Positions 1 through 64,000 of a stretch of 64,000 bases of DNA are shown here, piece after piece. Below the pieces are notes generated by a model. That model saw nothing but the letters and a program-made list of their open reading frames with translations. It had not been told where the DNA came from and searched no databases. Origin of the DNA: Candidatus Omnitrophota bacterium. Its GTDB lineage: Bacteria; Omnitrophota; Gorgyraeia; Zapsychrales; JANLHA01. Location of the stretch: positions 2,868 through 66,867 of the forward strand of contig JAHFFT010000001.1 of the NCBI GenBank assembly GCA_023247795.1, read 5' to 3'. Numbering within the stretch: the stretch's first letter is position 1; each line of letters begins with the position of its first letter. The position numbers were made by a program, and so were the translations under genes.

Positions 1-824
1 GCGATGGCCGTCGGGGTTTTTTGCTGGGTATGCGCGGCCAGATCAGTGATCGTCAGATTGATTTCATGGCCAATCCCGCTTAAGACGACAATCGGCATCT
101 GCGCGATCTTTTTAGCGATGCTCTCACTGTCAAAACAACTGAGCTCGGCAATGGAACCACCGCCGCGGGTGATAACCAAGACATCCAAATCATCAACTGT
201 ACTCAGTTCATCCAAAGCGCGACAGACGTCAGCCTCAGCCCTGCTCCCCTGCATCAAGGTGTTGCGACAAAAAATTTTAAATCCGTATCCGCTCAAACGC
301 AGTTCCGAAACAAAATCATGATACGCCGCCGAGTCATACGCCGTGATCAAACCGATGTTCAATGGGACCTGTGGAAAGGCAAGCTGCTTATTCGCGTCAA
401 GAACACCTTTGCTTTTTAACTCAGCAATCAATTTTTGCTTGGCCTGAGCGATTTTACCCAACGTATAAGTGGGATCAATATTCTCAACGATCAAACGGAG
501 CGCGCCATGCGGTGGATAAAAATCAATCCGGCATAAAAACTTGACCTCGATATCGTCTTTCAAAGGAAAGGCGTTTTGAGCGTCGGCCAAAACCTCCTCG
601 ATATAAATCTTCTTGCCGGAAAAAATCACCAGTCCCACACGGGCGACAATGTCCTTGGTCTTAATATCCTTCTCGCAGAGCTCAAAAAAGACATGCTTCT
701 TGTCCCGGTTGCGGTTAAATCCCTGAATCTCACCGCAGACCCACACCGCCTGAGGAAACCCCATCTGTAGGACTTCCTGAATGAGGGAATTCAATGCTGA
801 TACGGTAAGGAATTCTTGTGACAT
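1..824 (-). CDS. xseA: Exodeoxyribonuclease VII large subunit, N-terminal ~274 codons (gene runs off the left window edge)
   Basis: Absent from the ORF track because no stop lies in the window. The minus-strand frame from ATG 824..822 (3 nt after the sixA stop) stays open to position 3. Hand translation gives MSQEFLTVSALNSLIQEVLQMGFPQAVWVCGEIQGF (OB-fold N-terminus) and LVITRGGGSIAELSCFDSESIAKKIAQMPIVVLSGIGHEINLTITD, matching the XseA RGGGS/GHE core. Plus-strand ORFs 4..770 are antisense to it. Confidence 0.85.
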   Translation of the reverse strand, partial: MSQEFLTVSALNSLIQEVLQMGFPQAVWVCGEIQGFNRNRDKKHVFFELCEKDIKTKDIVARVGLVIFSGKKIYIEEVLADAQNAFPLKDDIEVKFLCRIDFYPPHGALRLIVENIDPTYTLGKIAQAKQKLIAELKSKGVLDANKQLAFPQVPLNIGLITAYDSAAYHDFVSELRLSGYGFKIFCRNTLMQGSRAEADVCRALDELSTVDDLDVLVITRGGGSIAELSCFDSESIAKKIAQMPIVVLSGIGHEINLTITDLAAHTQQKTPTAI

Positions 825-827
825 TGT

Positions 828-1280
828 TTAGCGAAGCGAAGAAGGATTGATCAAAGAAACCAACTTCCAATTCCCTTTGGAATCGCGGTCCAAAATTGCC
901 AAACTGCCGGTTTGAAAACCAACCGCGTTCTGGGCCTCATCATAAGCCAACAATTTCATGGCCAGCGTCCCCAAAAATGGCATGTGCCCCGCGATCAGGA
1001 CCACCTTTTTTTCCTTGGATAAATCTTCCATAAAACCCTCCACCGGGTCATTGGGGTTAAGATCGTTTCTGATCTCAATGGAAACATTCGCGGCAACTTT
1101 CTGTTGAATGATTTTTGCGGTCTCTTGAGCGCGGGCCTTGGGACTGGAATAAATCCGTTCAATCACGGCCTGTTCTTTCAGCAAAAATTCCGCGATGGCT
1201 TCGACTTCCCTCTTCCCAGCAAAATTGAGCGATTCGGTTTCCGTCGCGTATTGCCCGTGGCGCAGCAAATAAAGTTTCAT
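828..1280 (-). CDS. sixA: Phosphohistidine phosphatase SixA-type (histidine phosphatase superfamily)
   Basis: ORF 828..1292. The preferred ATG at 1280 gives MKLYLLRHGQ (RHG catalytic motif), with a second His in LIAGHMPFLG. The ~150-aa size is typical of SixA. There is an ATGA start/stop overlap with the upstream ORF. Confidence 0.75.
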   Translation of the reverse strand: MKLYLLRHGQYATETESLNFAGKREVEAIAEFLLKEQAVIERIYSSPKARAQETAKIIQQKVAANVSIEIRNDLNPNDPVEGFMEDLSKEKKVVLIAGHMPFLGTLAMKLLAYDEAQNAVGFQTGSLAILDRDSKGNWKLVSLINPSSLR

Positions 1281-1699
1281 CCCTTGCCCCATCCTCTCAT
1301 TTTCAATTCCTTCGCGATTCCCTGCACAGCACTCTTAAGAATTCCCTCCAACGGCTTAAACCGGGCCTTTGCCTCTTCCTGCTTCTGATGAAGGACCAAC
1401 CCATTTTCTCTGGTTTTATTTTTCTCATCGGACGTGTACCAATTTTCAAAATCATGAAACCCTTTTAAGGCCTGCTGATAACTCTCAATCGCCGCGGCAT
1501 ATTTTAAGACCGGTTCCTCGAAGTTGACCTCTTTGCTTGCTTTGATCCGCTGCCAAGCGTCCAATTTAAAATCGCGCAATCGATTGATCTGAAACATGAC
1601 ATAATACGACTCTAAATTTTTAGCCGCTTCTTGATCAAGGGCCAGCAGTTCTTTTCGAAGCTGCCGTTCTTTCTGAAATTGTCGCAATAAATTTATCAT
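1277..1699 (-). CDS. Hypothetical protein (K/E/Q-rich, probably helical)
   Basis: 140-aa ORF whose stop overlaps the sixA start. No motif recognised. Confidence 0.5.
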   Translation of the reverse strand: MINLLRQFQKERQLRKELLALDQEAAKNLESYYVMFQINRLRDFKLDAWQRIKASKEVNFEEPVLKYAAAIESYQQALKGFHDFENWYTSDEKNKTRENGLVLHQKQEEAKARFKPLEGILKSAVQGIAKELKMRGWGKG

Positions 1700-1771
1700 G
1701 TCTGGAAGAATTATTTTTTTATTCTACCAAATCTGCTAAAATAAACAACCTCGAGCAAAAATATCGTATCT

Positions 1772-1801
1772 CTCACCTCGCAGGTGTACCTGCGAAGTGA
1801 G
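1772..1801. repeat. 30-nt hairpin palindrome of the CCTCGCAG...CTGCGAGG family
   Basis: CTCACCTCGCAGG-TGTA-CCTGCGAAGTGAG: 13-bp arms with one mismatch, in the divergent intergenic region between 1699 and 1843. Confidence 0.7.
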
Positions 1802-1842
1802 AATTGGTAAAGATAAAAAGCACAAAAAAGGAGAATTCGCTC

Positions 1843-2436
1843 ATGAAAAGAATGTCTCGATTTGCACAACTTGTCGTCGTTGGGTTCTTGAGTCTGCTGG
1901 CAAACCCCTGCTGGGCGGCCAGTTATTCACTTGATCAAGCGCACAGCTCCATCGGTTTTTCCATTAAGCATCTCATGGTCAGCACCATCCGCGGGAGTTT
2001 TACTGACGCATCGGGTACAATTGAGTTTGATCCGACCGCGCTCGAAACTTTTAAGGCCTCGGTCACAATTCAAGCGACCAGCATTGACACCAACAATGAA
2101 AAACGGGACAACCATTTGCGTTCCGCGGATTTTTTCGACGTGGCCAACCATCCCGCGATCACTTTTACGGGGAAATCGCTAAAGAAAAACGGTGACTCTT
2201 ATCTGATCGTTGGTGATTTGACTCTCCTCAATGTCACGAAAGAAATCTCCATTCCCTGCAGCATTCAAGGCCCGATCAAAATGCCGTCGGGCGGACAAGC
2301 CATCGGCATCTCCGGACAGACCACCATCAACCGCAAAGATTTTGGCATGACCTGGAACAAACCCATGGACCAAGGTGGATTGATGGTTGGCGAAGACGTC
2401 GCAATTGATGTCAACATCGAGGCGCATCAGAAATGA
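1843..2436 (+). CDS. YceI-family periplasmic protein
   Basis: ORF 1804..2436 opens at TTG. The ATG at 1843 is preceded by AGGAG. Signal peptide MKRMSRFAQLVVVGFLSLLANPCWA, then the YceI-like region SSIGFSIKHLMVSTIRGSFTDASG. Confidence 0.8.
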   Translation: MKRMSRFAQLVVVGFLSLLANPCWAASYSLDQAHSSIGFSIKHLMVSTIRGSFTDASGTIEFDPTALETFKASVTIQATSIDTNNEKRDNHLRSADFFDVANHPAITFTGKSLKKNGDSYLIVGDLTLLNVTKEISIPCSIQGPIKMPSGGQAIGISGQTTINRKDFGMTWNKPMDQGGLMVGEDVAIDVNIEAHQK

Positions 2437-2448
2437 ACCTCGGTTAAA

Positions 2449-2976
2449 TCAGCTGCTCAATAGCCTTTTATAAATTCGATAATCCTGGTCATCAAAACAA
2501 CAGAAAATAACTTTTTCAATTGCGGATACGCGGGAAAGGAACTCTTTAACGGTGGCGACTGCTATCTGACCTGCTTTTTCTTTTGGAAAAAGGTAAACTC
2601 CGGTGCTGATGCAGGGAAAGGCCATTGATCGAATCTTATTTTCTTCGGCAAGCAAGAGCGACCGCTGATAACATCTTCTTAAAAATTCTGCTTCGCGATG
2701 CTGCCCGCCCTTCCAAACAGGCCCAACGGTATGAATCACATATTTTGCAGATAAACGATACCCTTTCGTTATCTTCGCCTCTCCCGTCTGACATCCACCG
2801 AGTGTACGGCACTCTGCAAGAAGCTGGGGGCCGGCGGCCCGATGGATCGCCCCATCAACGCCTCCCCCGCCGAGCAGTGAAGTGTTTGCGGCATTGACAA
2901 TCGCGTCAACCGACAATCGGGTGATGTCTGCGCAGACAGCTTCGCTTTGATTCATCGACTCCATGATAACCGTCAT
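2449..2976 (-). CDS. ymdB: Macro domain protein (O-acetyl-ADP-ribose deacetylase, YmdB-like)
   Basis: [41 protein letters not shown] and [15 protein letters not shown] are canonical macro-domain motifs. The ORF-track start at 3009 is TTG. The first ATG is at 2976, so the start is uncertain. Confidence 0.85.
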
Positions 2977-3075
2977 TCCCAATGAAAAAAAATCCTCGGA
3001 ACCGGACAAAAACTCCCCTCCCAGACTCTTTATTAAACAGATTCAATTTATCCTTTATTTTCAGACGAGTAGGAA

Positions 3076-3870
3076 CTATATCATTCTCTTTCTTACCAGC
3101 TCCATGATTTGAATGATCGCTTCTTGGGCATTGTCATAGATCACCAAATCCGCATAAATGTCATAAGGAGTTGCCATCAGATTGATGATCAAAACTTTGG
3201 CCCCCCGCCGTTTGGCCTCGATCACCAAATAGGCGGCCGGCTGGACTAAAAGGGACGCCCCAATGACGATAAAAAGATCGCTTTGCATGGTAGCCTGCAG
3301 GGATCGCAGAGAAGACTCCAAAGGCATGGGTTGTCCAAAGGCAATGGTGTTTGATTTTAAAATACCCCCGCACAAATCACAATAAGGAACCTGGATTCCC
3401 CCTCCTTTAATCCGCTGATAGATATGATCTCGAGAGAACCGGGCATAACAATGCAAACAACTGACCGAAAATATACTGCCATGGATTTCGATCACTTTTT
3501 CTTCTGACGATTGCGCCCTTTGATGAAGGCGATCGACATTTTGGGTGATCACCGCCAACAATTTCCCTTTATGTTCTAATTCCGAATAGGCATAATGAAC
3601 CTCATTCGGTTGTACCCGCAGCACCAATTCATAAAATTGCTGTTCCATTTCCCAAAAGATCTTTCGTGACCTTTCACTGTCAATGAATTGCTGATAAAGA
3701 AAGTCCTTAGGATCATATTTGGTCCAATAACTGTGTCCGATCCCTCGAAAATCAGGTACACCCGAATCCGTGCATGCCCCCGCACCAGTAAAGCCGACGA
3801 TCTTCTGTGAACCTAAAATCAACGACGCGGCACGTTCAATTTTTTCCTTTTTCTTTCGCGTTGAAAACAT
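3076..3870 (-). CDS. cobB: NAD-dependent protein deacylase (sirtuin, CobB/Sir2 family)
   Basis: GAGACTDSGVPDFRG Rossmann/NAD motif, TQNVDRLH, catalytic IEIHGS, and a Zn ribbon CLHC...CDLCGG. The ATG shares one nt with the upstream stop (TGATG). Confidence 0.85.
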   Translation of the reverse strand: MFSTRKKKEKIERAASLILGSQKIVGFTGAGACTDSGVPDFRGIGHSYWTKYDPKDFLYQQFIDSERSRKIFWEMEQQFYELVLRVQPNEVHYAYSELEHKGKLLAVITQNVDRLHQRAQSSEEKVIEIHGSIFSVSCLHCYARFSRDHIYQRIKGGGIQVPYCDLCGGILKSNTIAFGQPMPLESSLRSLQATMQSDLFIVIGASLLVQPAAYLVIEAKRRGAKVLIINLMATPYDIYADLVIYDNAQEAIIQIMELVRKRMI

Positions 3871-4958
3871 CAGCCTTGTCCAATCAGTTTTTCAAGGTCT
3901 CGCCAATAATGATCAGCAAAAACTTCTCCGCGGTACCACTCCAGACCAAATTCCGGAGAATAGACCAATTCCATGGGAACGGCATAAAATCCATCTTTTC
4001 GCTTTAATCGATTCGACTTAACTAACCAAATGATAAAAATAGTCACGGCATTGAAAGGAATAACAAAAGTTGGGAAAGGAAGATAATGGATTCCCAGATA
4101 GGTCAGAAGAACAGCGCCGAGACACCCCAAGAAGGTCAAGACACAAACATGTTTGTTAATCACAATAAAAATCCCCCCCAAGGCCAAGACAGTGGGAATC
4201 GAATTATAAATGTACAATTCCAGCATTCCAAATTCGTGTACTCCCCCCAGGAAAAAAATCAATATGATATTGATCAAGGTTGCCACGCTGACCACGAAAA
4301 ATGATAGCGAGGAATGGTAAAAAACGGCAATCATAATAATGAAAAAAGCCATCATATGATTAGAAAAGGCTTGCAAGAATATTTTTATGGTCTCCCACGT
4401 CCATTGCTTATTGGATAACGTGATGATACTCGCATTGAAATTCCGAAAATATTCGATCATACGCTCATCGGGGCCGCGCCAACTGCTCGACGGAAAAAAA
4501 TGGTTTGAAAGACTGCTCAGCAACAATAGGAGAAGTAGCGAAGGAATACTAAAGACCGGGAGGTTGGCAATTGTTCGGGCATTGAAATCACTCATCGCCT
4601 TCATCATCACTGAAGAAAGCGCCGCCGCAAAAATGAAAAGCAGAAGCGAGATAAAATTCAAATTGAAAAACCAAGCCCAGGCCACCCCAAGGACAACACC
4701 ATTGAATCCGTAAACCCCCGAGTTGATATGAAAGGGCCGCACTTTCAGATGAATGGCTGTGGCCGTCGACGCCATAACCCCTAAGACCGTCAGAAACCAT
4801 ACCTCCCTCGAAATAACAAAAATGGCGACGGATAAAAGAAAACCGGTGAGTTGATTAGGGCAAATCAGGACTTGCCCATATCCCTTTAAAAGGACCTGTA
4901 AATGTGGAAGGAATTTATCACGGGGAAGAAATTCTCTCCATTCGGTAAGATAATCCAT
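3870..4958 (-). CDS. Urea-transporter (UT) family channel-like membrane protein with an extra C-terminal cytoplasmic tail
   Basis: First-half signature LLKGYGQVLICPNQLTGFLL...LGVMASTATAIHL...SGVYGFNGVVLGVA. Second-half signature LYIYNSIPTVLALGG. About 10 hydrophobic segments, then a ~60-aa hydrophilic tail. Confidence 0.65.
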   Translation of the reverse strand: MDYLTEWREFLPRDKFLPHLQVLLKGYGQVLICPNQLTGFLLSVAIFVISREVWFLTVLGVMASTATAIHLKVRPFHINSGVYGFNGVVLGVAWAWFFNLNFISLLLFIFAAALSSVMMKAMSDFNARTIANLPVFSIPSLLLLLLLSSLSNHFFPSSSWRGPDERMIEYFRNFNASIITLSNKQWTWETIKIFLQAFSNHMMAFFIIMIAVFYHSSLSFFVVSVATLINIILIFFLGGVHEFGMLELYIYNSIPTVLALGGIFIVINKHVCVLTFLGCLGAVLLTYLGIHYLPFPTFVIPFNAVTIFIIWLVKSNRLKRKDGFYAVPMELVYSPEFGLEWYRGEVFADHYWRDLEKLIGQG

Positions 4959-4970
4959 GCGTGGACGATT

Positions 4971-6371
4971 TCATTTTTGCAGTTTCAAACGGTCGGGTAA
5001 CACATCTAGACGACGAAAGTCGGACATGACTTCCGGCATTCGCAAATATTCCGCCTCACCATGATGAACAATGACAACCGCGGGACGCGCATAAATGAAC
5101 TGCATTGATTGGCTCATATTATAAGCGCCGACATTCTTAATGATAAGCTGACTGCCCTTCTGCAACTGTGGTAAGCGCACGCCTAAACGAATCACATCGA
5201 TTTGCATGCACAAGGGGCCATACACATTCACATTATCCAAATGGGGGCCCATGTCCTGGACAGTCATAAATTCATGTTTATACCAATAAGCCGTAACCAA
5301 AATATTAACACCCGCATCAATGATAATCGCCTTTGTTCCATCAGCGAATCGTTTGGTCGCCACAACCGTTGTTATCATCGACACTGCCTCATCTACCAGG
5401 GAACGTCCCGGCTCGAGGATCAAACGGGGTTTGCTCTTAAACTCCTGAACCCGATTGCGCAACGGATAACAGAGGGCTTCCGCATACTGCTCTAAGGTCG
5501 GAATGATCGCGGAACCGGTTAAAAACTGCGAATGGAGAGTATTGCAGGAGGCATAGCCTCCCCCCATATCAAGATACTCAATCTGCACGTCGAATTCCCG
5601 CTCCAATTTTAAAGCAAAATCAATCAACTTATTAACCGCCTGATAATACGCCCCGTGGTCAGAGATGTAAGTCCCGATATGACAATGTAAGCCGTTCAAC
5701 TGCAGACTTCCCGACGAGACAACCCGACGCGCTGCTTCAAAGGCCTGTCCGGCCTCGAGATTAAAACCAAACTTACTCCAAGCCGGATAAGTCACATCAA
5801 CATTGACCCGAATCCCTACCTTCGCGGGATCCTTCTTAGACGGCCAAAGATTTTCAATTTGCTGAATCTCATCAAAAGAATCAATATTTATGATCGACTT
5901 TCCTTTTATGGCTCGCATCAGATCGGCACTTGTTTTATGGACACCATTGAAAACAATTTTTGTCGATGGCATACCTAAGTCTTCGGCCATTTCATATTCC
6001 AAACCCGAAACGACTTCTGCCCAGGCCCCTTCTTGATGCAAAATCGTACAAATACCAGAAAGATAGTTGGTCTTGTAAGAATAGGCAATATAGGTATCGG
6101 AATAAATTTTGCGTAAATTCTTGATAAAATCCCGATATCGCTGCCGAAGATCTTTCTCCGAAACAACATACAAAGGAGAACCATATTTGGCAACGAGTGT
6201 GGAGACATCCACACCGTCGATCTGCTGACAGGGAGTCGCGCTTAATGTTCGACCACGATATTTGTTCGTTGCTGCCAGCGAATGAATCGTGATCAGCGGT
6301 TTTTCGTAGGTGCCTCGGCGAACGCCGGGCGTCACAGTTTGACTTTTGGAATCATGATTTCTATGAATCAT
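4971..6371 (-). CDS. Fold-type III PLP-dependent decarboxylase (Orn/DAP/Arg decarboxylase family)
   Basis: YSYKTN (PLP lysine), GLHCHIGT, DMGGGY, EPGRSLV and GPLCMQIDV are the family motifs, in the correct order. There is an 11-nt overlap with the upstream ATP-grasp gene. Confidence 0.85.
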   Translation of the reverse strand: MIHRNHDSKSQTVTPGVRRGTYEKPLITIHSLAATNKYRGRTLSATPCQQIDGVDVSTLVAKYGSPLYVVSEKDLRQRYRDFIKNLRKIYSDTYIAYSYKTNYLSGICTILHQEGAWAEVVSGLEYEMAEDLGMPSTKIVFNGVHKTSADLMRAIKGKSIINIDSFDEIQQIENLWPSKKDPAKVGIRVNVDVTYPAWSKFGFNLEAGQAFEAARRVVSSGSLQLNGLHCHIGTYISDHGAYYQAVNKLIDFALKLEREFDVQIEYLDMGGGYASCNTLHSQFLTGSAIIPTLEQYAEALCYPLRNRVQEFKSKPRLILEPGRSLVDEAVSMITTVVATKRFADGTKAIIIDAGVNILVTAYWYKHEFMTVQDMGPHLDNVNVYGPLCMQIDVIRLGVRLPQLQKGSQLIIKNVGAYNMSQSMQFIYARPAVVIVHHGEAEYLRMPEVMSDFRRLDVLPDRLKLQK

Positions 6372-7419
6372 GAAAGATGAGTTCCTTTGTTGTTGCTAAC
6401 TGACCTAAACGACTGATCTCACACGTCATATCCAGCGAACTTCTTGCAAATAAAATCCCTGGTTTGAAGGGCAATTCAAAATCACCTTTTTTCCCAGAGG
6501 CAATCATAATAGCCGCCTTGGGCATATTACAACCGGCCTTGGCAGCCAACTGAATCCAATTCGGAAAACGCGGCCGGATATCCGTCAAAACATATTGGTT
6601 CGTAGTATGGCTCTTCACAAATTCCAATTCGGCCGGGCCACACCATTGGATTTCTTTTAACACCTTCCTCGCCATATCATCCAAGATCTCATCTTGCGTG
6701 GTCATGCCAATCCACGTTGACCCGTTTCTCGATTTGACAATTTTTTTCATGCCGGCACAAGCAACAACCTGATGCCGACGATTTGTCAGAGCGGCGATGG
6801 AATACTCATCACCACTGATATACTGCTGTAAGACCAAGGGACTTCCCCAACTCTCAAAAAATCGGTTGCTAAAAACACCTGCTTCTTGCGTAGAATAAAC
6901 TAACTGCTGTTCGCCACTGGGACATTTAACGTAAAAAGGCGAATAGAAATTCAGTGCCAAACTGGCTAATTGAGCTTGATCCCACAAAGGCATCGTATAA
7001 GGAACACCGACTTCGATGTTAACGGCCCAATAAGGAATACTTTCGGTCCGTGCTTTTCTTAAACTCGCTTCGCTGGGAATGAGCATTTTTACACCAAGGT
7101 CCCGCAGATCCGGCTCGAGTTTGATCATCGATGGGATTTCAAATTCCAGATTCGGGATAAGAAAATTGTTCTTGGACGTATCAACAATTTCTTTCATCCG
7201 TGATAGGTAACGATCTTCCTCTTCCTGCGGATAAGGAACAACATAAACCGCATCCACAAGTTTATCCAAATAGGCAATGCTGTCCAATAATTCATATACC
7301 AGCGCAATGATTTTGACTTCGAAATCGGCTTCGTTGCGAAGACAGCGAATAACCCCTATTCCGGGAGCTGGATCGGCTCCGGCATTTAAGCCGGTGACAT
7401 AAATATGATACCGTGCCAT
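6361..7419 (-). CDS. ATP-grasp family ligase (paralogue 2)
   Basis: 352 aa. The N-terminal layout is shared with 7430..8518 (YVTGLNAGADPAPGIGVIRCL vs FTGVDSTENPYPGLSVLRAI). The C-terminal ELEFVKS...VLTDIRPRFPNW resembles the ATP-grasp E-x-N/D-x-R Mg/ATP site. Confidence 0.7.
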   Translation of the reverse strand: MARYHIYVTGLNAGADPAPGIGVIRCLRNEADFEVKIIALVYELLDSIAYLDKLVDAVYVVPYPQEEEDRYLSRMKEIVDTSKNNFLIPNLEFEIPSMIKLEPDLRDLGVKMLIPSEASLRKARTESIPYWAVNIEVGVPYTMPLWDQAQLASLALNFYSPFYVKCPSGEQQLVYSTQEAGVFSNRFFESWGSPLVLQQYISGDEYSIAALTNRRHQVVACAGMKKIVKSRNGSTWIGMTTQDEILDDMARKVLKEIQWCGPAELEFVKSHTTNQYVLTDIRPRFPNWIQLAAKAGCNMPKAAIMIASGKKGDFELPFKPGILFARSSLDMTCEISRLGQLATTKELIFHDS

Positions 7420-7429
7420 ATCGACGTTG

Positions 7430-8518
7430 TTATAAAGGTGTCTGTTCGTTACTCGATAACTGGATACTGCGCCAATTGAGCGATCCCTGAAGATTCAGTT
7501 GAACCAAATGATTAAAATCACAAAAGATGTCCTCAAAAACACGGCTGAACATAACACCCTTCTTATACTCCAGTTGCGGCTCTACGCGTTCGCCTAACGC
7601 CAGTTTGAGCGTGAGCAGCGGCAAATTCAAATTGCTTGACATCGTGGTGTATATCCAAGCGGGTAACCGGGCATTGATCTCAATGATAAATTTCTTATTG
7701 AAATACGGATTCTTGATGATTTCGAGTTCCATGGGGCCTTGCCATTGCAACGCCTTAACGACCTTGCTGGCCAATTCATGAAACTCTTCGCCATCAACGG
7801 TCACGCCGGCAAAAGCTTTACCAGAATTTGTGATCCCAATTTTTTTCATCACCACTTTGGCCACGATATCACTGTTCTGGTCGGCAACCAACGCGATATC
7901 ATATTCGTCTCCATCAACACATTCCTGAACAATGAGCGGCAATCCCCATTGATAGGAAAAACGATGAAAAAAAACCTGCGCCTCATCTCGGTAATAAACC
8001 TTCTGTGCGTCAATGATCGAGCCTTTGATCAATAATGGATAATGCAGCTCAACCGAATGTTGATCAATTTCCTGGGGATCGTTGATCACATAACTCTTCG
8101 GATGATCAAATTGATTTTTTTCACAAAATTCCCTTAAAAACGCTTTCGATCGGGCCTTAACTGCCGCTTCCGGCGGAACAAAAGTCTTGATCCCGATATT
8201 CCTCAATTTATCTGCCAAACGGGCATAGGTGGCAATCTCCGAATCTAAACACGGGATCAAAACATCGATTTTGGTTTGGCGATGGATATCCTCGATCCTG
8301 GGAAATAGATAATTCTCCGGTTCGGAAGGGAAGGGGATCTGATAAACTTCATCGATCAGATCATATTTGTAAAGACCGGTCGTTACGCTATCATAAGTAA
8401 AGACAATGATTTTTCCTAGAAACTCGCCGGATTCCTTAATGGCCCGCAGCACGCTCAAACCCGGATAAGGATTCTCCGTCGAGTCTACGCCGGTGAAGGC
8501 CACATTGCAGTCAATCAT
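7430..8518 (-). CDS. ATP-grasp family ligase (paralogue 1)
   Basis: 362 aa. YPLLIKGS, LIVQECVDGDEYDI and MELEIIKN...FIIEINARLPAW (an EINxR motif) are typical of the ATP-grasp fold. Confidence 0.75.
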   Translation of the reverse strand: MIDCNVAFTGVDSTENPYPGLSVLRAIKESGEFLGKIIVFTYDSVTTGLYKYDLIDEVYQIPFPSEPENYLFPRIEDIHRQTKIDVLIPCLDSEIATYARLADKLRNIGIKTFVPPEAAVKARSKAFLREFCEKNQFDHPKSYVINDPQEIDQHSVELHYPLLIKGSIIDAQKVYYRDEAQVFFHRFSYQWGLPLIVQECVDGDEYDIALVADQNSDIVAKVVMKKIGITNSGKAFAGVTVDGEEFHELASKVVKALQWQGPMELEIIKNPYFNKKFIIEINARLPAWIYTTMSSNLNLPLLTLKLALGERVEPQLEYKKGVMFSRVFEDIFCDFNHLVQLNLQGSLNWRSIQLSSNEQTPL

Positions 8519-8889
8519 TGCTTAATTCCAATTTCTAACTCGCGCAGTTGATAAAGCAGATCATGGATATCGGAAACTAAAATTCCTTCACTGACCTCAT
8601 ATTCTTGAGTGAGTTGTTTTGCTAAGTCCTCCAGCGAAAGCCCCTCTTTGATCCTGGCGATAATAAAAGAAGCGGTCGTATTTAAAGCATAGACCCGGCC
8701 TGATTTAGCGTCAAATAAAAACCCATGACCATCTTCCGAGATTTCCGTACTCACGTGCTCCGGGATCGAAATCACATAATTTCCTAAATCCTTAAATTGG
8801 CAATCCTTCTTATTATTTCGATTGCGGAAACGTTCCAGGATTTGATCGATATCCTCGATCTTTCCTTTCCTTTTGATATACAATTTCAT
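8515..8889 (-). CDS. PqqD-like (RRE-type winged-helix) small protein
   Basis: 124 aa. GFLFDAKSGRVYALNTTASFIIARIKEGLSLEDLAKQLTQEYEVS matches the PqqD-family pattern. There is a 4-nt overlap with the downstream ATP-grasp gene. Confidence 0.6.
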   Translation of the reverse strand: MKLYIKRKGKIEDIDQILERFRNRNNKKDCQFKDLGNYVISIPEHVSTEISEDGHGFLFDAKSGRVYALNTTASFIIARIKEGLSLEDLAKQLTQEYEVSEGILVSDIHDLLYQLRELEIGIKQ

Positions 8890-8895
8890 CGTACC

Positions 8896-11400
8896 TTATG
8901 CCCCTCTATTCAATTCCCCCAAACCGTTTAAGGCTCCCAAATGTCCTGGAACAATTTCCAAGGCTTTCATAAATCTTTGCTTTGCCGCACTTTTATCGCC
9001 CTTCTTCAAATCACACCAACCCAACGCGGTATAAGGATCGGCATAAATATCCTGCTCTTTATGCAGCTCGAGAAGTTGATTAAAATATCCGGCTGCCTTA
9101 TCATAATTTTTAGTGTAAAAGTAACTCCAGCCTAAATTATTCAATACCACACTCCATTTCAACCATCCGTCTTCCTTCTCCGGTTTCTTCGATAAGAGCG
9201 GTTCCAGTCGATCAATCGCCCCCTTATAATCACCCTGGATAAAATAGATCGCTCCTAAACCTAAAGAAGCGCTTTCCGAGGTTGGCTCCTTCGCTAATAC
9301 TTTTGCAAATGATTCGGAAGCCTTCTTATAAATGCCCTGATAATAATAACTCCATCCTAACCGGCTATAAAGATCAAACCAGCCCTTTTCTGCGGCAAGG
9401 ATCTTTTGAAAATCCTCCGTCATTACATAATCCGGATAAATGTCGATGGCTTTCGCAAAGGCTTCTTTAGCAGGATCCAAGTTTTTAACTTGATACTGAC
9501 TTAACCCCAAACCATAATAAGGATCGACCCAATAGGGGTTGATATCAATGGCCATTTGAAAGCTTTCCGCGGCCTTAGCGTAATCTTTGATCTTATAAGA
9601 ACTCCAAGCTAAAGCGGTCAAGGCGGAATAATTTTTTGGGCTTTCTGCCACGGCTTTCTCTAAATATTCTTTAGCGCCGACATAATCTTTCCTTTGAAAT
9701 AAAATATTGCCTAAACCACTCAGGGCATCGAGATTTTTAGGATATTCCGCCAATAATTCTCGGAATTCTTTCTCCGCACTATCCTCTTCCCCTAAACGAT
9801 AGTAACACCAACCGATCCCTCCCCGCATGGCCAAGGCCTTATCTTGCGGAATATTTTTACCAGCATTTTGCAGGTCATATTTAAATTGCTTCAAGGCCGA
9901 AAAATAATCTCCTTGATAATAATAACTCCAGCCCAAATCGGTCCGCCCATATTTGGCTTGATCAACGGCCAGCAAACCATTTAAGGCATCCGCATAGCTT
10001 GGATTGAGAGCGAGCACGGCTTTAAATTCTGATTCCGCATCATCAACCTTTTTCAACATATAATACGACCATGCCAATCCATCATGCGGATCAATCCAAT
10101 TAGGCTGATTCGTAACCGCCTTTTTAAACTCTTGTGCTGCTTCACTGTATTGTCCCAGTTTATAATCCGCCCACGCCAGGCTTGACTGGGCATCGCTTTG
10201 CACTAAATAGCTGGCAATGGTCCCGGGGATTTGGACATATTCGCTCACCGCCGGTAAAGTCGGATTCTCCTTTAACGATTGCTTAAAATATTTTGCAGCA
10301 TCTTCAAATTGACCCAATTTATAAGCGGCATAACCCAAACCCCTTAAGGTTTCGCCATTCTTTCCTAAAACTTTAGAAGCCTCATCAAATTCTTGGGCCG
10401 CGAGTTGAAAATACCCTTGTTGATAATAACTCCATCCAACCACATTATAGAGATCTTGCCAATCCGTCTGAATTTTGAGAACATTCTTAAATTGTTCATC
10501 GGCGACAAAAGGATAAATGTTGATGGCCGTCGTAAAATACTCCTTTGCCTTCGGGAAATCCTTCAAATCAAAATACGTCCAGGCCAAACCTTTATAAGGT
10601 TCAACCAAATAGGGGTTCAATTGTCGGGCCTTCTCAAACTCTGCTTTTGCCCTCTCAAAATCAGATTTGCGATTATAAATCCACCCGATCTTGCTTTGCA
10701 CATCCGGTTGATAAGCTTGAACATCAAGCGCTTTCTGCAAAAAAACCAAGGCCTGATCAAAATCATTCATCTCAAAATACGAAAAACCTATTCCTTTGAT
10801 GGCATCAAAACTATCCTTTTGCAGACTCAACACTTGCTCAAAATTATGAATGGCTTCCTGGTATTGCTTGTTGAAATGATACGACCATGCCAATCCAGTG
10901 TGAACCCTCCACAATTCTATATTCGGTAAACGTCCACTGGTATCAGCAACAATGGCTTCAAAGATAGTAATCGCCTTGCTATAATTCCCGGCATAATAAT
11001 ATTGCCAAGCACGATTAAAAGGGCGATAACGCCAAGCACTCACTTCTGCCATCCCGTTCAGGGAACCGGGGAAATATGGATAAATTTGTAGACATTTTTT
11101 AAAATTCTCTTCCGCAGTAACAAATTCGCCTTTTTGTAAATAATTCCATCCTAACCCATCATAGGGATCACACCAATCCGTGTGCTCCTGAACTTCTTTC
11201 TGAAATACCCCAATCGCTTGATCATATTGTTTATCATAATAAAGATCCCAAGCCTCTTGGGAAACGGTGGGCTCTTCCTTTTTATTGTTTTCCTCAGCCA
11301 CGGCCTTTTGAACATTGATGAAAACATTGATCAAAACAAAGATCGTCACAACGACAAAACATAACATCGTTTTACAGCTCATTAATTTTTTTAAACGCAT
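8896..11400 (-). CDS. Large TPR-repeat protein with N-terminal signal/anchor
   Basis: 834 aa. Hydrophobic N-terminus MLCFVVVTIFVLINVFINVQKAVA, followed by about 20 repeats of the W/G-WxY...A...F.KAL...P TPR pattern. Confidence 0.8.
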   Translation of the reverse strand: MRLKKLMSCKTMLCFVVVTIFVLINVFINVQKAVAEENNKKEEPTVSQEAWDLYYDKQYDQAIGVFQKEVQEHTDWCDPYDGLGWNYLQKGEFVTAEENFKKCLQIYPYFPGSLNGMAEVSAWRYRPFNRAWQYYYAGNYSKAITIFEAIVADTSGRLPNIELWRVHTGLAWSYHFNKQYQEAIHNFEQVLSLQKDSFDAIKGIGFSYFEMNDFDQALVFLQKALDVQAYQPDVQSKIGWIYNRKSDFERAKAEFEKARQLNPYLVEPYKGLAWTYFDLKDFPKAKEYFTTAINIYPFVADEQFKNVLKIQTDWQDLYNVVGWSYYQQGYFQLAAQEFDEASKVLGKNGETLRGLGYAAYKLGQFEDAAKYFKQSLKENPTLPAVSEYVQIPGTIASYLVQSDAQSSLAWADYKLGQYSEAAQEFKKAVTNQPNWIDPHDGLAWSYYMLKKVDDAESEFKAVLALNPSYADALNGLLAVDQAKYGRTDLGWSYYYQGDYFSALKQFKYDLQNAGKNIPQDKALAMRGGIGWCYYRLGEEDSAEKEFRELLAEYPKNLDALSGLGNILFQRKDYVGAKEYLEKAVAESPKNYSALTALAWSSYKIKDYAKAAESFQMAIDINPYWVDPYYGLGLSQYQVKNLDPAKEAFAKAIDIYPDYVMTEDFQKILAAEKGWFDLYSRLGWSYYYQGIYKKASESFAKVLAKEPTSESASLGLGAIYFIQGDYKGAIDRLEPLLSKKPEKEDGWLKWSVVLNNLGWSYFYTKNYDKAAGYFNQLLELHKEQDIYADPYTALGWCDLKKGDKSAAKQRFMKALEIVPGHLGALNGLGELNRGA

Positions 11401-11489
11401 ACTCTCCTCCTATGTTAATCTAAATCTGTTAAATAACTGCTCAAAATAGTTATCCTTGACAACAATGATCGTACGGGAAGTTTTTGTTC

Positions 11490-12611
11490 TTATAAAGAAT
11501 TGGTCTTTTGATCGACTTGCTCAAGTCCGGTGAGAGAACTCTTATACGAAGGAGTAAGAGCTAAGGCTTTATTGAACATCACTCGAGCAGCTTTCATACG
11601 TCTACGACTCGTTTTATTTTTTCCTTTGGCGGTCTTATCATTATCCCAGTAAAGATACGACCAACCGATCTTATCGTAAATTTCAGCATTTCTTTCATAC
11701 TTCAAAGCCTGTTTATAAATCCCTATGGCTTCTTGATATCGCTTTAAAGAAAACAAGCAATCTGCCCATTTGATTCGGGCGTCATTCCATTGCGGCTTCA
11801 GCCGAGTGGCCATTCGAAACTCTTTTAAGGCCTTTCCAAAATCCTGACGGCTAAAATTAAGATAACCTAATGCCCGATGAGCTTCCGGCTCAGTTTTAAC
11901 ATGCACGCCCCTTTGATATCGCATCCCTTTAACTAAGGCCCGCTGGAGATATTTTTCGGCAATCTCAACTTCTCCCTTTCGAAAATAACACCAACCCAGA
12001 CCTGCATAGGCATCAGAAGAATTAGAATCTATACTCAACGCTTGTTCAAAATAGTTAATGGCTTGGGCCCAATCTGATTTTTTAAAATTTGCCCAACCTC
12101 TCCCGGTATAAGCATCAACGACCTTAGGATCCACTAAAACCAAATCGCCAAACGTTTTGCTGGCACTCTCATAATCACCTTTACCAAAATAGGCCCACCC
12201 TAGCAAAGTCAAGGCCTCTGAACTCAAGGGATTCTGTCTCACTGCTTTCTCAAAATATTCAATGGCTTTCTCGTGATTGTTAACCGATAAATAATACGAC
12301 CCTTCTGAGGCATAACCTTTGCCTCGACGATCTCCGGTGGAAGTAAAAATGGGTTCTTCTCCTACATTAACAACGGTCATCGCCATTTCAACGGGCTTTG
12401 TTCCTATTTCATAAAGTGACTTAAAAAGTTCCGGTACCTGCTTGACATTCGTCATAGACTTCGCAACATCAACCGGTAGCTTCGCGATTCCCACAACCTC
12501 CTCTTTGACCAGTTTCGGCACTTTTTTAACGGTGGCAGCACAGCCGGTCATCATTCCTCCAGCCAGCAGCAGGGTGATGAATTGCAAACATGGGTATGAG
12601 GAAATTTTCAT
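11490..12611 (-). CDS. TPR-repeat lipoprotein
   Basis: Lipobox-like LLLAGGMMTGC at the N-terminus. Multiple TPR units (GWAYFGKGDYESA, GWANFKKSDWAQA, GWCYFRKGEVEIA). Confidence 0.75.
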   Translation of the reverse strand: MKISSYPCLQFITLLLAGGMMTGCAATVKKVPKLVKEEVVGIAKLPVDVAKSMTNVKQVPELFKSLYEIGTKPVEMAMTVVNVGEEPIFTSTGDRRGKGYASEGSYYLSVNNHEKAIEYFEKAVRQNPLSSEALTLLGWAYFGKGDYESASKTFGDLVLVDPKVVDAYTGRGWANFKKSDWAQAINYFEQALSIDSNSSDAYAGLGWCYFRKGEVEIAEKYLQRALVKGMRYQRGVHVKTEPEAHRALGYLNFSRQDFGKALKEFRMATRLKPQWNDARIKWADCLFSLKRYQEAIGIYKQALKYERNAEIYDKIGWSYLYWDNDKTAKGKNKTSRRRMKAARVMFNKALALTPSYKSSLTGLEQVDQKTNSL

Positions 12612-12628
12612 CGTAAGCCGTTCCTTCT

Positions 12629-14227
12629 TTAAAACTCGATATCCAAACCAAATTCCACTTGATAGGCGCCATCGGCCTCGCCATCCCGTCGAGGAGTAGG
12701 CGCGAATATGTTATTGGCGGCAGTATCGGCGCGGGTTTCCTTATAATAATCTCCCGGGAAAAAATATCCTGACAAAATACTAAACTTTATGGCTTTGGTG
12801 ATTTGATAACTAGCAAAGACATCCAATTCCTGGCCCAAGTCTTTTGAAAAAGTTTTTAAATTCCCATTGCCATCCAGACCCCATCCCGGTTCTTTTGAAC
12901 GCAAATACCAATAATCCACGCCGATATACCATTTTTCAAGTGGGGTATAATCAAATCCAACGGTCGAAGCAATCAAATTTTCAAACATGAAAGGGTCACC
13001 AAAGGTCCCGGGACGAGCGACGCCAAAATTGACCGCGTATCCGCCTGCCATTGCCACATAAGGACCAAACTGTTTCTGATAATGCGTATCGGTTAAATTG
13101 GTGTTTAATGGGGAAAAAACACTGAAGGCCTCATTTTCATTACTGGTGAGGGTAAGTTCATTATAATTCTGCGCGTTGAATCGGTTACCGGAGGCCATAA
13201 AAAATTTCGTCTTCGGTTTGAACGCCCCCAAATCATAACTGGCATCCGCAACCAAAAGATAACCTTTATGTTCGATATCATTTTGTGCCGTGTTGATGGC
13301 CTTCGCCTTTCCCAAATTTTGGTCCCCTTCAAACCCAAGATTCAGACGGTCAAAATTCAGTTTTAAATAAGCCCCTGGTGTCACAAGATCTTCGTTTTTC
13401 ACACGGGTGCTGAATCGACTTGCACGCGCACCTTCTGGTGTTCGATCCCTCAGCCAGCCGGTATAAAGTTGTAACCGTTGTTTACCCAATTTGAATGTCG
13501 TATCCGCCGTATAAAAGTAAGCATTGGTGTCATTCCAATCATTGACCTTCTCATGATCAATGACTTTTCCTAAATGAATACGATTATTCAGATCTTCTTT
13601 TTCCCAGTGGACATTCCAATCGAGTGATTCATTAACTCCAGAAAGGGTTAGCCCATAATTTTCATATTTTCCACCCAAGGCAATGTTATGACCAAGATCG
13701 CGTCCGTAAGGATACAGACCAAATTTGAAATTGACATCTTTCGTTGAATTCACCGGAACTTCCAGCCAGGTTTCTCTTAATCGAGGATATAAATCTGAGT
13801 TTTGGTACCAATGATACCGTCCAAATAAAGAGTTGATGCCACGGCTCCCATAAAGCGGGGCATCATAATCGGCGCGCCCCCTTCTTTCTACAAAAGAATA
13901 AAACTCAAGGCCGGAAAGATGGCGGAGATCAAAAGTAAAGTCATAAGCTAACCCAAGATAACTGGTCTTATCATTGTTATTCGCTAAATCAAGATCAACC
14001 GTATTGTTCACTAAATTATAAGACGTACGCAGGTGCGCTCCGGAATGAAATTTCCAATTTGATTCATCCAATAAAAAAGGATGTTTCTCAACATCCAAAT
14101 CTTTAACGTCTTTAAAATAACTCTGAGCATATATAGAGGAAGGCAGGGCAAATAAGGAAAGGAAAATAAAAATATTGACGAAAGGCTGAAGGAAAACTTT
14201 TTTACTTTTTTTGTTTTTACAAGTCAT
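12629..14227 (-). CDS. Outer-membrane beta-barrel protein (porin/exporter-like)
   Basis: The ORF-track start at 14269 is TTG. ATG 14227 gives MTCKNKKSKKVFLQPFVNIFIFLSLFALPSSIYA (signal peptide). Alternating amphipathic strands run throughout, and the C-terminus is FGLDIEF (aromatic terminal residue typical of OMPs). Confidence 0.65.
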   Translation of the reverse strand: MTCKNKKSKKVFLQPFVNIFIFLSLFALPSSIYAQSYFKDVKDLDVEKHPFLLDESNWKFHSGAHLRTSYNLVNNTVDLDLANNNDKTSYLGLAYDFTFDLRHLSGLEFYSFVERRGRADYDAPLYGSRGINSLFGRYHWYQNSDLYPRLRETWLEVPVNSTKDVNFKFGLYPYGRDLGHNIALGGKYENYGLTLSGVNESLDWNVHWEKEDLNNRIHLGKVIDHEKVNDWNDTNAYFYTADTTFKLGKQRLQLYTGWLRDRTPEGARASRFSTRVKNEDLVTPGAYLKLNFDRLNLGFEGDQNLGKAKAINTAQNDIEHKGYLLVADASYDLGAFKPKTKFFMASGNRFNAQNYNELTLTSNENEAFSVFSPLNTNLTDTHYQKQFGPYVAMAGGYAVNFGVARPGTFGDPFMFENLIASTVGFDYTPLEKWYIGVDYWYLRSKEPGWGLDGNGNLKTFSKDLGQELDVFASYQITKAIKFSILSGYFFPGDYYKETRADTAANNIFAPTPRRDGEADGAYQVEFGLDIEF

Positions 14228-14407
14228 TCTCAAAGATTGTTGAGATTCAAATTTTATAACATCTCGCAAACATTTTTTATCCTAAGCATTTTTCGTTTCA
14301 ATTGCAAGTTTTTTTTAAATTTTTTGTGGGACAGGCCAAAAATCCCGGGTATCAGGGATAAAAGATGTTGCTGGTAAAAGTCGTAAATCCTTTTTCTCGT
14401 CGAATGT

Positions 14408-14437
14408 ATTATAAAAATTTTTACTCTCACATAGCAA
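14408..14437 (-). promoter_or_regulatory. Candidate sigma70-type promoter for the OMP/TPR operon
   Basis: The minus strand reads TTGCTA - 18 nt - TATAAT. The -35 element lies inside the palindrome CATAGCAAA-CGGA-TTTGCTATG (14430..14451). Confidence 0.3.
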
Positions 14438-14483
14438 ACGGATTTGCTATGTCCAAAAAATTTATCCTAGAAGTCGGCTGGAA

Positions 14484-14513
14484 GAATTCCTCGCAGCTAG
14501 CTGCGAGGAATTC
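14484..14513. repeat. Perfect 30-bp palindrome of the CCTCGCAG...CTGCGAGG family
   Basis: GAATTCCTCGCAGCTAGCTGCGAGGAATTC is its own reverse complement. Confidence 0.9.
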
Positions 14514-14580
14514 GCTCGAGTAAAAACTGAAGATCAGAGGTATCGTGGTTTAACAGCAAGGATAAAATTCAATACTTAAC

Positions 14581-14670
14581 TCAAGTCTCATGTCTCATCT
14601 CATATCGCAGGTCGCAAGTCATTTGTAACTTGCGACTTGGTACCTGGGACTTGTTACTTTGTCACTTCGC
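14581..14670. repeat. 3'-UTR repeat block: hairpin plus ACTTG/CAAGT heptad units
   Basis: GTCGCAAGT-CATTTGTA-ACTTGCGAC hairpin (14611..14636). ACTTG-type units at 14628, 14635, 14649, 14656 and 14663. The block lies directly after the stop at 14678. Confidence 0.6.
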
Positions 14671-14677
14671 CGTGATG

Positions 14678-15778
14678 TTAATTGGGTCGCGGACCATCAC
14701 TGCCAAGGCCGCCCGGCTGACCACCAACATGATTGGCGTTATTCAGACCCGCGCCGCCCAGACCAGGTCTTTGCGTACCCTGACTTGATAATACCCCAGG
14801 CTTCGGCATGACAGGACCGACAGGCCGATTGCCATTTAACTCTTGATGGCCGGCTCCTTGCCCTTCCATTTGGGGAGATTGGTCGGACTGCATATTCCGC
14901 ATTTGACCTTGTTCTTCTTGACTATGCTCTTGCATCGCTCCCTTCGGTGCTTCATGTTGTACTTTTATCCCTCGCATTTTCTCATACTCGCTTTTCATTT
15001 GTTCTCGACGATCTTGCTGCTCTTCATGAGACGCTTGCATTTTCTCTTGATGCTGCTCTTTCATTTCCTGCAGCTGTTCATGCTCAGCATCCATCTGCTC
15101 TCGATACTCCTGTTGCTCTTCACGAACCGCTTGCATTTTCTCTTGATGCTGCTCTTTCATTTCCTGCAGCTGTTCATGTTGCGCCTTCATTTCTTCTCGC
15201 TGTTGCTGAAATTGTTCTTTATAAGCCTCTGCGCGTTCCGAATTAGCTAACGGCGGTTTTTGGTTAGGCCCGCTTATCAGTGGTCTATTCATTTCGCCCA
15301 TTGAAGCATTGGGACGAGAACCTTCTTGCTGATCACCCATAGGGCCATTATCACGTTGCCCCATCTGATCAGGTTGATTCATTGGTTGCTGCGAACCTTG
15401 ACGGTCATTATCTGTTCGTGGACCAACCTGAGAATTGCCTTGTTCACCTTGCTGCGCACCCGATTGCGGACGATTTTGTTCTCCACCCATACGATTGCCC
15501 TGAGATCCACCCTGGCCTTGCATTCCCGATCCGTTGGGCCGATCGTTATTCATACCAGGATCTCCTCTTTGGCCTCCTGGACCGCCAGAACCACCAGGTC
15601 CACCTGCTCCGCCTTGACCACCTTGATGTCCAGCGTTCATACCCTGTCCCGGACCGCCATGTCCACCTGGACCTCCAGCTCCCGGACCACCACCCGGCCG
15701 CGGCCCTTGCTGGGCGAAAACCACACCCGAAAGCGCTAAGCAAAAAATTCCAATCAAAGCCATGATTCTCATTTTCAT
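14678..15778 (-). CDS. Secreted low-complexity G/P/Q/E/M/H-rich protein
   Basis: Signal peptide MKMRIMALIGIFCLALSGVVFAQQ. A good SD (AAGGAAAGG) precedes the ATG. Composition-biased throughout, with the internal repeat EQLQEMKEQHQEKMQA. Confidence 0.75.
   Translation of the reverse strand: MKMRIMALIGIFCLALSGVVFAQQGPRPGGGPGAGGPGGHGGPGQGMNAGHQGGQGGAGGPGGSGGPGGQRGDPGMNNDRPNGSGMQGQGGSQGNRMGGEQNRPQSGAQQGEQGNSQVGPRTDNDRQGSQQPMNQPDQMGQRDNGPMGDQQEGSRPNASMGEMNRPLISGPNQKPPLANSERAEAYKEQFQQQREEMKAQHEQLQEMKEQHQEKMQAVREEQQEYREQMDAEHEQLQEMKEQHQEKMQASHEEQQDRREQMKSEYEKMRGIKVQHEAPKGAMQEHSQEEQGQMRNMQSDQSPQMEGQGAGHQELNGNRPVGPVMPKPGVLSSQGTQRPGLGGAGLNNANHVGGQPGGLGSDGPRPN
15032..15178. repeat. Intragenic direct repeat (51 bp identical, 96-bp period)
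   Basis: 15032..15082 and 15128..15178 both read CGCTTGCATTTTCTCTTGATGCTGCTCTTTCATTTCCTGCAGCTGTTCATG. Confidence 0.9.
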
Positions 15779-15816
15779 TGTTTGTTCCTTTCCTTAATAT
15801 TAAACGCCTGTTCAAT

Positions 15817-15845
15817 AAAAAAACCTATTCCCCAAAGAGAATAGG
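15817..15845 (-). terminator. Intrinsic terminator (riboswitch expression platform)
   Basis: Minus-strand RNA is CCUAUUC-UCUUUGGG-GAAUAGG followed by U7. It lies between the aptamer and the SD/ATG of 14678..15778. Confidence 0.75.
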
Positions 15846-15859
15846 CTTAATTCAAAACA

Positions 15860-15945
15860 CTTGATTCGGTAATCAGGCTATCCTCTCTTAAAGGACCCTT
15901 GACTTTGCGCCCCACTGTTACCAGTGGTTTGCCTTTTCGTCAGAC
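15860..15945 (-). promoter_or_regulatory. c-di-GMP-I (GEMM-I) riboswitch aptamer
   Basis: Minus-strand RNA is ACGAAAAGGCAAACCACUG-GUAA-CAGUGGGGCGCAAAGUCAAGGGUCC...GGAUAGCCUGAUUACCGAA. This carries the GGCAAACC / GNRA-capped hairpin / GCGCAAAG / UUACCGA core of GEMM-I. Confidence 0.8.
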
Positions 15946-16018
15946 CCGCGAATTGTTAAAGAACATTTTAAATATAAAATATTTTGCCGGTAAAAATCAA
16001 GTGACAAAAAAATATTTC

Positions 16019-19000
16019 CTAAAATTCTTGTAAAGACTTAACTCTTTTTGTTTCTTGATGATAGCTCAATTGCTCTTCGTTCGGTGGAACCGTTTTCCCG
16101 ATCAGAGCTGGTAAATTGGTCACAGGCTTGATCTCCATGATGATCGGCAGAAAGCCATCAAATTGTAAATTTTTAATCTGCTCCGGATCAAAATCAAACT
16201 TGATTGCTGGCCCTTCATTTTGAATCATCAGCTCCAAATTTTCCGGATTCAAGTCGATACCACCAACCTCCGATGAAGCATTTTGCGGAGCAATGGTAAT
16301 CGCCGACACCTGTGGATTATTTGTATTACCTAGAAAAAAGGAATCCTTCATCCCCGGAGCTAATACCAAATTTTGGTCTAATAAATCAAGATCATTGCTG
16401 TCTCCGTTTTCTTTCTTAACTTGATTTTTAGCAATGTCCCAGACCCCGCCAAACCCAAAATCGAAAGCCTTGCCAGCCCACCCAGGGTATCGAGCAAAAT
16501 CAATCTGAACAGCATTATCTTCTGCCATAACCGGCTTTCCAGTCTCTGGATCTCTGACCATCACTTTTCCCGTGGGATCAAAATAAAGTCCTAAATCCAA
16601 ATGCCAATTGACAATTTCTTGCGCGGTCTGCCGACTTTCACCGTTTGTTACCGCAAATGCCTTGGATTCAATCAACTGATTGATTTGGGCGGAAGCACTT
16701 TCTGACAAATCATGAGCGCTTTCAGAACGAGGCTTGGCATACCAAGATCTTTGAATCTCACCGGTTTCCGGGTCAAAGAGGGCCATGACCGCCTCCTGCC
16801 TTTTCCATTTGTATTGACCGGTAACGGTCGAATAAGTATCACTGCTGTAATAAAGTTCCATCCGATTATCACGCGAAGCCAAAACATAAATACGGTCGTG
16901 CATAAAAAACGCTTGATGGAACAGAAACAAATTGGGTTTACCTTCGGTTGTATTTTGACGGTTCTGCCTGACATATCTGGCAAATGCCTCTTTTGTGGGA
17001 GCATCCTTCGCGTTGATCACCTTGAATGAGTAATCCCCGCTGTTCACTTCGCCGATGACGCGATCTTCATCCCTGCGCCATTGAGCTTTTTTGTTTTTCT
17101 TGATCAGAAGTCTCTTGACCCGCCCCAATTCAACCGCCTTGGAAAATTTATAGCTCCGATATTTGTAGATCAATTCCGAAATGACGTATTTGAGATCCAC
17201 CACCTTCTCTGCCTTCTCAAATTGATAAACCAAAACGAGGTAATGCGTGATCAAAGCAAGAATATCGGCCTGATCACCCTCAGTTTTTACACCGAGTTCT
17301 TTGTCAACATCACGGATAAAATCCTGATCAATATACTCAGCCAGTTTTAGAATCCCATCTTTATCTTTCCCTAAAAAATATTTTTTCATCTCATCATTAA
17401 CTTCGATCGCCATTATTGTGTTCAACCGTTCTATTCTCCTTTCAAGCTTTAGTATTTCCTCTTGACCAAAATTTTCCTTTAACTGTAATTTTAGTAGCAC
17501 TAATTCATGCCTTCGTTCCGCGTTAGTCATTAATATGCTGCGGACTGGCACTTGAGTAAATTTGTGATACCCATTCGCCGTTAGGACCGGTGCTAAACGA
17601 TTCGCCTGAGCAAAAAAGTCAGCCCGATCTGACGGGTTTGTTGTAAGAACGATATCCAAGGCCAAAGCAATGAGATTGAGAATATTCCGGTAGCGGTCTG
17701 GATCAGATTGAAAAATCTTAGCCAAAGGAAAATCGACATCTAACTTGAAACGATTTCTTTCTTTTTCATCATTTTGGACAACAATCTTTAAAACGTTGCC
17801 GGGGCTGCGCTTTTTTATCGTTTTCTTGATTCGATCTCGATCGATATCCGCTTTCGTGATCTCATTGATCGCCATGGTTCCTTCTGTTCCAGCGGTCCCC
17901 TCGATTTCATCCTCGAATGCTTCAGGAACAGGTACGAGAGGGATATCCGACTTGGATTCTTTATGGCCTTCGACAATGGCAGCAATCGTTTGCTGTTGAA
18001 AATCTGTGAGATCTTCATCAACACCTGGTTTCGGTGTTCGAACAGGAAACCCTTTGCCAATCTCGGCCAAGACGGGTTTCAATTCACTCCATTCCTTAAT
18101 AGGCAATTTAGTAAATCGAGAACTTTCTCTCAATAAAACCAACCGCGAATAAATCCTGCCGACATGGCTTTCTGGTTCCAGTTCATCCAGTTCATGCAGA
18201 TCGATGGCTTCCAGCAACTCCGCGATATCATCCCTCGTTGCCTCAATCCTTTCCAAGTCACTCGCCACCGTCTGGCGAAAATACTCCATGACAACCTCTG
18301 ACGATTCCAAAATTTTTTTCATAGCGAACATCGCTTCTTCATCATCCATTTGATCACGGACCGAATTCATCCCTCTCGCGAAATAGCGAGTACATACCTC
18401 TGGTTCTCTTTCAAATTTCCCCAAAATCTTCGCAATCAACCCCTCACGTAATGCTGCTGCTAATTTTTGCACGTTCACACTGAATTTATTTTCCCTTCGA
18501 ATCATATCAAATGTTATAAGCTGACTGGCCGTAAGCTCTTGCTGACCTTTCCCACGTAAAATCTTGACCGCTTGCGGCAATTGCTTTTGTTGCGTTAGAA
18601 TGACGGCTAAAATCAATCGCTTTTGATCATCGGTCAATTGCGCGCTTTCTTTGATTCGCTTTTTTTCATCCAAATAATCCTGATTGGCATCAGCGACCAG
18701 GAACTTAACCGCGCGTTGCAAATATTCTGGCATTGCCTTGAGCATTTTATTATTTTGTAAAACATATCTTTGGTTTCCAGAATCGGGATCAAAAATTCTT
18801 CCGCAGCGCGTTGCGATGATTTTAAAAGGATACGAATCCCCGACCGAATCGTTATGAGTGGGTTCAAAATCAATCTTGCCCTCATCATCAATTCGACCTT
18901 CCAGCATCGTGGGCGTATACTCACTATGCATCGCCTCGGTTATCAAAACCTTTTCAACGGATTGATGGAACCGGCTTCTTTGATTTATCGCCAAGCTTTG

Positions 19001-22000
19001 AATTTTTTTGTCCGAAAGCGTAAACGCGCTTTTCCACGCAACACCGATGCCATTTTTCGATTTCAAATCTTGAATCTGAAACCGATACCCTTGCTGTTCA
19101 CTGCCCAAAACTTGAACTGAAAAATTCCTTCCCGAAAGCTTATCGTCATTCGCGAATAATAGCTCTGCCCCAGCACCCCTACCAACGATAAATTCCTTAC
19201 CTACGCTAAATGCCCTCACATCCCCAGCTAGTGCTGTGTCAATTGTTTTATCTGGAAACGCCTGTAGGTAGGCACGATCACCCGCAACCCAAAGCCGATA
19301 CCAACCTGTTCCGGCTTGGATCCAAACATCATCAATCAACTCTTGCATTCCCGTATCCAAGACCTTCTCTTCCCTCGTTTTCATATTTCTATCGTCTAAG
19401 ACTTGATCTTTAGTTTTGACCATCCTTTCCCATTCCACGGTGATGGATCTATCTGTATAAGTCCCTGTCTTAACTCGATAATTCTCTGTCCCTGGAATAG
19501 GGTCTACGACGATATAACAATGTTCCGATTGAAGGTTGGGATCATTCGGGAAATAAAGTTCATCGATCTGCTTATTTTTTCCAAAAGCATGGAGCTCTCC
19601 TAAACTTATTTTGTAAACTTTCGATTCGTTTGAGGGCGGACCATTCTTGATGTCATGCTGCAGGACCCGGACCTGGTTGTTCACAACCCGAATACTGTAC
19701 CAAAATTTTCCACCCTCGGGCTGGATCCACTGGACCCTACCGGGCAACAAAACAAATTCAACCGGTGCCGGAGTTTGCGATTCTCCCCGCCTATTGTTCG
19801 TCGGAGCCAAAACAACCGGCTTGCCCGCTTTTGTTTTCATATACCTTGCTGTTGCTCCTACTTTGGGAGCTGAATTAACCACAGCAGCATTGTCCATCGA
19901 TCTTTGAATGCCAATCAGATTGGATAAATTCTGATAGACACGGTGATAAAATCTTGCGTCTTGAGGAAAAAAGTCGGAGTCATAAATAAGACGGTTTGCC
20001 CACCCCAATGATAACCAATCCTTTTTCCGCAATTCGCTCATGATTTCAGCCTTTTCCACGAGACTTAAAACTTTCTCTTGTTTGAAATAATTTAAGGCTG
20101 CGTCATAATCATTTTTTAAAAGCGCCCCTAACAATTTAAAAGTTGCGTCGTTTTCTTTAGAATCACTTTGCATTTCACGCAAATATTGCACCAAATGATC
20201 CGCAGAAACTTGTTGAGGATATCTCTCTTGTAATTTCGCTTTCACGCGATTTTTAACTCGCAAAAAATTTTCGGTCGCATGTTCACCAAGCAAATAAGAA
20301 CGCTGCAACTCAGGTGTTTTCATGAAATTGAGCATTAAAGCATTGTCCACCGTACCAAAATAAGGATGAGCCTCTAGCGCATCCATATAACTACTCATTT
20401 TAGCAACGACTGCATCAAAGTCGTCGAAATCACCAGCGCTATACCCATCCTTCATGAGTGCCTCGGCAATGCCCTCTATCATTCGATCTTCATCAGGATT
20501 TTGAGATTCCACTGCGGTACCGATGGTGCTGACTTTATCTTGACGACCCGCGTTGGAATCAAGCAGTTGCTCCCGGTCCTGCTCGGTATATGCCCCGGTC
20601 CCCGTTCGTTGATCCGCCGTGACCCATTCTGCCGGTTGTTCCAGCAGTCCTAACTGCTCTCTGGCCCGTTTGATTTTGACCCGCCCATTGATTTCACTCA
20701 GCTCGTGCTGTTCGACCGCCTCGGTCATATCGTCGCTGAAACCGAGGACAATCCACTCTCCCCGGACCTTATCGAAATAGTTGATCGCCTTGATCCCGGC
20801 CTTGGCTCCGGTTTTACTGCTCATATGGTTGATCACCCATTTATCAAAAACTTTTCCTAATTCTGTTTCTTTCGCCCCGCGATCAATGCGGATGACCTTG
20901 ACTTTGTAGTTTAAGTCCTTTTGATTGATAACTTGCTGCCCCTCATAATCCAAGGTCTCGCCTGCTGCCACCTGCTGCTCAATCGACGGAGAAGCTGTTG
21001 GCAAAAACCCATTCTGGTCAAGAAGCCCAACGATATGATTCAAAATCTGGTCTTCACTGGCGTTTTCAGGAAGTTTTTTCCCCTTGGCAACGGTGTTCAA
21101 CAAACGAATCATCCGGTTATAATAGGTTACCGGGGTGACAACCGCGGAGGCATTATAAACTTTTTGGTTTTCTAATTGCGCGGAGGTTAAATTCTGAGCT
21201 TCTGATGAGACATCAATGGTGGTGACACCACTAACCTCTGTTCCTTTAAATCCTCCGGAAAAATATTTCCTCGGGATGGAGGCTTGAAGATACGGATCAT
21301 AATCTTCTTTGATGTAGTTATAAACCCCCTGCTTGAAGGCCGCGATATACTGCTCATAAATCTGCTGTTGACCGTCCTTGTCATCTGAATCAACTCCGAC
21401 GACCTTATTTTTATCCACATAAATGCTGTCGAGAATGCTTTCGCGCAACTTCTTTTTGAACCAGGTCGCGAGGATCATGGCGTTGTAAATCTGGCGCAAT
21501 TGGGCAAAATTCTGACCTTCATTGACTTCTTTTTCGATCGTCGGTAAAACGATTTTCTTGACGATGTCTGAAGAAAAAGTACTGACGCTACCAACATCCG
21601 TGTTAGTCAATGACTCCGTCCCTAAATTTTTATTGCCTCGATTGGAATCCAGAGCGAGATAATCTTCTTCCAACATCACCTGCAAATGACTTTCAATCAC
21701 AAAAGCGGTCGCGCCATTTTCATAGACCCGGGCCTTGTCAGGAACAATCCAGACTTTATTGAAGGTATTGATCGGGACGTTGGTGGTACCATATTCCTGA
21801 TAGGCCTTTTCATAAATTTCCTTCCAAAACTGCGCACCCAGCTCTTTTTCCGGGTAGATCAAAGAGGCAGTGATTTGCTTTAACAGATAGTCCTGGGCCA
21901 AAAGATCGCGCCCCATCTCGGTCTGACCAAACTGTTCGGGAATGATCCGATTTTCTTCATAGGGCGACAAATTGACCCACAAGTCCTTTTCCGGGACCGT

Positions 22001-22300
22001 CAGGGTTGCTAAAAAATATTTGATCATCTTTTGCGATTCTTCCTTCAAGGCTTGATCAGACAGCGTTTGGTCCCCAGGTGTTACGATGAAATCAAACCGA
22101 AAAGGGTTATTAGGGAAAACCTTCACCCCCTTTAACAAGGCCGGCGCAAAGGCCTGGCTTAGCCCGACCATCGAGCCTGCCTGCGGAAGATTGAGCGGTT
22201 GAATTTGCGCGAAACCATTCCCGGGGCTGATCAGATTGAAAAAAAAAGTGAAAATAATCAGCAGATTGATACTTCGATATTTTTTGATTTGCTTTGCCAT
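16019..22300 (-). CDS. Giant secreted protein (2093 aa), function unknown; two FHA-like segments and a C-terminal domain shared with 60206..64000
   Basis: Single uninterrupted ORF. Signal peptide MAKQIKKYRSINLLIIFTFFFNLISPGNGFA. FHA-like stretches are encoded at ~19427..19600 and ~19033..19190 (FIVGRGAGAELLFANDDKLSGRNFSV...IQDLKSKNGIGVAW). The C-terminal sequence is VGGIDLNPENLELMIQNEGPAIKFDFDPEQIKNLQFDGFLPIIMEIKPVTNLPALIGK. Confidence 0.8.
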   Translation of the reverse strand: MAKQIKKYRSINLLIIFTFFFNLISPGNGFAQIQPLNLPQAGSMVGLSQAFAPALLKGVKVFPNNPFRFDFIVTPGDQTLSDQALKEESQKMIKYFLATLTVPEKDLWVNLSPYEENRIIPEQFGQTEMGRDLLAQDYLLKQITASLIYPEKELGAQFWKEIYEKAYQEYGTTNVPINTFNKVWIVPDKARVYENGATAFVIESHLQVMLEEDYLALDSNRGNKNLGTESLTNTDVGSVSTFSSDIVKKIVLPTIEKEVNEGQNFAQLRQIYNAMILATWFKKKLRESILDSIYVDKNKVVGVDSDDKDGQQQIYEQYIAAFKQGVYNYIKEDYDPYLQASIPRKYFSGGFKGTEVSGVTTIDVSSEAQNLTSAQLENQKVYNASAVVTPVTYYNRMIRLLNTVAKGKKLPENASEDQILNHIVGLLDQNGFLPTASPSIEQQVAAGETLDYEGQQVINQKDLNYKVKVIRIDRGAKETELGKVFDKWVINHMSSKTGAKAGIKAINYFDKVRGEWIVLGFSDDMTEAVEQHELSEINGRVKIKRAREQLGLLEQPAEWVTADQRTGTGAYTEQDREQLLDSNAGRQDKVSTIGTAVESQNPDEDRMIEGIAEALMKDGYSAGDFDDFDAVVAKMSSYMDALEAHPYFGTVDNALMLNFMKTPELQRSYLLGEHATENFLRVKNRVKAKLQERYPQQVSADHLVQYLREMQSDSKENDATFKLLGALLKNDYDAALNYFKQEKVLSLVEKAEIMSELRKKDWLSLGWANRLIYDSDFFPQDARFYHRVYQNLSNLIGIQRSMDNAAVVNSAPKVGATARYMKTKAGKPVVLAPTNNRRGESQTPAPVEFVLLPGRVQWIQPEGGKFWYSIRVVNNQVRVLQHDIKNGPPSNESKVYKISLGELHAFGKNKQIDELYFPNDPNLQSEHCYIVVDPIPGTENYRVKTGTYTDRSITVEWERMVKTKDQVLDDRNMKTREEKVLDTGMQELIDDVWIQAGTGWYRLWVAGDRAYLQAFPDKTIDTALAGDVRAFSVGKEFIVGRGAGAELLFANDDKLSGRNFSVQVLGSEQQGYRFQIQDLKSKNGIGVAWKSAFTLSDKKIQSLAINQRSRFHQSVEKVLITEAMHSEYTPTMLEGRIDDEGKIDFEPTHNDSVGDSYPFKIIATRCGRIFDPDSGNQRYVLQNNKMLKAMPEYLQRAVKFLVADANQDYLDEKKRIKESAQLTDDQKRLILAVILTQQKQLPQAVKILRGKGQQELTASQLITFDMIRRENKFSVNVQKLAAALREGLIAKILGKFEREPEVCTRYFARGMNSVRDQMDDEEAMFAMKKILESSEVVMEYFRQTVASDLERIEATRDDIAELLEAIDLHELDELEPESHVGRIYSRLVLLRESSRFTKLPIKEWSELKPVLAEIGKGFPVRTPKPGVDEDLTDFQQQTIAAIVEGHKESKSDIPLVPVPEAFEDEIEGTAGTEGTMAINEITKADIDRDRIKKTIKKRSPGNVLKIVVQNDEKERNRFKLDVDFPLAKIFQSDPDRYRNILNLIALALDIVLTTNPSDRADFFAQANRLAPVLTANGYHKFTQVPVRSILMTNAERRHELVLLKLQLKENFGQEEILKLERRIERLNTIMAIEVNDEMKKYFLGKDKDGILKLAEYIDQDFIRDVDKELGVKTEGDQADILALITHYLVLVYQFEKAEKVVDLKYVISELIYKYRSYKFSKAVELGRVKRLLIKKNKKAQWRRDEDRVIGEVNSGDYSFKVINAKDAPTKEAFARYVRQNRQNTTEGKPNLFLFHQAFFMHDRIYVLASRDNRMELYYSSDTYSTVTGQYKWKRQEAVMALFDPETGEIQRSWYAKPRSESAHDLSESASAQINQLIESKAFAVTNGESRQTAQEIVNWHLDLGLYFDPTGKVMVRDPETGKPVMAEDNAVQIDFARYPGWAGKAFDFGFGGVWDIAKNQVKKENGDSNDLDLLDQNLVLAPGMKDSFFLGNTNNPQVSAITIAPQNASSEVGGIDLNPENLELMIQNEGPAIKFDFDPEQIKNLQFDGFLPIIMEIKPVTNLPALIGKTVPPNEEQLSYHQETKRVKSLQEF

Positions 22301-22450
22301 GCTTTGTAAATGGTTGAAATTCCGTAATATGTTATACCTTTAAAAGTATAACACCTGATGATAGGAATGAAAGGCGTGGGGGGTTTTGGGAGGAAGCGCT
22401 TTCACGATACTTTAAGGAGGTTAGGGTAGGGACTTCTTTGCAGAGATCAA

Positions 22451-22498
22451 GCTACAAGTCTCAAGTTGCAAGTTGCAAGATACTTGAACTTGAGACTG
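22451..22498. repeat. Phased CAAGTNN heptad array forming a hairpin (3' UTR of 22515..23105)
   Basis: CAAGT at 22455, 22462 and 22469, and CAAGA at 22476 (exact 7-nt phasing). The inverted AACTTGAGACT pairs with AGTCTCAAGTT. Confidence 0.7.
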
Positions 22499-22514
22499 GA
22501 ACCATCGCTGTCCC

Positions 22515-23105
22515 CTATTTGCCTCTTACGATTTCTTCAAAGGCCTTTTGCGGACATATGTGCTTAAGGATATAATTCAGCAAAACCGACGCCAAGGAAC
22601 GGAGCCTTTTATCAACCTTTGGATCGAGACACTTTCCTTGATCGTCAAAGAGCTGATGAACGCCCGCCACCGATACAACGTCAGGTAAGACCACCGCGCC
22701 AATGTGCGCGCATACACTGCGTAAATGTTCCAAGGCCTTAATCGCCCCAATCTGTCCGGAAGCAACACCCAATAAGACAACCGGCTTTCCCGCCAACACC
22801 GACGGGTAACCTAAATTTTCAATGATCAATTTGATCACACTGCTATAGCTGCCGTGATATTCTGGTGTTGCTAAAATGATCCCGGTCGCCTGAGCAACTT
22901 TCGCCTTGATATCCTTCACCGACCGGCCTTCGCTTTCGCCTGGAAAAGCAAGGGTCAAACAGCCCGGATCAAGGATGTCGACCTCCAATGAATGGCTGTT
23001 CTTAAGCTCCGCAAGGACAATATCAAGCGCCTTGCGAGTAAAACTATCCCGACGGACACTGCCCAAAATAGCCACAATCCTAATCTTTTGTTCTTTTTTC
23101 ATCAT
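22515..23105 (-). CDS. NAD(P)H-dependent FMN reductase family protein
   Basis: IRIVAILGSVRRDSFTRK and LATPEYHGSYSSVIK are flavodoxin-like FMN reductase motifs. Confidence 0.8.
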   Translation of the reverse strand: MMKKEQKIRIVAILGSVRRDSFTRKALDIVLAELKNSHSLEVDILDPGCLTLAFPGESEGRSVKDIKAKVAQATGIILATPEYHGSYSSVIKLIIENLGYPSVLAGKPVVLLGVASGQIGAIKALEHLRSVCAHIGAVVLPDVVSVAGVHQLFDDQGKCLDPKVDKRLRSLASVLLNYILKHICPQKAFEEIVRGK

Positions 23106-24775
23106 TGACCCTTTCCTTCCACCCCTCGTTCAAGAAGATAAATCTTCAATTCTTCGGGAATCGGCTGCCCCCACAAAGCCAATTTCTCAACACACTGCTT
23201 GGCTTGGTCCGGCTGCCCATTGCGATGATAAATTGAAGCCAGTTGATAATACGCTTGAAACAAATAGGGATCGATAGCTACCGCCTTCTGCAGCGAAGCA
23301 ATCGCCTGCTCAATCTTATTCTCTCGGAAATATAACAACCCAAGATTGAAATGCGCTGAGGCATATTCTGGGTTCAATTTGATTTCATTTTGATAAGCCT
23401 GTTCAGCCAGTTCAACCTGATTCGCCGCCGCATAAATCAATCCCAGATTATTATAGACCATGGGTTCCTGATCGTTGAGCTGCAGGGCCTTTTGATACTC
23501 ATCAATCGCCGCCGGGTAATCGCTTTTCAAATAATAAACCACACCCAAATTTTTGTGGGCCAACGCGCAATGCGGTGAGTGTTCAACCGCGTCCTTCCAA
23601 AAACTAAAAGGTCCCTGATAATTTTGGCTGTACTGAAAGGTCAGGACCGCCAAACCAACAACACTCACGCTCATCAGCAAATATTTCAAATTTTCAAATT
23701 GCAAAATCTTCTTAACCAAATCCGTTTCGAATAAAAACAGGAGGATCCCGATGATGGGAAGATAAAGACGGTATTCATGATCAACAAAACTAATAAATAA
23801 CGACGGCAATAAAAACAACAAATACCATAACAAACCCAACATCATGACCCGCCGCCGCTTTTGAGGCGAACGTTTCCACAACACGACGAGCACGGTAAAA
23901 GCAGCTAGTCCATACCAAGGATGAAGGTCTTGCAACAACGGAAACGGCGACAAATTGAAAGGGAAAAAAACCTTGCCAAGATACGTTATCAGCGACGGCA
24001 AATTCAGCAGAGATTTTGGCAGCGCCTGCGCTAGCGGCACGCCTAACCCATGACCAAGAACCAAAGACCGGATCACCAGCCAACTGATCAAAAGCACCCC
24101 CCAAGCGCCGAAATAAAAATGGAGTCTTTGCAAAGCAGCTCGCGGAACGGCAACGACCAGAAGTAAAAGAACATAAAATAAAGGAACAACGACCGCGGTC
24201 TCTTTTGTGAAAAGGGCCAAGACAAAAAAAAGATTTTGCAGTAAAAACATTCCCCAACGGTTTGATTGCAAAAAGTCCAGCCAGCACAGCAATGAGAGAA
24301 GAACAAAAATCGCCAACAAGGAATCGGTGCGCCCGGGGATCCAAACCACGGCCTGGGTGAGTGCCGGGTGCGCTAAAAAAATCAGACTCGCCCAAAGGCT
24401 TTGCTCTTTCGTGAAATTAAGTCGCAGAAAAAAAATAAAGAGCAGCCCACTATTCAAGACATGGATCAAAATATTCGTCAGATGATAACCCAACAGATTT
24501 TGTCCGTATAGCTGGGCATCCAGCATAAAGGAAAGACTTAAAACTGGACGATAAAAAACCGCAGAAACCAAATCTGGATTGAGAAAGATATCTTTCATCT
24601 TAGTAAAATCTTTCAAAAGCCAGTGCTTATCAAAAATCCACACTTGATCATCGAGCAGGGTCAAATCAAAAAAAAGGCTTTGCCAAAACAAAAGCACCCC
24701 CAGTAGCAAAAATAAACCTATGAAGGCGAATCGCGCTAATACCGAATGGCTTTTCAAGGAGGAAGGATGCTCCAT
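23102..24775 (-). CDS. Polytopic membrane protein with C-terminal TPR repeats (GT-C/PMT-like glycosyltransferase architecture)
   Basis: About 11 hydrophobic segments, then TPR units (NLGVVYYLKSDYPAAIDEYQKAL, NLGLIYAAANQVELAEQAY, NLGLLYFRENKIEQAIASL). There is a 4-nt overlap with the FMN reductase gene. Confidence 0.6.
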   Translation of the reverse strand: MEHPSSLKSHSVLARFAFIGLFLLLGVLLFWQSLFFDLTLLDDQVWIFDKHWLLKDFTKMKDIFLNPDLVSAVFYRPVLSLSFMLDAQLYGQNLLGYHLTNILIHVLNSGLLFIFFLRLNFTKEQSLWASLIFLAHPALTQAVVWIPGRTDSLLAIFVLLSLLCWLDFLQSNRWGMFLLQNLFFVLALFTKETAVVVPLFYVLLLLVVAVPRAALQRLHFYFGAWGVLLISWLVIRSLVLGHGLGVPLAQALPKSLLNLPSLITYLGKVFFPFNLSPFPLLQDLHPWYGLAAFTVLVVLWKRSPQKRRRVMMLGLLWYLLFLLPSLFISFVDHEYRLYLPIIGILLFLFETDLVKKILQFENLKYLLMSVSVVGLAVLTFQYSQNYQGPFSFWKDAVEHSPHCALAHKNLGVVYYLKSDYPAAIDEYQKALQLNDQEPMVYNNLGLIYAAANQVELAEQAYQNEIKLNPEYASAHFNLGLLYFRENKIEQAIASLQKAVAIDPYLFQAYYQLASIYHRNGQPDQAKQCVEKLALWGQPIPEELKIYLLERGVEGKGQ

Positions 24776-24849
24776 CAGAATGGAAATACCTTAGAAAATT
24801 GATTGCGGATGACAAAAAAGCTATTTAAAATATAGCGACAGGAGCAAAA

Positions 24850-25194
24850 ATGCCTTACCAGGCTTTCATCAATAAAATCCGGCAGTGGGACAATCAAGCT
24901 TCGAAATGGATCCTCAGACATTTCTATATGATCTTCTTCGAATTTGTTTTGGTTATTATTTTTTTCGTCTTTTTATTCAATACGTTTCACTCGATTGATC
25001 TAGCAAAGACTCCGAATCAAAATTTGACGGAGCAGCTGCTGAGCCAGCAGCTGCTCAACACCTCAATGATCACCCTTTTACTTCTGCTCAATTCTTTTTG
25101 GCTGCTTTATCTGTTCAATGGGATGAACCGCATCCGTCTCTTACTTAAGGACATTGGCTTTCAACTGCTGCGCCGCCGGCACCAAGATGGTTGA
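24850..25194 (+). CDS. Small hypothetical membrane protein (2 TM)
   Basis: AGGAG lies 5 nt upstream of the ATG. Hydrophobic segments MIFFEFVLVIIFFVFLF and ITLLLLLNSFWLLYLF. This is the only plus-strand gene in the region. Confidence 0.55.
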   Translation: MPYQAFINKIRQWDNQASKWILRHFYMIFFEFVLVIIFFVFLFNTFHSIDLAKTPNQNLTEQLLSQQLLNTSMITLLLLLNSFWLLYLFNGMNRIRLLLKDIGFQLLRRRHQDG

Positions 25195-25202
25195 CGTCCG
25201 CG

Positions 25203-26459
25203 TCAAAAATATTCCTGATAAAGTTCTTTAATCCGGCCCATCAAATCCGTCATCTTATTGGTTGAGCCCAACGTCGAAATCAATCGCGCCGCGTTCTGTT
25301 GAACTCCCATCTGTGCCAGACCAACGACCGAGGCATATTTAGCGGCATGATTCAAACGTTTGACGACGCTAGGGACTTTACCGATTTTGACATTCAAATT
25401 GATGGCCTCTTCCAACCGTTCTGCCAATCCAGGAAGAAGCGCTCCTCCGCCGATCATGATAACGCCGGCATTGATGGGTGGATTGAATTCTAAATGTTTG
25501 ATCAACTCATCAAGGGCCTGGATCCATTTGCCAACAACCGTTTCAATGGCCCGCGCAATCATGGCTTTCTTGATCGGAACGTATCCATCATCTCTTCTGA
25601 TCAAGATCTCTTCGTCCAAATTGCTATCGGAACTAACGGCAAAGGCGTACGATCTTTTCAAATCCTCAGCCAAATCAAAAGACAAATTCAACTCTTTGGC
25701 AATATTCACGGTGACATCTTCCCCACCCAAATTCACTTGATCCATAAAGCGCAATTGTCCCTCTTGAAAAACAAGCACTTCGGTCGTGCGGGTCCCAATA
25801 TCCAAAATGATGCAACCCTGGCGTTTATGGTAATCATCGAGAACGATCTGATTCGAAGCGAGCGGTGAATAATAAAAACGGGTTACATCAAACCCCGCTT
25901 CATTAACCGCGCTATTCAAATTCTTAATCAGTGTTGAGTTGGTCACAATCAGCAAGGAATGAAGTTCGATCTTACGGGCAAATAACCCCCGCGGATTCAA
26001 GGTCCTATTGGCGTCGTCCACCTTATATTGCTGCGGGAAATCATGCAACACGTCTTCATCCATGCCGATCCCTAACAGTCGTGCCTGATGCTGAACATGG
26101 ACGATATCGCGATTCCCGACCATTTTTGTTCCCCGGTCCACCAAAGGCACCACTGCGTTTCCCAGCCGCTTTTGCACCAGTTTTCCGCTGAATCCGACGT
26201 TGAGTTCTTTCAATTTGAGCCCGGTTTTATTCGTCAATCCCGCTATGGTGGCATGGATGCTCTCCGACAATTCACTCAAATCCGTGACCGCGCCGTCCTT
26301 AAACCCCGCGGTCTTTGTTTCATAAACACCGATCAGCACCGGACGAACCGGATCTCCGTTCTGAGCAACTGCCGGCACCCGCAGCAGACTGGCTTTGATC
26401 GTTTGGCCGCCCAAATCCAAACCACAATAAATTTTTTCTCCTATCAAACCTTTAAACAT
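25203..26459 (-). CDS. ftsA: Cell division protein FtsA
   Basis: Actin-like ATPase motifs GLDLGGQTIKA, ILDIGTRTTEV and MIGGGALLPGL. Positioned after ftsQ. Confidence 0.9.
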   Translation of the reverse strand: MFKGLIGEKIYCGLDLGGQTIKASLLRVPAVAQNGDPVRPVLIGVYETKTAGFKDGAVTDLSELSESIHATIAGLTNKTGLKLKELNVGFSGKLVQKRLGNAVVPLVDRGTKMVGNRDIVHVQHQARLLGIGMDEDVLHDFPQQYKVDDANRTLNPRGLFARKIELHSLLIVTNSTLIKNLNSAVNEAGFDVTRFYYSPLASNQIVLDDYHKRQGCIILDIGTRTTEVLVFQEGQLRFMDQVNLGGEDVTVNIAKELNLSFDLAEDLKRSYAFAVSSDSNLDEEILIRRDDGYVPIKKAMIARAIETVVGKWIQALDELIKHLEFNPPINAGVIMIGGGALLPGLAERLEEAINLNVKIGKVPSVVKRLNHAAKYASVVGLAQMGVQQNAARLISTLGSTNKMTDLMGRIKELYQEYF

Positions 26460-26505
26460 TTTCTATACCATCCCCGTTAAAATAAGCTTTCCTAAAAATC
26501 CAAAC

Positions 26506-27267
26506 TCAATGCTGGCTTAAGATCGGCTGTTTAAACCGCAGATCGATATAATTGATCTGATTCAAATCAAGGTTGCCCTGACTCAAAACCAAGGCCAGCT
26601 GTTGGAGTTTCGCTTCAACACGATCCCGATCCATAATCACCCTGACTTTATTGTCAAGGATCATCTGGATTTGCGATAAGCTTTCAATCTGAAAAGAAAC
26701 AATCTCAAATTTTTTAAGGTCTTCTTGCTCCCGCATCAACCGCATGATTCGCAAAGCAATTTCGATCTCTTTTGAATTCAGATGCTTACCCAAAACCGGC
26801 TGCTGCTCAAGTTTGACTCCATTGATGGTCGGCAGATCCGGATACCCCTTCGCATCAAAGGCGATCGCGTATCCCTGTTCATCGATCACCATGTCTTTGC
26901 CTCTGCTGGAAAAAACAGCGACCGGATCACGTCTTTTAGCAACGATATAAATTTTATCAGGGAACCGCCGGTAAACCTTAAGATCTTCCACGTTCGGGTA
27001 CTGCGTTTGCAGACGCCGATGGAGCTCCTTAAGATCCACGGAAAAAATATTCTTTCCCTCCAAGTAAGAAATTTGTTTGGGTTCAATGAATTGCAGCGAT
27101 GGCGCCAGCACAACCGCTTTGATTCTAAACATCTTGGCGTCTTTAAACGAGCGGACTGTACTTCGCGTTAGCGCCACGACCAAAAAAGCAAAAACCAAAA
27201 ACAGAATCAAAAACTTTAAAAACTTTGTTCCCAATGGAGCAGGCTTTTTATTTCCGCGTTTCGTCAT
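26506..27267 (-). CDS. ftsQ: Cell division protein FtsQ (POTRA domain)
   Basis: ATG 27267 gives an ATGA overlap with the murC-ddl stop. MTKRGNKKP... then TM FLKFLILFLVFAFLVVAL, followed by a POTRA-like region. The dcw position supports the call. Confidence 0.75.
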   Translation of the reverse strand: MTKRGNKKPAPLGTKFLKFLILFLVFAFLVVALTRSTVRSFKDAKMFRIKAVVLAPSLQFIEPKQISYLEGKNIFSVDLKELHRRLQTQYPNVEDLKVYRRFPDKIYIVAKRRDPVAVFSSRGKDMVIDEQGYAIAFDAKGYPDLPTINGVKLEQQPVLGKHLNSKEIEIALRIMRLMREQEDLKKFEIVSFQIESLSQIQMILDNKVRVIMDRDRVEAKLQQLALVLSQGNLDLNQINYIDLRFKQPILSQH

Positions 27268-29633
27268 AATAGGGCACTTAAATTTTGCAATACTTGCGTC
27301 CTTCTTTTGATGGCCAACCCAAGAATGGTCCAACACAGATCGTCAAAACTCAAACCTGCTTTTTGCGCGGCCATGGGCAAAAGGCTGGTCTCGGTGAAAC
27401 CCGGGATGGTATTGGCCTCCAAAAAATAACTTTGATTCTTTTCATCCAACATAAAGTCCATGCGGGCCAGATCCCTGGCTCCGATCATGGTGTAAATCGC
27501 GAGCGCTATCCTTTGCAGTTCCTGAGCTAATTCTGCCGGTAAATCCGCGGGTACCAGATATTCCGTGAGCCCTTTCTGATATTTGGCCTCGGAATCAAAA
27601 AATTCCCGTTTGGTCCTGATCTCGATCACCGGCAACGGTTCACCGTCGAGGATCCCAACCGTCACTTCCCGTCCCCGGATGTACTGTTCGACGATAACTT
27701 CATCGGCTAAGGCGGCGGCATCCTTCACAGCCTGATCATATTGTTCCGCGGTTCTCACAATGGCCACCCCAAAACTCGACCCTGCACATGCTGGCTTGAC
27801 CACCAACGGAAAAGCCATGCGGCACGCATCCAAAGAGTTCAAATCACGCACTGCGATCCGTTGATAAGCCGCCACGTTGATGTGTTGGCCGCTTACAAAA
27901 TCCTGCATTTTCCCTTTATGAAAAGCCAGCCGGCTTGGCCCTACGCCGGAACCGGTATAGACAAACTTCCCTTCTTCCAAAATCGTCTGCAACTGGCCGT
28001 CCTCGCCAAAATCGCCGTGCAGCGCGTTGAAAACAACATCGACCTCCTTTTCAAAAAGCAGGGATAAAATTGTTTTCCGATCGGTCGAAGTCAAATCAAA
28101 TGCGGAGACCCTGGCACCTTTTCTTTTCAAGGCTTCATAAATCGCTTTGCCTGATTTCAAAGAAACATCCCTTTCCGGAGAAACCCCGCCCATCACGACG
28201 GCAATATGGTCGGTCTGCTTGGAAGGACTGATCAACGACGCGGTCACCTGATCCGGCGATCTTCTTTCCTTAAGCCGCTGCACAAGGATATCTGATATCT
28301 GTGTGATGTCCCCCGCGCCCAGAGTCAGCACCAGATCACCGGGCTGAACGATTTTGAGAATGTGTTCGACAATCTGTTCTTTGCGTAAATAAATCGCTTC
28401 AGAAAAATCCCTGGCTTTCAGCCGGTCACAGATGTCCTGAGCGCTGATCTGATTATTATTTTCTTCACTCGCGGCATAGATATCGGTCACGATCAAGCGG
28501 TCCGTCAACATGAGACTACTGATGAATTCTTCCAACAAAAATTTCGTTCTGGAAAAACGATGCGGTTGAAAAATGGTGATGATCCGCTTTTTATTCAAAC
28601 TGCGCGCCGTCTTCAGCGTCTGTATGATCTCCGTCGGATGATGTCCGTAATCATCCACAACGCTGATGTCATCGACTTCCCCCTTCCATTGGAATCGGCG
28701 TTTGACGCCCTGGTAAATCTGCAGCGACTGCTGCATCATCGAAAAAGACAACTCCAATTCTAACCCGACCGCGATCGCGGCCAGAGAGTTAAGGATGTTA
28801 TGTTCTCCGGGAACGGCTAAGATCACCGGGCCCAACAAGCGGCCCTGCAAATAACAATCATATTGAGAATGGCCTCCACCGTCGGCGAGTTTTTGAATGT
28901 TGCGCGCCTGCAATTCATTATGATCTAAGAAACCATAGGTGAGGAACCGACGTGATGAGCGTTTCACAATACTCTTTAACGTTTCCTGATCTCCCCAGGC
29001 AATGACCTTTCCCTGCGGCTGGGTCTGCTGGATGAACTGTTGATACGCCCCGACGATATGCTGCAGGCTGCGATAATAATCCAGATGTTCCATGTCCAAA
29101 TTGGTGACCACCGAAAGGAAGGGATAAAAGCATAAAAACGTCCCATCACTTTCATCGATCTCAGCGACAAAATGTTTACCGCGGCCAACCCGGGCGTGAT
29201 TTTCGGTTCCGCGGATGATCCCGCCGACCGCCGTTGAAGGATCCAGCCCCGCGTGGATGAGCAGATTGGCAATCATTGCCGTCGTGGTGGTTTTCCCGTG
29301 CGCCCCGGCGATCGTTATCCCAATATATGTTTGCATCAATTCGGCAAGGCATTCCGCTCGTCTTAAAATCCGTAAATCCCTTCGTTTGGCCTCCTGCAAT
29401 TCCGGATTATCAAGGGAGACCGCCGAGGAATAAACAACCACCGGCGCCCCGTCGAGATTAGCGGCAGCATGACCGATGGCGATCCTGGCACCTTGTTCAC
29501 GCAGTTTCCGCACCATTTTATTTTCAGTAGTATCAGAGCCGCTCACCTGACAGCCCTGGCGCAGCATGAGCGAGGCAATCGTGCCGACCCCAATCCCGCC
29601 AATTCCGATGAAATGATATTTTTTCTCCATCAC
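27264..29633 (-). CDS. murC-ddl: Bifunctional UDP-N-acetylmuramate--L-alanine ligase / D-alanine--D-alanine ligase (MurC-Ddl fusion)
   Basis: MurC half: HFIGIGGIGVGTIA, GAHGKTTTTAMIA. From about aa 480 the Ddl half: IAVVMGGVSPERDVSLKSG, an ATP-grasp body, EANTIPGFTETSLLP. A single 789-aa ORF. Confidence 0.9.
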   Translation of the reverse strand: MMEKKYHFIGIGGIGVGTIASLMLRQGCQVSGSDTTENKMVRKLREQGARIAIGHAAANLDGAPVVVYSSAVSLDNPELQEAKRRDLRILRRAECLAELMQTYIGITIAGAHGKTTTTAMIANLLIHAGLDPSTAVGGIIRGTENHARVGRGKHFVAEIDESDGTFLCFYPFLSVVTNLDMEHLDYYRSLQHIVGAYQQFIQQTQPQGKVIAWGDQETLKSIVKRSSRRFLTYGFLDHNELQARNIQKLADGGGHSQYDCYLQGRLLGPVILAVPGEHNILNSLAAIAVGLELELSFSMMQQSLQIYQGVKRRFQWKGEVDDISVVDDYGHHPTEIIQTLKTARSLNKKRIITIFQPHRFSRTKFLLEEFISSLMLTDRLIVTDIYAASEENNNQISAQDICDRLKARDFSEAIYLRKEQIVEHILKIVQPGDLVLTLGAGDITQISDILVQRLKERRSPDQVTASLISPSKQTDHIAVVMGGVSPERDVSLKSGKAIYEALKRKGARVSAFDLTSTDRKTILSLLFEKEVDVVFNALHGDFGEDGQLQTILEEGKFVYTGSGVGPSRLAFHKGKMQDFVSGQHINVAAYQRIAVRDLNSLDACRMAFPLVVKPACAGSSFGVAIVRTAEQYDQAVKDAAALADEVIVEQYIRGREVTVGILDGEPLPVIEIRTKREFFDSEAKYQKGLTEYLVPADLPAELAQELQRIALAIYTMIGARDLARMDFMLDEKNQSYFLEANTIPGFTETSLLPMAAQKAGLSFDDLCWTILGLAIKRRTQVLQNLSALL

Positions 29634-29640
29634 GTTCCTT

Positions 29641-30447
29641 TCATTCTTCTTTCAATAAAAAATCATACCAGGCGGAATTCAAATCGTTAAGCGATTTTAT
29701 TTTTAAATAAACACTGTCCAAAGCCGAATCCATGGTCAGTCCCTCATTCAATTTTTGACAAAAACGAAGAAACCGCGCATTATCCAATTGATTGATGATA
29801 AAAGAAACCGCGCTGGCCGATTCCGCGTAATACAAGTCAACGATCTCTTCATTTGTCGTGTCGTCCAATTTCATCAACGCCAATTGCGATAAAGGAATGA
29901 ATCGATTTTCTCTGATCGCTTGTCTGACTTGGGCCTGCGCCGATGCTCGTCTGGCCTTTTCCTGAAAACACGCCACACCTTCATCCAGCCATAAAGGGAA
30001 ATCGGTGTCCTCGCCGGCAAACTCGCGAAAAATGATATGTCCCAATTCATGCGGTAATATGGTATCAAAAAAACCGCTGTCCTGAGGAAAGGTGGCGATC
30101 ACCTTTTGCCGAATGTCCGCCGCACCGTGCGACCAATGCGTCATGTTGGTCGATTGAACATACTTTTCTTGCGAGTCATAAATATAAATTTTCGCGCGGT
30201 TGTTGTACGACCAGCCTTTGTAACGAGTGAACCCTAAGTCGGCCGTAATGCTCTCATAATATTGTTCGGCGGATTCAGCAACCGTTTTCGCGAAATCTTT
30301 TGGCGTCTTCTGATAATAAACCGAAAAATGATCCGTGCGCTCTTCCTGCCATTGGTCTTCATCAGCCTGAACGCCGATGCTAAAAATTCCAAACAAAAAC
30401 ACACCCAGTAAACAAAAAACGAAATGGCTCAGGCGACTTTTCTTCAT
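29641..30447 (-). CDS. Secreted HExxH (gluzincin-like) metallopeptidase-family protein
   Basis: ATG 30447 forms an ATGA overlap with the murG stop. Signal peptide MKKSRLSHFVFCLLGVFLFGIFSIGVQA. LPHELGHIIFREF...WLDEGVACFQE gives HExxH plus a downstream Glu. Confidence 0.6.
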   Translation of the reverse strand: MKKSRLSHFVFCLLGVFLFGIFSIGVQADEDQWQEERTDHFSVYYQKTPKDFAKTVAESAEQYYESITADLGFTRYKGWSYNNRAKIYIYDSQEKYVQSTNMTHWSHGAADIRQKVIATFPQDSGFFDTILPHELGHIIFREFAGEDTDFPLWLDEGVACFQEKARRASAQAQVRQAIRENRFIPLSQLALMKLDDTTNEEIVDLYYAESASAVSFIINQLDNARFLRFCQKLNEGLTMDSALDSVYLKIKSLNDLNSAWYDFLLKEE

Positions 30448-31517
30448 AAAAATGCAACCGCCGCTTGGGCGATCCTTTGGGCGGCATTCGGAAAAAATAA
30501 TTTCTCCTCCACCTTTTTCCAATCTCCACCACCCACTGGAATTTGCGTGAGAGCTATGACAGCATCGGCCAATGATCTCGCGTTCAACTCCCTTTCTTCC
30601 AATTTTCGAAACATCGGGAATTCAGCCAATTGCCCAGCATTTTCATTTTGATGGCCGTCAGCATGCGGATAAGGAATCATAATGGCCTTTTTTTGCAGGG
30701 TTACAATTTCAGTAATGGTAACCGCGCCTGCGCGACAGATCACCAGATCGGCGCAGGAATAGAGTTTCATGATTTCCTTTGAGAAAGGTTGAACATAGCA
30801 GGGAATCGAGAACGCCTGATACCTCGCCTTGACCCATTCATAATCACTTGGCCCCGTCAAATGGATCACCTGGATCGCTCGCTGATCTTTCACAAGCGAG
30901 ATCGAGTCCAAAAACACTTGATTGACGGTGCGGCTGCCCTGCGATCCCCCAAAAACCAAAATGGTCAAACGCCCGGTCTCAAGCTGAAACCTCTCTTGCA
31001 ATTCCTCACGCGACAAAGTCCGGTCCGGCGTTTGGCACGGGCAACCGGTCAAGACTGTTTTTCCCGTCGGAAAATAAGCCTCACTGGCTTTAAAACTGAT
31101 CGCGACCTTTCTGGCAAAAGGGATTAAACAGCAATTGGCCTTTCCAGGACGAACATTCTGCTCATGCAGCAAAACCGGAATCCCCGAGAAACTCCCCATA
31201 AACACAAAAGGGAACGAAGCATAACTGCCAAATCCGATGATGCGGTCCGCCTTGATGCAGCGCAAAAATTCCTTTGCCTGAAATAATGACCGGATGAGGA
31301 GATATCCGCATCGCCCAAGTCCAAAAAGCGAACGGCCAGACCACCCACTCACCACCGTCTCAAAAACACGAAAATTTTTTTCTTGAATGACCGGCTTGAA
31401 AGCACCGAACTTTCCGGCAAAAATCACTTCGTGTCCCGCCGCTTTCAACTCTTCGGCAACTCGCAGGGCCGGATAAATATGCCCGCCGCTTCCGCCGGTA
31501 GCTAATAGCATTTTCAT
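30444..31517 (-). CDS. murG: Undecaprenyldiphospho-muramoylpentapeptide beta-N-acetylglucosaminyltransferase
   Basis: LATGGSGGHIYPAL G-loop. GGSQGS. dcw position. Confidence 0.9.
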   Translation of the reverse strand: MKMLLATGGSGGHIYPALRVAEELKAAGHEVIFAGKFGAFKPVIQEKNFRVFETVVSGWSGRSLFGLGRCGYLLIRSLFQAKEFLRCIKADRIIGFGSYASFPFVFMGSFSGIPVLLHEQNVRPGKANCCLIPFARKVAISFKASEAYFPTGKTVLTGCPCQTPDRTLSREELQERFQLETGRLTILVFGGSQGSRTVNQVFLDSISLVKDQRAIQVIHLTGPSDYEWVKARYQAFSIPCYVQPFSKEIMKLYSCADLVICRAGAVTITEIVTLQKKAIMIPYPHADGHQNENAGQLAEFPMFRKLEERELNARSLADAVIALTQIPVGGGDWKKVEEKLFFPNAAQRIAQAAVAFL

Positions 31518-31518
31518 T

Positions 31519-32613
31519 TTAAGTTTGCGAATCCTGAACGCGCGAAATGTTCAATAACAAGGCCACCGCCAAAAGATTGACGATCAACGCCGAGCCTCCA
31601 TAACTGATAAAAGGAAGCGGCAGGCCTTTGGTCGGCAAAGCGCCGATACTGACTCCGACATTGACCATGGCCTGAAGACCGATCATAAAAACAATCCCCA
31701 TCGCGAGAAAATAGCCGAAGGGATCCATCGTGTTTTTGACAATCCTGGTCCCTTGCCAAATGAAACAGACAAAAAGGACAATGACCGCGAAGGCCCCCAA
31801 GAACCCCAATTCTTCACCAATGATGGATAAAATGAAATCGGTATGCGCCGCTGGAAGATAAAATAATTTTTGCACACTCTTGCCCAGGCCGACGCCAAAT
31901 ATCCCGCCGGAACCTAAAGCAATCTGCGATTGAATCAACTGAAAACCTGCTCCCTGGCTGTCGCTCCAAGGATCTAAAAAAATCATGATCCGCCGCCATC
32001 GATAAGGCACCATCATGACCAAAAAATAAAACGCCGGGATTACGGCCAAGGCTATGCCAAACAAAATTTCCAGACGCATTCCGGCCGTAAACAATAAAAC
32101 AAAGGCGATACTGGCAATCACCAGAGCACTTCCCAAATCCGGCTGCTTAAGAATCAAAAGACAGGTCACCCCCACAACCAGGCACAAAGGGATCACCCCT
32201 TCCCGCATTTGCTGTATTTGCTGCTGTTTCCTCGCCAAATAATCCGCGGCGTAAAGCAGAATCGCCAATTTAGCAAATTCCGAAGGTTGGATATAAAACG
32301 ACCCGATATGAAACCACCGACGAGCGCCAAAGCTGAGTTTGCCAATACCGGGGATGAGCACAACGACCAAAAGAAAGATCGATAACAACATGAGCGGTTT
32401 GGCCAAATGTCGAAGGTCACGATAATCGAAACCCAATGACAAAAAAGCCAACAACAACCCGACCAACAAAAAAAGCAAATGCCGTTTGAGAAAATAAAGA
32501 TTATCACCAAGTTCATGCATGGCATAGACGCCACTTGAACTGTAGATCATAATCACCCCTAAAAAAATGAGGATCGAAACAATGAAAACAATGGATATTC
32601 GCAGATGACGCAT
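31519..32613 (-). CDS. ftsW: Peptidoglycan glycosyltransferase FtsW (SEDS family)
   Basis: 10-TM SEDS pattern. FQPSEFAK-like IQPSEFAKLAIL. HTDFIL. PTKGLPLPFISYGGS. Confidence 0.9.
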   Translation of the reverse strand: MRHLRISIVFIVSILIFLGVIMIYSSSGVYAMHELGDNLYFLKRHLLFLLVGLLLAFLSLGFDYRDLRHLAKPLMLLSIFLLVVVLIPGIGKLSFGARRWFHIGSFYIQPSEFAKLAILLYAADYLARKQQQIQQMREGVIPLCLVVGVTCLLILKQPDLGSALVIASIAFVLLFTAGMRLEILFGIALAVIPAFYFLVMMVPYRWRRIMIFLDPWSDSQGAGFQLIQSQIALGSGGIFGVGLGKSVQKLFYLPAAHTDFILSIIGEELGFLGAFAVIVLFVCFIWQGTRIVKNTMDPFGYFLAMGIVFMIGLQAMVNVGVSIGALPTKGLPLPFISYGGSALIVNLLAVALLLNISRVQDSQT

Positions 32614-32626
32614 AAAAAGGATTAAC

Positions 32627-33949
32627 TCACTTTGATTTTTTTAAATCCTTCGATGATGCTTCGCATAGTCCACCCTGTTCAAACTTTTCTTTCAACATTT
32701 CAACCAGCTGTTTGAAACGCGAACCGCGCTCCTCAAAATTTTTAAACATGTCATAACTCGCGCACATCGGACTCAACAAAATGCAATCACCGGCCTGCGA
32801 ATTTTGATAGGCGGTCGCCAGCGCGTCCTCAAGCGTTTCACATTCCCGGACCGGAACCAGATGATGAAAACACTGCTTGATCTTTTCTTTCGCCTCGCCG
32901 ATGACGATCATCGTCTTGACTTTTTGCCGCACGATGTCCTGAATGGTTGAAAAATCAATGTTCTTGTCTCTCCCACCACAAATGAGCAAGACCGGGCATG
33001 AGATGTTCGCTAAGGCCCAGGCCGTTGCTTGCGCCGTGGTCGATTTGGAATCGTTGATAAACTCAACCCCTCGCAAAAGACCTAATTTCTCCATACGATG
33101 TTCCACCCCGCGGAATTCCGAAAAAATTTTGCGATAAATGTCTGGAGCAATATTTAAAACCCGACAAACTTGGGCCACCGCCCATTGGTTCTGGTTCAAA
33201 CCACTTTCCTTTCGTTGCTGCTCCTCGCTGTTAAAATAAAAGACCTTCGGGGTCAATCCCTGGATCCGCTGACTTAACGGATCACCCGCATTGATCACCG
33301 CAAAATCGGCTTGGGACTGATTCATAAACATCCGCTGTTTGATTTGAAAATATTCTTCCAAATTCGCGTGACGATCAAGATGATTTTGCGAGACGTTCGT
33401 CAAGACCGCGATCTTGGGACAAAATGCGCTAATCAACTCCAACTGAAAAGAACTGACTTCTAAGACGATAAAATCAATCCCACGAAGATCTAAGACCGCC
33501 TCGGAAAACGGCCAGCCGATGTTGCCGCATAAATGAACATGATAGCCGGCTTCGGTCAGAACCCTCGCCGTCAAATGCGACACGGTTGTTTTACCATTGC
33601 TGCCGGTGATGGCGATGATCGGGACCGGACAAAAGCGGTAAGCGAACTCAATTTCCGACCAAACCGTAACCCCTTTGCCCCTCGCCCACTTGACCGCGTC
33701 ACAGTTGAGATTGATCCCTGGACTCACAATCAAAAAATCGCTCTGCTCGATAAAATCCTTGGTATGGCCGCCGGTTTCTAAACGGATTTTATTTTGCTCA
33801 ATCCACTCGCGGAGAGCCGGAGTCAACTGGTCTTCAACGGCCTTTTCAGAAACCTTGACCTTGGCCCCTTTTGCCAGGCCCAAGGCCGCCGCAGCCTGAC
33901 CACTTTTCCCCGCGCCTAAAACCGTAACGATTTTTCCGGTCAAATCCAT
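32627..33949 (-). CDS. murD: UDP-N-acetylmuramoylalanine--D-glutamate ligase
   Basis: ATG 33949 shares one nt with the mraY stop (TGATG). VLGAGKSGQAAA. ITGSNGKTT P-loop. Confidence 0.9.
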   Translation of the reverse strand: MDLTGKIVTVLGAGKSGQAAAALGLAKGAKVKVSEKAVEDQLTPALREWIEQNKIRLETGGHTKDFIEQSDFLIVSPGINLNCDAVKWARGKGVTVWSEIEFAYRFCPVPIIAITGSNGKTTVSHLTARVLTEAGYHVHLCGNIGWPFSEAVLDLRGIDFIVLEVSSFQLELISAFCPKIAVLTNVSQNHLDRHANLEEYFQIKQRMFMNQSQADFAVINAGDPLSQRIQGLTPKVFYFNSEEQQRKESGLNQNQWAVAQVCRVLNIAPDIYRKIFSEFRGVEHRMEKLGLLRGVEFINDSKSTTAQATAWALANISCPVLLICGGRDKNIDFSTIQDIVRQKVKTMIVIGEAKEKIKQCFHHLVPVRECETLEDALATAYQNSQAGDCILLSPMCASYDMFKNFEERGSRFKQLVEMLKEKFEQGGLCEASSKDLKKSK

Positions 33950-35034
33950 CAACGAATTTTTAAAGTCATCAAGGTTAATAGAGCGAAAATGATCCCCAAG
34001 ATCCAAAATCGAATGATGATCTTTGACTCATGCCAACCACTTAACTGCAGGTGATGATGCAGCGGGGAGACTTTGAAAATCCTTTTCCGTCGGGTACGGA
34101 CCGAAATCACTTGCAAAATGACCGAGAGCGCTTCGATCACAAAGACACCGCCCAAAATCACCATGAGCAATTCTTTCTTGATCAACACCGCGATCACCCC
34201 GATCGTTCCGCCGAGGGCCAAAGATCCGGTATCTCCCATGAATATCGTTGCTGGGTGAGCGTTGAACCACAGGAAACCCAGACTAGCACCAAGGATCGCG
34301 GCACAAAAAATCGTGAGTTCCCCGGCCTCGGCCACATAGGGCAGAAAAAGGTATTCGCTGAAACGGCTGTGTCCGGTGATATAACAGAGTATCGCCAACG
34401 TGGCACTGACAATCAAAACACTGCCAATGGCTAATCCATCCAGCCCGTCGGTCAAATTCACAGCGTTGGAACTGCCGATGACAACCAGTGCGGCAAACGG
34501 TATGTAAAGGACTCCTAAATCGATCAAATGTTTGAAGAACGGCATGTCCAGGCGGCTGGATAAGGAAGGATGAAAATAAACAAAGGCCCCAATAAAACAT
34601 CCTAAAAAAACCTGCCAAAGCATTTTTGTTCTTGGCCGCAATCCCCGATGAGGCTTAAGCCCTTTCAATTTTGTATAATCATCAATCGCCCCTAAAACGC
34701 TCAAGTAAAGACAGGTGAATAGCGTCAACAAAATCAATCGGTTGCTCAAATCGGCCCATAGCAAAACGGAAAGAACAATGCTACCGATGATAAAGACCCC
34801 GCCCATCGTCGGGGTCCCCTCCTTACTGACTTGCAAATGATCCAAAGCCGGACAATCCTCCCGCTTGGCGCGCTCGCGAATTCTAAGGGCGATGAAATAA
34901 CGGGTAAAGATCGGGGCAAAATAAATACAGGACGCGAAAGTTGTCACCGCTGCCATGGCCGCGCGGAACGTGATATATTTGAAAATGTTTAAAAGAGGAA
35001 AAAATTCACGCAATTCCGCCAAAAGATAAAACAT
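33949..35034 (-). CDS. mraY: Phospho-N-acetylmuramoyl-pentapeptide transferase
   Basis: KEGTPTMGG, NAVNLTDGLDGLA, FMGDTGSLALGG and APLHHH-like SPLHHH motifs. Confidence 0.95.
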   Translation of the reverse strand: MFYLLAELREFFPLLNIFKYITFRAAMAAVTTFASCIYFAPIFTRYFIALRIRERAKREDCPALDHLQVSKEGTPTMGGVFIIGSIVLSVLLWADLSNRLILLTLFTCLYLSVLGAIDDYTKLKGLKPHRGLRPRTKMLWQVFLGCFIGAFVYFHPSLSSRLDMPFFKHLIDLGVLYIPFAALVVIGSSNAVNLTDGLDGLAIGSVLIVSATLAILCYITGHSRFSEYLFLPYVAEAGELTIFCAAILGASLGFLWFNAHPATIFMGDTGSLALGGTIGVIAVLIKKELLMVILGGVFVIEALSVILQVISVRTRRKRIFKVSPLHHHLQLSGWHESKIIIRFWILGIIFALLTLMTLKIR

Positions 35035-35075
35035 GTTCGCCCCTTTGTTGCTGTTTGACGCCGCTTGTTATAACG

Positions 35076-36452
35076 TCAATCTTTTGAAAAATGTTTGGTT
35101 AAAAATACAACTGTTTTTTCCATCTGCATCGCCCGCGAACCCTTGACCAGCAAGACATCCTCGGGCTGGCAGACCTTGGCCAATCTTCGATGCAACTGCA
35201 ATCGGTCCGAAAAATGCTCAACCAGAACAGCTGGGTTTCGACGGACCGCTCCCTCGCTAATCAAACGTGAATTTGTACCAAATGTCAAGATTTGACGGAT
35301 CCCTAAATCCGCGGCCAACGTTCCCATGGCCAGATGCGAAGGCCCGCTCCATTCTCCCAACTCCAGCATATCCGCCGCCACCAAAATCCGCTTTTTTCTC
35401 GTCGGCCAGGCTGCCAATGTCTTCAATGCACTGCGAAAAGAAACAGGATTGGCATTATACACATCATCAATGACCATGACACCACCAATGGATTTGATCG
35501 TCTGCCGGGAACAATCGAAATCAAAAGTCTTAAGTTGCCGGCGGATGGTCTGATACCCGACTCGAAATACCCGCCCGCAGGAAATGGCGGCTAAGGCATT
35601 GTACACGTTGGCCTCGACCGGAGTGTTCAACTCAAATTTTTGTCCGTCGATTCTAAATTGGATTTGCTGTCCCCGACCAAGCAAAACCTTCTCTGCTCTA
35701 AAATCCGCGTCGCCCTTGATCCCGTAAGTCAAGATCCGGTCTTTCCATACGCGGCTGAGCAGTTTCCTTAACCAAGGATCATCGCTGTTGATCAAAATCT
35801 TTCCTCCTTTATCCATCCCTTTCAGCACTTGAATTTTTTCCTGAAAAACTTTGGCCGGACTCTTGAGTTTTTCTAAATGTGCCTCGCCAATGTTGGTGAG
35901 AACGGTAAAAGTGGGATGAACGATCGACGTCAGCCAGGCGATATCCCCAGGCTGATTGGTCCCGAGTTCCAGAACAGCCATTTGATGCTGCTTGGTCAAT
36001 TGGAACAATGTCAAAGGAACGCCGATAAAATTGTTAAACGAGCCGGTATTTTTCAAAACCCGGTAACGGGCCGCCAAGACCTGCGCTACCAATTCTTTGG
36101 TTGTGGTTTTACCCGCCGATCCAGTAACGGCAATCACCGGTATGGAAAATTTCCGACGGTGCGCGGCTGCCAACCGTCCCAAAGCCTTGGTGGTGTCGTC
36201 CACGTTGATGACGCTTACGTCACGCGGGACCGATCGCACCGATTTGGCAACAACAACGGCTCCCGCTCCTTGACGTACCGCTGCTCGAACAAATTGATGT
36301 CCATCGAGCCGATGACCTTGGATGGCAAAAAAAATATCACCGGTCTTGACCGAACGCGAATCAATGCTGACCCGATGAAACTCTTGATTTTTTCGCGACT
36401 GCGTGATCATTCCCTTAACCGCCCTTGCAATTTCCTTAACGGTTCCAATCAT
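35076..36452 (-). CDS. murF: UDP-N-acetylmuramoyl-tripeptide--D-alanyl-D-alanine ligase
   Basis: VTGSAGKTTTKE P-loop. The ORF-track start at 36560 overlaps murE. The ATG at 36452 (MIGTVKEIA...) is more plausible, but the start is uncertain. Confidence 0.85.
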   Translation of the reverse strand: MIGTVKEIARAVKGMITQSRKNQEFHRVSIDSRSVKTGDIFFAIQGHRLDGHQFVRAAVRQGAGAVVVAKSVRSVPRDVSVINVDDTTKALGRLAAAHRRKFSIPVIAVTGSAGKTTTKELVAQVLAARYRVLKNTGSFNNFIGVPLTLFQLTKQHQMAVLELGTNQPGDIAWLTSIVHPTFTVLTNIGEAHLEKLKSPAKVFQEKIQVLKGMDKGGKILINSDDPWLRKLLSRVWKDRILTYGIKGDADFRAEKVLLGRGQQIQFRIDGQKFELNTPVEANVYNALAAISCGRVFRVGYQTIRRQLKTFDFDCSRQTIKSIGGVMVIDDVYNANPVSFRSALKTLAAWPTRKKRILVAADMLELGEWSGPSHLAMGTLAADLGIRQILTFGTNSRLISEGAVRRNPAVLVEHFSDRLQLHRRLAKVCQPEDVLLVKGSRAMQMEKTVVFLTKHFSKD

Positions 36453-36486
36453 CTTTACCCCACCCCCGAAAACAAACTTTTGCAAG

Positions 36487-37977
36487 TCATTTGACCGCCA
36501 GTCCACGAGACGTTTTCGAATTCCCCAACAGATAATCACGGATGACCTTGCGATCATCAAAAGGAATCGTCTGATTTTTTAAAATCTGATAATCTTCATG
36601 CCCCTTCCCCGCCACCAATACAATGTCGTCCTTCTGGGCCATCGCCAAGGCCTGTTTGATCGCTTCTCGACGATCATAAATGATTTCATAATTGTTCCGA
36701 CTGAACCCTTTGCTGATCATCTCGATGATCAACTGCGGATCTTCTCCCCGAGGGTTATCATTGGTGACAAACGAAAAATCTGCCCACTTTCCAGCGACCG
36801 CTCCCATTTTCGAACGCTTGCCCTTATCGCGATCTCCTCCACAGCCAAAAACCAAAATGATCCGCCTGCTTTTCATCTGCTGAAGACATTCAAGAACGCG
36901 GAACAGAGCGTCTTCGGTGTGGGCGTAATCAACAAAGATCTGATAATTCTGACCACAAACCACGCGCTCCAATCGCCCTGGAACTCCCGCCAAATTCTCC
37001 AGACCAGCCTGAATATCTTCTTTAGCGATGCCCTCTCCCAAAGCCACGGCCGTCGCAGCCAAAATGTTGTAGACATTATGAATCCCAATGAGCGGCGTGC
37101 GGACTCGAAATTCCTCATCGGCCGTTAGCACCACAAAAGTCGATGCGTTGACATCCATCTTAATCTCCTGGGCCATCACATCACTCTGCTGGTTGATCCC
37201 GTAAGTGACGGCCGGCACATCCGTCATTTTGACCAACTTTTTACCATAAACGTCGTCGCGGTTGATGACCACCCGTTCTTTATCCGTGGGTTTGGTAAAA
37301 AGTTTGGCCTTGGCCTGAAAATAACTTTCATGGTCCTTGTGATAATCCAAATGATCTTGAGTAAGATTGGTAAAAACGCAATTTCGAAAATGGATTCCGG
37401 CCACCCGATTTTGCTCTAAGGCATGCGAAGAGACTTCCATAACGCAATATTCGCTACCGGCTTCAAGCATCTGTGAAAGAAAGGAATAATTTTCAACCAA
37501 CCCAGGAGTTGTGTTTTTTGAAACTACCGTGCGCTGAGCGAAACGGTGATTCACCGTTCCAATGACTCCGGTCCGCTTATGGGCGGCCTGAAAAATGGCC
37601 TCCAAAAGATACGTGATCGTTGTTTTGCCGTTGGTTCCGGTCACCCCAATGACTTTCAATTGGCGGCTGGGATTTTTATAGAAAATATTAAGAAGTCGAG
37701 CAAGTTCCTGGCAAGGGTTTTCACGATCAATCCACAGAACACCGTTGGAAGTAGCTAGGCGTTCATCATCGCTGCTTTTGACGATCACTTTTGCCCCCTT
37801 CGCGACGGCCTGCGGAATGAATTTCTTTCCATGTTCTTTGACCCCCGGCAAGGCCACAAAAATGCTGCCATGCTCGACTTGCCGGGAATCTGATGTGATG
37901 GAACTCACGTCAAAATTTTGCCACTCGCCGGAAATCGTCACATCCGCAATATCTTTAAAAAGCTCAATCAATTTCAT
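36487..37977 (-). CDS. murE: UDP-N-acetylmuramoyl-L-alanyl-D-glutamate--2,6-diaminopimelate ligase
   Basis: GVTGTNGKTT P-loop. DYAHTEDAL. The DNPR motif (TNDNPRGEDP) is consistent with meso-DAP specificity. Confidence 0.9.
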   Translation of the reverse strand: MKLIELFKDIADVTISGEWQNFDVSSITSDSRQVEHGSIFVALPGVKEHGKKFIPQAVAKGAKVIVKSSDDERLATSNGVLWIDRENPCQELARLLNIFYKNPSRQLKVIGVTGTNGKTTITYLLEAIFQAAHKRTGVIGTVNHRFAQRTVVSKNTTPGLVENYSFLSQMLEAGSEYCVMEVSSHALEQNRVAGIHFRNCVFTNLTQDHLDYHKDHESYFQAKAKLFTKPTDKERVVINRDDVYGKKLVKMTDVPAVTYGINQQSDVMAQEIKMDVNASTFVVLTADEEFRVRTPLIGIHNVYNILAATAVALGEGIAKEDIQAGLENLAGVPGRLERVVCGQNYQIFVDYAHTEDALFRVLECLQQMKSRRIILVFGCGGDRDKGKRSKMGAVAGKWADFSFVTNDNPRGEDPQLIIEMISKGFSRNNYEIIYDRREAIKQALAMAQKDDIVLVAGKGHEDYQILKNQTIPFDDRKVIRDYLLGNSKTSRGLAVK

Positions 37978-37982
37978 AGACT

Positions 37983-39668
37983 CTACATCCCCGCGTCCAA
38001 CGCGTTAAGATACCGGAGCGAATCAGAAATCACCTCACGAAAAACCGGAGCGGAAACCGTTCCGCCAAAATGATTCGGATGAGGCTCATCAAAAACCACA
38101 ACCGCCGCCAATCGCGGATTCTCGACCGGCGCAAATCCGAAAAAAGTCGCGTAAAATTTGGAATTGGAATATCCGCCGCCCTCGGGCTTTTGCGCGGTTC
38201 CGGTTTTACCGGCGACGTTGACTCCTTTAATTTGGGCCAACTTACCCGTACCCTGCTCAACCACCTTTTGTAAAATGGCTTTAACTCGTCGGGCCGTATC
38301 AACGCTCATCACTTGATCAACCACTTTCGGATCCGTTGCCTTGATCAATTCCTCATGAACATCTTTGATGTATTTTACCACAAAGGGTCGCATGTACACC
38401 CCGTCATTTGCAATAGCAGAAATGGCACTGACCAATTGCAACGGCGTCACCGCGACTTCCTGGCCAATGGGAATCGCCCCGATCGAGGCTTTCGACCATT
38501 GCGAAGGTGGCTTTAAAATTCCCGGGACTTCCCCTTGGACATCAATGCCGGTTGTTTCGCCAAAATGAAACCGTTTAGCGTATTTGTAAACCGTTTCTAA
38601 TCCAATTTTTTGCGCCACTTTCACCGTGCCGATATTGCTGGATTGTTCGATGACTTCACTGAAGGTCAACCAGCCATGAGCATGATGGTCGTGCAGCATG
38701 TGATTGGCCACGCGGTACTGCCCATTTTCGCAAAAAAATTTGTCGGTTTCTTGGACCGCCTGCTCTTCCAAGGCCGCGGTCAACGTCACAATCTTAAAGA
38801 CCGACCCTGGCTCATAGATATAGGAAACCGCCCGATTCGTTCGGTCTTCCGCATGACTATCATTATAAGATTCCAAATTGTACGTCGGGAGATTGGCCAA
38901 GGCAAGGATCTCGCCGGTCCTCGGGTCCATCACAATGATGCTAGCGGACTTGGCCCGATGTGTCTTAAAGGCCTTTTCTAAAGCCCGCTCAGCGATATAT
39001 TGAATCGTTTCATCAATGGTCAAAACCAAACTGAAACCATCCTTAGGCGGGATAAATCCCTTATCAAGCATCAATTCCTGCTGCCGGGCGTCCCGCAGGA
39101 TCATCATCCAACCAAACTCTCCGCGAAGGTCCTTGTCATACGCGAGTTCCAATCCCTCCAACCCCAGATTATCAACTCCCGCGAACCCGATCAAGTGCGC
39201 GGCCAAATTCTGATTAGGATAATATCTTTTGCTTTCCTTAATGAAACCCACTCCCTTAAGATTCAATTTCTTGATCTGTTCCGCCAAATCCAATGGCAGT
39301 TTACGCACCAACCAGACAAAATATTTTTTCCGATCCAATTGATTTTCTAAATAACTTCTATTGAGACCTAGCATGTCACTGAGTTTTTTCGCGGCGATCT
39401 GCTTATCCTGACTGCTCATCTGTCGAGGATTCGCGTACAAGGATTGAACGCTGAGATTAATGGCCAGCGGGCGCATCTGCCGGTCAAAGACCGTTCCGCG
39501 CACCGGTTCCAGTTTTACATAATGATTTTGCTGTTGCTGGGCGAGTTCCGCCAGATGCGCGGATCGAAAGACCTGAATGAGGACCAGTTGGACAGAAAAA
39601 AGAAAGAGGCAAACGATGAGAAAAAGAAAAACCAAACTAAACCGCAGCGCACGTTTTCTTAAGTACAC
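37983..39668 (-). CDS. ftsI: Penicillin-binding protein 3 (FtsI, class B transpeptidase)
   Basis: N-terminal TM. SxxK (GSVFKIVT), SSN (SSNIG) and KTGT (AGKTGTAQ). Confidence 0.9.
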   Translation of the reverse strand: MYLRKRALRFSLVFLFLIVCLFLFSVQLVLIQVFRSAHLAELAQQQQNHYVKLEPVRGTVFDRQMRPLAINLSVQSLYANPRQMSSQDKQIAAKKLSDMLGLNRSYLENQLDRKKYFVWLVRKLPLDLAEQIKKLNLKGVGFIKESKRYYPNQNLAAHLIGFAGVDNLGLEGLELAYDKDLRGEFGWMMILRDARQQELMLDKGFIPPKDGFSLVLTIDETIQYIAERALEKAFKTHRAKSASIIVMDPRTGEILALANLPTYNLESYNDSHAEDRTNRAVSYIYEPGSVFKIVTLTAALEEQAVQETDKFFCENGQYRVANHMLHDHHAHGWLTFSEVIEQSSNIGTVKVAQKIGLETVYKYAKRFHFGETTGIDVQGEVPGILKPPSQWSKASIGAIPIGQEVAVTPLQLVSAISAIANDGVYMRPFVVKYIKDVHEELIKATDPKVVDQVMSVDTARRVKAILQKVVEQGTGKLAQIKGVNVAGKTGTAQKPEGGGYSNSKFYATFFGFAPVENPRLAAVVVFDEPHPNHFGGTVSAPVFREVISDSLRYLNALDAGM

Positions 39669-39703
39669 TTGATCCTAACCAACGTTGTTCACAACCCATT
39701 TGG

Positions 39704-40114
39704 TTATTGAAATTTCTTCCAGGGATTCAAACTTTTCTTTTGACTCTCGGCCCGCGCTTCCGACAGGGTTAGCAAAGACAGCAGTCGTTGCAAAAAACTA
39801 TTGTCTGAAGAATGAACATTCGTGACACCATTGTCGAGATCATCAGATCGTTTCGCCAACCGCACGGTCTGCTGTTGATCACGGAACCGCAAATCGGAAT
39901 CCTTGGCCAATAACGTATCACCTAAATGATGCGCTGATTTGAGCCGGAGGATTCGATAATTGATCATCGTATTGTACTCTTTCAGATTTAAAAAAATCCG
40001 TTCCTTCTGCTTCCCTTGATAGGCCAGCTCATAGATGTTCATCTGCATATAAATGTAGACCAAGGCAAGGAACGTAAAAAACAGCATGCATTTGAGTGAT
40101 CTGACTAACGGCAT
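39704..40114 (-). CDS. ftsL: Small bitopic division protein in the FtsL position
   Basis: ATG 40114 lies 10 nt after the rsmH stop. Single TM CMLFFTFLALVYIYMQM followed by a helical region. The call rests mainly on synteny. Confidence 0.5.
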   Translation of the reverse strand: MPLVRSLKCMLFFTFLALVYIYMQMNIYELAYQGKQKERIFLNLKEYNTMINYRILRLKSAHHLGDTLLAKDSDLRFRDQQQTVRLAKRSDDLDNGVTNVHSSDNSFLQRLLSLLTLSEARAESQKKSLNPWKKFQ

Positions 40115-40124
40115 ATCTTCATCC

Positions 40125-41057
40125 TTAAACTTTCTCCACGACCCGCAATCGAGCGCTGCGGGCACGGGCATTTTTTTGAACCTCAACTTCTTGAGGACGA
40201 ATCGGCTTTTTTGTAATCAAACTGACCGTTTCCGTTCGGGCTAAATGACGAAATTTATGTTTCACAATCCGATCTTCCAAAGAATGAAAAGCAATCACCA
40301 CCAAACGCGCTTTGGGTTTCAGGACCTGAACGCATTTTTCCAAAGCATCGGACAAGGATTCCAATTCATGATTCACGGCAATTCGAAAAGCCTGGAAAGT
40401 ACGCGTGGCAGGATGGATCTTCTGCTGCCAATACGAACGCGGAACGGCTTGCAAAATCGTTTCGCAAAGCTCCTGCGTTGTTTGCAATGGTTTCTTCGAA
40501 CGTGCGGTGACCAAATATTTGGCAATCCGATGAGAGAATCGCTCCTCACCATATTCGCGCAAAATTTGGGCCAACTCACGTTCCGATAAAGAATTGATCA
40601 AATCGTAAGCGCAGACCTGACCGTCCTGATCCATGCGCATATCCAACGGCCCTTCGTCCTTAAAACTGAACCCGCGCTGAGGATTATCCAGCTGAAAACT
40701 CGATATCCCTAGATCCATGAGGATCCCGTCGACCTTTTGAACTCCGCAATCCGCAAGGACTTGATCGATATGACGAAAATCCGCGTGCACGAAACGCATC
40801 CGATCAGCAAAATTCTTCAAGCGCTCTTTCGCAAATTTCAAGGAACTCTCATCGCGGTCAATGCCAATGATCCGCCCCTGCCCGCCCAGCCTCTGGACGA
40901 AAAGCTCACTATGCCCGCCCAGCCCTAGGGTCGCGTCAACCACGCAAGCGTCCGCGAAAAACGTCAAATAGCGCGAAACCTCTTCGGCCATAACCGGGAT
41001 ATGGTTGATTGGATCATTCATTAAATTTTGCGAATAATCTAGTGCTAAAGAATACAT
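40125..41057 (-). CDS. rsmH: 16S rRNA (cytosine1402-N4)-methyltransferase
   Basis: HIPVMAEEV and VDATLGLGGHS motifs. ATG 41057 is preceded by GGGGAGG (7-nt spacing). The alternative ATG 41021 lacks an SD. The ORF-track N-terminus (to 41162) reads through intergenic hairpins. Confidence 0.85.
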   Translation of the reverse strand: MYSLALDYSQNLMNDPINHIPVMAEEVSRYLTFFADACVVDATLGLGGHSELFVQRLGGQGRIIGIDRDESSLKFAKERLKNFADRMRFVHADFRHIDQVLADCGVQKVDGILMDLGISSFQLDNPQRGFSFKDEGPLDMRMDQDGQVCAYDLINSLSERELAQILREYGEERFSHRIAKYLVTARSKKPLQTTQELCETILQAVPRSYWQQKIHPATRTFQAFRIAVNHELESLSDALEKCVQVLKPKARLVVIAFHSLEDRIVKHKFRHLARTETVSLITKKPIRPQEVEVQKNARARSARLRVVEKV

Positions 41058-41064
41058 GTATGAA

Positions 41065-41176
41065 CCTCCCCGCAGCAAGCTGCGAGGTATCAGAGTTGTA
41101 TCCTGAATTCGAGAAACCCATAGTTTCTCGAGCTCTTCCTTCAGATGGTAACCCCGGAGCAAGCTCCGAGGAATTC
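41065..41176. repeat. Three hairpin palindromes in the mraZ-rsmH spacer
   Basis: 41065..41087 CCTCCCCGCAGCAAGCTGCGAGG. 41109..41131 TCGAGAAAC-CCATA-GTTTCTCGA. 41152..41176 CCCCGGAGCAAGCTCCGAGGAATTC. Confidence 0.8.
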
Positions 41177-41255
41177 TCTCGATTAAAGTGAATTGCTAAG
41201 TTTTTTAATACCCCTGCCGCTAAAAAAATCCTTCGACGGAAAATAAACTCCGCTA

Positions 41256-41705
41256 TCAGCTCTGCGGATTGCCTTGAACCAAATTCTCCGCAATCTGCTC
41301 AAAAGATTCCTGACAATTTGCGTAAAAATTTTCCCAGGTGGTCTTATCCCAAATCTCGATTCGATTTGATATCCCAATGATGATGGTGTCCCGTTTGATA
41401 TTGGCGTAATTTTTCAAAAATTGTGGAATGATAAATCGGCCCTGCTTATCCGGCAACACCTCAACGGCCCCGGAAAAAAATAACCGATTGAAACTGCGCG
41501 ATTCCTGTTTGGTAAAAGGCATTGTTTTAAATTTTTGTTCTTGCGTCCGCCACTCCCCCTCGGCGAAAACAAACAAGCAACGGTCCAAACCTCTGGTTAC
41601 AAAGAACTTTTCAATACCGCATTCTTGGCACACTTCGCGAAACCGTGCCGGAAGGATGATGCGACCTTTACGGTCAATCCCATGAATGTATTCGCCGTAA
41701 AACAT
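41256..41705 (-). CDS. mraZ: Transcriptional regulator MraZ
   Basis: MFYGEYIHGIDRKGRIILPARFRE, with a second DxxGR repeat (PDKQGRFIIPQFL). Confidence 0.9.
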   Translation of the reverse strand: MFYGEYIHGIDRKGRIILPARFREVCQECGIEKFFVTRGLDRCLFVFAEGEWRTQEQKFKTMPFTKQESRSFNRLFFSGAVEVLPDKQGRFIIPQFLKNYANIKRDTIIIGISNRIEIWDKTTWENFYANCQESFEQIAENLVQGNPQS

Positions 41706-41821
41706 AGGTTCTCAAGATTCGTTTTAATCCACTTCACTCCACTTTGCTCCACCATTTGCCAGTATAAACACCTCACCAGGGGATGTCAATCAGTATTTTT
41801 GTGTTTTTTTGTGATAAAAAA

Positions 41822-42751
41822 TCAGCGCTTTTGAAAAAACGCGCGGGCGAGTCTTACGTCATTTTGGATCTGCTTTTTGAGGGTTTCTACGGAAGGAAAA
41901 TATTTTTCGTCGCGGACTTTTTTCAAATATTGCAAGATCACCGTCTTACCATAAAGGTGACCGTGAAAATCCAGCAAATGAACTTCTAAAACGACTTCCT
42001 TTCCGCTTTTAAACGTTGGCCGATGACCAAGGTTGGCGATCCCCGGAAAAACTTTTCCGTCGAATCGAACGTAAACGAGATAAACCCCTAAAGGCGGCAA
42101 GACCTCGTTGGACAATTGGATATTGGCGGTGGGGAACCCGAGTTTTTCCCCTCGAGAATCGCCCTGAACAATGACACCCATCGTCGAGACCGGTCGCTTC
42201 AACAAACGCGCCGCCTTTTTCAAGTCGCCGGTAGAAATCAACTCGCGGATCACGCTGCTGCTCACTGTTTTTTTTCCCTGATTCCCCACTGAAATCGCAG
42301 CCACATGCAGGCCATATTTACGGCCAGCCTCTTCAAAATCGGCAAAAGATCCAGAACGATTCCTACCAAAGCGAAAATCCTCGCCGATGACAACCTCTTG
42401 CGCGGCGACTCGCTTCAAAAGATATTCCTGGATGAATTGCTCTGGAGTCTGAAGGGAAAATTTTTTGGTAAAAGGAACAACGATACCGATATCCACACCC
42501 TGCTCGGCGATCAATTTCAGTCGATAATCCAACGAGACAATCAACGGCAGATCAATTTCCGGGTGCAGCACATGAACCGGATGCGGATGGAACGTCATGA
42601 TCACAGACTTGACATTGAGTTTTTGGGCCCTTTGAACAACCCTTTGCATCAAACGCTGATGGCCGCGGTGGACGCCGTCAAAGACACCTATCCCGAGGAT
42701 GCACTTGGTTATTGTGGTCTTGATCTGACGGATGCCGTAAAGAATTTGCAT
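41822..42751 (-). CDS. ribF: Bifunctional riboflavin kinase / FMN adenylyltransferase
   Basis: GVFDGVHRGHQ. The C-terminal riboflavin kinase region contains GFPTANI. Confidence 0.9.
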   Translation of the reverse strand: MQILYGIRQIKTTITKCILGIGVFDGVHRGHQRLMQRVVQRAQKLNVKSVIMTFHPHPVHVLHPEIDLPLIVSLDYRLKLIAEQGVDIGIVVPFTKKFSLQTPEQFIQEYLLKRVAAQEVVIGEDFRFGRNRSGSFADFEEAGRKYGLHVAAISVGNQGKKTVSSSVIRELISTGDLKKAARLLKRPVSTMGVIVQGDSRGEKLGFPTANIQLSNEVLPPLGVYLVYVRFDGKVFPGIANLGHRPTFKSGKEVVLEVHLLDFHGHLYGKTVILQYLKKVRDEKYFPSVETLKKQIQNDVRLARAFFQKR

Positions 42752-42757
42752 TTTGAT

Positions 42758-43435
42758 TTACGCGGCCTTGAGCGATGAAGCCGGCAGCACGTGCCGCTCC
42801 TGGAGCTCTTCTAAAGAAACAGCACAAGCAATATCGTACGGACCGACTTTGCTGCGTTCAATTTGAGTGATGCACGCCGAGCTGCCCAATTTCTCACCGA
42901 TGTCTTCGGCCAATTGGCGGACATACATTCCCTTTGAGCATTGAACGCTAAACTTGACTTCCGGCGGTGAAAAATGCAACAACTGAAGTTTTTGAATCGA
43001 GACAGTGCGCGTTGGCCTTTCCACTGCGATGCCTCGGCGGGCCAGTTGGTATAAGCGTTTGCCTTTCACCTTGACGGCGGAAAACATTGGTGGTTGCTGT
43101 TCGATCTCTCCTTCAAAAGTCTTTAACACCTCGAGAAACATGTCTTTCGTGATGTGATCATAAGGTTTATTCTCGATTACTTTTCCTTGGATGTCAGCGG
43201 TATTGGTCTTGGTTCCCAAAATGAGTGTTGCTTCGTAGGCTTTATCGCACGCTTCAAAATCAGAAAACTGCTTTGTCGCTCGTCCCAAAAGGATCACTAA
43301 AACACCGGTCGCTAAAGGATCCAACGTCCCGGCATGACCAACCCGGCGCATCTTAAACTTAGCACGCACACGGTCGACGACATCGTGCGACGTGATCCCC
43401 TTTGGTTTGTTGACGATGACAATACCTTCTAACAT
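42758..43435 (-). CDS. truB: tRNA pseudouridine(55) synthase
   Basis: MLEGIVIVNKPKGITSHDVV and GHAGTLDPLATGVL (catalytic Asp). The ORF-track N-terminal extension to 43561 overlaps nrnA and is unlikely to be real. Confidence 0.9.
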   Translation of the reverse strand: MLEGIVIVNKPKGITSHDVVDRVRAKFKMRRVGHAGTLDPLATGVLVILLGRATKQFSDFEACDKAYEATLILGTKTNTADIQGKVIENKPYDHITKDMFLEVLKTFEGEIEQQPPMFSAVKVKGKRLYQLARRGIAVERPTRTVSIQKLQLLHFSPPEVKFSVQCSKGMYVRQLAEDIGEKLGSSACITQIERSKVGPYDIACAVSLEELQERHVLPASSLKAA

Positions 43436-43488
43436 CCTGCCCTCAGCTGTTCTAGTCGTTGAAAATGATCTCGCGCCAGATGTTGAAT

Positions 43489-44460
43489 TCATTTCAAATT
43501 CGCTCGGATTTTTGCTATGACTTTTCGTCGGGTATTGAGCAAATTGGTTGCGAGCACGCATCCACTGGCTTTGCGATGACCACCGCCATTGAAAAAGCTG
43601 GCGAGTTTGGCCACATTGACCTGCCCCTGGGAACGGAAGTTGACCCGTGTGATATTTTTCCGTTGTTCGGTAAAGATCGCGATCACCTCAACACCCTTGA
43701 TGGCCCGCAGGTACTGAAAAATTTTGTCCCGCAAATCAAATTCTTTCGAAAACTGCTTTACCCGCCGTCGCAGCAGGTCCAGACAAACCAATTTGCCGCC
43801 GTATAAAAAGTCAAATTCACTCACGACTTTTCCAAAATGGCGCAGGTCCTTGAGAGGGATCGTCTCATAAAGCCTTCGGTAAAGCTCGTCAACCGGAATG
43901 CCAAACCGCAAAAGTTCACCGACCACTTGATGCGTGCGCGCCGAGGTATTGTCATAGCGAAAGGATCCCGTGTCCGTCATAATCCCCAAATAGAGCAACA
44001 TAGCTACTTTTTTGGTTAAAGGGAACCGCGCGTGCTGAAAAAAATCAAACAAGACTTCTGCCGTCGAGGAAGCATTGGGTTTGACCAAATGGACATCCCC
44101 AAAAGAATCATTCGTGACATGATGGTCGATATTGATGATTGGTTGTCCAGTTCCGATCCCACCCTGCACCTTCCCCACTCGCTCGAGATCACCGCAATCG
44201 ACAATGATGACAACGTCCCAAGGTGACGGTTGACCTTTTTTAAGACTTTGATACGATTTGATTCGCGCCGTCCCGGGAAGGAAGCGAAGACGAGCCGGTA
44301 CTTCTGAATCATTAACCAGATGCACTTTCTTTCCCAAAAATTTCAGATATTCCGCCATCGCCAATTGCGAGGACAAGGCGTCCGGATCGGGATGGGTATG
44401 GGTCGTCACTAAGAATCGTTTATGTTTTTTGATCAGCCGCTCAATGGCTTGAAGACTCAT
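43489..44460 (-). CDS. nrnA: DHH/DHHA1 phosphoesterase (NrnA-type oligoribonuclease / pAp phosphatase)
   Basis: HTHPDPDALSS, DCGD, NIDHHVTN and GGGHRKASG motifs. Confidence 0.8.
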   Translation of the reverse strand: MSLQAIERLIKKHKRFLVTTHTHPDPDALSSQLAMAEYLKFLGKKVHLVNDSEVPARLRFLPGTARIKSYQSLKKGQPSPWDVVIIVDCGDLERVGKVQGGIGTGQPIINIDHHVTNDSFGDVHLVKPNASSTAEVLFDFFQHARFPLTKKVAMLLYLGIMTDTGSFRYDNTSARTHQVVGELLRFGIPVDELYRRLYETIPLKDLRHFGKVVSEFDFLYGGKLVCLDLLRRRVKQFSKEFDLRDKIFQYLRAIKGVEVIAIFTEQRKNITRVNFRSQGQVNVAKLASFFNGGGHRKASGCVLATNLLNTRRKVIAKIRANLK

Positions 44461-44813
44461 GGTTTACTCTCTTCGGTTTTATGAATTTCGTCGATGATCC
44501 GTTCAATCCGATCACTATCGGTGACCGAAGGATCAAAGATAAATTCGATGTCCGGGGTGTAACGCAGACGCACACGCTGACCTACCAGCTTACGAATAAA
44601 TCCTTTGGCCCGCGATAGGGCATCTTCCGCTGCTAAAATTTTTTTATCATCGCCCAGGACACTGAAGTGAACATACGCGTTGTGCAAATCCGGACTGACC
44701 GAAACCCTGGTGATGGTCACAAATTCCAGACGCGGATCACGAACATCCTCTAGCAACATTGTGCTGATTTCACGTTTCATCAATTCGTTGACTTTATCCA
44801 ACCGTGACATCAT
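44457..44813 (-). CDS. rbfA: 30S ribosome-binding factor RbfA
   Basis: 118 aa. RLDKVNELMKREIS...VTITRVSVSPDLHNAYVHFS is the typical RbfA pattern. Confidence 0.9.
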   Translation of the reverse strand: MMSRLDKVNELMKREISTMLLEDVRDPRLEFVTITRVSVSPDLHNAYVHFSVLGDDKKILAAEDALSRAKGFIRKLVGQRVRLRYTPDIEFIFDPSVTDSDRIERIIDEIHKTEESKP

Positions 44814-46093
44814 TCCCCTCCCTTATCACTTCGCGGCACTGATTTGGTCAAACTCAAACGGATATAGGCTTCTTCCTTTTCCCTAGAACCAAGCTGCCCA
44901 TCGATCTTTTTAGACAAGACCGCCTTAAGCAATCGCCCAATTCGCTGACCATCAACAACACCCATTTTTCTTAAATCATTCCCGGTCAAGGACGTCCTAA
45001 CCGCCGAAGACTTTCGCTGATAGAATTCCAACGCCCTCGTGGCCCTTTGACTATTTGTCCGCAACTGCAAATAAACAATCGCGGGCAAAGGAGAATTCCG
45101 CGCAAGTTCATACACGGCACTGGGTGACAACTGCAAGCTCTCAATCTTTCGAAGAACTTTTAAATAACCGTCAATGTTGAAAACACATTCGCCCGCTATT
45201 TTGGTCAACTGAAAATTTCTTGCTAATTCTTCACGCTGTTTCACATTGAGCTGTTCCGCAATCGCTAGCAAATAAAACAGCGTCGTTTCATCACTGTGGA
45301 TCGCCGTCTTCGGGCGTCCGCTTCGAATACGTCGGTACAAACCCGCAACAACCCCAAAATCCAAATCCTTCCCAAACAAAAAATCCGTGCCGCAAATCTT
45401 ACGCAGTCGCTTCAAGCAGGCCAGCGGGTCCTTTTCACATAACATCTTTTTGAACTCAACCGCGTTTCGTTGAGCGCTGACAGTCCGCAAGAACCCTTCC
45501 TTGACCGACCATTTTAGCAAAGAAAGCGTTCTTCGTTCAATCTGAAAATGCAGACGCTGTTCAAAACGGATAATCCGTAAAATGCGAGTCGCGTCGTCGC
45601 GGAAACTTTGATCATGAAGAATCCTAATTTTTTTTCCTTTCAAATCCGCATATCCCTGATAGGGATCGATCAATGTTCCCTTGTCTTGAGGATGGATCTG
45701 GGCTGCCATCGCATTGATCGTAAAATCCCGACGGAACAGATCTTCTTGCAAACCACCGGGTCGAACTTTTGGCAAGGCCCCTGGTGAGGCATACGTTTCC
45801 TTTCGCGTCATCGCGATATCAACACGCAAATCATTTGCAAACGTCAGGGTCGTTGTTTGAAATTGCGGATAAATTTTTAGTTTTCCATTTTTCTTAGCCG
45901 CCAAAAACGCCGCAACTTTGCATGAATCGCCCTCGATGGCCATGTCCACATCAATATTCGGCTGGTTTAGAAGCAAATCCCGCACGCACCCGCCGACCAA
46001 ATAGGCAGAATATCCCCTAGATTCAGCTTCACGGGCTGCATCCTCAATGATCTCGCGTTGTTTTTTTGAAAAATTTCTAAATGTGATCTTCAT
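44810..46093 (-). CDS. tRNA nucleotidyltransferase / poly(A) polymerase family protein (CCA-adding type)
   Basis: The head-domain motif YLVGGCVRDLLLNQPNIDVDMAI and RRDFTINA are present. CCA-adding and poly(A) polymerase activity cannot be told apart by eye. Confidence 0.75.
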   Translation of the reverse strand: MKITFRNFSKKQREIIEDAAREAESRGYSAYLVGGCVRDLLLNQPNIDVDMAIEGDSCKVAAFLAAKKNGKLKIYPQFQTTTLTFANDLRVDIAMTRKETYASPGALPKVRPGGLQEDLFRRDFTINAMAAQIHPQDKGTLIDPYQGYADLKGKKIRILHDQSFRDDATRILRIIRFEQRLHFQIERRTLSLLKWSVKEGFLRTVSAQRNAVEFKKMLCEKDPLACLKRLRKICGTDFLFGKDLDFGVVAGLYRRIRSGRPKTAIHSDETTLFYLLAIAEQLNVKQREELARNFQLTKIAGECVFNIDGYLKVLRKIESLQLSPSAVYELARNSPLPAIVYLQLRTNSQRATRALEFYQRKSSAVRTSLTGNDLRKMGVVDGQRIGRLLKAVLSKKIDGQLGSREKEEAYIRLSLTKSVPRSDKGGE

Positions 46094-46150
46094 TTCAATC
46101 TTAACCTGTTACCGTCATGGAGGACAAGTCCCTAAAGGGACCGCCCCCTC

Positions 46151-47038
46151 TCATCCTCGCGGATGAAACTGTTTATGCACGGCCTTCAAACGCTCCCGAT
46201 CCACATGCGTATAAATCTGTGTGGTTGAAATATCAGCATGACCGAGCATCTCCTGGACCGAACGCAGATCAGCCCCATGCTCTAAAAGATGTGTGGCAAA
46301 AGAATGTCGCAACGTATGCGGTTTGATCGATTTTTTGATATTGGCTTTACGGCCATAAGCCTTGATCAATTTCCAAATGCTTTGCCGGCTCAATTTCTTC
46401 CCCAGCCGGCTTAAAAAAACCTGCGGCTGCGCTTGCAACTTCACTGATTTCCGACGGGCCTGCTCAAAATACCGTTTGACCGCCTCCCTGGCACTTTTGC
46501 CGATCGGGATGATCCGTTCCTTACTGCCTTTGCCAACGCAACGGATATATCCCCCGTCCAAATTCACATTTTCAACCTTCAATTCCACGAGTTCCGAAAC
46601 CCGCATGCCGCTGGCATAAAACAATTCAAGGATGGCGAAATCCCGGACCTGTTGCGCCTTCCTTCCTTTCGCGGCATCGATGATCGCCTCAATTTCCTGA
46701 CCTGAGAGCACATCGGGTATGCGTTTCCAGGTCTTTGGCGTATCCAAAAGATTCGTGGGGTCTTCTTTGACCAATCGTTCCCTGACCAAAAAACGATGAA
46801 ACATCTTGGTCGCTGCCAAGCTGCGGCAGATTGAACCCGTCGACAATCCTTCTTCCTTCTGCGTAAAAATATATTTTGAAATCATTTCCCGATCAACCCG
46901 TTCCCAACGGCTCACTTTATGATGTTCCAGATAAGCCAGATATTTATTCAGGTCCCGATGGTAAGCCAACAAAGTGTTCTTGGCCAAACCTCGCTCAATT
47001 GACAAATGATTGATAAAATCGTCAATGAACTTCTCCAT
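46151..47038 (-). CDS. Tyrosine recombinase, XerC/XerD type
   Basis: N-terminal SAM-like domain, then catalytic residues in ASGMRVSEL, HTLRHSFATHLLEHGADLRSVQEMLGH and TTQIYTHV. Confidence 0.85.
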   Translation of the reverse strand: MEKFIDDFINHLSIERGLAKNTLLAYHRDLNKYLAYLEHHKVSRWERVDREMISKYIFTQKEEGLSTGSICRSLAATKMFHRFLVRERLVKEDPTNLLDTPKTWKRIPDVLSGQEIEAIIDAAKGRKAQQVRDFAILELFYASGMRVSELVELKVENVNLDGGYIRCVGKGSKERIIPIGKSAREAVKRYFEQARRKSVKLQAQPQVFLSRLGKKLSRQSIWKLIKAYGRKANIKKSIKPHTLRHSFATHLLEHGADLRSVQEMLGHADISTTQIYTHVDRERLKAVHKQFHPRG

Positions 47039-47047
47039 GGAACAATC

Positions 47048-49583
<2,536 letters not shown>

Positions 49584-49604
49584 TTACGGAAACTCCCGTA
49601 CCGC

Positions 49605-49874
49605 TCAAAAAACAATCTGAAAATCCCGACAGCTTTCTTTAACCTCCAACCAACTGACCGCTTTTTCTTTAATGCCCCTGTCAAAATGGTCGTCGATTTC
49701 CTGTATCAATTGTTCAATTTTTTCTTTGGAACCCTGCGTTCTGATCTCAACCCGGCCATCGGCCAAATTCTTCACCCATCCACAGATTTTGAGCGGTCTG
49801 GCGAGACTTTGGACCGTGTAACGAAAACCTACACCTTGAACTCGACCGGAATAGACAATGTGAGCTTCAATCAT
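49605..49874 (-). CDS. acyP: Acylphosphatase
   Basis: 89 aa. YSGRVQGVGFRY and GWVKNLADGRVE motifs. Confidence 0.85.
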   Translation of the reverse strand: MIEAHIVYSGRVQGVGFRYTVQSLARPLKICGWVKNLADGRVEIRTQGSKEKIEQLIQEIDDHFDRGIKEKAVSWLEVKESCRDFQIVF

Positions 49875-49891
49875 GCGGATCTAAAAAAGAT

Positions 49892-49968
49892 GGTCGGGAA
49901 GGTGGGATTTGAACCCACGACCTCAACGTCCCGAACGTTGCGCGCTAGCCAGCTGCGCTACTCCCCGA
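49892..49968 (-). tRNA. tRNA-Pro (anticodon CGG), CCA encoded
   Basis: The reverse complement folds as a cloverleaf. Acceptor CGGGGAG/CUUCCCG. D stem GCGC/GCGC. Anticodon stem CAACG/CGUUG with loop UUCGGGA. T arm GUGGG-UUCAAAU-CCCAC. ACCA tail. Confidence 0.95.
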
Positions 49969-50064
49969 ACACATAAACGACCATCGAAGTTAACAATAAA
50001 ATTTGAAGGGTCATTTTACCATCGACCGGCAGGCGCGTCAACATTACCCCATTTCTTTAAAGCG

Positions 50065-50092
50065 ACAAGTTTCAAGTCACAAGTCGCAAGCA
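50065..50092. repeat. Phased CAAGTNN heptad array (3' UTR of 50130..51188)
   Basis: CAAGT at 50065, 50072 and 50079, and CAAGC at 50086. This is the same 7-nt phasing as at 22455..22480. Confidence 0.7.
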
Positions 50093-50129
50093 ATACCTCT
50101 CCCGCAGAGGGGTACCTACGGATTCAGAA

Positions 50130-51188
50130 TCAACGCCGGATGTTAAGCTCGCAGTGGATCTGCTCCAAAGTACTGACAAGATCAAACTTTTGCTGCCACT
50201 GCGGATAATGCGACTGAAACTTGGCTAATCGGGTTATGTACCAGATATGGTCCCCGCTTCGCGGCTGATCCAAATACTTAGTTTTTAACTTTTTACCGCA
50301 AATTTTTTCACACAGTGACGCAGCCTCGATCAATGAACAATTGTTTTTCCGACCGCCGCCGATGTTATAAACCTCCCCCGGCCGTGGGTCCTGAAAATAA
50401 TAATAAAAGGCATTCACCAAATCCCTGCTGTGGATATTGTCACGGACCTGTTTGCCCTGATATCCATAGATCGTATACGTTTCTCCAGACAAACAGCATT
50501 TCATCATATAGGATAAAAACCCATGCAACATGGCCCCGCTGTGTTTGGGGCCGGTCAAGCATCCTCCTCGAAACGATACGGTCTTCATCCCAAAATAACG
50601 GCTATATTCCTGCACCAAAATATCGGCTGCCACCTTCGAGGCCCCGAATAAAGAATGCTTGGAAAAATCAATGCTCATTTCTTCATCGATCCCGGAAAAA
50701 TAAGAATGCTTCGTGGGAAGTTCCCAACGTGTCGCCTGTTCCTCAAACGGTAAAGAATTGGGCCGGTCGCCGTAAACTTTATTCGTACTGGTAAAAATGA
50801 ATACCGCCTGTGGACAATACCGTCGGGATAACTCCAAAAGGTTCAACGTCCCATTGGCGTTGATGCTAAAATCGGTCAAGGGCTCTTTAGCCGCCCAGTC
50901 ATGCGACGGTTGGGCCGCGGCATGGATGATCAGTTGGATGCCTTTTTTAAATTTCTGAAAAATTTTTTCACACGCGCCGAACTCACGGATATCCACATCA
51001 CAATGCCGGTAAGACTTGATATGCTTCTTTAAACGGTCACGGTTCCATCGGGTTGACGCGCTTGGACCAAAGAAATACTTCCGGGCGTCATTATCAATCC
51101 CGACAACATCAAAACCCTTTTTCGAAAAAAATTCAACCGCTTCCGAGCCAATGAGCCCAGCTGAACCGGTGATCAACACGATAGCCAT
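50130..51188 (-). CDS. Extended SDR, NAD-dependent sugar epimerase/dehydratase family (CDP-paratose/tyvelose 2-epimerase-like)
   Basis: [10 protein letters not shown] Rossmann motif, TSTNKVYGD, and [11 protein letters not shown] in the YxxxK position. Confidence 0.8.
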
Positions 51189-51302
51189 TCATCTCCTCCT
51201 ATGACTTCTCCATTTTAATATAAAATCTCGGAATCAAAAACATTTCGTCAAATAATATGAAAGTTGTTGGGCGCGCTACGGTCATCGTGTTATAATTTTT
51301 TC

Positions 51303-52175
51303 ATGAAAAAAATCCCTGATCTTTTCAAACAAAAAGATCGCACCTATTCTTTTGAACTTTTCCCACCGAAGACCGACGTCGGATATCAAAATCTGCTTAA
51401 GACGATCTCTGCGCTCGCTCTTTTGAAACCGGATTTTTTTACCTGCACCTACGGGGCCGGCGGTGGCAATCGGGATAGGACCTTTGATATTGTTCAACAC
51501 ATCCAAACCAATCATCATTTCCCGACGGTGGCACATCTGACCTGCGTTTTGCACACCAAAGACGAAATAAAAAATATTTTAACCAACATTCAACATCGCG
51601 GCATCGTCAATGTTCTAGCCTTGCGGGGCGATCCGCCACAAACTCATCCTGATTGGAAACCAGGGGCCGAGAACTTTCATTACAGCAGCGAGCTCTGCGC
51701 TTTTATCCGTAAACATTTTGGCCAAAATTTCGGCATTGGGGTCGCCGGGTTTCCGGAAGGGCACCTGCTTTGCCCGGACCGCGATCTGGACGCCAAATAT
51801 CTCAAACTTAAAATGGAAAGCGGCGCTGACTTCATCATCACGCAGCTTTTTTTCAATAATCAAGACTATTTCGATTATGTCAAACGACTGCGAGTATTGG
51901 GCGTGACACAACGCGTGATCCCCGGGATCCTGCCGATCACCGATTATCCAGCTCTTTTGCGATTCACGAAAATGTGCGGAGCCACAGTGACCCCTGAAGT
52001 CAAGGAAATCTTTGAACCCATCCAAGATGATAAGGAAAAAACGCTGCAGACGGGAATTGACTTCGCGATTCGACAATGCCGAACCTTATTAGCCGGCGGA
52101 GCTCCGGGCCTGCATTTTTACACCCTCAACAAAACTCACCCCGTTGACGTGATCCTCAAAGAAGCTCGTTGTTAA
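51303..52175 (+). CDS. metF: 5,10-methylenetetrahydrofolate reductase
   Basis: SFELFPPKT, FTCTYGAGG, LALRGDPP and ITQLFF motifs. The ATG at 51303 is preferred over the TTG at 51264. Confidence 0.9.
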   Translation: MKKIPDLFKQKDRTYSFELFPPKTDVGYQNLLKTISALALLKPDFFTCTYGAGGGNRDRTFDIVQHIQTNHHFPTVAHLTCVLHTKDEIKNILTNIQHRGIVNVLALRGDPPQTHPDWKPGAENFHYSSELCAFIRKHFGQNFGIGVAGFPEGHLLCPDRDLDAKYLKLKMESGADFIITQLFFNNQDYFDYVKRLRVLGVTQRVIPGILPITDYPALLRFTKMCGATVTPEVKEIFEPIQDDKEKTLQTGIDFAIRQCRTLLAGGAPGLHFYTLNKTHPVDVILKEARC

Positions 52176-53713
52176 AACAACTGCATCTGATCTTCCGTCT
52201 TAACTTTCTTACGCCGGACAGATATCTTTTCATAACTTTTAAGATCTTCTTCAATATCACGCAGAAAAGGCGTTGGCCGACTTTGATGAGTTTGACCGAA
52301 AAGTTGACGCTGTTTAGCGTGCAATAAATAAAGTTGTTCCTTGGCCCGTGTCATACCAACGTAAAGCAGCCGACGCTCTTCTTCTTTATTGGACGAAAGA
52401 CCCGCTAAATCAAGCGGCAGCAATTTCTCTTCACAGCCGACGATAAAGACAACCGGAAATTCCAATCCCTTGGCCGCGTGCAATGTCATCAAACTCACCC
52501 GTTCATGATCAAAGACCACATCAATCTCCCGAGTTGGACAAACTTCGTCATCGTCTTCGCTCTTCGGTTCATTCACCTGATAAGGGATCCCACTGCGCTC
52601 AAAGGCCTGTTTCAAGGCATGACGCTGGCTATTGAGCCGGTACAGAACAGCAACATCACCAAAGCTGCGGTCGGCCATTTGATCCGCCGCGACCCGCGAC
52701 GAGTCGTACGAAAACAAGCTAGTCCCTCCGACCATTTTTTCCACTTCATGCACCACATATTCCGCCTCTGCCTTTTCCGTCGGGCAGGAATGGATGGTCA
52801 AACGGCCTTGCTGATAAATCTGTGCCGTGATTTTAGCGACCTGGGCATGACCCGACGAGCCGATCATCTGCGATGAGGCTGATAATAAATTTTGCGCGTT
52901 GCGGTAATTCTCCGTCAAGGACATGACCTCCGCCGGCACGAAATCCTGGCTAAAGCTGGAAAAATATTTCACCTCAGAACCACGAAAGCCATAAATGGCC
53001 TGGTTCGGATCGCCGATCGCGGTCAAATGGTTATCGTGTCCGACAACGCATTTTAAAAGTTCATGTTGGATCCGATTGATGTCTTGATATTCATCAACGC
53101 AAATGAACCGATAACATCCCTTTATATCGTCGAGAGTTTTGCGGTTTTTCAAAAATAACCGGTAGGTCTCTAACAACAAATCGTCGAAATCCAACCAGCG
53201 CAGTTCGCGCAGCCGCTGATCATATTCTTTCAAAACTTCCGGTGCCGCCCCGTCAAATTCGGTCGATTTCCACTGCGAGATCTGTTCGAGCCGTTCCTTC
53301 CGCTCTTTGGGTTTGAGCCGCGGCCAAAGGGTCTTGGCCAGAGCAACACGGTCTTCTTGACCAGCCACTTTAAAATCTTCTGCCAACCCTGAATGTTTTC
53401 CGTATTGCTGCAAAACCTGCAGGCACCATTGATGAAACGTCCCCATCACAATCTGCTCCCGAAATTGTGGCCAACGTTTTGCCACACGGCTAGCCATGTT
53501 ATCGGCAGCTTTATGGGTAAAAGTAACGGCTAAAATCTTTTGATGGGATTCCAATTCTTGGGCGAGGAAAGCCATGCGGTAAGTTAAGGTATGGGTCTTT
53601 CCCGTACCCGGACCGGCCACAATCAACAAATGATTTTTGGGGTGGGTGATGGCCTGCCATTGTGCGGCATTCACATCATCGGGCTTTTGCATAGGGGAGA
53701 CAGGGATTGTCAA
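52172..53713 (-). CDS. UvrD/Rep-family SF1 helicase (short, 513 aa)
   Basis: AGPGTGKTHT (I), VDEYQDIN (II), GDPNQAIYGFRG (III), ENYRN (IV), TLHAAKGLEFPVVF (V) and LLYVGMTRAKEQL (VI). Confidence 0.85.
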   Translation of the reverse strand: MTIPVSPMQKPDDVNAAQWQAITHPKNHLLIVAGPGTGKTHTLTYRMAFLAQELESHQKILAVTFTHKAADNMASRVAKRWPQFREQIVMGTFHQWCLQVLQQYGKHSGLAEDFKVAGQEDRVALAKTLWPRLKPKERKERLEQISQWKSTEFDGAAPEVLKEYDQRLRELRWLDFDDLLLETYRLFLKNRKTLDDIKGCYRFICVDEYQDINRIQHELLKCVVGHDNHLTAIGDPNQAIYGFRGSEVKYFSSFSQDFVPAEVMSLTENYRNAQNLLSASSQMIGSSGHAQVAKITAQIYQQGRLTIHSCPTEKAEAEYVVHEVEKMVGGTSLFSYDSSRVAADQMADRSFGDVAVLYRLNSQRHALKQAFERSGIPYQVNEPKSEDDDEVCPTREIDVVFDHERVSLMTLHAAKGLEFPVVFIVGCEEKLLPLDLAGLSSNKEEERRLLYVGMTRAKEQLYLLHAKQRQLFGQTHQSRPTPFLRDIEEDLKSYEKISVRRKKVKTEDQMQLF

Positions 53714-54996
53714 AACAAGACGAGCTGTTCTTTCGCGGTTTCGCGTTCTTGCGGTTGATAAATCTTGATCACACCATATTCGCCGTCGTACCCAGGTTCA
53801 ATATTGACTTTACCTTCGCGCACACGGCGGATCCCTTCCGCTAAAATCGATCCGGCCATTGCCTTGATTTCAGCAAGCGAGGCTTCCCGCAAAATGTACA
53901 TCTCACTGCCCATTTTTGCTAACAGCTCCCTATAGACGCGCTGAACACCTTGCGCGTTCTGTCCCATGCCTTTGGCGTCGGCAATGATCTCTGGCAATGG
54001 AATCAAACTGGTATACGGCCGCCAGCGAGGAGATTTGCGTCCCTCAGGATGGTCAGCCAATTCTTCCACACGGTGCATGACCCCGATCGTGACCGGCTTG
54101 CCCGTTTGCGGATCTAATCCCTTATGCTTGATCGTTTCCTGAGGATGAAGGCGCAAATTTTGGCTGCGTAATCCGTCATAATGGTATTTTCCCTCTTCGG
54201 GAAAAAACTCAACCGTTCCCACGAGACCCTTATTTTGAGGGTCCTTCAGGGCCTGATAAATACCCGAATAAGAAAATTCTGTATCATAAATGGTGGATTC
54301 TCGACCAAGTTTTTGCGGCGAATGCGCATCCGAATGGGAAACCAACGCGTAAGGATCTAACTGACTCAATCGCCAGTTCATCAAAGGGTCCGACGACAAT
54401 CCGGTTTCAACCGCGAAAATATGCGGGCTAAGATCAGCGAAGCAATCGGTCATCTTATCAAAGCCGCTCTTGGAACCCAGCGCTGAGAACCAGGGCGTCC
54501 AGATGTGCGCCGGGATCAGATAACTCATGGGGTCGGATTCCAAGACAATCTCCAAAAGGTCACGGGAATCCAAACCTAAAATCGGCCGCCCGTCGGAAGA
54601 GATGTTGCCGATGGCCCCCAATCGACTTTGGATCTTTTCCGCGGCCTTAAAATCAGGAGCCAAAACCACGTTATGGACCTTGCGGACCTTATCCAGCCTT
54701 TTATAAATGTTTGAAATCTCGACGGTGAGCATGAAGCGCACCTCGCCTTGACAGGCCTTGGGGAGTTCCTTCTGAATTTTTTTTGTGTAAGCACTTTTGA
54801 GTTTGAAAAAACCTTCCTCTGCCGGTTCGAGCTTTTCTTTCAATTCTTTCATCCATCCGGGATGGGCAAAGTCGCCGGTACCGACGACCTGGATCCCCTT
54901 CAACTGCGCCCAGAGGAATAAGTATTCCAGATTGAGATTTTTGCTCGTCGCACGGGAAAAATGGGAATGGATATGAAGATCGGCGTAATAACGCAT
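53710..54996 (-). CDS. PHP-domain protein, endonuclease Q-like
   Basis: MRYYADLHIHSHFSRATSK N-terminal PHP metal-binding motif. SHSDAHS later in the sequence. ~430 aa. 4-nt overlap with the downstream helicase gene. Confidence 0.65.
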   Translation of the reverse strand: MRYYADLHIHSHFSRATSKNLNLEYLFLWAQLKGIQVVGTGDFAHPGWMKELKEKLEPAEEGFFKLKSAYTKKIQKELPKACQGEVRFMLTVEISNIYKRLDKVRKVHNVVLAPDFKAAEKIQSRLGAIGNISSDGRPILGLDSRDLLEIVLESDPMSYLIPAHIWTPWFSALGSKSGFDKMTDCFADLSPHIFAVETGLSSDPLMNWRLSQLDPYALVSHSDAHSPQKLGRESTIYDTEFSYSGIYQALKDPQNKGLVGTVEFFPEEGKYHYDGLRSQNLRLHPQETIKHKGLDPQTGKPVTIGVMHRVEELADHPEGRKSPRWRPYTSLIPLPEIIADAKGMGQNAQGVQRVYRELLAKMGSEMYILREASLAEIKAMAGSILAEGIRRVREGKVNIEPGYDGEYGVIKIYQPQERETAKEQLVLF

Positions 54997-55087
54997 GTTT
55001 TTATGGATGGATTTTGATTTGTCCTGATCCTAACAGATTAAAGGTGATATTGCAATAACCTTATTCTGACCTGCGGGGTCTACTGCG

Positions 55088-56257
55088 CTAATGATAGTAT
55101 TGGGAAAAGAGATAAAAATTGCGGCCGATAGCGATGAGTAGAAAAATGACGATATTGATAACGAAGAAATCATAGACCGGCTTCCAAGGCTTCAAACCTT
55201 CGATCGATTTGAGAATGAAATAAAAGACGAGTGGCGAGAGAAAAAGCGTCAGACGCTCACCGGTAAACGGATACTTTTTAATGATTGACAAGATAAACAA
55301 TTCGCATAATAAAAAGGCTCCGATGACCCCTGCCGTTTGGACCTTGAACTTCTCTCTTACCATCGCGACTAGCCCAAACCTAACCAGGCCATAAAGAAAA
55401 AATGGGATCAAAAAACTGCTCCATTGAATAAATACTTTTTCTTTCCCATACCAAGTCGTAGCTAGCCGGCGCAGACCTTCCCAGAAACTTTCCATAAAGC
55501 AGCCAAAGGAATGCGTGCAGATAAAATAAGATTCCCAATATTCGATCAGCGGTTGATGGGTGGTCGAATATCGCAAATCGGTCAAATAAACAAAAACAAC
55601 AACCAGCCCGGTTAACAAGAAAAAAATTACGGCGGGCTGATCCAGCTTTGGGGACAGTCCCTTAAGGGACTGTCCCCCACCACGGATGATTTCTGCTAAA
55701 AAATTCAAAATCAGAATACCCATAAAAAAAATAGCGGCATAAGAAAACAGCAAGCAGAACGGCAGCAACCAAAAGAAATACCTTGGCTGTTTTCCGCCTA
55801 AAAGATAAAATGTAAAAATCCCAGCAACGAGAACATCCATACTGTACGGCTTAAATTCTGCAGCATAATAACCAAAAAAATAACTTCCCCCCATCATCGT
55901 CAGTGCCAAAGCATAACTGGTCTTGTCGATGAAAACCTGTCGAAAAATTTTCTGCCAGACCCAAAAAGCCAAAATCATCGCGACGAGTGGAAATAAACGC
56001 AAAACCGGAACCGGATAACCAAACGGCTGGCTGACCGCTTTGATCAACATGAGATAAACCCGCGGGAAGGCTTGGGAATGGTCCAACAGCCCTAAAAGCC
56101 CCGAATAAGAAAACCTTTGGATATTATCGAGAAGAAAAAGTTCATCCATCCATAAGGGACGAGCTGAAAAATAATGCAAAAGTGCCAATGCAAGAAACAG
56201 CGTCCAGCTGCCGATATCAATCCATCTTAGAGAAAGCCTCTGAGAGAATCTAACCAT
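55088..56257 (-). CDS. Polytopic membrane protein (possible GT-C-fold glycosyltransferase)
   Basis: About 11 hydrophobic segments. An acidic first-loop motif PLWMDELF resembles the GT-C DE/DD motifs. No other motif recognised. Confidence 0.4.
   Translation of the reverse strand: MVRFSQRLSLRWIDIGSWTLFLALALLHYFSARPLWMDELFLLDNIQRFSYSGLLGLLDHSQAFPRVYLMLIKAVSQPFGYPVPVLRLFPLVAMILAFWVWQKIFRQVFIDKTSYALALTMMGGSYFFGYYAAEFKPYSMDVLVAGIFTFYLLGGKQPRYFFWLLPFCLLFSYAAIFFMGILILNFLAEIIRGGGQSLKGLSPKLDQPAVIFFLLTGLVVVFVYLTDLRYSTTHQPLIEYWESYFICTHSFGCFMESFWEGLRRLATTWYGKEKVFIQWSSFLIPFFLYGLVRFGLVAMVREKFKVQTAGVIGAFLLCELFILSIIKKYPFTGERLTLFLSPLVFYFILKSIEGLKPWKPVYDFFVINIVIFLLIAIGRNFYLFSQYYH
55650..55677. repeat. Perfect 28-bp palindrome inside a coding sequence
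   Basis: GGGGACAGTCCCTTAAGGGACTGTCCCC is its own reverse complement and encodes GGQSLKGLSP within 55088..56257. A related GTCCCTAAAGGGAC lies at 46128..46141. Confidence 0.85.
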
Positions 56258-56301
56258 GCCCCTATGATGGATAAAAAATTTTTATTTTTCAAGCGGAATA
56301 T

Positions 56302-56335
56302 AAAAAACAACCCCGGGAGTTAAACCCCCGGGGTT
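56302..56335 (-). terminator. Intrinsic terminator after 56368..57024
   Basis: Minus-strand RNA is AACCCCGGGGGUUUAACUCCCGGGGUU followed by GUUUUUU. Confidence 0.8.
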
Positions 56336-56367
56336 GAAGCCAAAGGCGAACTTCGCCTTGAGCGAGG

Positions 56368-57024
56368 TTACTTCTTTGCAAAATACTTGGCTGCTTTATC
56401 TTTGCCGCCTAGCCCATAAGCCAGGGCAAGAGCAAGCACCACACCGCCAAAAAGAATATAGAACGGGGTGCCGACAAAGATCTCGCCGAACCCAAGTTCG
56501 ATGACCGTTACCTTGATGGCATAGATCGTAATGGCCCATCGAGTTACGCGTTCATAGATCTTTGGCTTGGGAAAACCGACGTGCGTGGTGATGACATAAA
56601 TGACGCTTGCAACCACCTTCGCTATGATTAAGCCCAACGCCAAAGCTAATACGGCTGCGACAACCTGCGGCAAATAAGCCACAGTGCCAGAGATCATGCC
56701 GCCCGACATCGTCACTCCGAGGTGATCAACCGTCATCAAAACAAAGATGACCATAACCACCAAGTGGACCAATGAAGCAACCAGATCACTGAATTTATGC
56801 TTTACCCCACCTTTATGAAGAGCCCCTGACAAGCCAATCTTGTCAGAAAGAATGTCAAACTTGAGCTCTGTCAATAATCGGTGAAAGATAACGCGCAGCA
56901 CTTTAGCCACAAAAATACCGACTAATAGAATTATTAGTGCGCTGACCAAAGTGGGGACGTAACTCGCTACCTTATAGACCATGTCTCGAAACGGTGACAG
57001 TAATAAAGTATCGATTGTAGTCAT
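56368..57024 (-). CDS. Small integral membrane protein with MscS-N-terminal-like conserved TM helices
   Basis: ATG 57024 is preceded by AAAGGAGGGG. The ORF-track start at 57081 would lie inside the leader terminator. LVSALIILLVGIFVAKVLRVIFHRLL resembles the conserved TM helix of mechanosensitive-channel N-termini. No MscS beta-domain is present. Confidence 0.6.
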   Translation of the reverse strand: MTTIDTLLLSPFRDMVYKVASYVPTLVSALIILLVGIFVAKVLRVIFHRLLTELKFDILSDKIGLSGALHKGGVKHKFSDLVASLVHLVVMVIFVLMTVDHLGVTMSGGMISGTVAYLPQVVAAVLALALGLIIAKVVASVIYVITTHVGFPKPKIYERVTRWAITIYAIKVTVIELGFGEIFVGTPFYILFGGVVLALALAYGLGGKDKAAKYFAKK

Positions 57025-57078
57025 TTTAATCCCCTCCTTTCTTTTAACCATTGCTGCCTGCATCATCAGCTGTCGTAA

Positions 57079-57112
57079 CAAAAAAGGCCCAGACTTTGAA
57101 TCGATCTGGACC
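57079..57112 (-). terminator. Intrinsic terminator (riboswitch expression platform)
   Basis: Minus-strand RNA is GGUCCAGA-UCGAUUCAAAG-UCUGGGCC followed by UUUUUUG. It lies upstream of the SD/ATG at 57024. Confidence 0.8.
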
Positions 57113-57143
57113 TTAGATATGCGTAAAATCAGTTGGACTGCTA

Positions 57144-57226
57144 TTGTTGCAGCCCGGCCACCATAGAAGTATCCTTAGGTCCGAGGCTTTGCGCCCTTAA
57201 GTTTCCTTAAGTTTGCCTTTCGAGAG
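57144..57226 (-). promoter_or_regulatory. c-di-GMP-I (GEMM-I) riboswitch aptamer
   Basis: Minus-strand RNA is CUCGAAAGGCAAACUUAAG-GAAA-CUUAAGGGCGCAAAGCCUCGGACCUAAGGAUACUUCUAUGGUGGCCGGGCUGCAAC. It has the GEMM-I core plus a GAAA tetraloop and both halves of the 11-nt tetraloop receptor (CCUAAG / UAUGG). Confidence 0.9.
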
Positions 57227-57267
57227 TCCTCCCCTACTTTTCTCACCTCTGAGAACCTCTCAATTAG

Positions 57268-57295
57268 AGCATATCACATTTTGGTGGTTTGACAA
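57268..57295 (-). promoter_or_regulatory. Candidate promoter for the riboswitch leader
   Basis: The minus strand reads TTGTCA - 16 nt - TATGCT, about 40 nt upstream of the aptamer. Confidence 0.3.
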
Positions 57296-57454
57296 GGTGG
57301 CTAGAGGGAATTAGACTAGAATCATAATATATTGAAAATAAATGAGTTATGGATTAGACATTTACAGATCCCTAAAATGAAGCATGCTCGCAACCAAAAT
57401 CGCGCCTCAAGAGAATCAAATGGGAGCCAAGTCCGGATCTGACTCACTTTTTAT

Positions 57455-57512
57455 ACTTAAAAACAATCTCAGGTCGTACAGCGGCTGGATATTGATGATG
57501 GAGACAAAACTT
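57455..57512 (-). repeat. Orphan copy 1 (most decayed) of the 3' end of gene 60206..64000
   Basis: 57474..57510 TCGTACAGCGGCTGGATATTGATGATGGAGACAAAAC aligns to 60234..60273 with a 3-nt deletion. It would encode FVSIINIQPLYDL. Confidence 0.7.
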
Positions 57513-57538
57513 GTGTGAATAGAAAAACTTCCTCAAAA

Positions 57539-58720
57539 TTATTCATTCAAAGATTGTATCCGTTGATAACAATCAAGAACATTCAGGTAGGAATGAATTG
57601 AAACATCTTCCCTGTTAAATTCATTTTTGCCTCCATAAACGACAGCCCGGCCCAACATATCTTTGCCAGCCAAACGCTTTAGAAAATCAAGGCCTTTAAA
57701 AAATTCCTCATGTATGGTCTGCCCCGCTTTGATTTCGACACTCATAATCCGGCGGGCCTTTTCGATGATCAGGTCCACCTCGCTGCCGTGATTATCCCTA
57801 AAAAAATAAAGCGGCGCCTCTCGCCCCTGCGACCAAAAATATTTCAAGAATTCAATGACCACAAAATTTTCAAACAAGGCACCCCGCAAAGGATCACGGC
57901 TCATCTGAGAAGACTTTTCGATCCCCAGCAAATATGCCGCGAGTCCGGTATCGTAAAAATACATTTTAGGGGCCTTAATGATCCTTTTCTTCCAATTACG
58001 GTAATAAGCTGGAAGCAAAAAAACCACATAGCTCGCTTCCAGAACAGACATCCATTCCTTGATCGTCGTATGCGAAACCCCTAAGTCATTGCTGATACTA
58101 GAGAGGTTAAGTATTTGACCGATCCGCCCGGCGCATAGTTTCAAAAATTTCTGGAATGAAGAAAGGTTCTTGACATTGATGACCTGCCGCACGTCCCGTT
58201 CCACATAGGTCGCGACATAGTCGCGCATCGCGTCGGAAGGGTCAATCTTTTGATCAAAAATCCTGGGGAAAAACCCTGTGTGGACAATGTCATCCGCTGT
58301 ACGCTTTTGGATCAAAGAACGGATTTCCTCCACCGAAAAGGGCAAAAGTTTCAGGACGGCCGTACGGCCGGCCAAAGACTGCCGAATGGACCGCAATAAC
58401 AAAAGGTTCTGACTACCACTGAGAATATACAGACCATTTTTGTTACGTTCATCGACAATCCCCTGAAGATAAGAAAGGATTTCCGGGACCCGTTGGACTT
58501 CATCCAGAATAGCTCCTTCAGGATAACGGCCCAGAAACCCCCTGGGATCCTGCATGGCTAGTTCACGAATATCCGGAATCTCAAAAGAAAGATAAGATTT
58601 TTTGGGGAAAACTTTACGGCACAACGTGGTTTTGCCGGATTGCCTAGGCCCGGTCACCGAAACAACCGGATAATGTCTGGCGGATTCCCTGAGTTTGGCT
58701 TCAAGAATTCTAGTGATCAT
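57539..58720 (-). CDS. AAA+ ATPase with C-terminal PD-(D/E)xK nuclease-like domain (AAA_14/DUF4143-type architecture)
   Basis: ATG 58720 gives MITRILEAKL. Walker A GPRQSGKTT, Walker B AILDEVQRVPE, and C-terminal GSEVDLII...MSVEIKAG (D...ExK). The ORF-track extension to 58864 reads through repeat copy 2. Confidence 0.75.
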   Translation of the reverse strand: MITRILEAKLRESARHYPVVSVTGPRQSGKTTLCRKVFPKKSYLSFEIPDIRELAMQDPRGFLGRYPEGAILDEVQRVPEILSYLQGIVDERNKNGLYILSGSQNLLLLRSIRQSLAGRTAVLKLLPFSVEEIRSLIQKRTADDIVHTGFFPRIFDQKIDPSDAMRDYVATYVERDVRQVINVKNLSSFQKFLKLCAGRIGQILNLSSISNDLGVSHTTIKEWMSVLEASYVVFLLPAYYRNWKKRIIKAPKMYFYDTGLAAYLLGIEKSSQMSRDPLRGALFENFVVIEFLKYFWSQGREAPLYFFRDNHGSEVDLIIEKARRIMSVEIKAGQTIHEEFFKGLDFLKRLAGKDMLGRAVVYGGKNEFNREDVSIHSYLNVLDCYQRIQSLNE

Positions 58721-58791
58721 AAATAAACCATACCACATCTTGTACAGTTTGCAAGTTAAATATTCAATTAGTACAGATTTGTTCTCAAACC

Positions 58792-58909
58792 TTAATTCCC
58801 AAAAAGGTCGACAGATCGTAAAGCGGCTGGACATTGATGATGACCGGGACAAAACCTGGAGCATTTTGCAATTGTTTGAGCAGGGCGGGATCGAGATGAA
58901 ATTGGATTT
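58792..58909 (-). repeat. Orphan copy 2 of the 3' end of gene 60206..64000 (118 bp, about 89 percent identical by hand count)
   Basis: Aligns base for base with 60210..60327, with 13 mismatches by my count. It retains the frame KIQFHLDPALLKQLQNAPGFVPVIINVQPLYDLSTFLGIKV-stop. No homologous sequence lies upstream of it. Confidence 0.85.
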
Positions 58910-58976
58910 TTATGGAATACACAATTCTTCGGTTGTTTTAAAAATATTATTGACAAAGGCTCCATATTCGTCGAAA

Positions 58977-60161
58977 ATGGAGTCTATGCAATACATATTA
59001 AGACTGACCGAAAACGATATCCAAAACTCTTTACAACGCAATAAAAGTGTTTTATTGTTGGGCGCTCGTCAAACCGGTAAAACAACCCTCATTCAGCGGC
59101 TGCCGGCCGACTTGTCGATTTCCTTTGTCCGTCCGGATGTCAGGCAGCAATACGAAAAAAACTCCACGCTTTTAGTGGGAGAAGTTGAAGCACTAAAGAG
59201 CAAAACGCCCGCGGCTCGCCCCTTGGTTGTTTTAGATGAGGTCCAGCGTGTCCCAGAAATACTCGACATCGTTCAGGATCTCATTGATCGAAAAATAGCC
59301 AACTTTATTTTAACCGGATCCTCCGCAAGAAAATTACGCCATGGATCTCACATCAACCTTCTTCCGGGAAGAGTGACGGCTTTAAAACTAAATCCACTTA
59401 ACATTCAAGAAATTCCGCAAACAGATCTTAAAACGCATTTGCTCTACGGCTCTTTGCCGGCTATTCATCAGGTTACTTCACTGAAAGACAAAGAAATCGA
59501 CCTAAGCTCTTATGTCATCACCTACCTCGAGGAAGAAATCCGTGCCGAAGCGATTGTTAGAAATTTAGGGCCGTTTGCCCGCTTTCTGGAATCAGCGGCT
59601 ATTGAATCAGGAAAGGTCGTGAACTTCAGAAAACTTTCTCAAGAAATCGGTGTTGCCCACACAACCATTGCCTCTTATTATCAAATTTTGGAAGACTGCC
59701 TGATTGTCGAAAAAATAATGCCACTGACAAAAAGCGAAACACGCAAAAAGCTGACCAAAACCCATAAATATATCTTTTTCGATATGGGCGTTCGACGGCT
59801 CACCGCGCATCAAAATACTCAATTGACCAAAGAAATGTGGGGATATCTGTTCGAACAATTCATTGGACTTCAGCTCATTCAACTAGCCGAGCTCTCCGAT
59901 AAAAATATCCAGATCAAATTTTGGCGAGATCCCGATGGCCCGGAAGTAGACTTTATTGTCGACAACAATCATAGCTACTTGCCTCTAGAAGTCAAATGGA
60001 CAAAAAGCCCTACAGCAAAAGACGTTAAACATCTGAAAGTATTCTTAAATGAATATCCCAATGCTAAACAAGCCTATCTCATCTGCCAATGTGAGCGGGA
60101 TGTTGCCCTTGAAAAAAACATTACCGCAATCCCCTGGCAAAAAATAAAAAATATTTTTTAA
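58977..60161 (+). CDS. AAA+ ATPase with C-terminal PD-(D/E)xK nuclease-like domain (second, divergent paralogue)
   Basis: ATG 58977 gives MESMQYILRL. Walker A GARQTGKTT, Walker B VVLDEVQRVPE, and C-terminal GPEVDFIV...LPLEVKW. The ORF-track start at 58695 is an antisense read-through of repeat copy 2. Confidence 0.75.
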   Translation: MESMQYILRLTENDIQNSLQRNKSVLLLGARQTGKTTLIQRLPADLSISFVRPDVRQQYEKNSTLLVGEVEALKSKTPAARPLVVLDEVQRVPEILDIVQDLIDRKIANFILTGSSARKLRHGSHINLLPGRVTALKLNPLNIQEIPQTDLKTHLLYGSLPAIHQVTSLKDKEIDLSSYVITYLEEEIRAEAIVRNLGPFARFLESAAIESGKVVNFRKLSQEIGVAHTTIASYYQILEDCLIVEKIMPLTKSETRKKLTKTHKYIFFDMGVRRLTAHQNTQLTKEMWGYLFEQFIGLQLIQLAELSDKNIQIKFWRDPDGPEVDFIVDNNHSYLPLEVKWTKSPTAKDVKHLKVFLNEYPNAKQAYLICQCERDVALEKNITAIPWQKIKNIF

Positions 60162-60205
60162 TAAAATATTCAGCCATACCTATTTTTCCTCAGAATCGGA
60201 TCGCT

Positions 60206-63200
60206 CTATTTAATTCCCAAAAAGGCCAATAAATCGTACAGCGGCTGGACATTGATGATGACGGGGACAAAACCCGGGGCATCTTGCAGTTGCTTGAGTA
60301 GGGCGGGATCAAGATGAAATTGGATTTCACCGTTCTGATTTACTTTCAGGTTCATTTTGTTAGGATCGAAATCAATACCACCAAGCTGATCAGGACGATC
60401 CGACATCTCCGGTGCTGCGTCCTCACCTAACATCAACCGATCCGACGCTCCTCCGCCATTGGGCTTCTGATTTTGTAAACTGTCCTCTGCATTACTTTGC
60501 ACTTCTCTAATTTTAGCTTCAATGCGATTGACCGCGTCAGGGTACAATTTACCTTCAACGAAATCGGCCTCATTCAAAGGAACCCAATATTTCGCTTCAA
60601 TCTTCTCTATCCCAACACCGATTAAATCATTGGAATGGTTTTCAAAATGTTCACGCATCAATGCGAACGCATCGGCTGTAGATAAATATTTTATCATTTT
60701 AATAAAATCCACACTGCTGTTTATCGCAGCAACTTGCTTAGTTAGTCTTTCCTCGATATCCAATTCCATTAATTCTGTCTTGTCATCCAAGGTTGGCGTA
60801 TACTCCCCTAATTTTTGAATATATATTGTATGTTCTTTCCCTTCCTCAATGTCACAAGAATAGCCAATGTTGCGCAAAATAATTGATAATATTTCTTTAT
60901 CCTTATATTCACTGTCAAATAAAATGAACCAACCATCATTCTCAAGGACACGCATAACCTCTTTTAAGACCACCATAAAATCTTTGATCGAAATAAAATA
61001 TACCATCACAAAAGACTCGTTGATAATGTCTATGGACTGATTACTAAATGGTAGCCGACGGAGATCACCATTGACAAGCTGCACACCTGGCAACGATTGT
61101 TTAGGATCGATATCCATATCAATGCCTATCCCTTCTACTTGATCACCTAATTCTTTCCTAAGTTCGACCAACGCCCTGCCTTCTGGACCAGAACCCAAAT
61201 CTAAAACCCGCAATTTACCTGGCGCCTTTCGCGCCAGATGGTCTTTGATCAGCTCCAAATGTTTTAGCAAATAATCCGGTCTATTACTATCACGGGCATA
61301 TTTCTGATGAAACACCTCCCACAAAAAAATCTCGTCTTTCTCAAGAGTCCCCAATTCTTTCAGACGATTTATTAATCTTCCCACAATCTTACCTTGCAAA
61401 AGTTCTTGCATATTAAACTTTCTAAAATATTGGACCATAATCATGCCAAGATGTTCTGGGATTGGCTTTTGAATTCCACTGAAACGAAGCCATCCTTCGT
61501 TTAACAGTCGCACTTTTTCATCCATGCTCAAAGACTCCTCCCCCAATTTAACACTCAAAATTTCTGCGAATTTTTCAACATCATCTCCGGTCTCATTCAA
61601 TATTCCCTGAAATATATCCTGACCAAGCATTAGACGATCCGCTGTTTCTACAGTAGCAGACGGCTCCGCCAAATCCCTCATCGCCATTTCATCTAATATT
61701 TCAATAGAAGGATTCTTTGCCATCCTGATCTGCTCCGGCTCTAAAACCGCGATATGAATATTCCTACTCCCAAACATAACCGCATCTTCATCTTGCAGCT
61801 CTCTCAATCCTGTAAAAAATAAATTATCGTATGCTTTTCCCAAAAATTCTGTGACATTGACATATTCAGGATGCCGTTCAATGACATTCAAAGGTTTTCT
61901 GACATTCAAAAAAGCAGACATTAAAATCTTCTTTACTGTATTAGGGACATATAATTGCTCTCCATTAATTTTTATAAGATGACAATTAATTTTATTTGGT
62001 GCTAATCCATCAAATAAATCAGCAAGCTCTGATTGAACAAACAAATTCTTTCCATCAAAAACTACGATTCCAGGTTTCTTTGTAAACGATACCCGATCCA
62101 GATTCTCTGCGTTTTCGATAAATTCATTCCATTTTTTAAACACTGCAGGCGTATCGGTAAGATTAAACTTTTCTTTTAGCAGAGATAACATGCTTTTTAA
62201 AAATTTAAATCTAAAATAGCTAAATTCATTCACAACAAAATCTCGATCTGAAGAGAAATAAAATGCATGTCTTTCACCAAAATCAAAATTCCTGCGCGCA
62301 TTTTTATCAAATTCATTAAATTCCCTGCCAGTTCCATGATAAAAAATTTTGGGCTCACCGGTTTCGGCATCAATCATTTTCGAGGCTAATTCGGGATGAT
62401 TTATCCAATCTCCAAACCATGCGATAAAATCAGGATCTCTCACTTGTAAAAAATGTAGGAGCCCAAGTTTAGAGGGTTTGCCATTTGGCGCTTTCAATTC
62501 AACCACTTTTCCATCTTGAATTTTAATGTTTCCATTCAAAACTTCTCTATTAAAAATCTGCTTATAAATTTCTATATCAATATGATCATCATATCTTTCT
62601 GTCAATGTTGACAACATCAATCGATCAAATCGCCCAACTTCATCCGCTGTTTCTACAGCGGCAGGCGGCTCCGCCAGATCCCTCATCGCTTGATTGCGCT
62701 CGGTGATCTGCTGATCGAGATCAGCGCTGCTACGCATCTCGATTCGATAGACCATTGCTTGCTCGCTTATCATCTCTTCAACCACTTTTTGGAATAAAAC
62801 CGCTGTCTCCGGCGAAGAATGGATGACCCTTCTGTAAATCTCCCTCTGATTTTTATCATTAATCCGCCAATAGGAAACATATCTCCTTATGAACTCTTCC
62901 ATTGATAAATCCAAAGGAACCCACCCCCATTCCGATTCCGGCAATTGCCTGATGAACGCGATCGTCGCTGCCGGTAAATTCAATCGCCGCGGCAGAACCT
63001 CATTAAAAATGCTGTCGCGGGACGGACTTTCAACGCCAATGGTATCCGCAAATCGATCCAGATGGTATAAACGAAACAGCAAGGCTCCAAGATGATCATC
63101 TCTCTCTTTCATCAGCGCCCTTTCCACAGCAAAATCAAAAAATTCTGCATTCGCAACATTGATTCTCTGGGCAACAAACAGCTCTTTCATAATTTTTTGA

Positions 63201-64000
63201 TGACCTTTTCCAGCAAGTGATTGGTACACCTCCCAAAGCAATCGTACCTGCTGTTTTTCGTTCAAATGTCTTAAAGGGATAAGTTGCTGAAGTCGTCTCG
63301 CCAGTTCCTCAAAATTCCTTGCCGTCATAATTGGATAAATCAATGTGGATGAAGACAGCCCCATCAATTCCGCGATCTTTGTATAAGCCCTTATCAGATC
63401 TCGATAATCTTTTGCCTTTTTAAAAAGTATTTTTTTTCGCGTGTAAATTAAGCTATACGGTGAGACGCTGCTCAAATCGCGATTCTCCAATGCATAAGCA
63501 ATGATTTCATCTTTAAAACGTTTAAAGGCATCGAATTCCGCGTCAAACATCTCAGGAGTTTGATTTGGATTGACATTGATTTTCCTTAAAACATTTTTTC
63601 TAAAAAAATAATTGTGAAGTTCATGATGAAATTCGTGTCTTGAGGTACTGTCGTCTTTAAAAATTTTGGTTTCTTGCAAGCTTTTGGCTAATTTGGGCCT
63701 TGGTAATAGCATAAACCCCACATCTCTGCTATTACTGCTCATAAAACAAACAGCCACTCCATTAAAAATAAATAATTTTTGATCACGGAGCAATTCAAAA
63801 AAAGGATCTTCAACTTCCAGCATAAACACACCCGGTTTGATTTCGATCAAAACTCCAGCTTTCCGATTTGCTTGGACGTCGCTCGGGCCAATCTGATATT
63901 GTTTAATGAACTCTAAAACCTGTTTCAAATCTTCCGCAATCTTCTTTGCTCCCCTATTGAAACCATTTGCAATGATAGCAACTGACAGAAAATACAATAC
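60206..64000 (-). CDS. Large modular protein (at least 1263 aa; 5' end probably beyond the right window edge): HExxH module, YHGT ART-like module, class-I SAM methyltransferase module, shared C-terminal domain
   Basis: The frame is open to the window edge, and the track start is a TTG 3 nt from the edge. HEFHHELH at ~63614..63640. FYHGTGREF at ~62331..62345 and AFYFSSDRDF...SY at ~62247..62266. VLDLGSGPEG at 61179..61207. C-terminal LGGIDFDPNKMNLKVNQNGEIQFHLDPALLKQLQDAPGFVPVIINVQPLYDLLAFLGIK at 60209..60388. Confidence 0.8.
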   Translation of the reverse strand, partial: VLYFLSVAIIANGFNRGAKKIAEDLKQVLEFIKQYQIGPSDVQANRKAGVLIEIKPGVFMLEVEDPFFELLRDQKLFIFNGVAVCFMSSNSRDVGFMLLPRPKLAKSLQETKIFKDDSTSRHEFHHELHNYFFRKNVLRKINVNPNQTPEMFDAEFDAFKRFKDEIIAYALENRDLSSVSPYSLIYTRKKILFKKAKDYRDLIRAYTKIAELMGLSSSTLIYPIMTARNFEELARRLQQLIPLRHLNEKQQVRLLWEVYQSLAGKGHQKIMKELFVAQRINVANAEFFDFAVERALMKERDDHLGALLFRLYHLDRFADTIGVESPSRDSIFNEVLPRRLNLPAATIAFIRQLPESEWGWVPLDLSMEEFIRRYVSYWRINDKNQREIYRRVIHSSPETAVLFQKVVEEMISEQAMVYRIEMRSSADLDQQITERNQAMRDLAEPPAAVETADEVGRFDRLMLSTLTERYDDHIDIEIYKQIFNREVLNGNIKIQDGKVVELKAPNGKPSKLGLLHFLQVRDPDFIAWFGDWINHPELASKMIDAETGEPKIFYHGTGREFNEFDKNARRNFDFGERHAFYFSSDRDFVVNEFSYFRFKFLKSMLSLLKEKFNLTDTPAVFKKWNEFIENAENLDRVSFTKKPGIVVFDGKNLFVQSELADLFDGLAPNKINCHLIKINGEQLYVPNTVKKILMSAFLNVRKPLNVIERHPEYVNVTEFLGKAYDNLFFTGLRELQDEDAVMFGSRNIHIAVLEPEQIRMAKNPSIEILDEMAMRDLAEPSATVETADRLMLGQDIFQGILNETGDDVEKFAEILSVKLGEESLSMDEKVRLLNEGWLRFSGIQKPIPEHLGMIMVQYFRKFNMQELLQGKIVGRLINRLKELGTLEKDEIFLWEVFHQKYARDSNRPDYLLKHLELIKDHLARKAPGKLRVLDLGSGPEGRALVELRKELGDQVEGIGIDMDIDPKQSLPGVQLVNGDLRRLPFSNQSIDIINESFVMVYFISIKDFMVVLKEVMRVLENDGWFILFDSEYKDKEILSIILRNIGYSCDIEEGKEHTIYIQKLGEYTPTLDDKTELMELDIEERLTKQVAAINSSVDFIKMIKYLSTADAFALMREHFENHSNDLIGVGIEKIEAKYWVPLNEADFVEGKLYPDAVNRIEAKIREVQSNAEDSLQNQKPNGGGASDRLMLGEDAAPEMSDRPDQLGGIDFDPNKMNLKVNQNGEIQFHLDPALLKQLQDAPGFVPVIINVQPLYDLLAFLGIK
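61637..62689. repeat. Intragenic ~49-bp direct repeat encoding the inter-module linker
   Basis: 62641..62689 and 61637..61685 (CCGCTGTTTCTACAG..GCAG.CGGCTCCGCCA.ATCCCTCATCGC) encode AMRDLAEP(P/S)A(A/T)VETAD, each followed by DRLML. A third DRLML is encoded at ~60428..60445. Confidence 0.8.

Follow-up and report, generated by a model that had tools for sequence, protein, structure and literature searches.

The 64,000-nucleotide stretch of Candidatus Omnitrophota DNA analyzed here (the window) contains five closely packed minus-strand genes, which raise the question of what their products might accomplish together. They encode a PqqD-like protein (8515-8889 in the open reading frame calls; 124 aa), ATP-grasp ligase A (7430-8518; 362 aa), ATP-grasp paralogue B (6361-7419; 352 aa), a fold-type III (alanine-racemase-fold) PLP decarboxylase (4971-6371; 466 aa), and a UT-fold inner-membrane channel-like protein (3870-4958; 362 aa). 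The coordinates, sizes, and domains proposed in the initial annotation were all found. Reading from PqqD, adjacent genes overlap by 4 nt, stand 10 nt apart, overlap by 11 nt, and stand 12 nt apart, so that no overlap or gap exceeds 12 nt. Pfam searches matched each protein to the expected family: PqqD to PF05402 (E value, 2.5e-12), both ligases to PF15632 ATPgrasp_Ter (3.8e-08 and 4.6e-08, with paralogue B listed at 3.8e-08), the decarboxylase to Orn_Arg_deC_N (1.4e-37) and Orn_DAP_Arg_deC (7e-12), and the channel to PF03253 (2.2e-32, across the whole 292-position model).

The limits originally set for the cassette (3870..8889) proved too narrow: on the same strand, a Sir2 gene is found downstream, and two TPR genes and a barrel gene precede PqqD. 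Together they make up a nine-gene, envelope-spanning operon (3076-14269, minus strand), to which the original five contribute the cytoplasmic and inner-membrane part. The order is AlgE-like barrel, TPR lipoprotein, periplasmic TPR protein, PqqD, ATP-grasp A, ATP-grasp B, decarboxylase, UT-like channel, and Sir2. The AlgE-like outer-membrane beta-barrel (12629..14269; 546 aa) has a signal peptide and the C terminus ...GLDIEF. Its match to Pfam Alginate_exp is marginal (27.7 bits, cut-off 25.2), and orthologues occupy the same position in loci L091 and L092, with Alginate_exp matches, and in L002 and L019. The TPR lipoprotein (11490..12611; 373 aa) carries a lipobox-like ...MTGC, matches multiple Pfam TPR families, and keeps its place, flanked by the genes for the barrel and the large TPR protein, in L029, L091, L092, and L019. 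The large periplasmic TPR protein (8896..11400; 834 aa; signal peptide; TPR_2, 1.3e-99) has orthologues directly upstream of PqqD in L029 (53% identity) and L019 (34%), and its stop codon is 7 nt ahead of the PqqD start. The sirtuin gene (3076..3870; 264 aa; SIR2, 1.1e-39) is translationally coupled to the UT gene through a TGATG stop/start overlap and follows the UT gene in L002, L009, L021, L029, and L091. Sir2, both TPR proteins, and the barrel are all co-conserved in L029, L091, and L092. A candidate sigma-70-like promoter, identified by its consensus match (TTGCTA-18-TATAAT; 10/12 positions), is located at 14408..14437 on the minus strand, within the 408-nt intergenic region upstream of the barrel gene.

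The operon is conserved in hundreds of bacterial species belonging to many phyla, and at least 597 species genomes contain relatives of the ATP-grasp ligases. Among these, the dominant form comprises PqqD, one ATP-grasp ligase, the decarboxylase, a fusion of the UT domain with an M23 peptidase, a TPR-barrel protein, and a TPR protein; in other lineages, TPR and barrel are joined as a single protein of ~444 aa. The order ATP-grasp, then decarboxylase is kept in essentially all of the 80 loci from other species, and this pair is flanked by PqqD in 64 of 82 loci and by a UT-domain protein in 68 of 82. The PqqD stop overlaps the ATP-grasp start in most loci, and the nine-gene form is retained amid unrelated flanking genes. 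Such an arrangement is far beyond chance. According to the initial annotation, a neighbourhood survey showing that the genes are not co-conserved would have spoken against the cassette; they were found to be co-conserved across phyla, which argues for a functional link between them. The five-gene combination had also been reported as unrecognized, and our search for a characterized pathway, a curated NCBIfam model, or a paper matching the operon returned none; to judge from this literature and these families, the operon has never been characterized.

By sequence, the decarboxylase is a FigC/FslC-like enzyme of the N-acyl-ornithine type. Among solved structures, the N-citrylornithine decarboxylase FigC/FslC is nearest to it (PDB 7kh2, 2.3e-66, compared with 3.4e-47 for DAPDC and 3e-23 for BtrK). 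FigC acts on N5-acylated ornithine, and comparison with its residues (PMC7857480) showed that the Cys loop reads CMQID in the window enzyme versus CMQHD in FigC, that DAPDC R343 corresponds to T360, and that the FigC citrate ligands H357 and R387 are replaced by Ile and Gln. The charge-recognition residues of DAPDC and ODC are lost, the Cys-Met loop is shared with FigC, and the specificity positions are invariant across 75 family members. An identity as LysA was rejected, given a lysA score of 246 against a cut-off of 298 and the absence of the DAP-binding residues. Ahead of the catalytic fold, from which it is separated by a variable linker, the enzyme carries an N-terminal tag (6252..6317, minus strand; residues ~19-40; R..YEKPLI.....NKYRG) with an RRE-recognition-like YxxPx[ILVM] motif. 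The aromatic residue, the Pro, and the hydrophobic residue at +2 are each present in 75/75 orthologues and are followed by G..NK[FY]G; the tag regex matched 72 of 75 decarboxylase N termini versus 11 of 459 control windows. FigC and DAPDC, whose alignments begin at query residue 50-51, lack the tag.

The PqqD protein looks like an RRE of the lasso B1 type. Its best NCBIfam match, below the cut-off, is the lasso PqqD chaperone, and its AF2 model (strands 46-50, 56-60, and 65-69; helices 71-81, 86-96, and 101-117) best matches the leader-peptide-bound lasso B1 proteins 5v1u and 6jx3 (TM 0.87-0.89). To our knowledge, every PqqD-type RRE characterized so far has a separate precursor peptide as its ligand, which counts against the docking on an enzyme proposed below, and a precursor may be encoded in trans. 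The initial annotation saw no room for a precursor gene and no textbook RiPP locus, in agreement with our search of both strands in 82 loci, which revealed no conserved small ORF or precursor gene. Its mention of a possible small scaffold protein, if applied to PqqD, found no support: the C termini and the N-extension are not conserved, and no attachment residue or conserved terminus was found in PqqD. Lasso B1 RREs recognize YxxP (PMC12710340), and since the decarboxylase carries the near-invariant YxxPxI tag, the resemblance of the motifs suggests that the RRE probably docks on the decarboxylase itself.

The closest structural neighbours of the ATP-grasp fold are L-amino-acid ligases and PylC, whose product is N-epsilon-acyl-lysine, rather than RiPP macrocyclases. 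Of the two paralogous enzymes initially described, both are present and share ~30% identity, but their equivalence is in doubt. Ligase A (EINARLPAW) has all family-invariant catalytic residues, whereas B (TDIRPRFPNW) deviates at the invariant Asn of the E-x-N Mg site: EIN is DIR in the window, DLK in L002, and RCI in L009, and is kept in L029. Paralogue B, found only in the Sir2-type variant, may therefore be a degenerate partner of ligase A.

The canonical UT pore passes only urea-sized molecules. The window protein matches dvUT, UT-A, and UT-B in the PDB and shares with these urea transporters the full-length UT domain and both recognizable signature motifs, but it scores 90.5 against the cut-off of 274.6 of the urea-transporter model TIGR03441 (urea_trans_yut), and no urease genes were found beside the UT-like gene in the loci examined. 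From dvUT to mammals, the two threonines in the middle of the pore are invariant (PMC4357013), but the window protein has Ser137 and Val299 in their place; across the UT-like family, these positions carry Ser in 65/69 and Ser, Ala, or Val in 62/69 sequences. Such replacements point to a changed rather than a wider filter, which counts against the export route proposed below. A further difference from urea transporters is the conserved cytoplasmic SPE tail or fused amidase. As initially noted, the full-length UT domain is followed by an extra tail (3873..4019, minus strand; residues 314-362, ~50 aa), which begins KSNRLKRK and contains an S-P-E motif in which P335 and E336 are kept by all 69 of the 69 sequences compared. 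Elsewhere, this linker leads into an M23 or Sir2 domain: 68 of 82 loci encode UT::M23 fusions, and the genes for the UT::Sir2 fusion proteins P0116 and P0117 come immediately after a decarboxylase gene. Because UT::Sir2 fusions exist as well as UT::M23 fusions, M23 and Sir2 are alternative cytoplasmic amidase modules on the channel, and because the fused Sir2 is NAD-dependent, the C-terminal face of the channel must be cytoplasmic. A UT channel, regarded at first as an unusual membrane partner, is in fact the rule for this operon, usually in M23-fused form. Conceptually, an amide hydrolase on the cytoplasmic face of an export conduit recalls the C39-peptidase ABC bacteriocin exporters; the operon differs in its UT-fold channel, its M23 or sirtuin module, and its lack of an ATPase, and here the coupling to export is inferred.

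The most likely reading, with a probability of roughly 0.35, is that the operon makes a small amide-linked amine and exports it via the UT-like channel. The logic of ATP-grasp ligation plus PLP decarboxylation put forward in the initial annotation thus remains the best one, with FigC/FslC as the closest relative and BtrK also matching. The analogues named there (butirosin, LysW/LysX, and vibrioferrin-type systems) fared less well, with no family match and with ACP, LysW, NIS synthetase, and citrate-binding residues all absent. One close known system is the Francisella rhizoferrin pathway (FslA/FigA plus FslC/FigC), in which an ornithine side-chain amide is formed and an alanine-racemase-fold decarboxylase then yields an N-acyl diamine; FigC and the window enzyme have the Cys-Met loop in common, and neither has the acidic or Arg specificity residues (PMC7857480). 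Unlike that pathway, the operon has no IucA/IucC NIS synthetase, so that the ATP-grasp ligase would form the amide, and no MFS exporter or siderophore receptor; it adds the YxxPxI tag, PqqD, the UT channel, and the TPR/barrel genes. The window enzyme has its citrate ligands replaced and scores 258 against the NCBIfam FslC cut-off of 500. Butirosin biosynthesis (BtrI ACP, BtrJ ATP-grasp, BtrK) likewise pairs an ATP-grasp enzyme with a fold-III decarboxylase on a side-chain-tethered amino acid, but no acyl-carrier protein or phosphopantetheine-binding domain is encoded anywhere in the operon, PqqD is no carrier, and BtrK matches far more weakly than FigC does.

A less probable, still tenable alternative is RiPP-like peptide modification with the precursor gene at another genomic site. 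The RRE would bind the leader of this precursor, the ATP-grasp ligase would attach an amino acid, dibasic or acidic, to a core side chain or terminus, the decarboxylase would convert it into an amine appendage, M23 or Sir2 would cut the leader or edit the product, and the peptide would be secreted. The canonical, lasso-B1-like RRE fold, the recurrent peptidase partner (M23 in most loci), an archaeal locus with CHAT and a C45/AAT hydrolase adjoining the PqqD/ATP-grasp pair, and LytTR/histidine-kinase pairs upstream in ~20 loci are consistent with it. The combination of a discrete RRE that superposes on leader-bound B1, a YxxP-type motif as probable ligand (PMC12710340), and, in most lineages, a peptidase and an ATP-dependent amide former parallels lasso B1/B2/C. 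However, the operon lacks a precursor gene, a transglutaminase-type B2, and an Asn-synthetase-type cyclase, the 82 loci hold no conserved small ORF, the YxxP-like ligand sits within the operon on a 466-aa enzyme, peptide export by a UT-fold pore is implausible, and the PLP decarboxylase and UT channel have no lasso counterpart.

It is unlikely that the precursor is instead fused to the enzyme in a borosin-like manner. The N-terminal ~45 residues of the decarboxylase would then serve as both leader and substrate: the RRE would bind them, the ATP-grasp ligase would modify them (e.g., at the invariant Lys of NK[FY]G), and M23 would cleave them away. The succession of YxxPxI, G..NK[FY]G, and variable linker ahead of the catalytic fold would fit, as would the missing separate precursor gene and the preference of M23 peptidases for Gly-containing sites. 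Each product would, however, cost one 450-aa enzyme, the tag is followed by no conserved core-peptide candidate, the window variant has no M23 peptidase, and the decarboxylase chemistry would be left without a role.

Equally improbable is a modification of peptidoglycan stem peptides or muropeptides, in which the DAPDC-like enzyme would act on meso-DAP within a peptide, decarboxylating its free D-centre, or else on a Lys/Orn appended there, with the ATP-grasp enzyme as a Ddl-like ligase and M23 cleaving the stem peptide. A non-ribosomal substrate would account for the absent precursor gene, all three enzyme families have relatives that handle peptidoglycan peptides (Ddl, LysA, and M23 endopeptidases), and the residues missing from the decarboxylase are exactly those by which the distal charged centre is bound in free DAP. 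In 5-6 Bacteroidales loci, the cassette comes immediately after mrdA-rodA, the dcw cluster is ~11 kb from the window cassette, ftsA is near the cassette in L091, and some loci encode Acyl_transf_3/HGSNAT-type membrane acyltransferases and M14 carboxypeptidase-like proteins. The links to cell-wall genes, however, are confined to a minority of loci, where synteny may explain them; M23 lies on the cytoplasmic side, away from the sacculus, and the UT-fold channel and Sir2 would have no role.

The envelope proteins bring to mind AlgK/AlgE, PgaA, and BcsC, with which the operon shares a TPR lipoprotein, a periplasmic TPR protein, and an Alginate_exp-scoring barrel; it differs in having no glycosyltransferase synthase and a UT-fold inner-membrane partner. 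Export of a small molecule leaves the large TPR proteins and the dedicated barrel unexplained, which counts against it. The resemblance to these exopolymer modules, the significant match to BtrK, and the fact that ATP-grasp enzymes can be polymerases (RimK, cyanophycin synthetase) would fit secretion of a polyamide, built by iterative ATP-grasp addition and decarboxylation (as in the BtrJ/BtrK-like conversion of gamma-Glu to GABA), passing as a linear chain through an amide-friendly UT pore and out by a TPR/AlgE-like outer-membrane route resembling synthase-dependent exopolymer exit, with M23 or Sir2 terminating or releasing the chain. We consider this very unlikely: processivity has no support, the decarboxylase is far nearer FigC than BtrK, the barrel match in the window is marginal, and we know of no polymer that crosses a UT pore. 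Finally, the automatic public annotations ("urea transporter," "carbamoyl-phosphate synthase large subunit," "NAD-dependent deacetylase") would make these unrelated adjacent housekeeping genes (a urea transporter, LysA, CPS-like proteins, and CobB), a reading effectively refuted by the neighbourhood survey, in that order, orientation, and start/stop overlaps are kept across phyla despite unrelated flanks, UT is domain-fused to M23 and to Sir2, the DAP-binding residues and pore threonines are absent, and equivalog scores are far under their cut-offs (lysA, 246/298; urea_trans_yut, 90/275; CobB, 217/320).

What the sequences show is the gene content and its co-conservation, the fusions, the fold and family assignments, and the conserved motifs. 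From these we infer a course for the synthesis and export of a small amide-linked amine, including each chemical step, the contact between RRE and tag, the transport direction, and the kind of product. ATP-grasp A would join a carboxylate to a side-chain group of an amino acid, most likely of the Orn/Lys/DAP type and linked via its distal amine, leaving the alpha-amino and alpha-carboxyl groups free, and the FigC-like decarboxylase would strip the alpha-carboxylate to yield an N-acyl diamine. The PqqD RRE would bind the decarboxylase tag and tether this enzyme to the ligase, with no separate precursor presented, and ATP-grasp B would be a divergent, possibly non-catalytic partner. At the cytoplasmic face of the channel, an amide hydrolase (Sir2 here, fused M23 in most lineages) would carry out the final trimming, deprotection, or release, coupled to exit. 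A sirtuin acting on an N-acyl amine would yield O-acyl-ADP-ribose and no free acid, and we know of no citable precedent for a sirtuin that acts on a small N-acyl amine instead of protein lysine. The product would then leave the inner membrane by the modified UT pore, and the TPR proteins together with the AlgE-like barrel would carry it across the periplasm and the outer membrane.

The five genes on which the initial annotation had focused are all located on the minus strand. They encode a PqqD-family protein of 124 aa (8515-8889; Pfam PqqD PF05402, 2.5e-12), two ATP-grasp enzymes, A (7430-8518; 362 aa) and B (6361-7419; 352 aa), which both match Pfam ATPgrasp_Ter and are ~30% identical to each other, a 466-aa fold-type III PLP decarboxylase (4971-6371) with an Orn_Arg_deC_N domain (1.4e-37) and the C-terminal sheet domain, and a 362-aa urea transporter (UT)-family membrane protein (3870-4958) that matches the whole Pfam UT model (2.2e-32). 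Within this core, the genes for PqqD and ATP-grasp A overlap by 4 nt and those for ATP-grasp B and the decarboxylase by 11 nt; 10 nt separate the two ATP-grasp genes, and 12 nt the decarboxylase and UT genes. The description of these genes was accurate, since the open reading frame (ORF) calls agreed in sizes, coordinates, and junctions and the Pfam search upheld every domain assignment; the extra tail noted on the UT protein corresponds to ~50 residues that follow the UT domain and start with KSNRLKRK. The limits proposed for the cassette, 3870-8889, proved too narrow. Downstream lies a sirtuin gene (3076-3870, minus strand), whose start is overlapped by the UT stop codon. Upstream and on the same strand are genes for a tetratricopeptide repeat (TPR) protein with a signal peptide (8896-11400), ending 7 nt before the PqqD gene, for a TPR lipoprotein (11490-12611), and for a 546-aa outer-membrane barrel (12629-14269) with an Alginate_exp match above the Pfam cut-off. 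The 408-nt gap 5' of the barrel gene contains a sigma-70-like promoter match.

A Macro-domain gene (2449-3009, minus strand; 6.8e-49), 66 nt downstream of the sirtuin gene, was considered as a tenth member and rejected: Sir2 and Macro adjoin in the related locus L029 too, in inverted orientation, and the Macro gene is missing from L091 and L002. Directly upstream of the operon, 14678-15778 (minus strand) encodes a 366-aa protein with a signal peptide and no Pfam match, which consists almost entirely of Gly/Gln/Pro/Asn-rich low-complexity sequence and a repeated EQLQEMKEQHQEKMQ coiled-coil block; this gene was not found beside the operon in the other loci. A 2,093-aa ORF (16019-22300, minus strand) matches no Pfam family at E <= 1e-4. 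Between this ORF and a division/cell-wall (dcw) cluster at 25203-39668 (minus strand) sits a gene (23102-24775, minus strand) whose product joins a PMT_2-type glycosyltransferase domain to TPR repeats at the C-terminus. The dcw cluster includes FtsA (25203-26459), a 789-aa MurC::Ddl fusion (27264-29633), and an FtsI-type penicillin-binding protein (37983-39668).

A scan in which each species was represented by one genome detected relatives of ATP-grasp A in at least 597 genomes. The carriers listed belong to the Bacteroidota, Ignavibacteriota, Cloacimonadota, Marinimicrobia, Lentisphaeria, Planctomycetota, Myxococcota, and Nitrospinota, as well as to metagenome-assembled genomes (MAGs) labelled Methylococcales and Riflebacteria, and the cultured ones include Hymenobacter gummosus KCTC 52166. 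ORF calling and clustering in 82 loci revealed a recurrent operon, in which neighbouring genes mostly overlap (-4 or -13 nt). It is composed of PqqD (~83 aa; 64 of the 82 loci), ATP-grasp (78), the decarboxylase (74), a ~733-aa fusion of a full UT domain and an M23 peptidase domain (68), a ~208-aa TPR protein (56), and a ~444-aa TPR and beta-barrel protein (31), for which other barrel families substitute in further loci. The window harbors a rarer variant, which encodes two ATP-grasp enzymes and a UT protein that lacks M23, with a sirtuin taking the place of this domain. All nine genes are co-conserved in identical order, despite unrelated flanks, in three other Omnitrophota-like contigs (L029, L091, and L092), where the ATP-grasp A orthologues are 57-66% identical to that of the window; a deltaproteobacterial MAG (L002, L021) and a planctomycete MAG (L009) carry the operon in rearranged form. 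We are highly confident that the operon is a genuine conserved functional unit. It is real, widespread, and uncharacterised: a keyword search of the literature retrieved no paper on this gene set, and none of the nine proteins reaches any NCBIfam equivalog. Genes for a histidine kinase and a LytTR response regulator lie upstream of the operon in ~20 loci. Five Prolixibacteraceae loci (L023, L035, L057, L061, and L084) contain, ~6.8 kb after ATP-grasp, two genes for secreted proteins of ~600 aa that appear zinc carboxypeptidase-like by eye.

The closest solved relative of the decarboxylase in a Protein Data Bank (PDB) search was FigC/FslC, the N-citrylornithine decarboxylase of the Francisella rhizoferrin pathway (2.3e-66), as compared to 3.4e-47 for diaminopimelate decarboxylases (DAPDC, LysA) and ~3e-23 for BtrK. 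The features of fold type III are all present (PLP lysine, Gly loop, Glu/Arg phosphate/pyridine site, and catalytic cysteine), both Pfam domains score above their cut-offs, and K100, H231, G270-272, E320, R323, and C388 are invariant in 75 sequences. Scores remained below the cut-offs of the LysA equivalog TIGR01048 (246.3 versus 297.9) and the FslC model NF041039 (258.4 versus 500). Residue comparison identified a T..WY specificity helix and a Cys-Met loop of the FigC type (CMQID versus CMQHD in FigC). The DAPDC motif C-E-S is C-M-Q in the window protein, and the arginine for the distal carboxylate (R343 in the M. jannaschii enzyme) is Thr360. H357 and R387 are the proposed citrate ligands of FigC (PMC7857480); they are replaced by Ile391 and Gln421, both invariant in the family, and neither operon variant deviates at the specificity positions. 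Given these invariant replacements of DAPDC and citrate-ligand residues, the enzyme is neither LysA nor FslC. By analogy with FigC, it is probably of the kind that decarboxylates an amino acid whose side chain already carries an acyl group, and the residue pattern suggests that this group is neutral or non-citrate.

Among structural neighbours, the ATP-grasp enzyme was closest to the L-amino-acid ligases BL00235 (26.4), BacD (24.3), and RizA (22.6), to PylC (24.5), and to PurD/PurT/PurK, as compared to ~19 for LysX and RimK and 13-15 for graspetide macrocyclases; it did not classify as a macrocyclase of the MdnB/MdnC type (graspetide, microviridin-type). In ATP-grasp B, the E-x-N metal site that is otherwise invariant in the family reads D-I-R in the window, D-L-K in L002, and R-C-I in L009, and E-I-N is retained in L029; some lineages may use ATP-grasp B as a partner without catalytic activity. 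A carbamoyl-phosphate/urea chemistry, which 'CPS-like' names and the UT partner had prompted, was discarded because the carbamoyl-phosphate synthetase and biotin-carboxylase matches reflect generic ATP-grasp similarity and there are no biotin-carrier or urease genes.

The PqqD protein has the fold of a RiPP recognition element (RRE) in residues 46-117 of its AF2 model, and the best Foldseek matches were lasso B1 RREs crystallised with leader peptides (5v1u and 6jx3; TM 0.87-0.89). Its score with the lasso PqqD model NF033530 was 46.1, versus a cut-off of 70. The motif recognised by lasso RREs is YxxP, and W/Y/L-x-x-P/L/I is bound by a broad group of RREs (PMC12710340). The operon decarboxylases possess a ~35-residue N-terminal extension that is absent from FigC and DAPDC and carries such a tag, YEKPLI in the window. 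An aromatic residue, a proline three residues on, and a hydrophobic residue two further are each present in 75 of 75 orthologues, followed by G..NK[FY]G. The pattern [YFW]xxPx[ILVM] occurred in 72 of the 75 N-termini, as compared to 11 of 459 control windows of the same proteins. From this pattern, the model, and the lasso analogy, we infer that the RRE probably docks on the decarboxylase's own tag. The core idea of the initial annotation stood; apart from its boundaries, what had to be revised was the view of PqqD as a scaffold. A carrier or scaffold role is argued against by the PqqD C-termini and N-terminal extension, which are not conserved; the ~45-aa extension lacks an invariant Lys, Asp, or Glu, is confined to the Omnitrophota/Delta type, and is missing in L009. 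A profile search for a PqqD fusion that could serve as a Rosetta stone found none: all proteins retrieved were stand-alone and ~80-130 aa long, and some bore the PGAP name 'HPr-rel-A system PqqD'. A distant PqqD/ATP-grasp pair is located between an 815-aa CHAT protease and a C45/AAT-family hydrolase on Thermoproteota archaeon contigs (L087, 7058-11918, and L088), with a 35-aa ORF (MKYVKPIIRKYSVMFSFRPEDKIMEIRRKSGKALI) after the ligase; this locus may be a separate peptide-modifying system. It was dismissed as a guide to the decarboxylation step because the nearby decarboxylase has neither the tag nor the CM loop.

The membrane protein matches positions 2-290 of the 292 of PF03253 (112.9 bits), and its PDB matches are dvUT, UT-A, and UT-B, which predicts the UT fold of two five-helix repeats. 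Its score with the bacterial urea transporter equivalog TIGR03441 was 90.5, versus a cut-off of 274.6. The transporters dvUT, UT-B, and UT-A2 share two mid-pore threonines (PMC4357013). At these positions the window protein has Ser137 and Val299. Of 69 operon-linked UT proteins, 65 have Ser at the first position, and 62 have Ser, Ala, or Val at the second; a Ser-Pro-Glu motif just past the last UT helix is invariant. At the sequence level, the window protein has a UT fold in which the filter is altered. In the UT::M23 protein, the metal and catalytic histidines of M23 are conserved; this architecture has so far merely been catalogued as an odd domain combination (PMC12998343). The window sirtuin matches PF02146 over its full length (1.1e-39) and contains the GAG..G.PDFR, QNVD.LH, and HG motifs and the Zn cysteines, with scores below the cut-offs of the CobB models (217.5 versus 320 and 215.4 versus 243). 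Two public 541-aa proteins, P0116 and P0117 (JGI metagenomes 3300043331 and 3300056388), combine an N-terminal UT with a C-terminal Sir2 domain, and the gene for one of them immediately follows that of a fold-III decarboxylase. To our knowledge, the UT::Sir2 architecture has not been described. Since both fusions exist, M23 and Sir2 are modules that substitute for each other at the C-terminus of the UT domain. Sirtuins need NAD, and the tail behind the last UT helix is strongly basic; the C-terminal end, and the M23 domain with it, should therefore face the cytoplasm.

Parts of the operon resemble known systems: its chemistry FslA/FslC and BtrJ/BtrK, its recognition module lasso B1, its outer-membrane part AlgK/AlgE, and, conceptually, the amidase fused to a conduit the C39-ABC exporters. 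Every system compared fails on at least one defining feature. Pfam and NCBIfam scans of the nine proteins detected neither the B2 transglutaminase-like protease nor the Asn-synthetase-like cyclase of lasso clusters. The likeness to butirosin, drawn in the initial annotation, extends to the adjacent ATP-grasp ligase and fold-III decarboxylase (BtrJ/BtrK) but not to the carrier, since no operon protein gave a PP-binding/ACP match (BtrI) in these scans, and the BtrK match is far below that of FigC. The parallels with LysW/LysX and NIS siderophore pathways were not borne out: the operon has neither a LysW-type carrier nor a LysX-type ligase, no IucA/IucC-type synthetase is present in it or in the conserved families of the 82 loci, and the decarboxylase lacks the citrate-binding His357 and Arg387 of FslC.

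The function that we infer for the operon, with a probability of about 0.35, is that of a membrane-docked assembly that makes and exports a small amide. ATP-grasp would form a side-chain amide, which the tagged decarboxylase, held by the RRE, would turn into an N-acyl diamine. Sir2 or the M23 amidase at the channel mouth would carry out a last trimming or release step, and the product would exit via the UT-fold pore and then the TPR/barrel route.

An alternative is a RiPP-like system whose precursor is encoded in trans. We consider this rather unlikely. The region 3870-8889 has no space for a precursor-peptide gene, and all intergenic ORFs of 18-99 aa from the 82 loci, clustered with short-query BLAST, yielded no conserved ORF except PqqD and its frame shadows; a scan of the ATP-grasp/decarboxylase gaps likewise found no conserved small ORF. 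The earlier statement that this is no textbook RiPP locus was correct in that no conserved precursor gene was found in or beside the cluster, in the window and the 82 loci. A borosin-like precursor fused to one of the enzymes, in which the tagged N-terminus of the decarboxylase would serve as leader and substrate, is improbable. We assign a similarly low likelihood to the modification of peptidoglycan stem peptides by the operon. What suggests this reading is that all enzyme families involved have cell-wall relatives, the dcw cluster lies ~11 kb from the operon in the window, and ftsA is upstream of the operon in L091. Moreover, in 5-6 loci of Bacteroidales, among them L054, L055, L065, L074, and L075, the cassette directly follows mrdA-rodA, with PBP2 (mrdA), RodA, and an AraC-like gene at ~-4 to -0.3 kb from ATP-grasp. 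A secreted polyamide polymer is very improbable. Of a putative exopolymer secretion module of the AlgK/AlgE type, the TPR lipoprotein is present, and the barrel has a marginal Alginate_exp match (27.7 versus 25.2 in the window, with an unmarked match in L092); no membrane polymer synthase (glycosyltransferase) is present in the operon or the conserved families of the 82 loci. Housekeeping genes adjacent by chance are effectively refuted by the conserved gene order.

A broader proposal, which we make tentatively, is that of an unrecognised envelope-spanning biosynthesis-export machine, present in hundreds of species, for a new metabolite class. In it, an RRE would be repurposed to dock on the leader-like tag of the decarboxylase, a UT-fold protein with a remodelled pore would be the dedicated product exit, and interchangeable M23 and sirtuin amidases would be fused to, or coupled at, the cytoplasmic pore mouth. 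The outer-membrane path would be the TPR/AlgE-like module, and the machine would secrete N-acyl-diamine or short polyamide metabolites of a new class. The interchangeable UT-linked amidases, the leader-like decarboxylase tag, and the remodelled UT pore are new and testable, and the cultured carriers Hymenobacter gummosus, Ignavibacterium album, Draconibacterium orientale, and Tangfeifania diversioriginum make the question directly accessible to experiments. If the proposal is true, it would provide a role for a large family of 'urea transporter' homologues and the UT::M23 fusions and, by the literature searched, the first RRE/leader-motif pair that assembles enzymes instead of presenting a precursor. 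This would bear on RRE-based genome mining, where such loci count as orphan RiPP clusters, and the FigC-type logic of decarboxylation after acylation would reach beyond siderophores. The secreted metabolite would then be common in the Bacteroidota, Ignavibacteriota, Cloacimonadota, Planctomycetota, Omnitrophota, and Myxococcota of sediments and groundwater.

Follow-up and report, generated by a model that had tools for sequence, protein, structure and literature searches.

The window, a stretch of 64,000 nucleotides from a Candidatus Omnitrophota bacterium (GCA_023247795.1 JAHFFT010000001.1:2868-66867), encodes an outer-membrane beta-barrel and two TPR proteins in one operon with a PqqD/ATP-grasp/PLP-decarboxylase cassette. 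It is well supported that barrel/TPR modules and the cassette are inherited together in at least four bacterial phyla. The combination suggests a system, not yet described, that spans the envelope and handles a non-carbohydrate product. The reading favoured here, tentatively and with slightly less than even confidence, is that the three barrel and TPR genes provide the periplasmic and outer-membrane half of this system and the cassette its cytoplasmic half.

Organisation of the operon

Ten genes on the minus strand are packed tightly at the locus, with intergenic gaps of -11 to +89 bp, in the order barrel, TPR lipoprotein, 834-aa TPR protein, PqqD, two ATP-grasp ligases, PLP decarboxylase, urea-transporter-family (UT) protein, SIR2 and macro domain. 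The first-pass annotation had described a barrel, a TPR lipoprotein and an 834-aa TPR protein upstream of a ligase cassette, and all three ORFs were found on the minus strand, as listed below.

14408..14437, minus strand: sigma-70-like promoter match TTGCTA-18-TATAAT, 10/12 consensus matches, 5' of the barrel gene
12629..14269, minus strand: outer-membrane beta-barrel of the AlgE/Alginate_exp fold class, TTG start
11490..12611, minus strand: TPR outer-membrane lipoprotein, lipobox MMTG/C, AlgK-like partner by position
8896..11400, minus strand: 834-aa secreted TPR protein with TPR hits and a signal sequence, predicted periplasmic scaffold
8515..8889, minus strand: small PqqD-family (RRE-type) protein, PF05402 47.4 bits, 45-aa N-terminal extension
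7430..8518, minus strand: ATP-grasp ligase A, ATPgrasp_Ter/PRK12767-like by profile matches
6361..7419, minus strand: ATP-grasp ligase B, a paralogue with D-I-R in place of the Mg-binding E-x-N motif
4971..6371, minus strand: Fold-III PLP decarboxylase, closest to FslC/FigC, then LysA
3870..4958, minus strand: UT-family inner-membrane protein, short form without M23 domain, PF03253 112.9 bits
3076..3870, minus strand: sirtuin, SIR2/CobB-like, PF02146 136.6 bits
2449..3009, minus strand: macro domain, O-acetyl-ADP-ribose deacetylase-like, PF01661 165 bits

The lipoprotein and barrel genes are 17 bp apart, and the 834-aa TPR gene lies 6 bp upstream of the PqqD gene. The PqqD and ATP-grasp A genes overlap by 4 nt, an ATP-grasp ligase gene overlaps the decarboxylase gene, and the UT stop and sirtuin start share 1 nt. 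The promoter candidate is the top-ranked site on the minus strand; it is a consensus match only, and its function is predicted.

Barrel, TPR proteins and their co-inheritance with the cassette

Database protein P0001 has the same TTG start as given here for the barrel gene; the ATG at 14227, in the same frame, is an alternative start that yields a classic signal peptide (...SSIYA/QS). The C-terminus reads ...FGLDIEF, in agreement with the annotated signal-peptide barrel ending in ...DIEF, and a C-terminal Phe or Tyr is conserved in every homologue inspected. The barrel scores above the gathering threshold of Pfam Alginate_exp (PF13372; 27.7 vs 25.2 bits), a match confined to residues 244-517, and many of its 53 database homologues carry a precomputed PF13372 match. 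A confident AF2 model (pLDDT 86.4) gave an 18-stranded monomeric fold resembling AlgE. AlgE was also the top structural match, about 3.6 Z units above the next, which bears out the suggested similarity to AlgE-type exporters, although the two proteins are just 14% identical and no sequence-level PDB match for the barrel was found. The fold is common to OprD/Occ uptake channels as well; these scored below AlgE and lack dedicated TPR partners, and the barrel has no Pfam OprD match.

The lipoprotein carries the signal/lipobox sequence LLAGGMMTG/C, with the lipobox Cys kept in 5/6 relatives, and matches TPR_1 and TPR_2 with E-values of about 1e-35. Wherever it was detected in a cassette-linked locus, it adjoins the barrel. 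The pairing of barrel and TPR protein thus holds as in known exporters, the lipoprotein accompanying the barrel like AlgK with AlgE. Homology to AlgK itself was not detected: AlgK is absent from the best 60 of 102 PDB sequence matches (E<=1e-3), which are generic TPR proteins instead. The 834-aa protein, which bears an N-terminal signal sequence, has at least 12 repeats (TPR_2 E-value 1e-99).

All of the distinct loci with an orthologous barrel (8/8, identity 54% or more) have the complete cassette. In 3 of these 8 the unit of barrel and lipoprotein is inverted relative to the unit of big TPR protein and enzymes and is still linked to it; hence the linkage survives rearrangement. In the rearranged loci the 834-aa TPR gene remains with the PqqD-enzyme unit. 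The three genes annotated as a trio are therefore all present, but they group as two plus one, with the big TPR gene belonging with the enzymes.

More distant cassette-linked barrels were found in Scalindua, Firestonebacteria, Nitrospinota and one metagenome contig. In a neighbour-joining tree, which carries no support values, all cassette-linked barrels (Omnitrophota, Scalindua, Nitrospinota and Firestonebacteria) form one clade. Outside it are 59 stand-alone homologues, 26 of which have at least 6 kb downstream, and none of these 26 is followed by the cassette. Linkage is thus seen in 13/13 loci inside the clade and 0/26 assessable loci outside. Co-conservation of the outer-membrane and TPR genes with the ligase cassette is strict across the linked loci inspected, and therefore the objection that the two are not co-conserved, raised in the first-pass annotation itself, fails to refute the idea of an export module.

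TPR proteins and porins are common, and most of the barrel's wider family lacks a link to the cassette, as would be expected if ordinary envelope genes had come to lie beside a ligase cassette in one lineage by chance or synteny. Such an origin is strongly disfavoured and very improbable given the linkage in at least four phyla, its persistence through inversion of one unit, its restriction to one clade, and the fusion of lipoprotein and big TPR protein into a single protein in the linked Scalindua locus L007.

The core cassette itself was found in at least 597 species, among them cultured Hymenobacter and Algoriphagus. Its usual downstream neighbours in Bacteroidota, Ignavibacteriota and Cloacimonadota are unrelated TPR proteins. 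Among the 53 ATP-grasp-centred loci with enough flank, 44 have a small TPR protein after the cassette or, in locus L006, window-type barrel and TPR genes. A further signal-peptide protein often stands beside the small TPR protein; that of Bacteroidota models as TPR plus a 14-strand outer-membrane barrel (pLDDT 90.9), and profile comparison shows no similarity between it and the window barrel. The substitution of an unrelated TPR-bearing barrel in other phyla is an argument that the enzymes require a partner in the outer membrane. However, an adjacent TPR/barrel gene is missing in 9/53 loci, and the enzymes can thus exist without a neighbouring outer-membrane module.

These data also bear on uptake, in which the barrel would be a substrate-specific porin and the UT protein an inward channel, feeding a small amide, urea-like or amino-acid substrate to the ligase and decarboxylase, with the TPR proteins only placing the porin. 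The wider barrel family does consist mostly of stand-alone, porin-like genes, and UT-family proteins are narrow, passive urea channels. Nevertheless, uptake is unlikely in view of the clear lead of AlgE as structural match, the separate clade formed by the cassette-linked barrels with their own TPR partners, and the supply of a different TPR-bearing barrel by unrelated phyla. Moreover, dedicated TPR protein amounting to about 1200 residues is not known from uptake porins.

Cassette enzymes and associated proteins

A PqqD-family gene is present in 70 of the analysed loci. In ATP-grasp A, relatives of which are encoded in at least 597 species genomes, every family-invariant residue is in place; a second ATP-grasp copy was detected solely in the Omnitrophota and Scalindua L007 loci. 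The decarboxylase matches FigC (PDB 7kh2) with an E-value of 2e-66 and 227 bits, compared with 164 bits for LysA. It is not an FslC equivalog (NCBIfam NF041039; 258.4 bits, cutoff 500), though FslC is nonetheless its nearest characterised relative. Enzymes of the FigC subfamily (FigC, SbnH, AcsE, MccE and BtrK) decarboxylate citrate-, peptide-nucleotide- or carrier-protein-tethered amino acids (PMC7857480).

The first-pass annotation had raised the possibility that the ATP-grasp enzymes polymerise amino acids. This proposal found no support: profile searches do not place the ligases near RimK or cyanophycin synthetase, the closest kin of the decarboxylase act on a single tethered amino acid, and the enzymes give no sign of a poly-amino-acid or other polymer. 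They suggest instead a product that is amide-linked and decarboxylated (diamine-ended), and not a polysaccharide. No precursor peptide or conserved small ORF was found across 80 loci, where short or fast-evolving peptides could escape, and the intergenic region at 14.2-14.7 kb shows no obvious candidate. A polymerase was not found either.

As the earlier annotation had noted, no glycosyltransferase follows the barrel and TPR genes, the next genes being those from PqqD to the macro domain. A Pfam scan of the operon and the other window ORFs revealed no synthase or glycosyltransferase except MurG and a PMT_2 (GT-C) protein, the gene for which lies about 9 kb away and is absent beside the barrel in the other loci inspected. 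A domain search found no PilZ or GGDEF-type domain among the operon proteins, and the operon has no periplasmic polymer-modifying enzyme (lyase, deacetylase, epimerase or acetyltransferase).

Classical exopolysaccharide export would place the synthase elsewhere in the genome and have the cassette decorate a sugar precursor, for instance by coupling a diamine to a uronic acid through an amide bond. The AlgE fold and Alginate_exp membership of the barrel favour it, as does the set of barrel, TPR lipoprotein and long TPR protein, which mirrors AlgE/AlgK, PelB and BcsC (PMC9734138). In addition, an AlgI/DltB-type MBOAT gene is inserted in the cassette of Cloacimonadota locus L021, an insertion seen only once. 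However, no conserved glycosyltransferase, PilZ protein or polymer-modifying enzyme adjoins the genes in any of the 13 linked loci, nor did the Pfam scan show one among the other window ORFs. Conserved charged alignment columns of the barrel are mainly acidic (23 acidic vs 12 basic, counted whether lumen-facing or not), which would fit a polyanion poorly; the electropositive, arginine-lined pore of AlgE-type barrels suits a polyanionic polymer. Polysaccharide export is thus decidedly unlikely.

The UT protein contains the Pfam UT domain and falls short of the urea transporter equivalog TIGR03441 (90.5 bits vs cutoff 274.6). Its homologue is fused to a Peptidase_M23 domain in most other phyla. 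In the fusion the catalytic His and Asp are conserved, leaving the active site intact, and no transmembrane segment follows the UT domain; the M23 domain is probably cytoplasmic, judging from the positive-inside pattern and the topology of UT proteins. Among the loci the fusion and the short UT protein plus SIR2 are mutually exclusive, and the sirtuin is co-conserved with the short UT. The macro domain (NF001664, 236 bits vs cutoff 200) is restricted to this window among the loci examined and is absent from related loci.

As M23 is a peptidoglycan endopeptidase family, an envelope role was also considered, in which the cassette would modify a wall precursor, for instance through an added amino acid whose decarboxylation leaves a diamine bound to the wall, and the barrel and TPR proteins would make up a tether between outer membrane and wall or a remodelling complex, and not a conduit. 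The cassette lies directly after PBP2 and RodA in 6 Bacteroidales loci, and the operon of the window, like that of locus L001, is downstream of the dcw cluster. This wall-gene synteny is, however, confined to certain lineages. Furthermore, no transmembrane segment separates M23 from the probably cytoplasmic UT C-terminus, M23 is replaced here by an NAD-dependent and necessarily cytoplasmic sirtuin, and no Mur-ligase-like specificity is evident for the ligases in the ATP-grasp profile searches. A role in the wall is hence regarded as improbable.

Proposed function and relation to known systems

The favoured envelope-spanning reading builds on the gene identities, folds, operon packing and the joint inheritance of cassette and barrel/TPR clade, and from these we infer the chemistry, the direction of transport (export) and physical contact among the components. 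The ATP-grasp ligase(s) would act in the cytoplasm, coupling an amino acid to a carboxylate group of a larger scaffold, possibly a small acid or a peptide bound by the PqqD-like protein. Once the amino acid is tethered, the FslC/FigC-like decarboxylase would strip its free alpha-carboxylate to give an amine-ended amide conjugate. A cytoplasmic amidase module (UT-fused M23 in most phyla, the sirtuin here) may release or trim the product, which would pass the inner membrane via the UT-family protein. In the periplasm, the lipoprotein and the long TPR protein would together build a scaffold that docks on the AlgE-fold barrel, the outer-membrane pore. Against export, a passive urea channel would be an odd exporter. 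A stronger form of the export reading, in which an ATP-grasp-built polyamide/polyamine-type chain or peptide conjugate is threaded through the UT channel, TPR scaffold and AlgE-fold barrel independently of a synthase, appears quite improbable.

Synthase-dependent exopolysaccharide secretion is defined as including an outer-membrane barrel and an outer-membrane-linked TPR protein (PMC9734138). The window operon has both, but it has no synthase, c-di-GMP co-polymerase or polymer modifier. As in the AlgE/AlgK system of Pseudomonas alginate, the barrel gene stands beside a separate gene for a TPR outer-membrane lipoprotein, and a further periplasmic TPR scaffold is shared with PelB, BcsC and PgaA. 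Unlike AlgK, the window lipoprotein has canonical TPR repeats, with no detectable AlgK homology. The operon also differs from the alginate system in having no Alg8/Alg44-type synthase, c-di-GMP receptor, lyase, epimerase or acetylation gene, and in partner genes for amide ligases and a decarboxylase next to a barrel with mostly acidic conserved charges.

The rhizoferrin pathway of FslA/FslC (FigA/FigC) and the SbnH, AcsE, MccE and BtrK pathways ligate an amino acid to a scaffold and then decarboxylate it, a logic that would suit the overlap of ligase and decarboxylase genes in the window. They differ from the window system in that its ligase is of the ATP-grasp type and not an NIS synthetase, and that PqqD, UT and TPR/barrel proteins are found in place of a TonB-dependent receptor or MFS exporter. 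A feature in common with RRE (PqqD) RiPP pathways is the translational coupling of the PqqD-family protein to a modifying enzyme, and the fusion of a peptidase domain to a membrane protein in most phyla recalls those with a peptidase-transporter. In contrast to them, no gene for a precursor peptide was detected in the 80 cassette loci, and the membrane protein is of the UT family and not an ABC transporter. No PqqD partner is described for graspetides, the RiPPs made by ATP-grasp enzymes; PMC8939145 mentions PqqD as an analogy only.

Neither curated HMM libraries nor a literature search gave a specific name or description for the core cassette. To our knowledge, the cargo of porin-plus-TPR export has so far been polysaccharides alone. 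This architecture, held to be a signature of polysaccharide secretion, is here strictly co-inherited with amide ligases and a decarboxylase of tethered amino acids. If the reading of a polyamide or peptide conjugate were true, it would add a fourth kind of cargo. The cassette represents widespread envelope biology that is open to experiment in cultured Hymenobacter and Algoriphagus. Its product, once worked out, could reveal a new class of secreted or wall-bound metabolite and possibly a new role for urea-transporter-family proteins.

Organisation of the putative operon and its surroundings

Ten ORFs lie head-to-tail on the minus strand from ~14.3 to 2.4 kb, with spacing of -11 to +89 bp, a packing that would be expected of a single operon. 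The features at its upstream end are as follows.

14437..14408, minus strand, top sigma-70-like match of this strand, directly upstream of the barrel gene
12629..14269, minus strand, barrel protein of 546 aa (532 aa if the ATG at 14227 is the start) with a signal peptide and the C-terminus ...DIEF
11490..12611, minus strand, TPR protein of 373 aa with the lipobox MMTG/C
8896..11400, minus strand, big TPR protein of 834 aa with a signal sequence

The first-pass annotation had described these three genes as an exopolymer-like export apparatus without a glycosyltransferase, and the gene content itself is borne out, all three ORFs being present as described. The big TPR gene is followed, in order, by genes for a PqqD-family protein, two ATP-grasp ligases (A and B), a fold-III PLP decarboxylase, a urea-transporter-family (UT) membrane protein, a sirtuin (SIR2) and a macro-domain protein; the genes from PqqD to UT are referred to as the cassette. 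A terminator scan returned 15 matches versus 14.8 in shuffled sequence, i.e. the chance level, and no minus-strand match inside the gaps of the operon. It is informative only in giving no sign of internal termination.

At the downstream end (2449-3870, minus strand), the sirtuin start and the UT stop overlap by 1 nt, and the macro-domain (O-acetyl-ADP-ribose deacetylase) gene that comes next is found in the window only. Directly upstream of the operon, 14678-15778 (minus strand) encodes a secreted, low-complexity protein of 366 aa rich in Gly, Gln and Glu, and further upstream there is an ORF of 2093 aa without a Pfam match (16019-22300, minus strand). Neither gene adjoins the barrel gene in the related loci inspected for gene content. 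An inverted repeat at ~14480-14520, downstream of the Gly/Gln-rich gene and upstream of the promoter-like site, has 14-nt arms (GAATTCCTCGCAGC, loop TA, GCTGCGAGGAATTC) and no T-run, and was not called by the terminator scan. At the far end of the window, a gene that runs past the edge (60206-63997, minus strand) encodes a protein of >1263 aa with ART-PolyVal ADP-ribosyltransferase and methyltransferase domains, and a DUF4143/AAA_14 ATPase gene lies nearby. 'Polyvalent' proteins of the ART-PolyVal type occur on mobile elements.

Predicted properties of the barrel and TPR proteins

The barrel protein narrowly clears the threshold of the Pfam family Alginate_exp (27.7 vs 25.2 bits). No meaningful match was obtained in a PDB sequence-profile search with a profile of 44 barrel homologues, and the likeness to AlgE was found by fold search only. 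AlphaFold models the barrel with confidence (pLDDT 86.4, pTM 0.82), and the model is not that of a generic porin unrelated to exporters, the outcome named in the first-pass annotation as contrary to its proposal. Conservation in the family peaks at residues ~346-417, which combine scant regular secondary structure with high model confidence and may form a constriction or plug inside the lumen. Acidic residues predominate in the conserved charged columns (23 acidic vs 12 basic). The pore of AlgE is electropositive, and the conserved acidic columns would differ from it in this respect if they face the lumen.

The barrel fold by itself gives no direction of cargo movement. Because it is common to OprD channels, and UT-family proteins are passive channels, uptake, in which the barrel and UT proteins would bring a substrate inward rather than export a product, retains some probability; we consider it unlikely.

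Both TPR proteins gave very strong canonical TPR matches, and no specific family passed its curated cutoff. The lipobox Cys is present in five of six relatives of the TPR lipoprotein. In the Candidatus Scalindua locus L007, the lipoprotein and the long TPR protein form a single fused ORF of 1555 aa. Comparison of the lipoprotein with PDB sequences revealed generic TPR proteins only, with no AlgK among the best 60 of 102 matches; as a sequence relationship to AlgK was not detected, the lipoprotein is AlgK-like by position and type and is not a family member. Two further features of the TPR proteins were discarded: their net charge and pI, which are inconsistent among orthologues, and the C-terminal ...A-L-x-G-L... 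of all TPR partners, rejected as a family signature as it simply marks where a generic TPR helix begins.

Linkage of the barrel and TPR genes to the ligase cassette

A search with the barrel protein revealed 53 homologues, chiefly from metagenome bins of Omnitrophota and Nitrospinota. Barrels at least 54% identical to that of the window occur at eight distinct loci (the window, L001, L003, L006, L091, L092, L094 and L095). All eight include genes for the TPR lipoprotein, the ~830-aa TPR protein, PqqD, two ATP-grasp ligases, the decarboxylase and a short UT protein, i.e. one with no M23 domain, and thus show the co-conservation by which the export proposal was to be judged. SIR2 is present in seven, the exception being L092, where the contig stops just past the UT gene.

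In L003, in L006 and in what appears to be a second copy of it, L093, the barrel and lipoprotein genes are on the opposite strand and converge on a unit extending from the big TPR and PqqD genes to SIR2. Hence, the linkage outlasts rearrangement, and the big TPR gene goes with the enzymes and not with the barrel. An aldo-keto reductase gene lies between the SIR2 and lipoprotein genes in these three loci (L003, 11011-11910; L006, 15524-16486; L093, 4132-5094) and is not found in the collinear loci, the window included.

At 33-40% identity, cassette-linked barrels were found in Scalindua (L007), Firestonebacteria (L012), Nitrospinota (L022 and L089) and a metagenome contig (L147). Most barrels in this range stand alone. 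The cassette was seen at none of their 59 loci, of which 26 extend at least 6 kb downstream. In a neighbour-joining tree, which has no support values, every cassette-linked barrel falls in one clade, apart from the stand-alone barrels; this clade also includes the barrel of L122, a contig that stops just past a following TPR gene. The wider family looks like an ordinary porin-type family in which one clade is dedicated to the cassette.

Relatives of ATP-grasp A are present in at least 597 species genomes. Carrier taxa include Ignavibacteriota, Bacteroidota, Cloacimonadota, Myxococcota, Planctomycetota, Nitrospinota and Omnitrophota, among others, and Hymenobacter edaphi, H. gummosus and Algoriphagus sp. 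CAU 1675 are among the cultured carriers. The core in the best 80 loci consists of PqqD (~85 aa), one ATP-grasp ligase, the decarboxylase and the UT protein, which at most of these loci carries a fused Peptidase_M23 domain (UT::M23) and is therefore ~728 aa long. The M23 domain keeps its metal-binding and catalytic His/Asp residues, and the stretch after the UT domain has no transmembrane segment. Among the 53 loci with at least 4 kb beyond the UT gene, 44 have a ~210-aa secreted TPR protein encoded after the cassette or, in the case of L006, barrel and TPR genes of the window type alongside it, usually together with a further signal-peptide protein; in the other nine, no TPR or barrel gene adjoins the cassette.

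When the window barrel and the TPR-barrel of Bacteroidota were compared profile to profile, the probability was 2.5%, i.e. no homology, so that they count as analogues and not as orthologues. Thus, the barrel that accompanies the same cytoplasmic cassette differs between phyla: there are two unrelated types, and both have TPR partners. No other observation argues as strongly for joint action of the enzymes and an outer-membrane/periplasmic module. Adjacency of the barrel/TPR genes and the cassette by chance is effectively excluded by the co-occurrence seen from both the barrel and the ligase.

Proposed chemistry and relation to known systems

The decarboxylase is closest to the N-citrylornithine decarboxylase FigC/FslC (7kh2, 227 bits; LysA, 164 bits; BtrK, 85 bits) and falls short of the FslC family cutoff. 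Members of the FigC subfamily (FigC, SbnH, AcsE, MccE and BtrK) decarboxylate an amino acid tethered to citrate, a peptide-nucleotide or a carrier protein (PMC7857480). The ATP-grasp enzymes belong to the uncharacterised PRK12767/ATPgrasp_Ter group; their top PDB relative, 2pn1, was deposited solely under a generic carbamoyl-phosphate-synthase name, and they match RimK and LysX at only ~20 bits. In the simplest reading, the ATP-grasp enzyme would join an amino acid to a carboxylate scaffold, and decarboxylation would then yield an amine-ended amide. With a PqqD-like protein present, the scaffold might be a peptide. Among small ORFs, none was conserved across the 80 loci and none stood out upstream of the barrel as a precursor peptide; since no precursor was found, the cassette is not a demonstrable RiPP cluster. 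Nor is it an NIS siderophore cluster, as it includes neither an NIS synthetase nor a TonB receptor. The cassette is not covered by the graspetide survey, and no description was found in literature searched by gene combination, a weak negative as subscription journals fell largely outside the search.

ATP-grasp B of the window (6361-7419, minus strand) has D-I-R-P-R in place of the Mg-binding E-I-N-x-R of the family. The Asn is also missing in the L001 orthologue and is kept in L003 and L006. With D-I-R at the E-x-N position, ATP-grasp B may be impaired, and in this lineage the second ligase may have changed or lost its catalytic activity.

Two mutually exclusive variants of the cassette occur, one with UT::M23 and the other with the short UT protein, SIR2 and a second ATP-grasp ligase; the latter three co-occur throughout and never with the UT::M23 of other phyla. 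M23 peptidases and sirtuins both cleave amide bonds and a sirtuin necessarily acts in the cytoplasm, which suggests a cytoplasmic release or trimming step. Speculatively, either the M23 domain or the sirtuin would release or trim the product there.

A cell-wall role for the cassette is also suggested by the M23 fusion, by its position directly after PBP2-RodA in six Bacteroidales loci, and by the location of the operon downstream of the dcw cluster in the window and L001; however, both syntenies are limited to particular lineages. In L049 (6024-9670) and the five other Bacteroidales loci, a 168-aa ORF with no Pfam match, PBP2 (transpeptidase) and RodA precede the core cassette on the same strand, an arrangement that suggests co-transcription with cell-elongation genes. 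In the dcw cluster of the window, a single 789-aa ORF (27264-29633, minus strand) combines MurC (Mur ligase domains) with D-Ala-D-Ala ligase, which are encoded by separate genes in L001.

As predicted outer-membrane hardware, the module of the window is comparable to AlgE/AlgK. When compared with the criteria for synthase-dependent secretion systems (PMC9734138), it has the barrel and TPR components but no synthase, c-di-GMP receptor or modifying enzyme, and is therefore outside that class. A polysaccharide exporter with a synthase encoded far off is disfavoured, given that no linked locus has a conserved glycosyltransferase, PilZ protein or polymer-modifying enzyme, and that the other window ORFs scanned with Pfam show only MurG and a PMT_2 gene; an AlgI/DltB-type MBOAT within the cassette of one Cloacimonadota locus points the other way. 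At this locus (L021, 7399-9743), the MBOAT gene (PF03062, 116 bits) and a gene for a 315-aa protein with no assigned function lie between UT::M23 and the small TPR gene, which hints at acyl transfer onto an extracytoplasmic acceptor.

Export of an amide conjugate is put forward tentatively as the mechanism. That the cargo is a polymer, possibly of amino acids as first proposed, is a minority reading and quite improbable. Coupling of the barrel/TPR module to the cassette is assigned with high confidence. The association noticed in the window is thus real, and broader than the first-pass annotation could show.

Follow-up and report, generated by a model that had tools for sequence, protein, structure and literature searches.

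Riboswitches of the c-di-GMP-I and c-di-GMP-II classes often control surface and adhesion genes. The closest described parallel to the locus analyzed here is Cd1, upstream of the flagellar operon of Clostridioides difficile, a c-di-GMP-I (GEMM-I) OFF switch that works via an intrinsic terminator. For the protein product, comparison is with exported proteins of other kinds: SilE and PcoE are disordered and fold upon Ag/Cu binding via His/Met motifs, and both ZraP and SilE contain Gly/His/Met-rich disordered parts together with helices. In the window (the whole stretch of DNA analyzed, 64,000 nt), a c-di-GMP-I-type leader precedes one gene for an orphan protein. The mode of regulation is a known one, without any new regulatory principle, and the protein stands alone and unexplained. 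The explanation that we hold, with moderate confidence, is a lineage-specific single-gene unit under riboswitch OFF control whose product is a Sec-exported, self-associating envelope or surface scaffold. The leader and the sequence just upstream of it have four elements:

15965..16007, minus strand: three sigma-70-like candidate promoters that overlap one another (consensus scan, each with 9/12 matches)
15864..15942, minus strand: c-di-GMP-I-type riboswitch aptamer (RF03167, 61.8 bits)
15877..15888, minus strand: predicted antiterminator 5′ strand (AAGAGAGGAUAG), pairing with 15834..15844 (CUAUUCUCUUU) in co-transcriptional folding
15814..15848, minus strand: intrinsic terminator with a 12-bp stem (AAGCCUAUUCUC/GGGAAUAGGUUU), loop UUUG and U-tract (terminator scan)

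The promoter candidates (TTGTCA-18-AATATT, TTGATT-18-TATATT and TTTACC-18-TAAAAT) lie directly upstream of the aptamer and are suggestive only. The aptamer itself exceeds the gathering score of RF03167 (c-di-GMP-I-GGC), which is 59, by 2.8 bits, with E = 3.5e-12 for the whole window and two of the three P1 pairs flagged non-canonical by the model; the score of RF01051 is masked by clan competition (Rfam CL00126: RF01051 / RF03167). Although the GGC variant thus gives the best-scoring covariance model and the overall architecture agrees, the defining G of that variant (at canonical A47; consensus GACGC-G-AAg) is replaced by A, as in canonical RF01051: the sequence is GGCGC-A-AAG, with a blank match line at that position, and it reads “CGCAAAG” where the GGC consensus is “CGCGAAg”. 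The first hairpin, P1b (CCACUG-GUAA-CAGUGG), is capped by a GNRA tetraloop (GUAA), giving a two-helix aptamer. In the c-di-GMP-I class, the ligand contacts are G20, A47 and C92 of Vc2 (PMC4744006). In the cmscan alignment, the GC-AAA-CC helix is preceded by a G that is not paired, GGCGC is directly followed by an A, and ..UUACCG.. contains a C; by our own mapping onto Vc2 numbering these are G, A and C at the three ligand-contacting positions, so that the binding pocket is predicted to be canonical. A preliminary description of this DNA had placed a c-di-GMP riboswitch ahead of the gene, and the RF03167 match together with the terminator bears this out.

How ligand binding would be coupled to transcription can be read from the arrangement of these elements. 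The scan places the terminator hairpin and its U-tract at 15848..15821, directly past the aptamer, and the same terminator is found in the lowest-energy fold of the leader (z-score -3.5). The antiterminator 5′ strand takes in the loop of P2 together with the 3′ strand of its upper part, and the antiterminator would thus share nucleotides with this aptamer helix. In a transcript ending at 15834, the lowest-energy fold moves from the aptamer (-29.8 kcal/mol) to the antiterminator (-32.9 kcal/mol). Since aptamer and terminator do not overlap, the antiterminator is the sole available coupling, and this implies OFF logic: ligand is predicted to cause termination, a call made from nearest-neighbour energies with a margin of 3 kcal/mol and kinetics ignored. 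The leader resembles Cd1-type OFF switches in aptamer fold, ligand-contact nucleotides, the order of aptamer and intrinsic terminator, ligand-induced termination (predicted here) and an output gene for an extracytoplasmic component. It differs from them in its Omnitrophota-like host phylum, in its short P2, in scoring best with a variant model whose defining G it does not have, in an antiterminator that would compete with P2 rather than P1, and in regulating a monocistronic orphan gene.

The predicted repression by ligand argues against the classic reading of one suggestion of the preliminary description, a matrix or adhesive polymer: that it would be induced at high c-di-GMP (an ON switch) and aid attachment or biofilm. 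Such a protein would suit the general pattern of c-di-GMP riboswitch regulons, and the arms of the orphan protein, low in complexity and rich in G/P and Q/N, are reminiscent of elastomeric or amyloid-prone sequence. It would also suit a metagenomic survey of riboswitches of the same sequence subtype, whose outputs are pilin-like and secreted: of the 98 with a downstream ORF, 73 are followed by a gene whose product is prepilin-like (17) or otherwise has a hydrophobic N-terminus (56), by a crude procedure for picking ORFs and calling a “signal peptide”. The survey indicates that an exported product is typical of this riboswitch class, and it found no G/Q-rich protein behind any of the 98. However, a full terminator clear of the aptamer and an antiterminator competing with P2 would give termination in the presence of ligand; no sorting signal, anchor or adhesin domain was found with Pfam or NCBIfam; and the neighbouring export-type porin operon is independent of the orphan gene in relatives. 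A polymer made at high c-di-GMP is therefore an unlikely explanation, and OFF control of an exported scaffold is the one that we carry forward. The gene under this control begins as follows:

14678..15778, minus strand: coding sequence, with its stop codon, for the orphan protein of 366 aa (ORF list, composition, shuffles)
15785..15795, minus strand: ribosome-binding site AAGGAAAGGAA, 6 nt before the ATG (read from sequence)
15713..15778, minus strand: putative signal peptide, residues 1-22 (MKMR / IMALIGIFCLALSGVVF / VFA, followed by QQ; sequence inspection)

The ORF has 366 codons and starts with ATG, and gene calling done independently for ENA assembly ERZ27297570 arrives at the identical ATG. 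None of 2000 mononucleotide shuffles of 14678..15778 remains open in frame, each of the five alternative frames holds 5-22 stops in this purine-rich sequence, and synonymous codon preferences are similar to those of neighbouring genes. Coding on the opposite strand was considered and dropped: there are 5-20 stops, and the ORFs there are L/F/H-rich mirror images. The preliminary description of a protein biased toward G, P, Q, E, M and H agrees with the counted composition (G 18.9%, Q 15.8%, E 9.0%, P 7.9%, M 6.8%, H 3.0%) over the 366-codon frame. Its claim of a Sec-type signal peptide holds as well: on inspection the N-terminus (MKMRIMALIGIFCLALSGVVFA before QQ) has the n/h/c layout of such a peptide, with a positive n-region, an h-region of at least 10 residues and small residues at -3 and -1 (V-F-A at -3..-1), as expected for SPase I. 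From this we infer export by Sec and cleavage after VFA22. A lipoprotein was dropped as a reading because inspection found no lipobox in the protein, the sole Cys (position 13) being preceded by I-F. A collagen-like reading was dropped too, as GPGAGGPGGHGGPGQG with its GG and GGG runs has no G-X-Y triplet register and there is no Pfam Collagen match. The mature chain would fall into three parts:

15242..15712, minus strand: N-terminal region predicted to be disordered, residues 23-179 (pLDDT about 40-52, no secondary structure)
14960..15241, minus strand: single predicted 94-residue amphipathic helix, residues 180-273 (AlphaFold2 pLDDT 84-97)
14681..14959, minus strand: C-terminal tail predicted to be disordered, residues 274-366, 93 residues (pLDDT 42-53)

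AlphaFold2 gives one confident helix in the mature chain, with pLDDT below about 50 elsewhere, and an additional helix at residues 2-18 within the signal peptide. The helical core named in the preliminary description is recovered as this helix, with low pLDDT on both flanks; the model is a single-sequence one (pTM 0.30) and carries no information on oligomeric state. The N-terminal arm (about 157 residues) is G/Q/P/N-rich (G 47, Q 24, P 19, N 14, M 9) with a net charge of 0, and the tail has G 19, Q 13, P 10 and N 7. The helix is dominated by E (23) and Q (21), with K 9, M 8 and H 5 and a net charge of -9, and a Met/His/Leu/Tyr stripe runs along it. The periodicity of hydrophobic residues plus His peaks at 3.56 residues (p about 0.001 vs shuffles), and the moment at 3.5 is above that of shuffles (p = 0.003; 0.0008 with His included). 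This is heptad-type periodicity along a long helix, the mark of a coiled coil, oligomerisation aside. The stripe would most likely zip helices into a coiled coil; the strong acidity of the helix disfavours simple self-association. Coiled-coil proteins with low-complexity arms, an architecture class and not a family, share the succession of disordered arm, long helix and second disordered arm, and the 3.56-residue periodicity can be read as the heptad/hendecad mix of that class. The orphan protein differs from them in its very acidic helix, its thin Met/His-rich stripe and its lack of homology to any characterised example.

The same stripe is the main argument for a periplasmic metal-binding or stress-chaperone protein like SilE/PcoE or Spy/CpxP/ZraP, in which Cu(I)/Ag(I)/Zn or unfolded clients would bind to the stripe and to the Met residues scattered through the arms. 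One face of the helix carries seven M-x3-H / H-x3-M pairs (0.83 expected), and with one repeat copy removed there are still 3 pairs against 0.30 expected (p = 0.001). The Met and His content and a product that would be exported and is largely disordered point the same way: SilE/PcoE and ZraP/Spy/CpxP are likewise Sec-exported, small to medium in size, and combine disordered Gly/His/Met sequence with amphipathic helices, one face of which bears His/Met. However, the orphan protein has no detectable sequence or profile similarity to them: no Pfam or NCBIfam LTXXQ/Spy/CpxP/ZraP or copper/silver-binding model matches at E <= 1, and there is no PDB sequence or fold match. Its motifs are spaced i,i+4, not as HxxM/MxxH (beside the enriched pairs there is a single MxxH, MQEH); metal-resistance genes are not adjacent, nor is there an envelope-stress context; and c-di-GMP control in place of a metal sensor would be unusual. 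A coiled-coil core also explains the Met/His stripe simply. The Met/His metal buffer raised in the preliminary description has the significant stripe in its favour and, with no homology to known metal-binding or chaperone families, is improbable next to a coiled-coil scaffold.

Within the helix lies a tandem repeat:

14987..15178, minus strand: two full 96-nt (32-aa) tandem units, residues 201-232 and 233-264 (TRF, codon comparison)
15128..15178, minus strand: exact 51-nt core, upstream copy (HEQLQEMKEQHQEKMQA), residues 201-217, identical to 15032-15082
15032..15082, minus strand: exact 51-nt core, downstream copy, residues 233-249, identical to 15128-15178

The exact 51-bp match reported in the preliminary description was confirmed and is not one base longer on either side. 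It is an identical core inside an older, diverged 96-nt tandem repeat: TRF finds a period of 96 nt with 2.1 copies and 82% matches over 14994-15199, and a third, degenerate partial unit lies upstream of the two full ones. Codon by codon, identity between the 32-aa units is restricted to the 17-codon core; 10 of the 15 codons past it differ (4 synonymous, 6 non-synonymous). The idea of a recent duplication therefore needs correction: the unit is old and only its core is identical, as gene conversion or a second round of slippage would leave it. Two other short-read assemblies of the same strain contain both gene ends at 100% identity, each breaking exactly at the repeat: the ENA contig (ERZ27297570) stops at 15128, the edge of the upstream core, and Logan contig L010 begins 30 nt before the end of the downstream copy (k-1 for k=31). 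These breaks indicate that the repeat is real and not an artefact of one assembly; a copy number of two is supported by the present assembly alone.

Past the stop codon, two features set the limits of the unit:

14429..14637, minus strand: 3′ untranslated spacer with three strong hairpins (repeat/fold analysis, fold z-score -4.4)
14279..14307, minus strand: separate promoter of the porin operon (A-tract, TTGCAA-17-TAGGAT; motif recurs upstream of porin orthologues)

From the stop codon to the following ORF, the spacer (14270-14677) contains hairpins at 14611-14637, 14484-14513 (a 30-nt perfect palindrome) and 14429-14452, as well as a 7-nt micro-tandem; to call it repeat-filled, as had been done, captures these elements and somewhat overstates them. 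None of the three hairpins is followed by a U-tract, and there is no canonical terminator past the orphan gene. The promoter at 14279..14307 is outside the riboswitch unit and marks its boundary: its motif is also found upstream of porin orthologues in L012, L016 and L019, three loci without riboswitch and gene. The porin operon and its own promoter are retained in four related Omnitrophota loci, from which orphan gene and riboswitch are both absent; IS110 genes or unrelated genes occupy the junction. The closer porin relatives (64-72% identity) retain the operon without the orphan gene, and the best GTDB relative of the porin (38% identity) is not syntenic. Membership in the porin operon was dropped as a reading, since that operon has its own conserved promoter and occurs without the orphan gene in relatives. 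The gene is indeed, as first described, the only one between riboswitch and spacer, and as the sole ORF between aptamer plus terminator and a spacer with a separate, conserved promoter it is supported as the direct output of the riboswitch.

No relative of the protein turned up among about 15 billion proteins or in any related locus examined, which makes it a strict orphan. Profile searches (Pfam, NCBIfam, PHROGs) gave nothing meaningful (best match SPX, E = 0.8), and a PDB sequence search gave generic coiled-coil or designed-repeat noise only (E >= 0.007). In a word-indexed search of 5.8 billion clusters, the full protein found no homologue, its 8000 candidates apparently saturated by low-complexity words, and residues 159-366 yielded 60 candidates, none at E <= 10. 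Exhaustive phmmer against 1.84 billion representative proteins returned 0 matches, and peptide-pattern plus tblastn scanning of JGI metagenomes 0 confirmed ones. Foldseek of the AlphaFold2 model against the PDB also returned 0 and is uninformative, the model being essentially one helix. The protein collection contains no exact match to the full protein, to versions with two alternative starts or to either assembly fragment, so the protein searches have no positive control. Conservation of the frame in relatives, named beforehand as a check on the gene, thus fails: the gene is missing there altogether. Absence from relatives does not disprove translation; with neither homologue nor positional orthologue, purifying selection on the frame cannot be shown.

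These absences, the extremely low sequence complexity and the variable junction would be expected of a very young or decaying, repeat-expanded ORF of little or no function behind the riboswitch. A related possibility is that the riboswitch mainly modulates read-through into the porin operon, which would be consistent with the missing canonical terminator. However, the intact frame in purine-rich sequence, given the stops in the other five, the well-spaced ribosome-binding site, the textbook signal peptide and the structured, periodic helix are unlikely in non-coding filler, and the porin operon has its own conserved promoter preceded by the three strong hairpins. A gene without function, or a switch for read-through, is accordingly quite unlikely.

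Our best guess remains a protein of the envelope or surface that self-associates and is produced when c-di-GMP is low. The analysis establishes the ORF, the elements of the leader, the repeat, the orphan status and the porin operon's separate promoter; switch direction, export, oligomerisation and function are predictions. Transcription would start from a promoter at about 16000 and enter the leader, aptamer first and then terminator. Without ligand, the 3′ half of P2 would pair with the 5′ arm of the terminator, and this antiterminator would allow RNA polymerase to continue into the gene; binding of c-di-GMP would lock P2 in the aptamer, the terminator would form and transcription would stop. 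The orphan protein would thus be made at low c-di-GMP, exported by Sec and trimmed to a disordered arm, a helix of about 14 nm and a second disordered arm. The helix would be built of 32-residue repeats, each making 9 turns that we interpret as three heptads and one hendecad, and would form a coiled-coil hub bearing flexible low-complexity arms, an envelope or surface scaffold whose repeat region may evolve through slippage or gene conversion. A bolder version is very unlikely: a recently born, repeat-expanded gene confined to one Omnitrophota lineage, with a product released at low c-di-GMP whose Met/His-zippered coiled-coil hub, bearing flexible G/Q/P-rich arms, responds to metal or pH and forms a periplasmic or surface hydrogel or condensate in a free-living or host-seeking nanobacterium. 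If true, it would mean that a second-messenger riboswitch was recruited to a newly originated gene.

The locus would present a lineage-specific, low-complexity gene that acquired second-messenger control. If the predictions hold, it would be a clean case of a c-di-GMP riboswitch in the poorly studied Omnitrophota, with a single exported orphan as output and OFF rather than ON control, and it would offer a way in to the meaning of low c-di-GMP for these bacteria, which are largely uncultured and may depend on hosts.

Chance is an unlikely source of the open reading frame behind the riboswitch, because all 2000 shuffles of its own nucleotides contained an in-frame stop (0/2000 open) and the remaining five frames hold 5-22 stops each. 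The synonymous codons that it favours (AAT, CAT, GAT, AAA and GAA) agree with those of 16 neighbouring genes, and the gene call in ERZ27297570, an ENA assembly of the same strain, starts at the same ATG. By inspection, the N-terminus has a Sec/SPase I signal-peptide layout, MKMR-IMALIGIFCLALSGVVF-(V-F-A)/QQ, and no lipobox. The protein's composition is G 18.9%, Q 15.8%, E 9.0%, P 7.9%, M 6.8%, R 6.0%, N 5.7% and H 3.0%. The gene and its leader have these features:

16007..15965, minus strand: candidate promoter, sigma-70-like hexamers (sequence scan)
15942..15864, minus strand: c-di-GMP-I-clan aptamer (Rfam)
15888..15877, minus strand: antiterminator strand AAGAGAGGAUAG, the P2 loop plus P2 3' strand (folding)
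15848..15814, minus strand: intrinsic terminator, 12-bp stem and U-tract (sequence scan)
15844..15834, minus strand: antiterminator partner CUAUUCUCUUU (folding)
3' end 6 nt before the ATG, minus strand: ribosome-binding site AAGGAAAGGAA (sequence)
14678..15778, minus strand: 366-codon ORF with ATG start (ORF call)

The 51-bp repeat within the gene is exact, as the preliminary description had it, and identity ends abruptly on both sides. Tandem Repeats Finder reports a 96-nt unit at 14994-15199 (2.1 copies, 82% matches); the two 32-residue units are residues 201-232 and 233-264, with a degenerate partial unit ahead of both. The repeat core (HEQLQEMKEQHQEKMQA) has 17 of 17 codons identical between units, whereas the 15 codons after it carry 4 synonymous and 6 non-synonymous differences; had the core shared the flank's synonymous divergence, 15 unchanged degenerate codons would have P ~2e-4 by our arithmetic on codon counts. 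The identical core beside a flank with 10 of 15 codons differing indicates that the unit duplication is old and that the core alone was recently homogenised or re-copied, by gene conversion or secondary slippage. Recency, claimed earlier for the repeat, applies to the core and not to the unit duplication, whose flank has diverged. The repeat itself is real, since two independent public short-read assemblies of the strain break exactly there; its copy number is that given by a single assembly, the window's. Logan contig L010, 100% identical to the window, begins at 15061, 30 nt before the downstream copy's end (k-1 for k=31), and the ENA contig ends at 15128, on the boundary of the upstream copy, a break that could hint at population heterogeneity.

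Single-sequence AlphaFold2 gives a signal-peptide helix at residues 2-18 and one unbroken helix at 180-273 (pLDDT 84-97), with pLDDT ~40-53 outside both. In the long helix (E 23, Q 21, K 9, M 8, R 7, H 5; net charge -9), hydrophobic and His residues come round every 3.56 residues (p = 0.003 against shuffles, 0.0008 with His), which equals 32 residues per 9 turns, and each 32-residue repeat can be resolved into three heptads and a hendecad. A Met and a His stand four apart 7 times against 0.83 expected and, with one repeat copy removed, 3 times against 0.30 (p = 0.001). From the model, the periodicity and this spacing, the predicted architecture is two disordered arms flanking a ~14 nm helix that bears an amphipathic Met/His stripe; the protein probably self-associates through the central helix. 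A rival reading is that the Met/His residues serve a metal-binding or chaperone-like role.

Searches with the protein gave no meaningful match in Pfam, NCBIfam, PHROGs, PDB sequences or a PDB fold search, none in a word-indexed search of 5.8 billion protein clusters with the whole protein or (at E <= 10) residues 159-366, none by exhaustive phmmer against 1.84 billion representatives at E <= 0.001, and none in a peptide-pattern scan of JGI metagenomes; neither the protein nor either of its two assembly fragments is in the collection, so the protein searches had no positive control, and composition correction penalises such sequences.

The aptamer scores highest with RF03167 (c-di-GMP-I-GGC), at 61.8 bits (gathering score 59; E = 3.5e-12). 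A comparison of the Rfam consensus lines for the two classes shows that a G directly after GACGC sets the GGC variant apart from the canonical one. The window aptamer has A at this position (GGCGC-A-AAG), and it retains both the unpaired G that precedes the GC-AAA-CC helix and the C of UUACCG. Ligand contacts in Vc2 are G20, A47 and C92 (PMC4744006), to which the aptamer's G, A and C would correspond by our own mapping. The A and the kept G and C argue for a predicted canonical-pocket c-di-GMP sensor whose top score with the variant model probably just reflects its short P2.

Switch direction was read from the lowest-energy structure of the growing leader transcript at each length. Up to 15840 the aptamer-type fold is lowest (-29.8 kcal/mol); at 15834, with the terminator 5' arm out, it is the AAGAGAGGAUAG/CUAUUCUCUUU helix (-32.9 kcal/mol); and once the terminator 3' arm is present, it is aptamer plus terminator (-44.5 kcal/mol). 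Aptamer and terminator do not overlap, and their sole coupling is the antiterminator, which cannot coexist with a P2 locked by ligand. This makes it reasonably likely, as a thermodynamic prediction with a small energy margin, that ligand leads to termination (an OFF switch); a rival is a matrix protein under an ON switch.

Most c-di-GMP-I riboswitches control extracytoplasmic proteins. A second, canonical one in the window (57227..57145, minus strand; 73.4 bits) has a terminator-like hairpin after it (AGGUCCAGA...UCUGGGCCUUUUUU) and lies upstream of a 237-aa membrane protein (56368-57081, minus strand) with two MS_channel_1st_1 'conserved TM helix' repeats. A scan of metagenomic contigs for aptamers of the subtype AAGGCAAACC-N4-GNNA-N4-GGGGCGCAAAG returned 123 further riboswitches, 98 with a downstream ORF; by crude heuristics for ORFs and outputs, 17/98 are prepilin-like and 56/98 have another hydrophobic N-terminus. 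None of the 98 downstream proteins has G+Q+P+N > 0.36 (window protein, 0.48). The survey fits extracytoplasmic outputs, with the window protein unusual in composition.

The window belongs to a bacterial chromosome and includes a gene cluster for cell division and wall synthesis (FtsA, MurC-Ddl fusion); the fusion (27264-29633, minus strand) joins Mur ligase and D-Ala-D-Ala ligase domains in one 789-aa ORF. Downstream of the gene, an operon region (2449-14269, minus strand) encodes a porin, a TPR lipoprotein, an 834-aa TPR protein, PqqD and two ATP-grasp enzymes, and continues with Orn/DAP-type decarboxylase, urea-transporter-like, SIR2 and Macro genes; its gene content resembles that of a system for modifying and exporting a peptide or polymer. 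The 546-aa porin-like protein matches Alginate_exp weakly and has 17 full-length relatives at 56-72% identity (1 of 17 annotated Candidatus Omnitrophica) and one 351-aa fragment (65%); its top GTDB match is an Omnitrophota MAG. The porin-TPR-TPR-PqqD-ATP-grasp x2 order is kept in each of four related contig families as far as the second ATP-grasp gene, where the retrieved loci end, and the genes upstream of the porin differ in each:

L012: MORN, HIT, small membrane protein
L013-L015: tRNA, DUF2203, IS110 genes, adjoining ftsA
L016-L018: unrelated giant SdrD_B protein
L019: opposite-strand genes

These four families have no c-di-GMP riboswitch at the porin locus and give no tblastn match to the window protein. 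An A-tract and predicted TTGCAA-17-TAGGAT promoter directly upstream of the porin are common to the related loci, and three strong hairpins separate the gene's stop codon from the porin promoter. Since the relatives keep operon and promoter without riboswitch or gene, and the hairpins precede the promoter, riboswitch and gene form a self-contained unit specific to this lineage and inserted at a variable junction, with the porin operon outside it. The preliminary description had counted an unconserved reading frame in relatives against the gene; what tblastn finds in the four families is its absence, and a young gene of little function is a rival reading of the locus.

The variable junction between ftsA and the porin operon (window ~14330-24800; L013 2665-6000) holds a PMT_2-TPR protein, FMN reductase, a giant gene and the riboswitch unit in the window, and a tRNA, DUF2203 and a split IS110 transposase in L013. 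Immediately upstream of the riboswitch promoter, a 2093-aa ORF (16019-22300, minus strand) with an N-terminal hydrophobic segment has no match in Pfam or PHROG and is a singleton cluster in a collection of 15 billion proteins; this giant gene too is specific to the lineage. The gene's 3' spacer contains a 30-nt perfect palindrome (14484-14513; GAATTCCTCGCAGCT/AGCTGCGAGGAATTC) with EcoRI-type GAATTC at each end and no U-tract after it, which could be a protein-binding site or hairpin terminator. Elsewhere, an ORF of at least 1263 aa (60206-63997, minus strand), listed to within three bases of the window end, beyond which its true start may lie, has ART-PolyVal ADP-ribosyltransferase and methyltransferase domains and adjoins an AAA_14/DUF4143 ATPase gene (57539-58864, minus strand); this region could be mobile or defence-related.

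Best supported is a monocistronic unit, predicted to be c-di-GMP-repressed and to encode an exported, largely disordered protein; the favoured role for this protein is a structural or self-assembling one, in the envelope or at the surface, when c-di-GMP is low. The observation first made on this gene is thus confirmed, and its interpretation holds in part. The regulatory device belongs to a known kind, although the phylum is under-sampled; the protein under its control is an orphan whose sequence is odd but resists interpretation. Its full-length form is missing from large protein collections because both short-read assemblies broke at the repeat, and repeat-containing orphan genes are systematically under-represented there.

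Follow-up and report, generated by a model that had tools for sequence, protein, structure and literature searches.

A giant gene of 2093 aa ends with its stop at 16019 in a 64-kb stretch of an uncultured Omnitrophota genome (hereafter the window, meaning the whole of that stretch), and a 366-aa open reading frame follows it on the minus strand. The features of the spacer, of the open reading frame, and of what lies beyond it are as follows, in the direction of minus-strand transcription.

15971..16000, minus strand: promoter-like element TTGATT-18 nt-TATATT (consensus scan, 9/12 matches)
15862..15942, minus strand: GEMM-I (c-di-GMP-I) aptamer (Rfam match, helix pairs, and covariation)
15933, minus strand: G20 equivalent, unpaired and directly 5' of the G-C/C-G mini-helix (read from the sequence)
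15912..15927, minus strand: P1a hairpin CCACUG-GUAA-CAGUGG with a GNRA-type loop, the GUAA lying at 15918-15921
15906, minus strand: A47 equivalent (RF03167 alignment, consensus ACGC-G-AAg vs window GCGC-A-AAG)
15871..15904, minus strand: P1b, 4 + 3 + 6 bp with loop UAAGA (pair check and alignment)
15877..15888, minus strand: aptamer side of a candidate antiterminator (the AAGAGAGGAUAGC region, P1b loop and 3' strand), predicted to pair with 15834-15846
15869, minus strand: C92 equivalent, in the unpaired A-C junction (A91-C92) that links the 3' strands of P1b and P1
15817..15848, minus strand: intrinsic terminator, 12-bp stem AAGCCUAUUCUC / GGGAAUAGGUUU, loop UUUG, U7 at 15817-23 (terminator scan)
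15787..15795, minus strand: Shine-Dalgarno-like AAGGAAAGG, separated from the ATG by 8 nt
14678..15778, minus strand: putatively regulated open reading frame of 366 aa, ATG at 15778-15776 (translation)
14484..14638, minus strand: two strong hairpins after the open reading frame, one of 9-10 bp at 14609-14638 and one a perfect 30-nt palindrome at 14484-14513
3870-14269: conserved porin cluster, with gene order as in four related contigs

The aptamer is real, and its recovery is far beyond chance. An Infernal search of the window (64 kb, both strands, 4227 families) gave a minus-strand match at 15864-15942 with 61.8 bits and an E value of 3.5e-12, and a strict aptamer pattern matched once in the window and not at all in 100 shuffles. 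The core reads, in order, ACGAAAAGGCAAACC, P1a (CCACUG/CAGUGG), GGGGCGCAAAG, P1b, and UUACCGAA; rereading the sequence reproduced exactly the minus-strand GEMM-I core, GUAA-capped P1a, and 3' element that the initial annotation had described. At gathering threshold, the Rfam scan of the window returned three matches, namely this one, a tRNA, and a further GEMM-I element at 57145-57227 (RF01051, 73.4 bits), and thus two GEMM-I elements lie within 64 kb, as had been proposed. PyrR-site and other sub-threshold Rfam matches over the region were set aside as noise (26 bits vs 54 needed). It had also been proposed that no GGDEF, EAL, or PilZ protein is encoded nearby, and Pfam found none of the three, nor HD-GYP, among all window ORFs of at least 150 aa and 10 of the 16 intervening ORFs of 55-149 aa. 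The sole gene in the window with even a loose relation to c-di-GMP encodes an NrnA-like DHH/DHHA1 protein at 43489-44460. Elsewhere in the phylum GGDEF does occur, fused to the N-terminal module of giant proteins (P0036, P0073, and P0097 in our set).

The predicted fold is that of the class throughout. P1 is formed by UGA-CG and CG-(AA)-UCA, five base pairs with the usual AA bulge, and is more fully defined here than by Rfam. J1/2 consists of AAAA followed by G20, and a 2-bp GC/GC mini-helix is also present, as are A47-A48. P1b is of the short type without a GAAA-tetraloop receptor, yet is longer than the Rfam alignment has it, as GUCCUU pairs with GAGGAU around the UAAGA loop; its irregularities are a bulged A (15900) and an internal AG (15879-15878). 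All 21 of the pairs tested in P1a, the GC/GC mini-helix, and P1b are standard. When the element was aligned with 110 aptamers from other genomes (111 in all), 96.9% of the cells in the mini-helix, P1a, and P1b held standard pairs, and double-change cells numbered 310, vs 83 +/- 8 in shuffles and at most 79 with slid partners. The covariation score of the same alignment was 0.412, vs 0.132 for shuffles and at most 0.072 for slid controls, a figure that measures the contribution of the free positions, many alignment columns being fixed by the search pattern. The covarying P1a pairs are the four variable ones in the 111 sequences, and departures from the C-G consensus are compensatory (U-A at columns 42/76 and A-U at columns 45/74). 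Three variants of the window element (a J1/2 of 4 nt, the loop GUAA, and GGGGCGC) are each also found among the other aligned aptamers and at 50 metagenome loci. By fold, covariation, and ligand-contacting nucleotides, we assign the element to the canonical c-di-GMP-I (GEMM-I) riboswitches, in their common short-P1b subtype, a class that is already known.

What the riboswitch would control is a single gene, and that gene is real: it has a ribosome-binding site and a signal peptide, and in a separate, independent ENA assembly of this genome a gene is called at the equivalent start, 241 nt past the end of the giant gene. The initial annotation had placed AAGGAAAGG at 15795-15787 ahead of the ATG at 15778, which the sequence bears out, and the Shine-Dalgarno-like element is free rather than sequestered in the predicted folds. 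It had further described the product as a secreted low-complexity protein, and the open reading frame directly downstream is indeed predicted to have both properties. The N terminus is a Sec-type signal peptide (MKMRIMALIGIFCLALSGVVFA followed by QQ) with cleavage after VFA. The mature protein is 19% G, 17% Q, 10% E, 8% P, and 6% M, and aromatic and aliphatic residues are almost absent. In a single-sequence AlphaFold2 model, the signal helix and one E/Q/K/M-rich helix of about 94 residues (180-273, pLDDT > 90) are the sole parts predicted to be ordered, and the long helix holds two copies of EHEQLQEMKEQHQEKMQA. No relatives were recovered. The 366-aa protein matched no Pfam or NCBIfam family, NCBIfam hits to it amounting to weak coiled-coil noise; an exact look-up gave no match; no homologue was found among 5.8e9 proteins at an E value of 1e-3 or below, nor when HMMER was run exhaustively against 1.84e9 representatives; and tblastn against 175 loci gave composition-driven Gly-rich matches only, which disappeared with a composition filter. 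We nominate this exported, mostly disordered protein without known relatives as the predicted c-di-GMP-controlled product.

How c-di-GMP would control the gene turns on the hairpin between aptamer and start codon. The initial annotation gave this hairpin as CCUAUUC-N8-GAAUAGG plus U7; it is present, and its stem is in fact 12 bp with a 4-nt loop. The stem spans 15848-15821 and starts 13 nt past the last P1 base (15862), or 15 nt past the end of the Rfam match (15864), leaving aptamer and terminator without overlap. At equilibrium, every predicted fold of the full leader contains aptamer-like helices together with the terminator hairpin. Because the best structure of the complete leader always includes the terminator, any regulation must be kinetic, and equilibrium folding looks alike for an ON and an OFF switch. 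During transcription a different structure may have its chance. Folding of 128-134-nt transcripts, or of a leader whose terminator 3' arm is blocked, gives as the best prediction an antiterminator of 12 bp with one bulge, in which the aptamer-side strand pairs with the 5' arm and the loop U's of the terminator (15834-15846). Formation of the antiterminator needs the upper part of P1b to be unfolded.

We propose that c-di-GMP acts by holding P1b closed. Binding of c-di-GMP would keep the aptamer folded, P1b included, the terminator hairpin would form, and transcription would end ahead of the gene, leaving it OFF at high c-di-GMP. In the ligand-free RNA, 15877-15888 (loop and 3' strand of P1b) would instead pair with the 5' arm of the terminator as it emerges, and the resulting 12-bp antiterminator would let polymerase read through, turning the gene ON at low c-di-GMP. 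The bound state should terminate because the folded aptamer and the terminator can coexist, and an OFF switch is predicted because the antiterminator requires upper P1b to open. On this modeling we lean, by somewhat more than an even chance, toward the OFF direction; the rest of the probability goes to the reverse polarity and, in smaller part, to the absence of a kinetic switch or to some other mode. That the locus as a whole is a canonical short-P1b c-di-GMP-I riboswitch leading a single-gene unit, with the proposed OFF mechanism, we judge to be quite probable from the sequence features assembled here.

The complementarity on which the antiterminator rests was compared with chance in several ways. 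The duplex is predicted at -13.7 kcal/mol, a value that includes the loop bases of the terminator and that was reached by 4.3% of shuffled aptamers (p = 0.043) and, among the 121 foreign aptamers listed, by 1.7%. With the arm alone, leaving out the loop bases, p rose to 0.15-0.19. Complementarity between P1b and the 5' arm of the terminator was not enriched over 21 other aptamers with terminators (median z of -0.49; p <= 0.05 in 2 of the 21). The second riboswitch of the window has an analogous pairing of P1b with its terminator 5' arm, with p from 0.016 to 0.2.

Statistically weak complementarity leaves some room for the opposite polarity, in which c-di-GMP would promote read-through and a high level of it would mean production of the exported protein. 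Biofilm and matrix functions are usually induced by c-di-GMP, and an exported low-complexity protein would suit such a role. The Bc2-controlled collagen adhesin is one example of an adhesin under a c-di-GMP riboswitch (PMC4933901). Moreover, a long imperfect helix between leader and linker appears in some prefix folds and could serve a more complex expression platform. The geometry of the locus, however, speaks for OFF. The terminator begins 13 nt beyond P1, a distance at which the bound aptamer is fully compatible with it; neither manual inspection nor folding found a bound-aptamer or extended-P1 structure that sequesters either arm of the terminator; and the sole alternative pairing found to block the terminator requires that P1b unfold. 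We therefore consider an ON switch unlikely, though a serious contender, and retain the OFF switch as the preferred direction.

Where transcription of the gene begins bears on a second alternative, in which the riboswitch lacks a dedicated promoter and controls whether transcription of the 2093-aa giant gene continues into the orphan gene. The mRNA of the giant gene would then also receive a conditional 3' end from the terminator, an arrangement compatible with the main explanation. No terminator-like site was found by the terminator scan between the giant gene stop (16019) and the aptamer, and a passage in bioRxiv 10.1101/617340 supplies a precedent in Vc2, a GEMM-I aptamer that acts on the 3' end of the RNA upstream of it. 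The promoter-like element in that same spacer is a weak match, which also leaves room for intercistronic control. Two overlapping candidates share the score of just 9/12 in an AT-rich region, and Omnitrophota promoters are uncharacterized; weak promoter-like hexamers extend over 16007-15965. Against intercistronic control stand the three overlapping promoter-like sites themselves, which lie 20-45 nt upstream of the aptamer, and the unrelated insertions found between ftsA and the porin cluster in related genomes, which suggest independent gene cassettes. Intercistronic control is doubtful on balance, and we favor a unit that begins in the spacer and is led by the riboswitch. At its other end, the two hairpins at 14484..14638, both without a U-tract, probably mark where the riboswitch-controlled unit stops and transcription would terminate. 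A promoter-like site at 14437-14408, assigned to the porin gene, comes after both.

The genes beyond that boundary are conserved, and the riboswitch cassette is not. Porin orthologues with 64-72% identity occur on four related contigs, and in all four the gene order is kept: porin, TPR, TPR, PqqD, ATP-grasp, ATP-grasp, pyridoxal phosphate (PLP) decarboxylase, and a urea-transporter-like gene. Upstream of the porin the contigs differ, with HIT, an IS110 transposase, or an SdrD_B giant protein in that place. The orphan ORF and the GEMM-I element are absent at all four orthologous porin loci, and the strict aptamer pattern found no match to the riboswitch-gene cassette in JGI metagenomes. The giant gene was of no help as a synteny anchor, as it had no relative in 185k species genomes, and giant-protein homologues share just the N-terminal 15-34% of its length. 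Homologues of the 2093-aa protein and of the porin belong to Candidatus Omnitrophota/Omnitrophica wherever they are named, apart from two distant porin homologues (38-39% identity). Since the four related loci carry neither the ORF nor the GEMM-I element, we read the cassette as a lineage-specific insertion, not a conserved feature of a regulon, and the porin cluster as a separate unit. Control of the conserved porin/TPR/PqqD/ATP-grasp/decarboxylase cluster by the riboswitch was considered and rejected on the same four loci, which have the cluster without the element.

That the aptamer is a nonfunctional relic and the hairpin merely the terminator of the giant gene is highly improbable: our searches found no orthologous copies in which purifying selection could be seen, but the conserved core nucleotides and every helix pair tested have been kept, departures from consensus are compensatory, and the element stands in the correct orientation and position ahead of an ORF with a ribosome-binding site.

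Which ligand the aptamer would bind can be read from three positions. In c-di-GMP-I riboswitches, G20 recognizes G-alpha of c-di-GMP, C92 forms a Watson-Crick pair with G-beta, and A47 takes part in recognition (PMC5888326). Vc2 numbers were assigned here by base position relative to the G21-C46/C22-G45 mini-helix. The mapping of 15933, 15906, and 15869 to G20, A47, and C92 also draws in part on the Vc2 sequence. The predicted pocket is G/A/C, the canonical one, and not G/G/C (GGC), A/A/C (cGAMP), or U/A/U (UAU), and c-di-GMP is the expected ligand. A cGAMP riboswitch (GEMM-Ib) was rejected, as it needs A at position 20, where the window has G (15933). The c-di-GMP-I-UAU variant, whose name we take to denote U at positions 20 and 92, was rejected as well, the window having G (15933) and C (15869).

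The Rfam label is seemingly at odds with that pocket. The initial annotation had proposed a covariance search with RF01051; the match to the clan stood at 61.8 bits, and the top model was RF03167, "c-di-GMP-I-GGC" (gathering score, 59), instead of RF01051. Only the best member of clan CL00126 was kept in that output, and two lower-scoring overlapping matches were omitted. We infer that the window aptamer would also score above the 35-bit threshold of RF01051, because comparable short-P1b aptamers score 56-66 bits on that model. At the position of A47, the consensus of RF03167 is a conserved G (ACGC-G-AAg) and that of RF01051 an A (ACGC-A-AAg), and we take the GGC name to refer to the G at the position equivalent to Vc2 A47.

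How other short-P1b aptamers are labeled was surveyed with a scaffold pattern that allows A or G at position 47, which gave at least 119 loci over 185k species genomes. Among the matches listed, position 47 was A in 121 of 121 short-P1b aptamers and G in none, and the hosts included Chloroflexota, Actinomycetota, Methylomirabilota/Rokubacteria, Nitrospirota, Firmicutes, and others, as well as Deltaproteobacteria-type MAGs (among them Myxococcales, Bradymonadales, and Desulfurivibrionaceae). When 18 of the listed loci were run through Rfam, RF03167 was assigned to 18 of 23 GEMM-I matches (59-77 bits), and the remaining few were labeled RF01051 (45-77 bits). The window aptamer exceeds the RF03167 threshold just as 18 of 23 matches in unrelated, A47-bearing genomes do. 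Because canonical A47 aptamers of other genomes receive the same label, we regard it as an artefact of clan competition that is general for short-P1b aptamers and that carries no information on the ligand. A true c-di-GMP-I-GGC variant, sensing something other than c-di-GMP, would account for RF03167 being the best clan member in cmscan, but the defining G is absent (A at 15906), G20 and C92 are canonical, and RF03167 is likewise the top model for canonical A47 aptamers of many phyla; we hold such a variant to be highly improbable. Rfam 15 clan competition routinely gave canonical short-P1b aptamers of our test set the "GGC variant" label (18 of 23), and the A47 position should be checked before a variant ligand is deduced from RF03167.

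The finding adds one more c-di-GMP-I riboswitch and leaves the mode of action of the class unchanged. Omnitrophota is a phylum with almost no experimental biology, and at least two c-di-GMP-I riboswitches in one uncultured genome of it point to a c-di-GMP regulon. We further speculate that the orphan protein is a lineage-specific output of c-di-GMP and that the riboswitch terminator is at once a ligand-dependent 3' end of the giant gene, a combination that, taken jointly, we hold to be improbable. If it were true, the orphan protein could be, for example, a gel or an attachment factor, at the surface or in the periplasm, that is switched off at high c-di-GMP, and c-di-GMP would be linked to the giant-protein family characteristic of the phylum.

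Among known systems, the element is closest to the c-di-GMP-I riboswitches of RF01051 exemplified by Vc2 and Cd1. It shares with them the three-helix junction of P1, GNRA-capped P1a, and P1b, the conserved GGCAAAC...CGCAAAG...AGCC...ACCG core with G20, A47, and C92, and placement in a 5' leader. Its platform resembles the intrinsic-terminator control of the Cd1 type of Clostridioides difficile. According to Sudarsan et al. 2008, Cd1-type members reportedly use an intrinsic terminator with c-di-GMP as an OFF signal. Vc2 of Vibrio cholerae has an 11-nt GAAA-tetraloop receptor, whereas the short P1b of the window element has none, and the window element has G (GGGGCGC) in place of Vc2 A43, which precedes the second mini-helix strand on its 5' side. 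The window element also differs from the RF01051 type in its GUAA loop and in a J1/2 of 4 nt instead of 5, and from RF01051 examples in its host (Omnitrophota) and its target (an orphan gene). The c-di-GMP-I-GGC variant, reportedly defined by Weinberg et al. 2017 in PNAS, has the same scaffold with a short P1b and differs in having G, where the window has A, at position A47. The 3'3'-cGAMP riboswitch of Geobacter (GEMM-Ib) shares the GEMM-I fold, and a passage in PMC6140456 makes cGAMP selectivity depend on A at position 20, where the window element has G. Finally, a comparison is offered by the window itself. The element at 57145-57227 belongs to the same family and lies on the same strand, with a terminator-type platform and a predicted pairing of P1b with the terminator 5' arm. 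Unlike the element at 15862-15942, it has a GAAA loop and the canonical CCUAAG/UAUGG receptor in a longer P1b, and it precedes a small membrane protein with a mechanosensitive-channel TM-helix domain.

Rfam assigned RF03167, "c-di-GMP-I-GGC," to canonical short-P1b c-di-GMP-I aptamers in 18 of 23 matches, which came from 18 unrelated genome loci; cited here for the label are the scaffold-pattern scan loci L012, L014, L017, L019, L024, L030, L031, L041, L061, L063, L072, L091, L103, L105, and L119. The assignment was the outcome of clan competition in Rfam 15, and the variant-defining position was A, not G, in 121 of 121 aptamers listed by the pattern scan. Pipelines that trust the RF03167 label face an annotation pitfall. 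The other GEMM-I element of the window was matched by RF01051 and precedes a membrane protein gene.

57145-57227, minus strand: first GEMM-I element (RF01051, 73.4 bits)
56368-57081, minus strand: membrane protein of 237 aa, preceded by that element

This aptamer combines a GAAA loop with the canonical CCUAAG/UAUGG receptor and has its own terminator at approximately 57083-57114, the 5' arm of which is complementary to the 5' strand of P1b. The membrane protein carries the conserved TM-helix domain of mechanosensitive channels (PF05552).

On either side of the orphan gene that follows the riboswitch lie a giant gene and a conserved gene cluster, the latter beyond a spacer of approximately 450 nt between the orphan and porin genes.

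16019-22300, minus strand: giant signal-peptide protein of 2093 aa
14609-14638, minus strand: hairpin of 9-10 bp, in the spacer
14484-14513, minus strand: perfect 30-nt palindrome, GAATTCCTCGCAGCTAGCTGCGAGGAATTC, in the spacer
3870-14269, minus strand: conserved 8-gene cluster

No Pfam domain was found in the 2093-aa protein. Relatives share 15-34% of the query, approximately 350 aa in most matches, and the shared part is 38-66% identical across more than 3,400 proteins of 1,200-3,500 aa, Omnitrophota in every case where the source gives a name. The remainder of the relatives consists of unrelated domains, including phosphoglucomutase, UGPase, PGK, PGI, methyltransferases, response regulator, GGDEF, and a UbiB kinase with an M48 peptidase. 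The protein and its relatives look like a modular giant-protein family found phylum-wide.

The 8-gene cluster encodes an Alginate_exp-like porin, two TPR proteins, PqqD, two ATP-grasp enzymes, an Orn/DAP/Arg decarboxylase, and a urea-transporter-family protein. It may be a system for peptide modification (RiPP-like) or one related to polyamines. Gene order is identical in four related metagenome contigs (L120, L121, L123, and L124), and the DNA upstream of the porin gene is different in each. Neither the palindrome nor the hairpin in the spacer is followed by a U-tract, and each is possibly a terminator, an RNA stabilizer, or a protein-binding site.

We note other features of the window. MurC and Ddl are fused in a single 789-aa ORF (27264-29633, minus strand) and are separate genes in L121 (235-2630); in both, the dcw cluster ends with ftsA, and no ftsZ is adjacent. 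The NrnA-like DHH/DHHA1 protein at 43489-44460 (minus strand) scored 138 bits against an NrnA equivalog cutoff of 350 and is the one gene of the window that could conceivably be linked, via pGpG or pApA degradation, to cyclic-dinucleotide turnover. Positions 57539-63997, with the window's lowest GC (0.39), hold two convergent, overlapping AAA_14/DUF4143 ATPase genes, which adjoin an ORF of at least 1,263 aa that reaches the window end and bears domains of the ART-PolyVal and methyltransferase types. The genes present resemble those of a mobile element or defense system.

Among metagenome loci, giant proteins were encoded downstream of GEMM-I aptamers at L134, L143, and L160, the last with a Peptidase_C39 domain. 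IS200-like Y1_Tnp genes lay directly 3' of terminator-bearing aptamers at L136, L140, L152, L156, L159, and L166, with the identity confirmed by Pfam at L152 and L156, and the aptamers of both groups share the GUAA loop and 4-nt J1/2 of the element at 15862-15942. Such recurrent pairing of a c-di-GMP riboswitch with a Y1-transposase-like gene is unusual.
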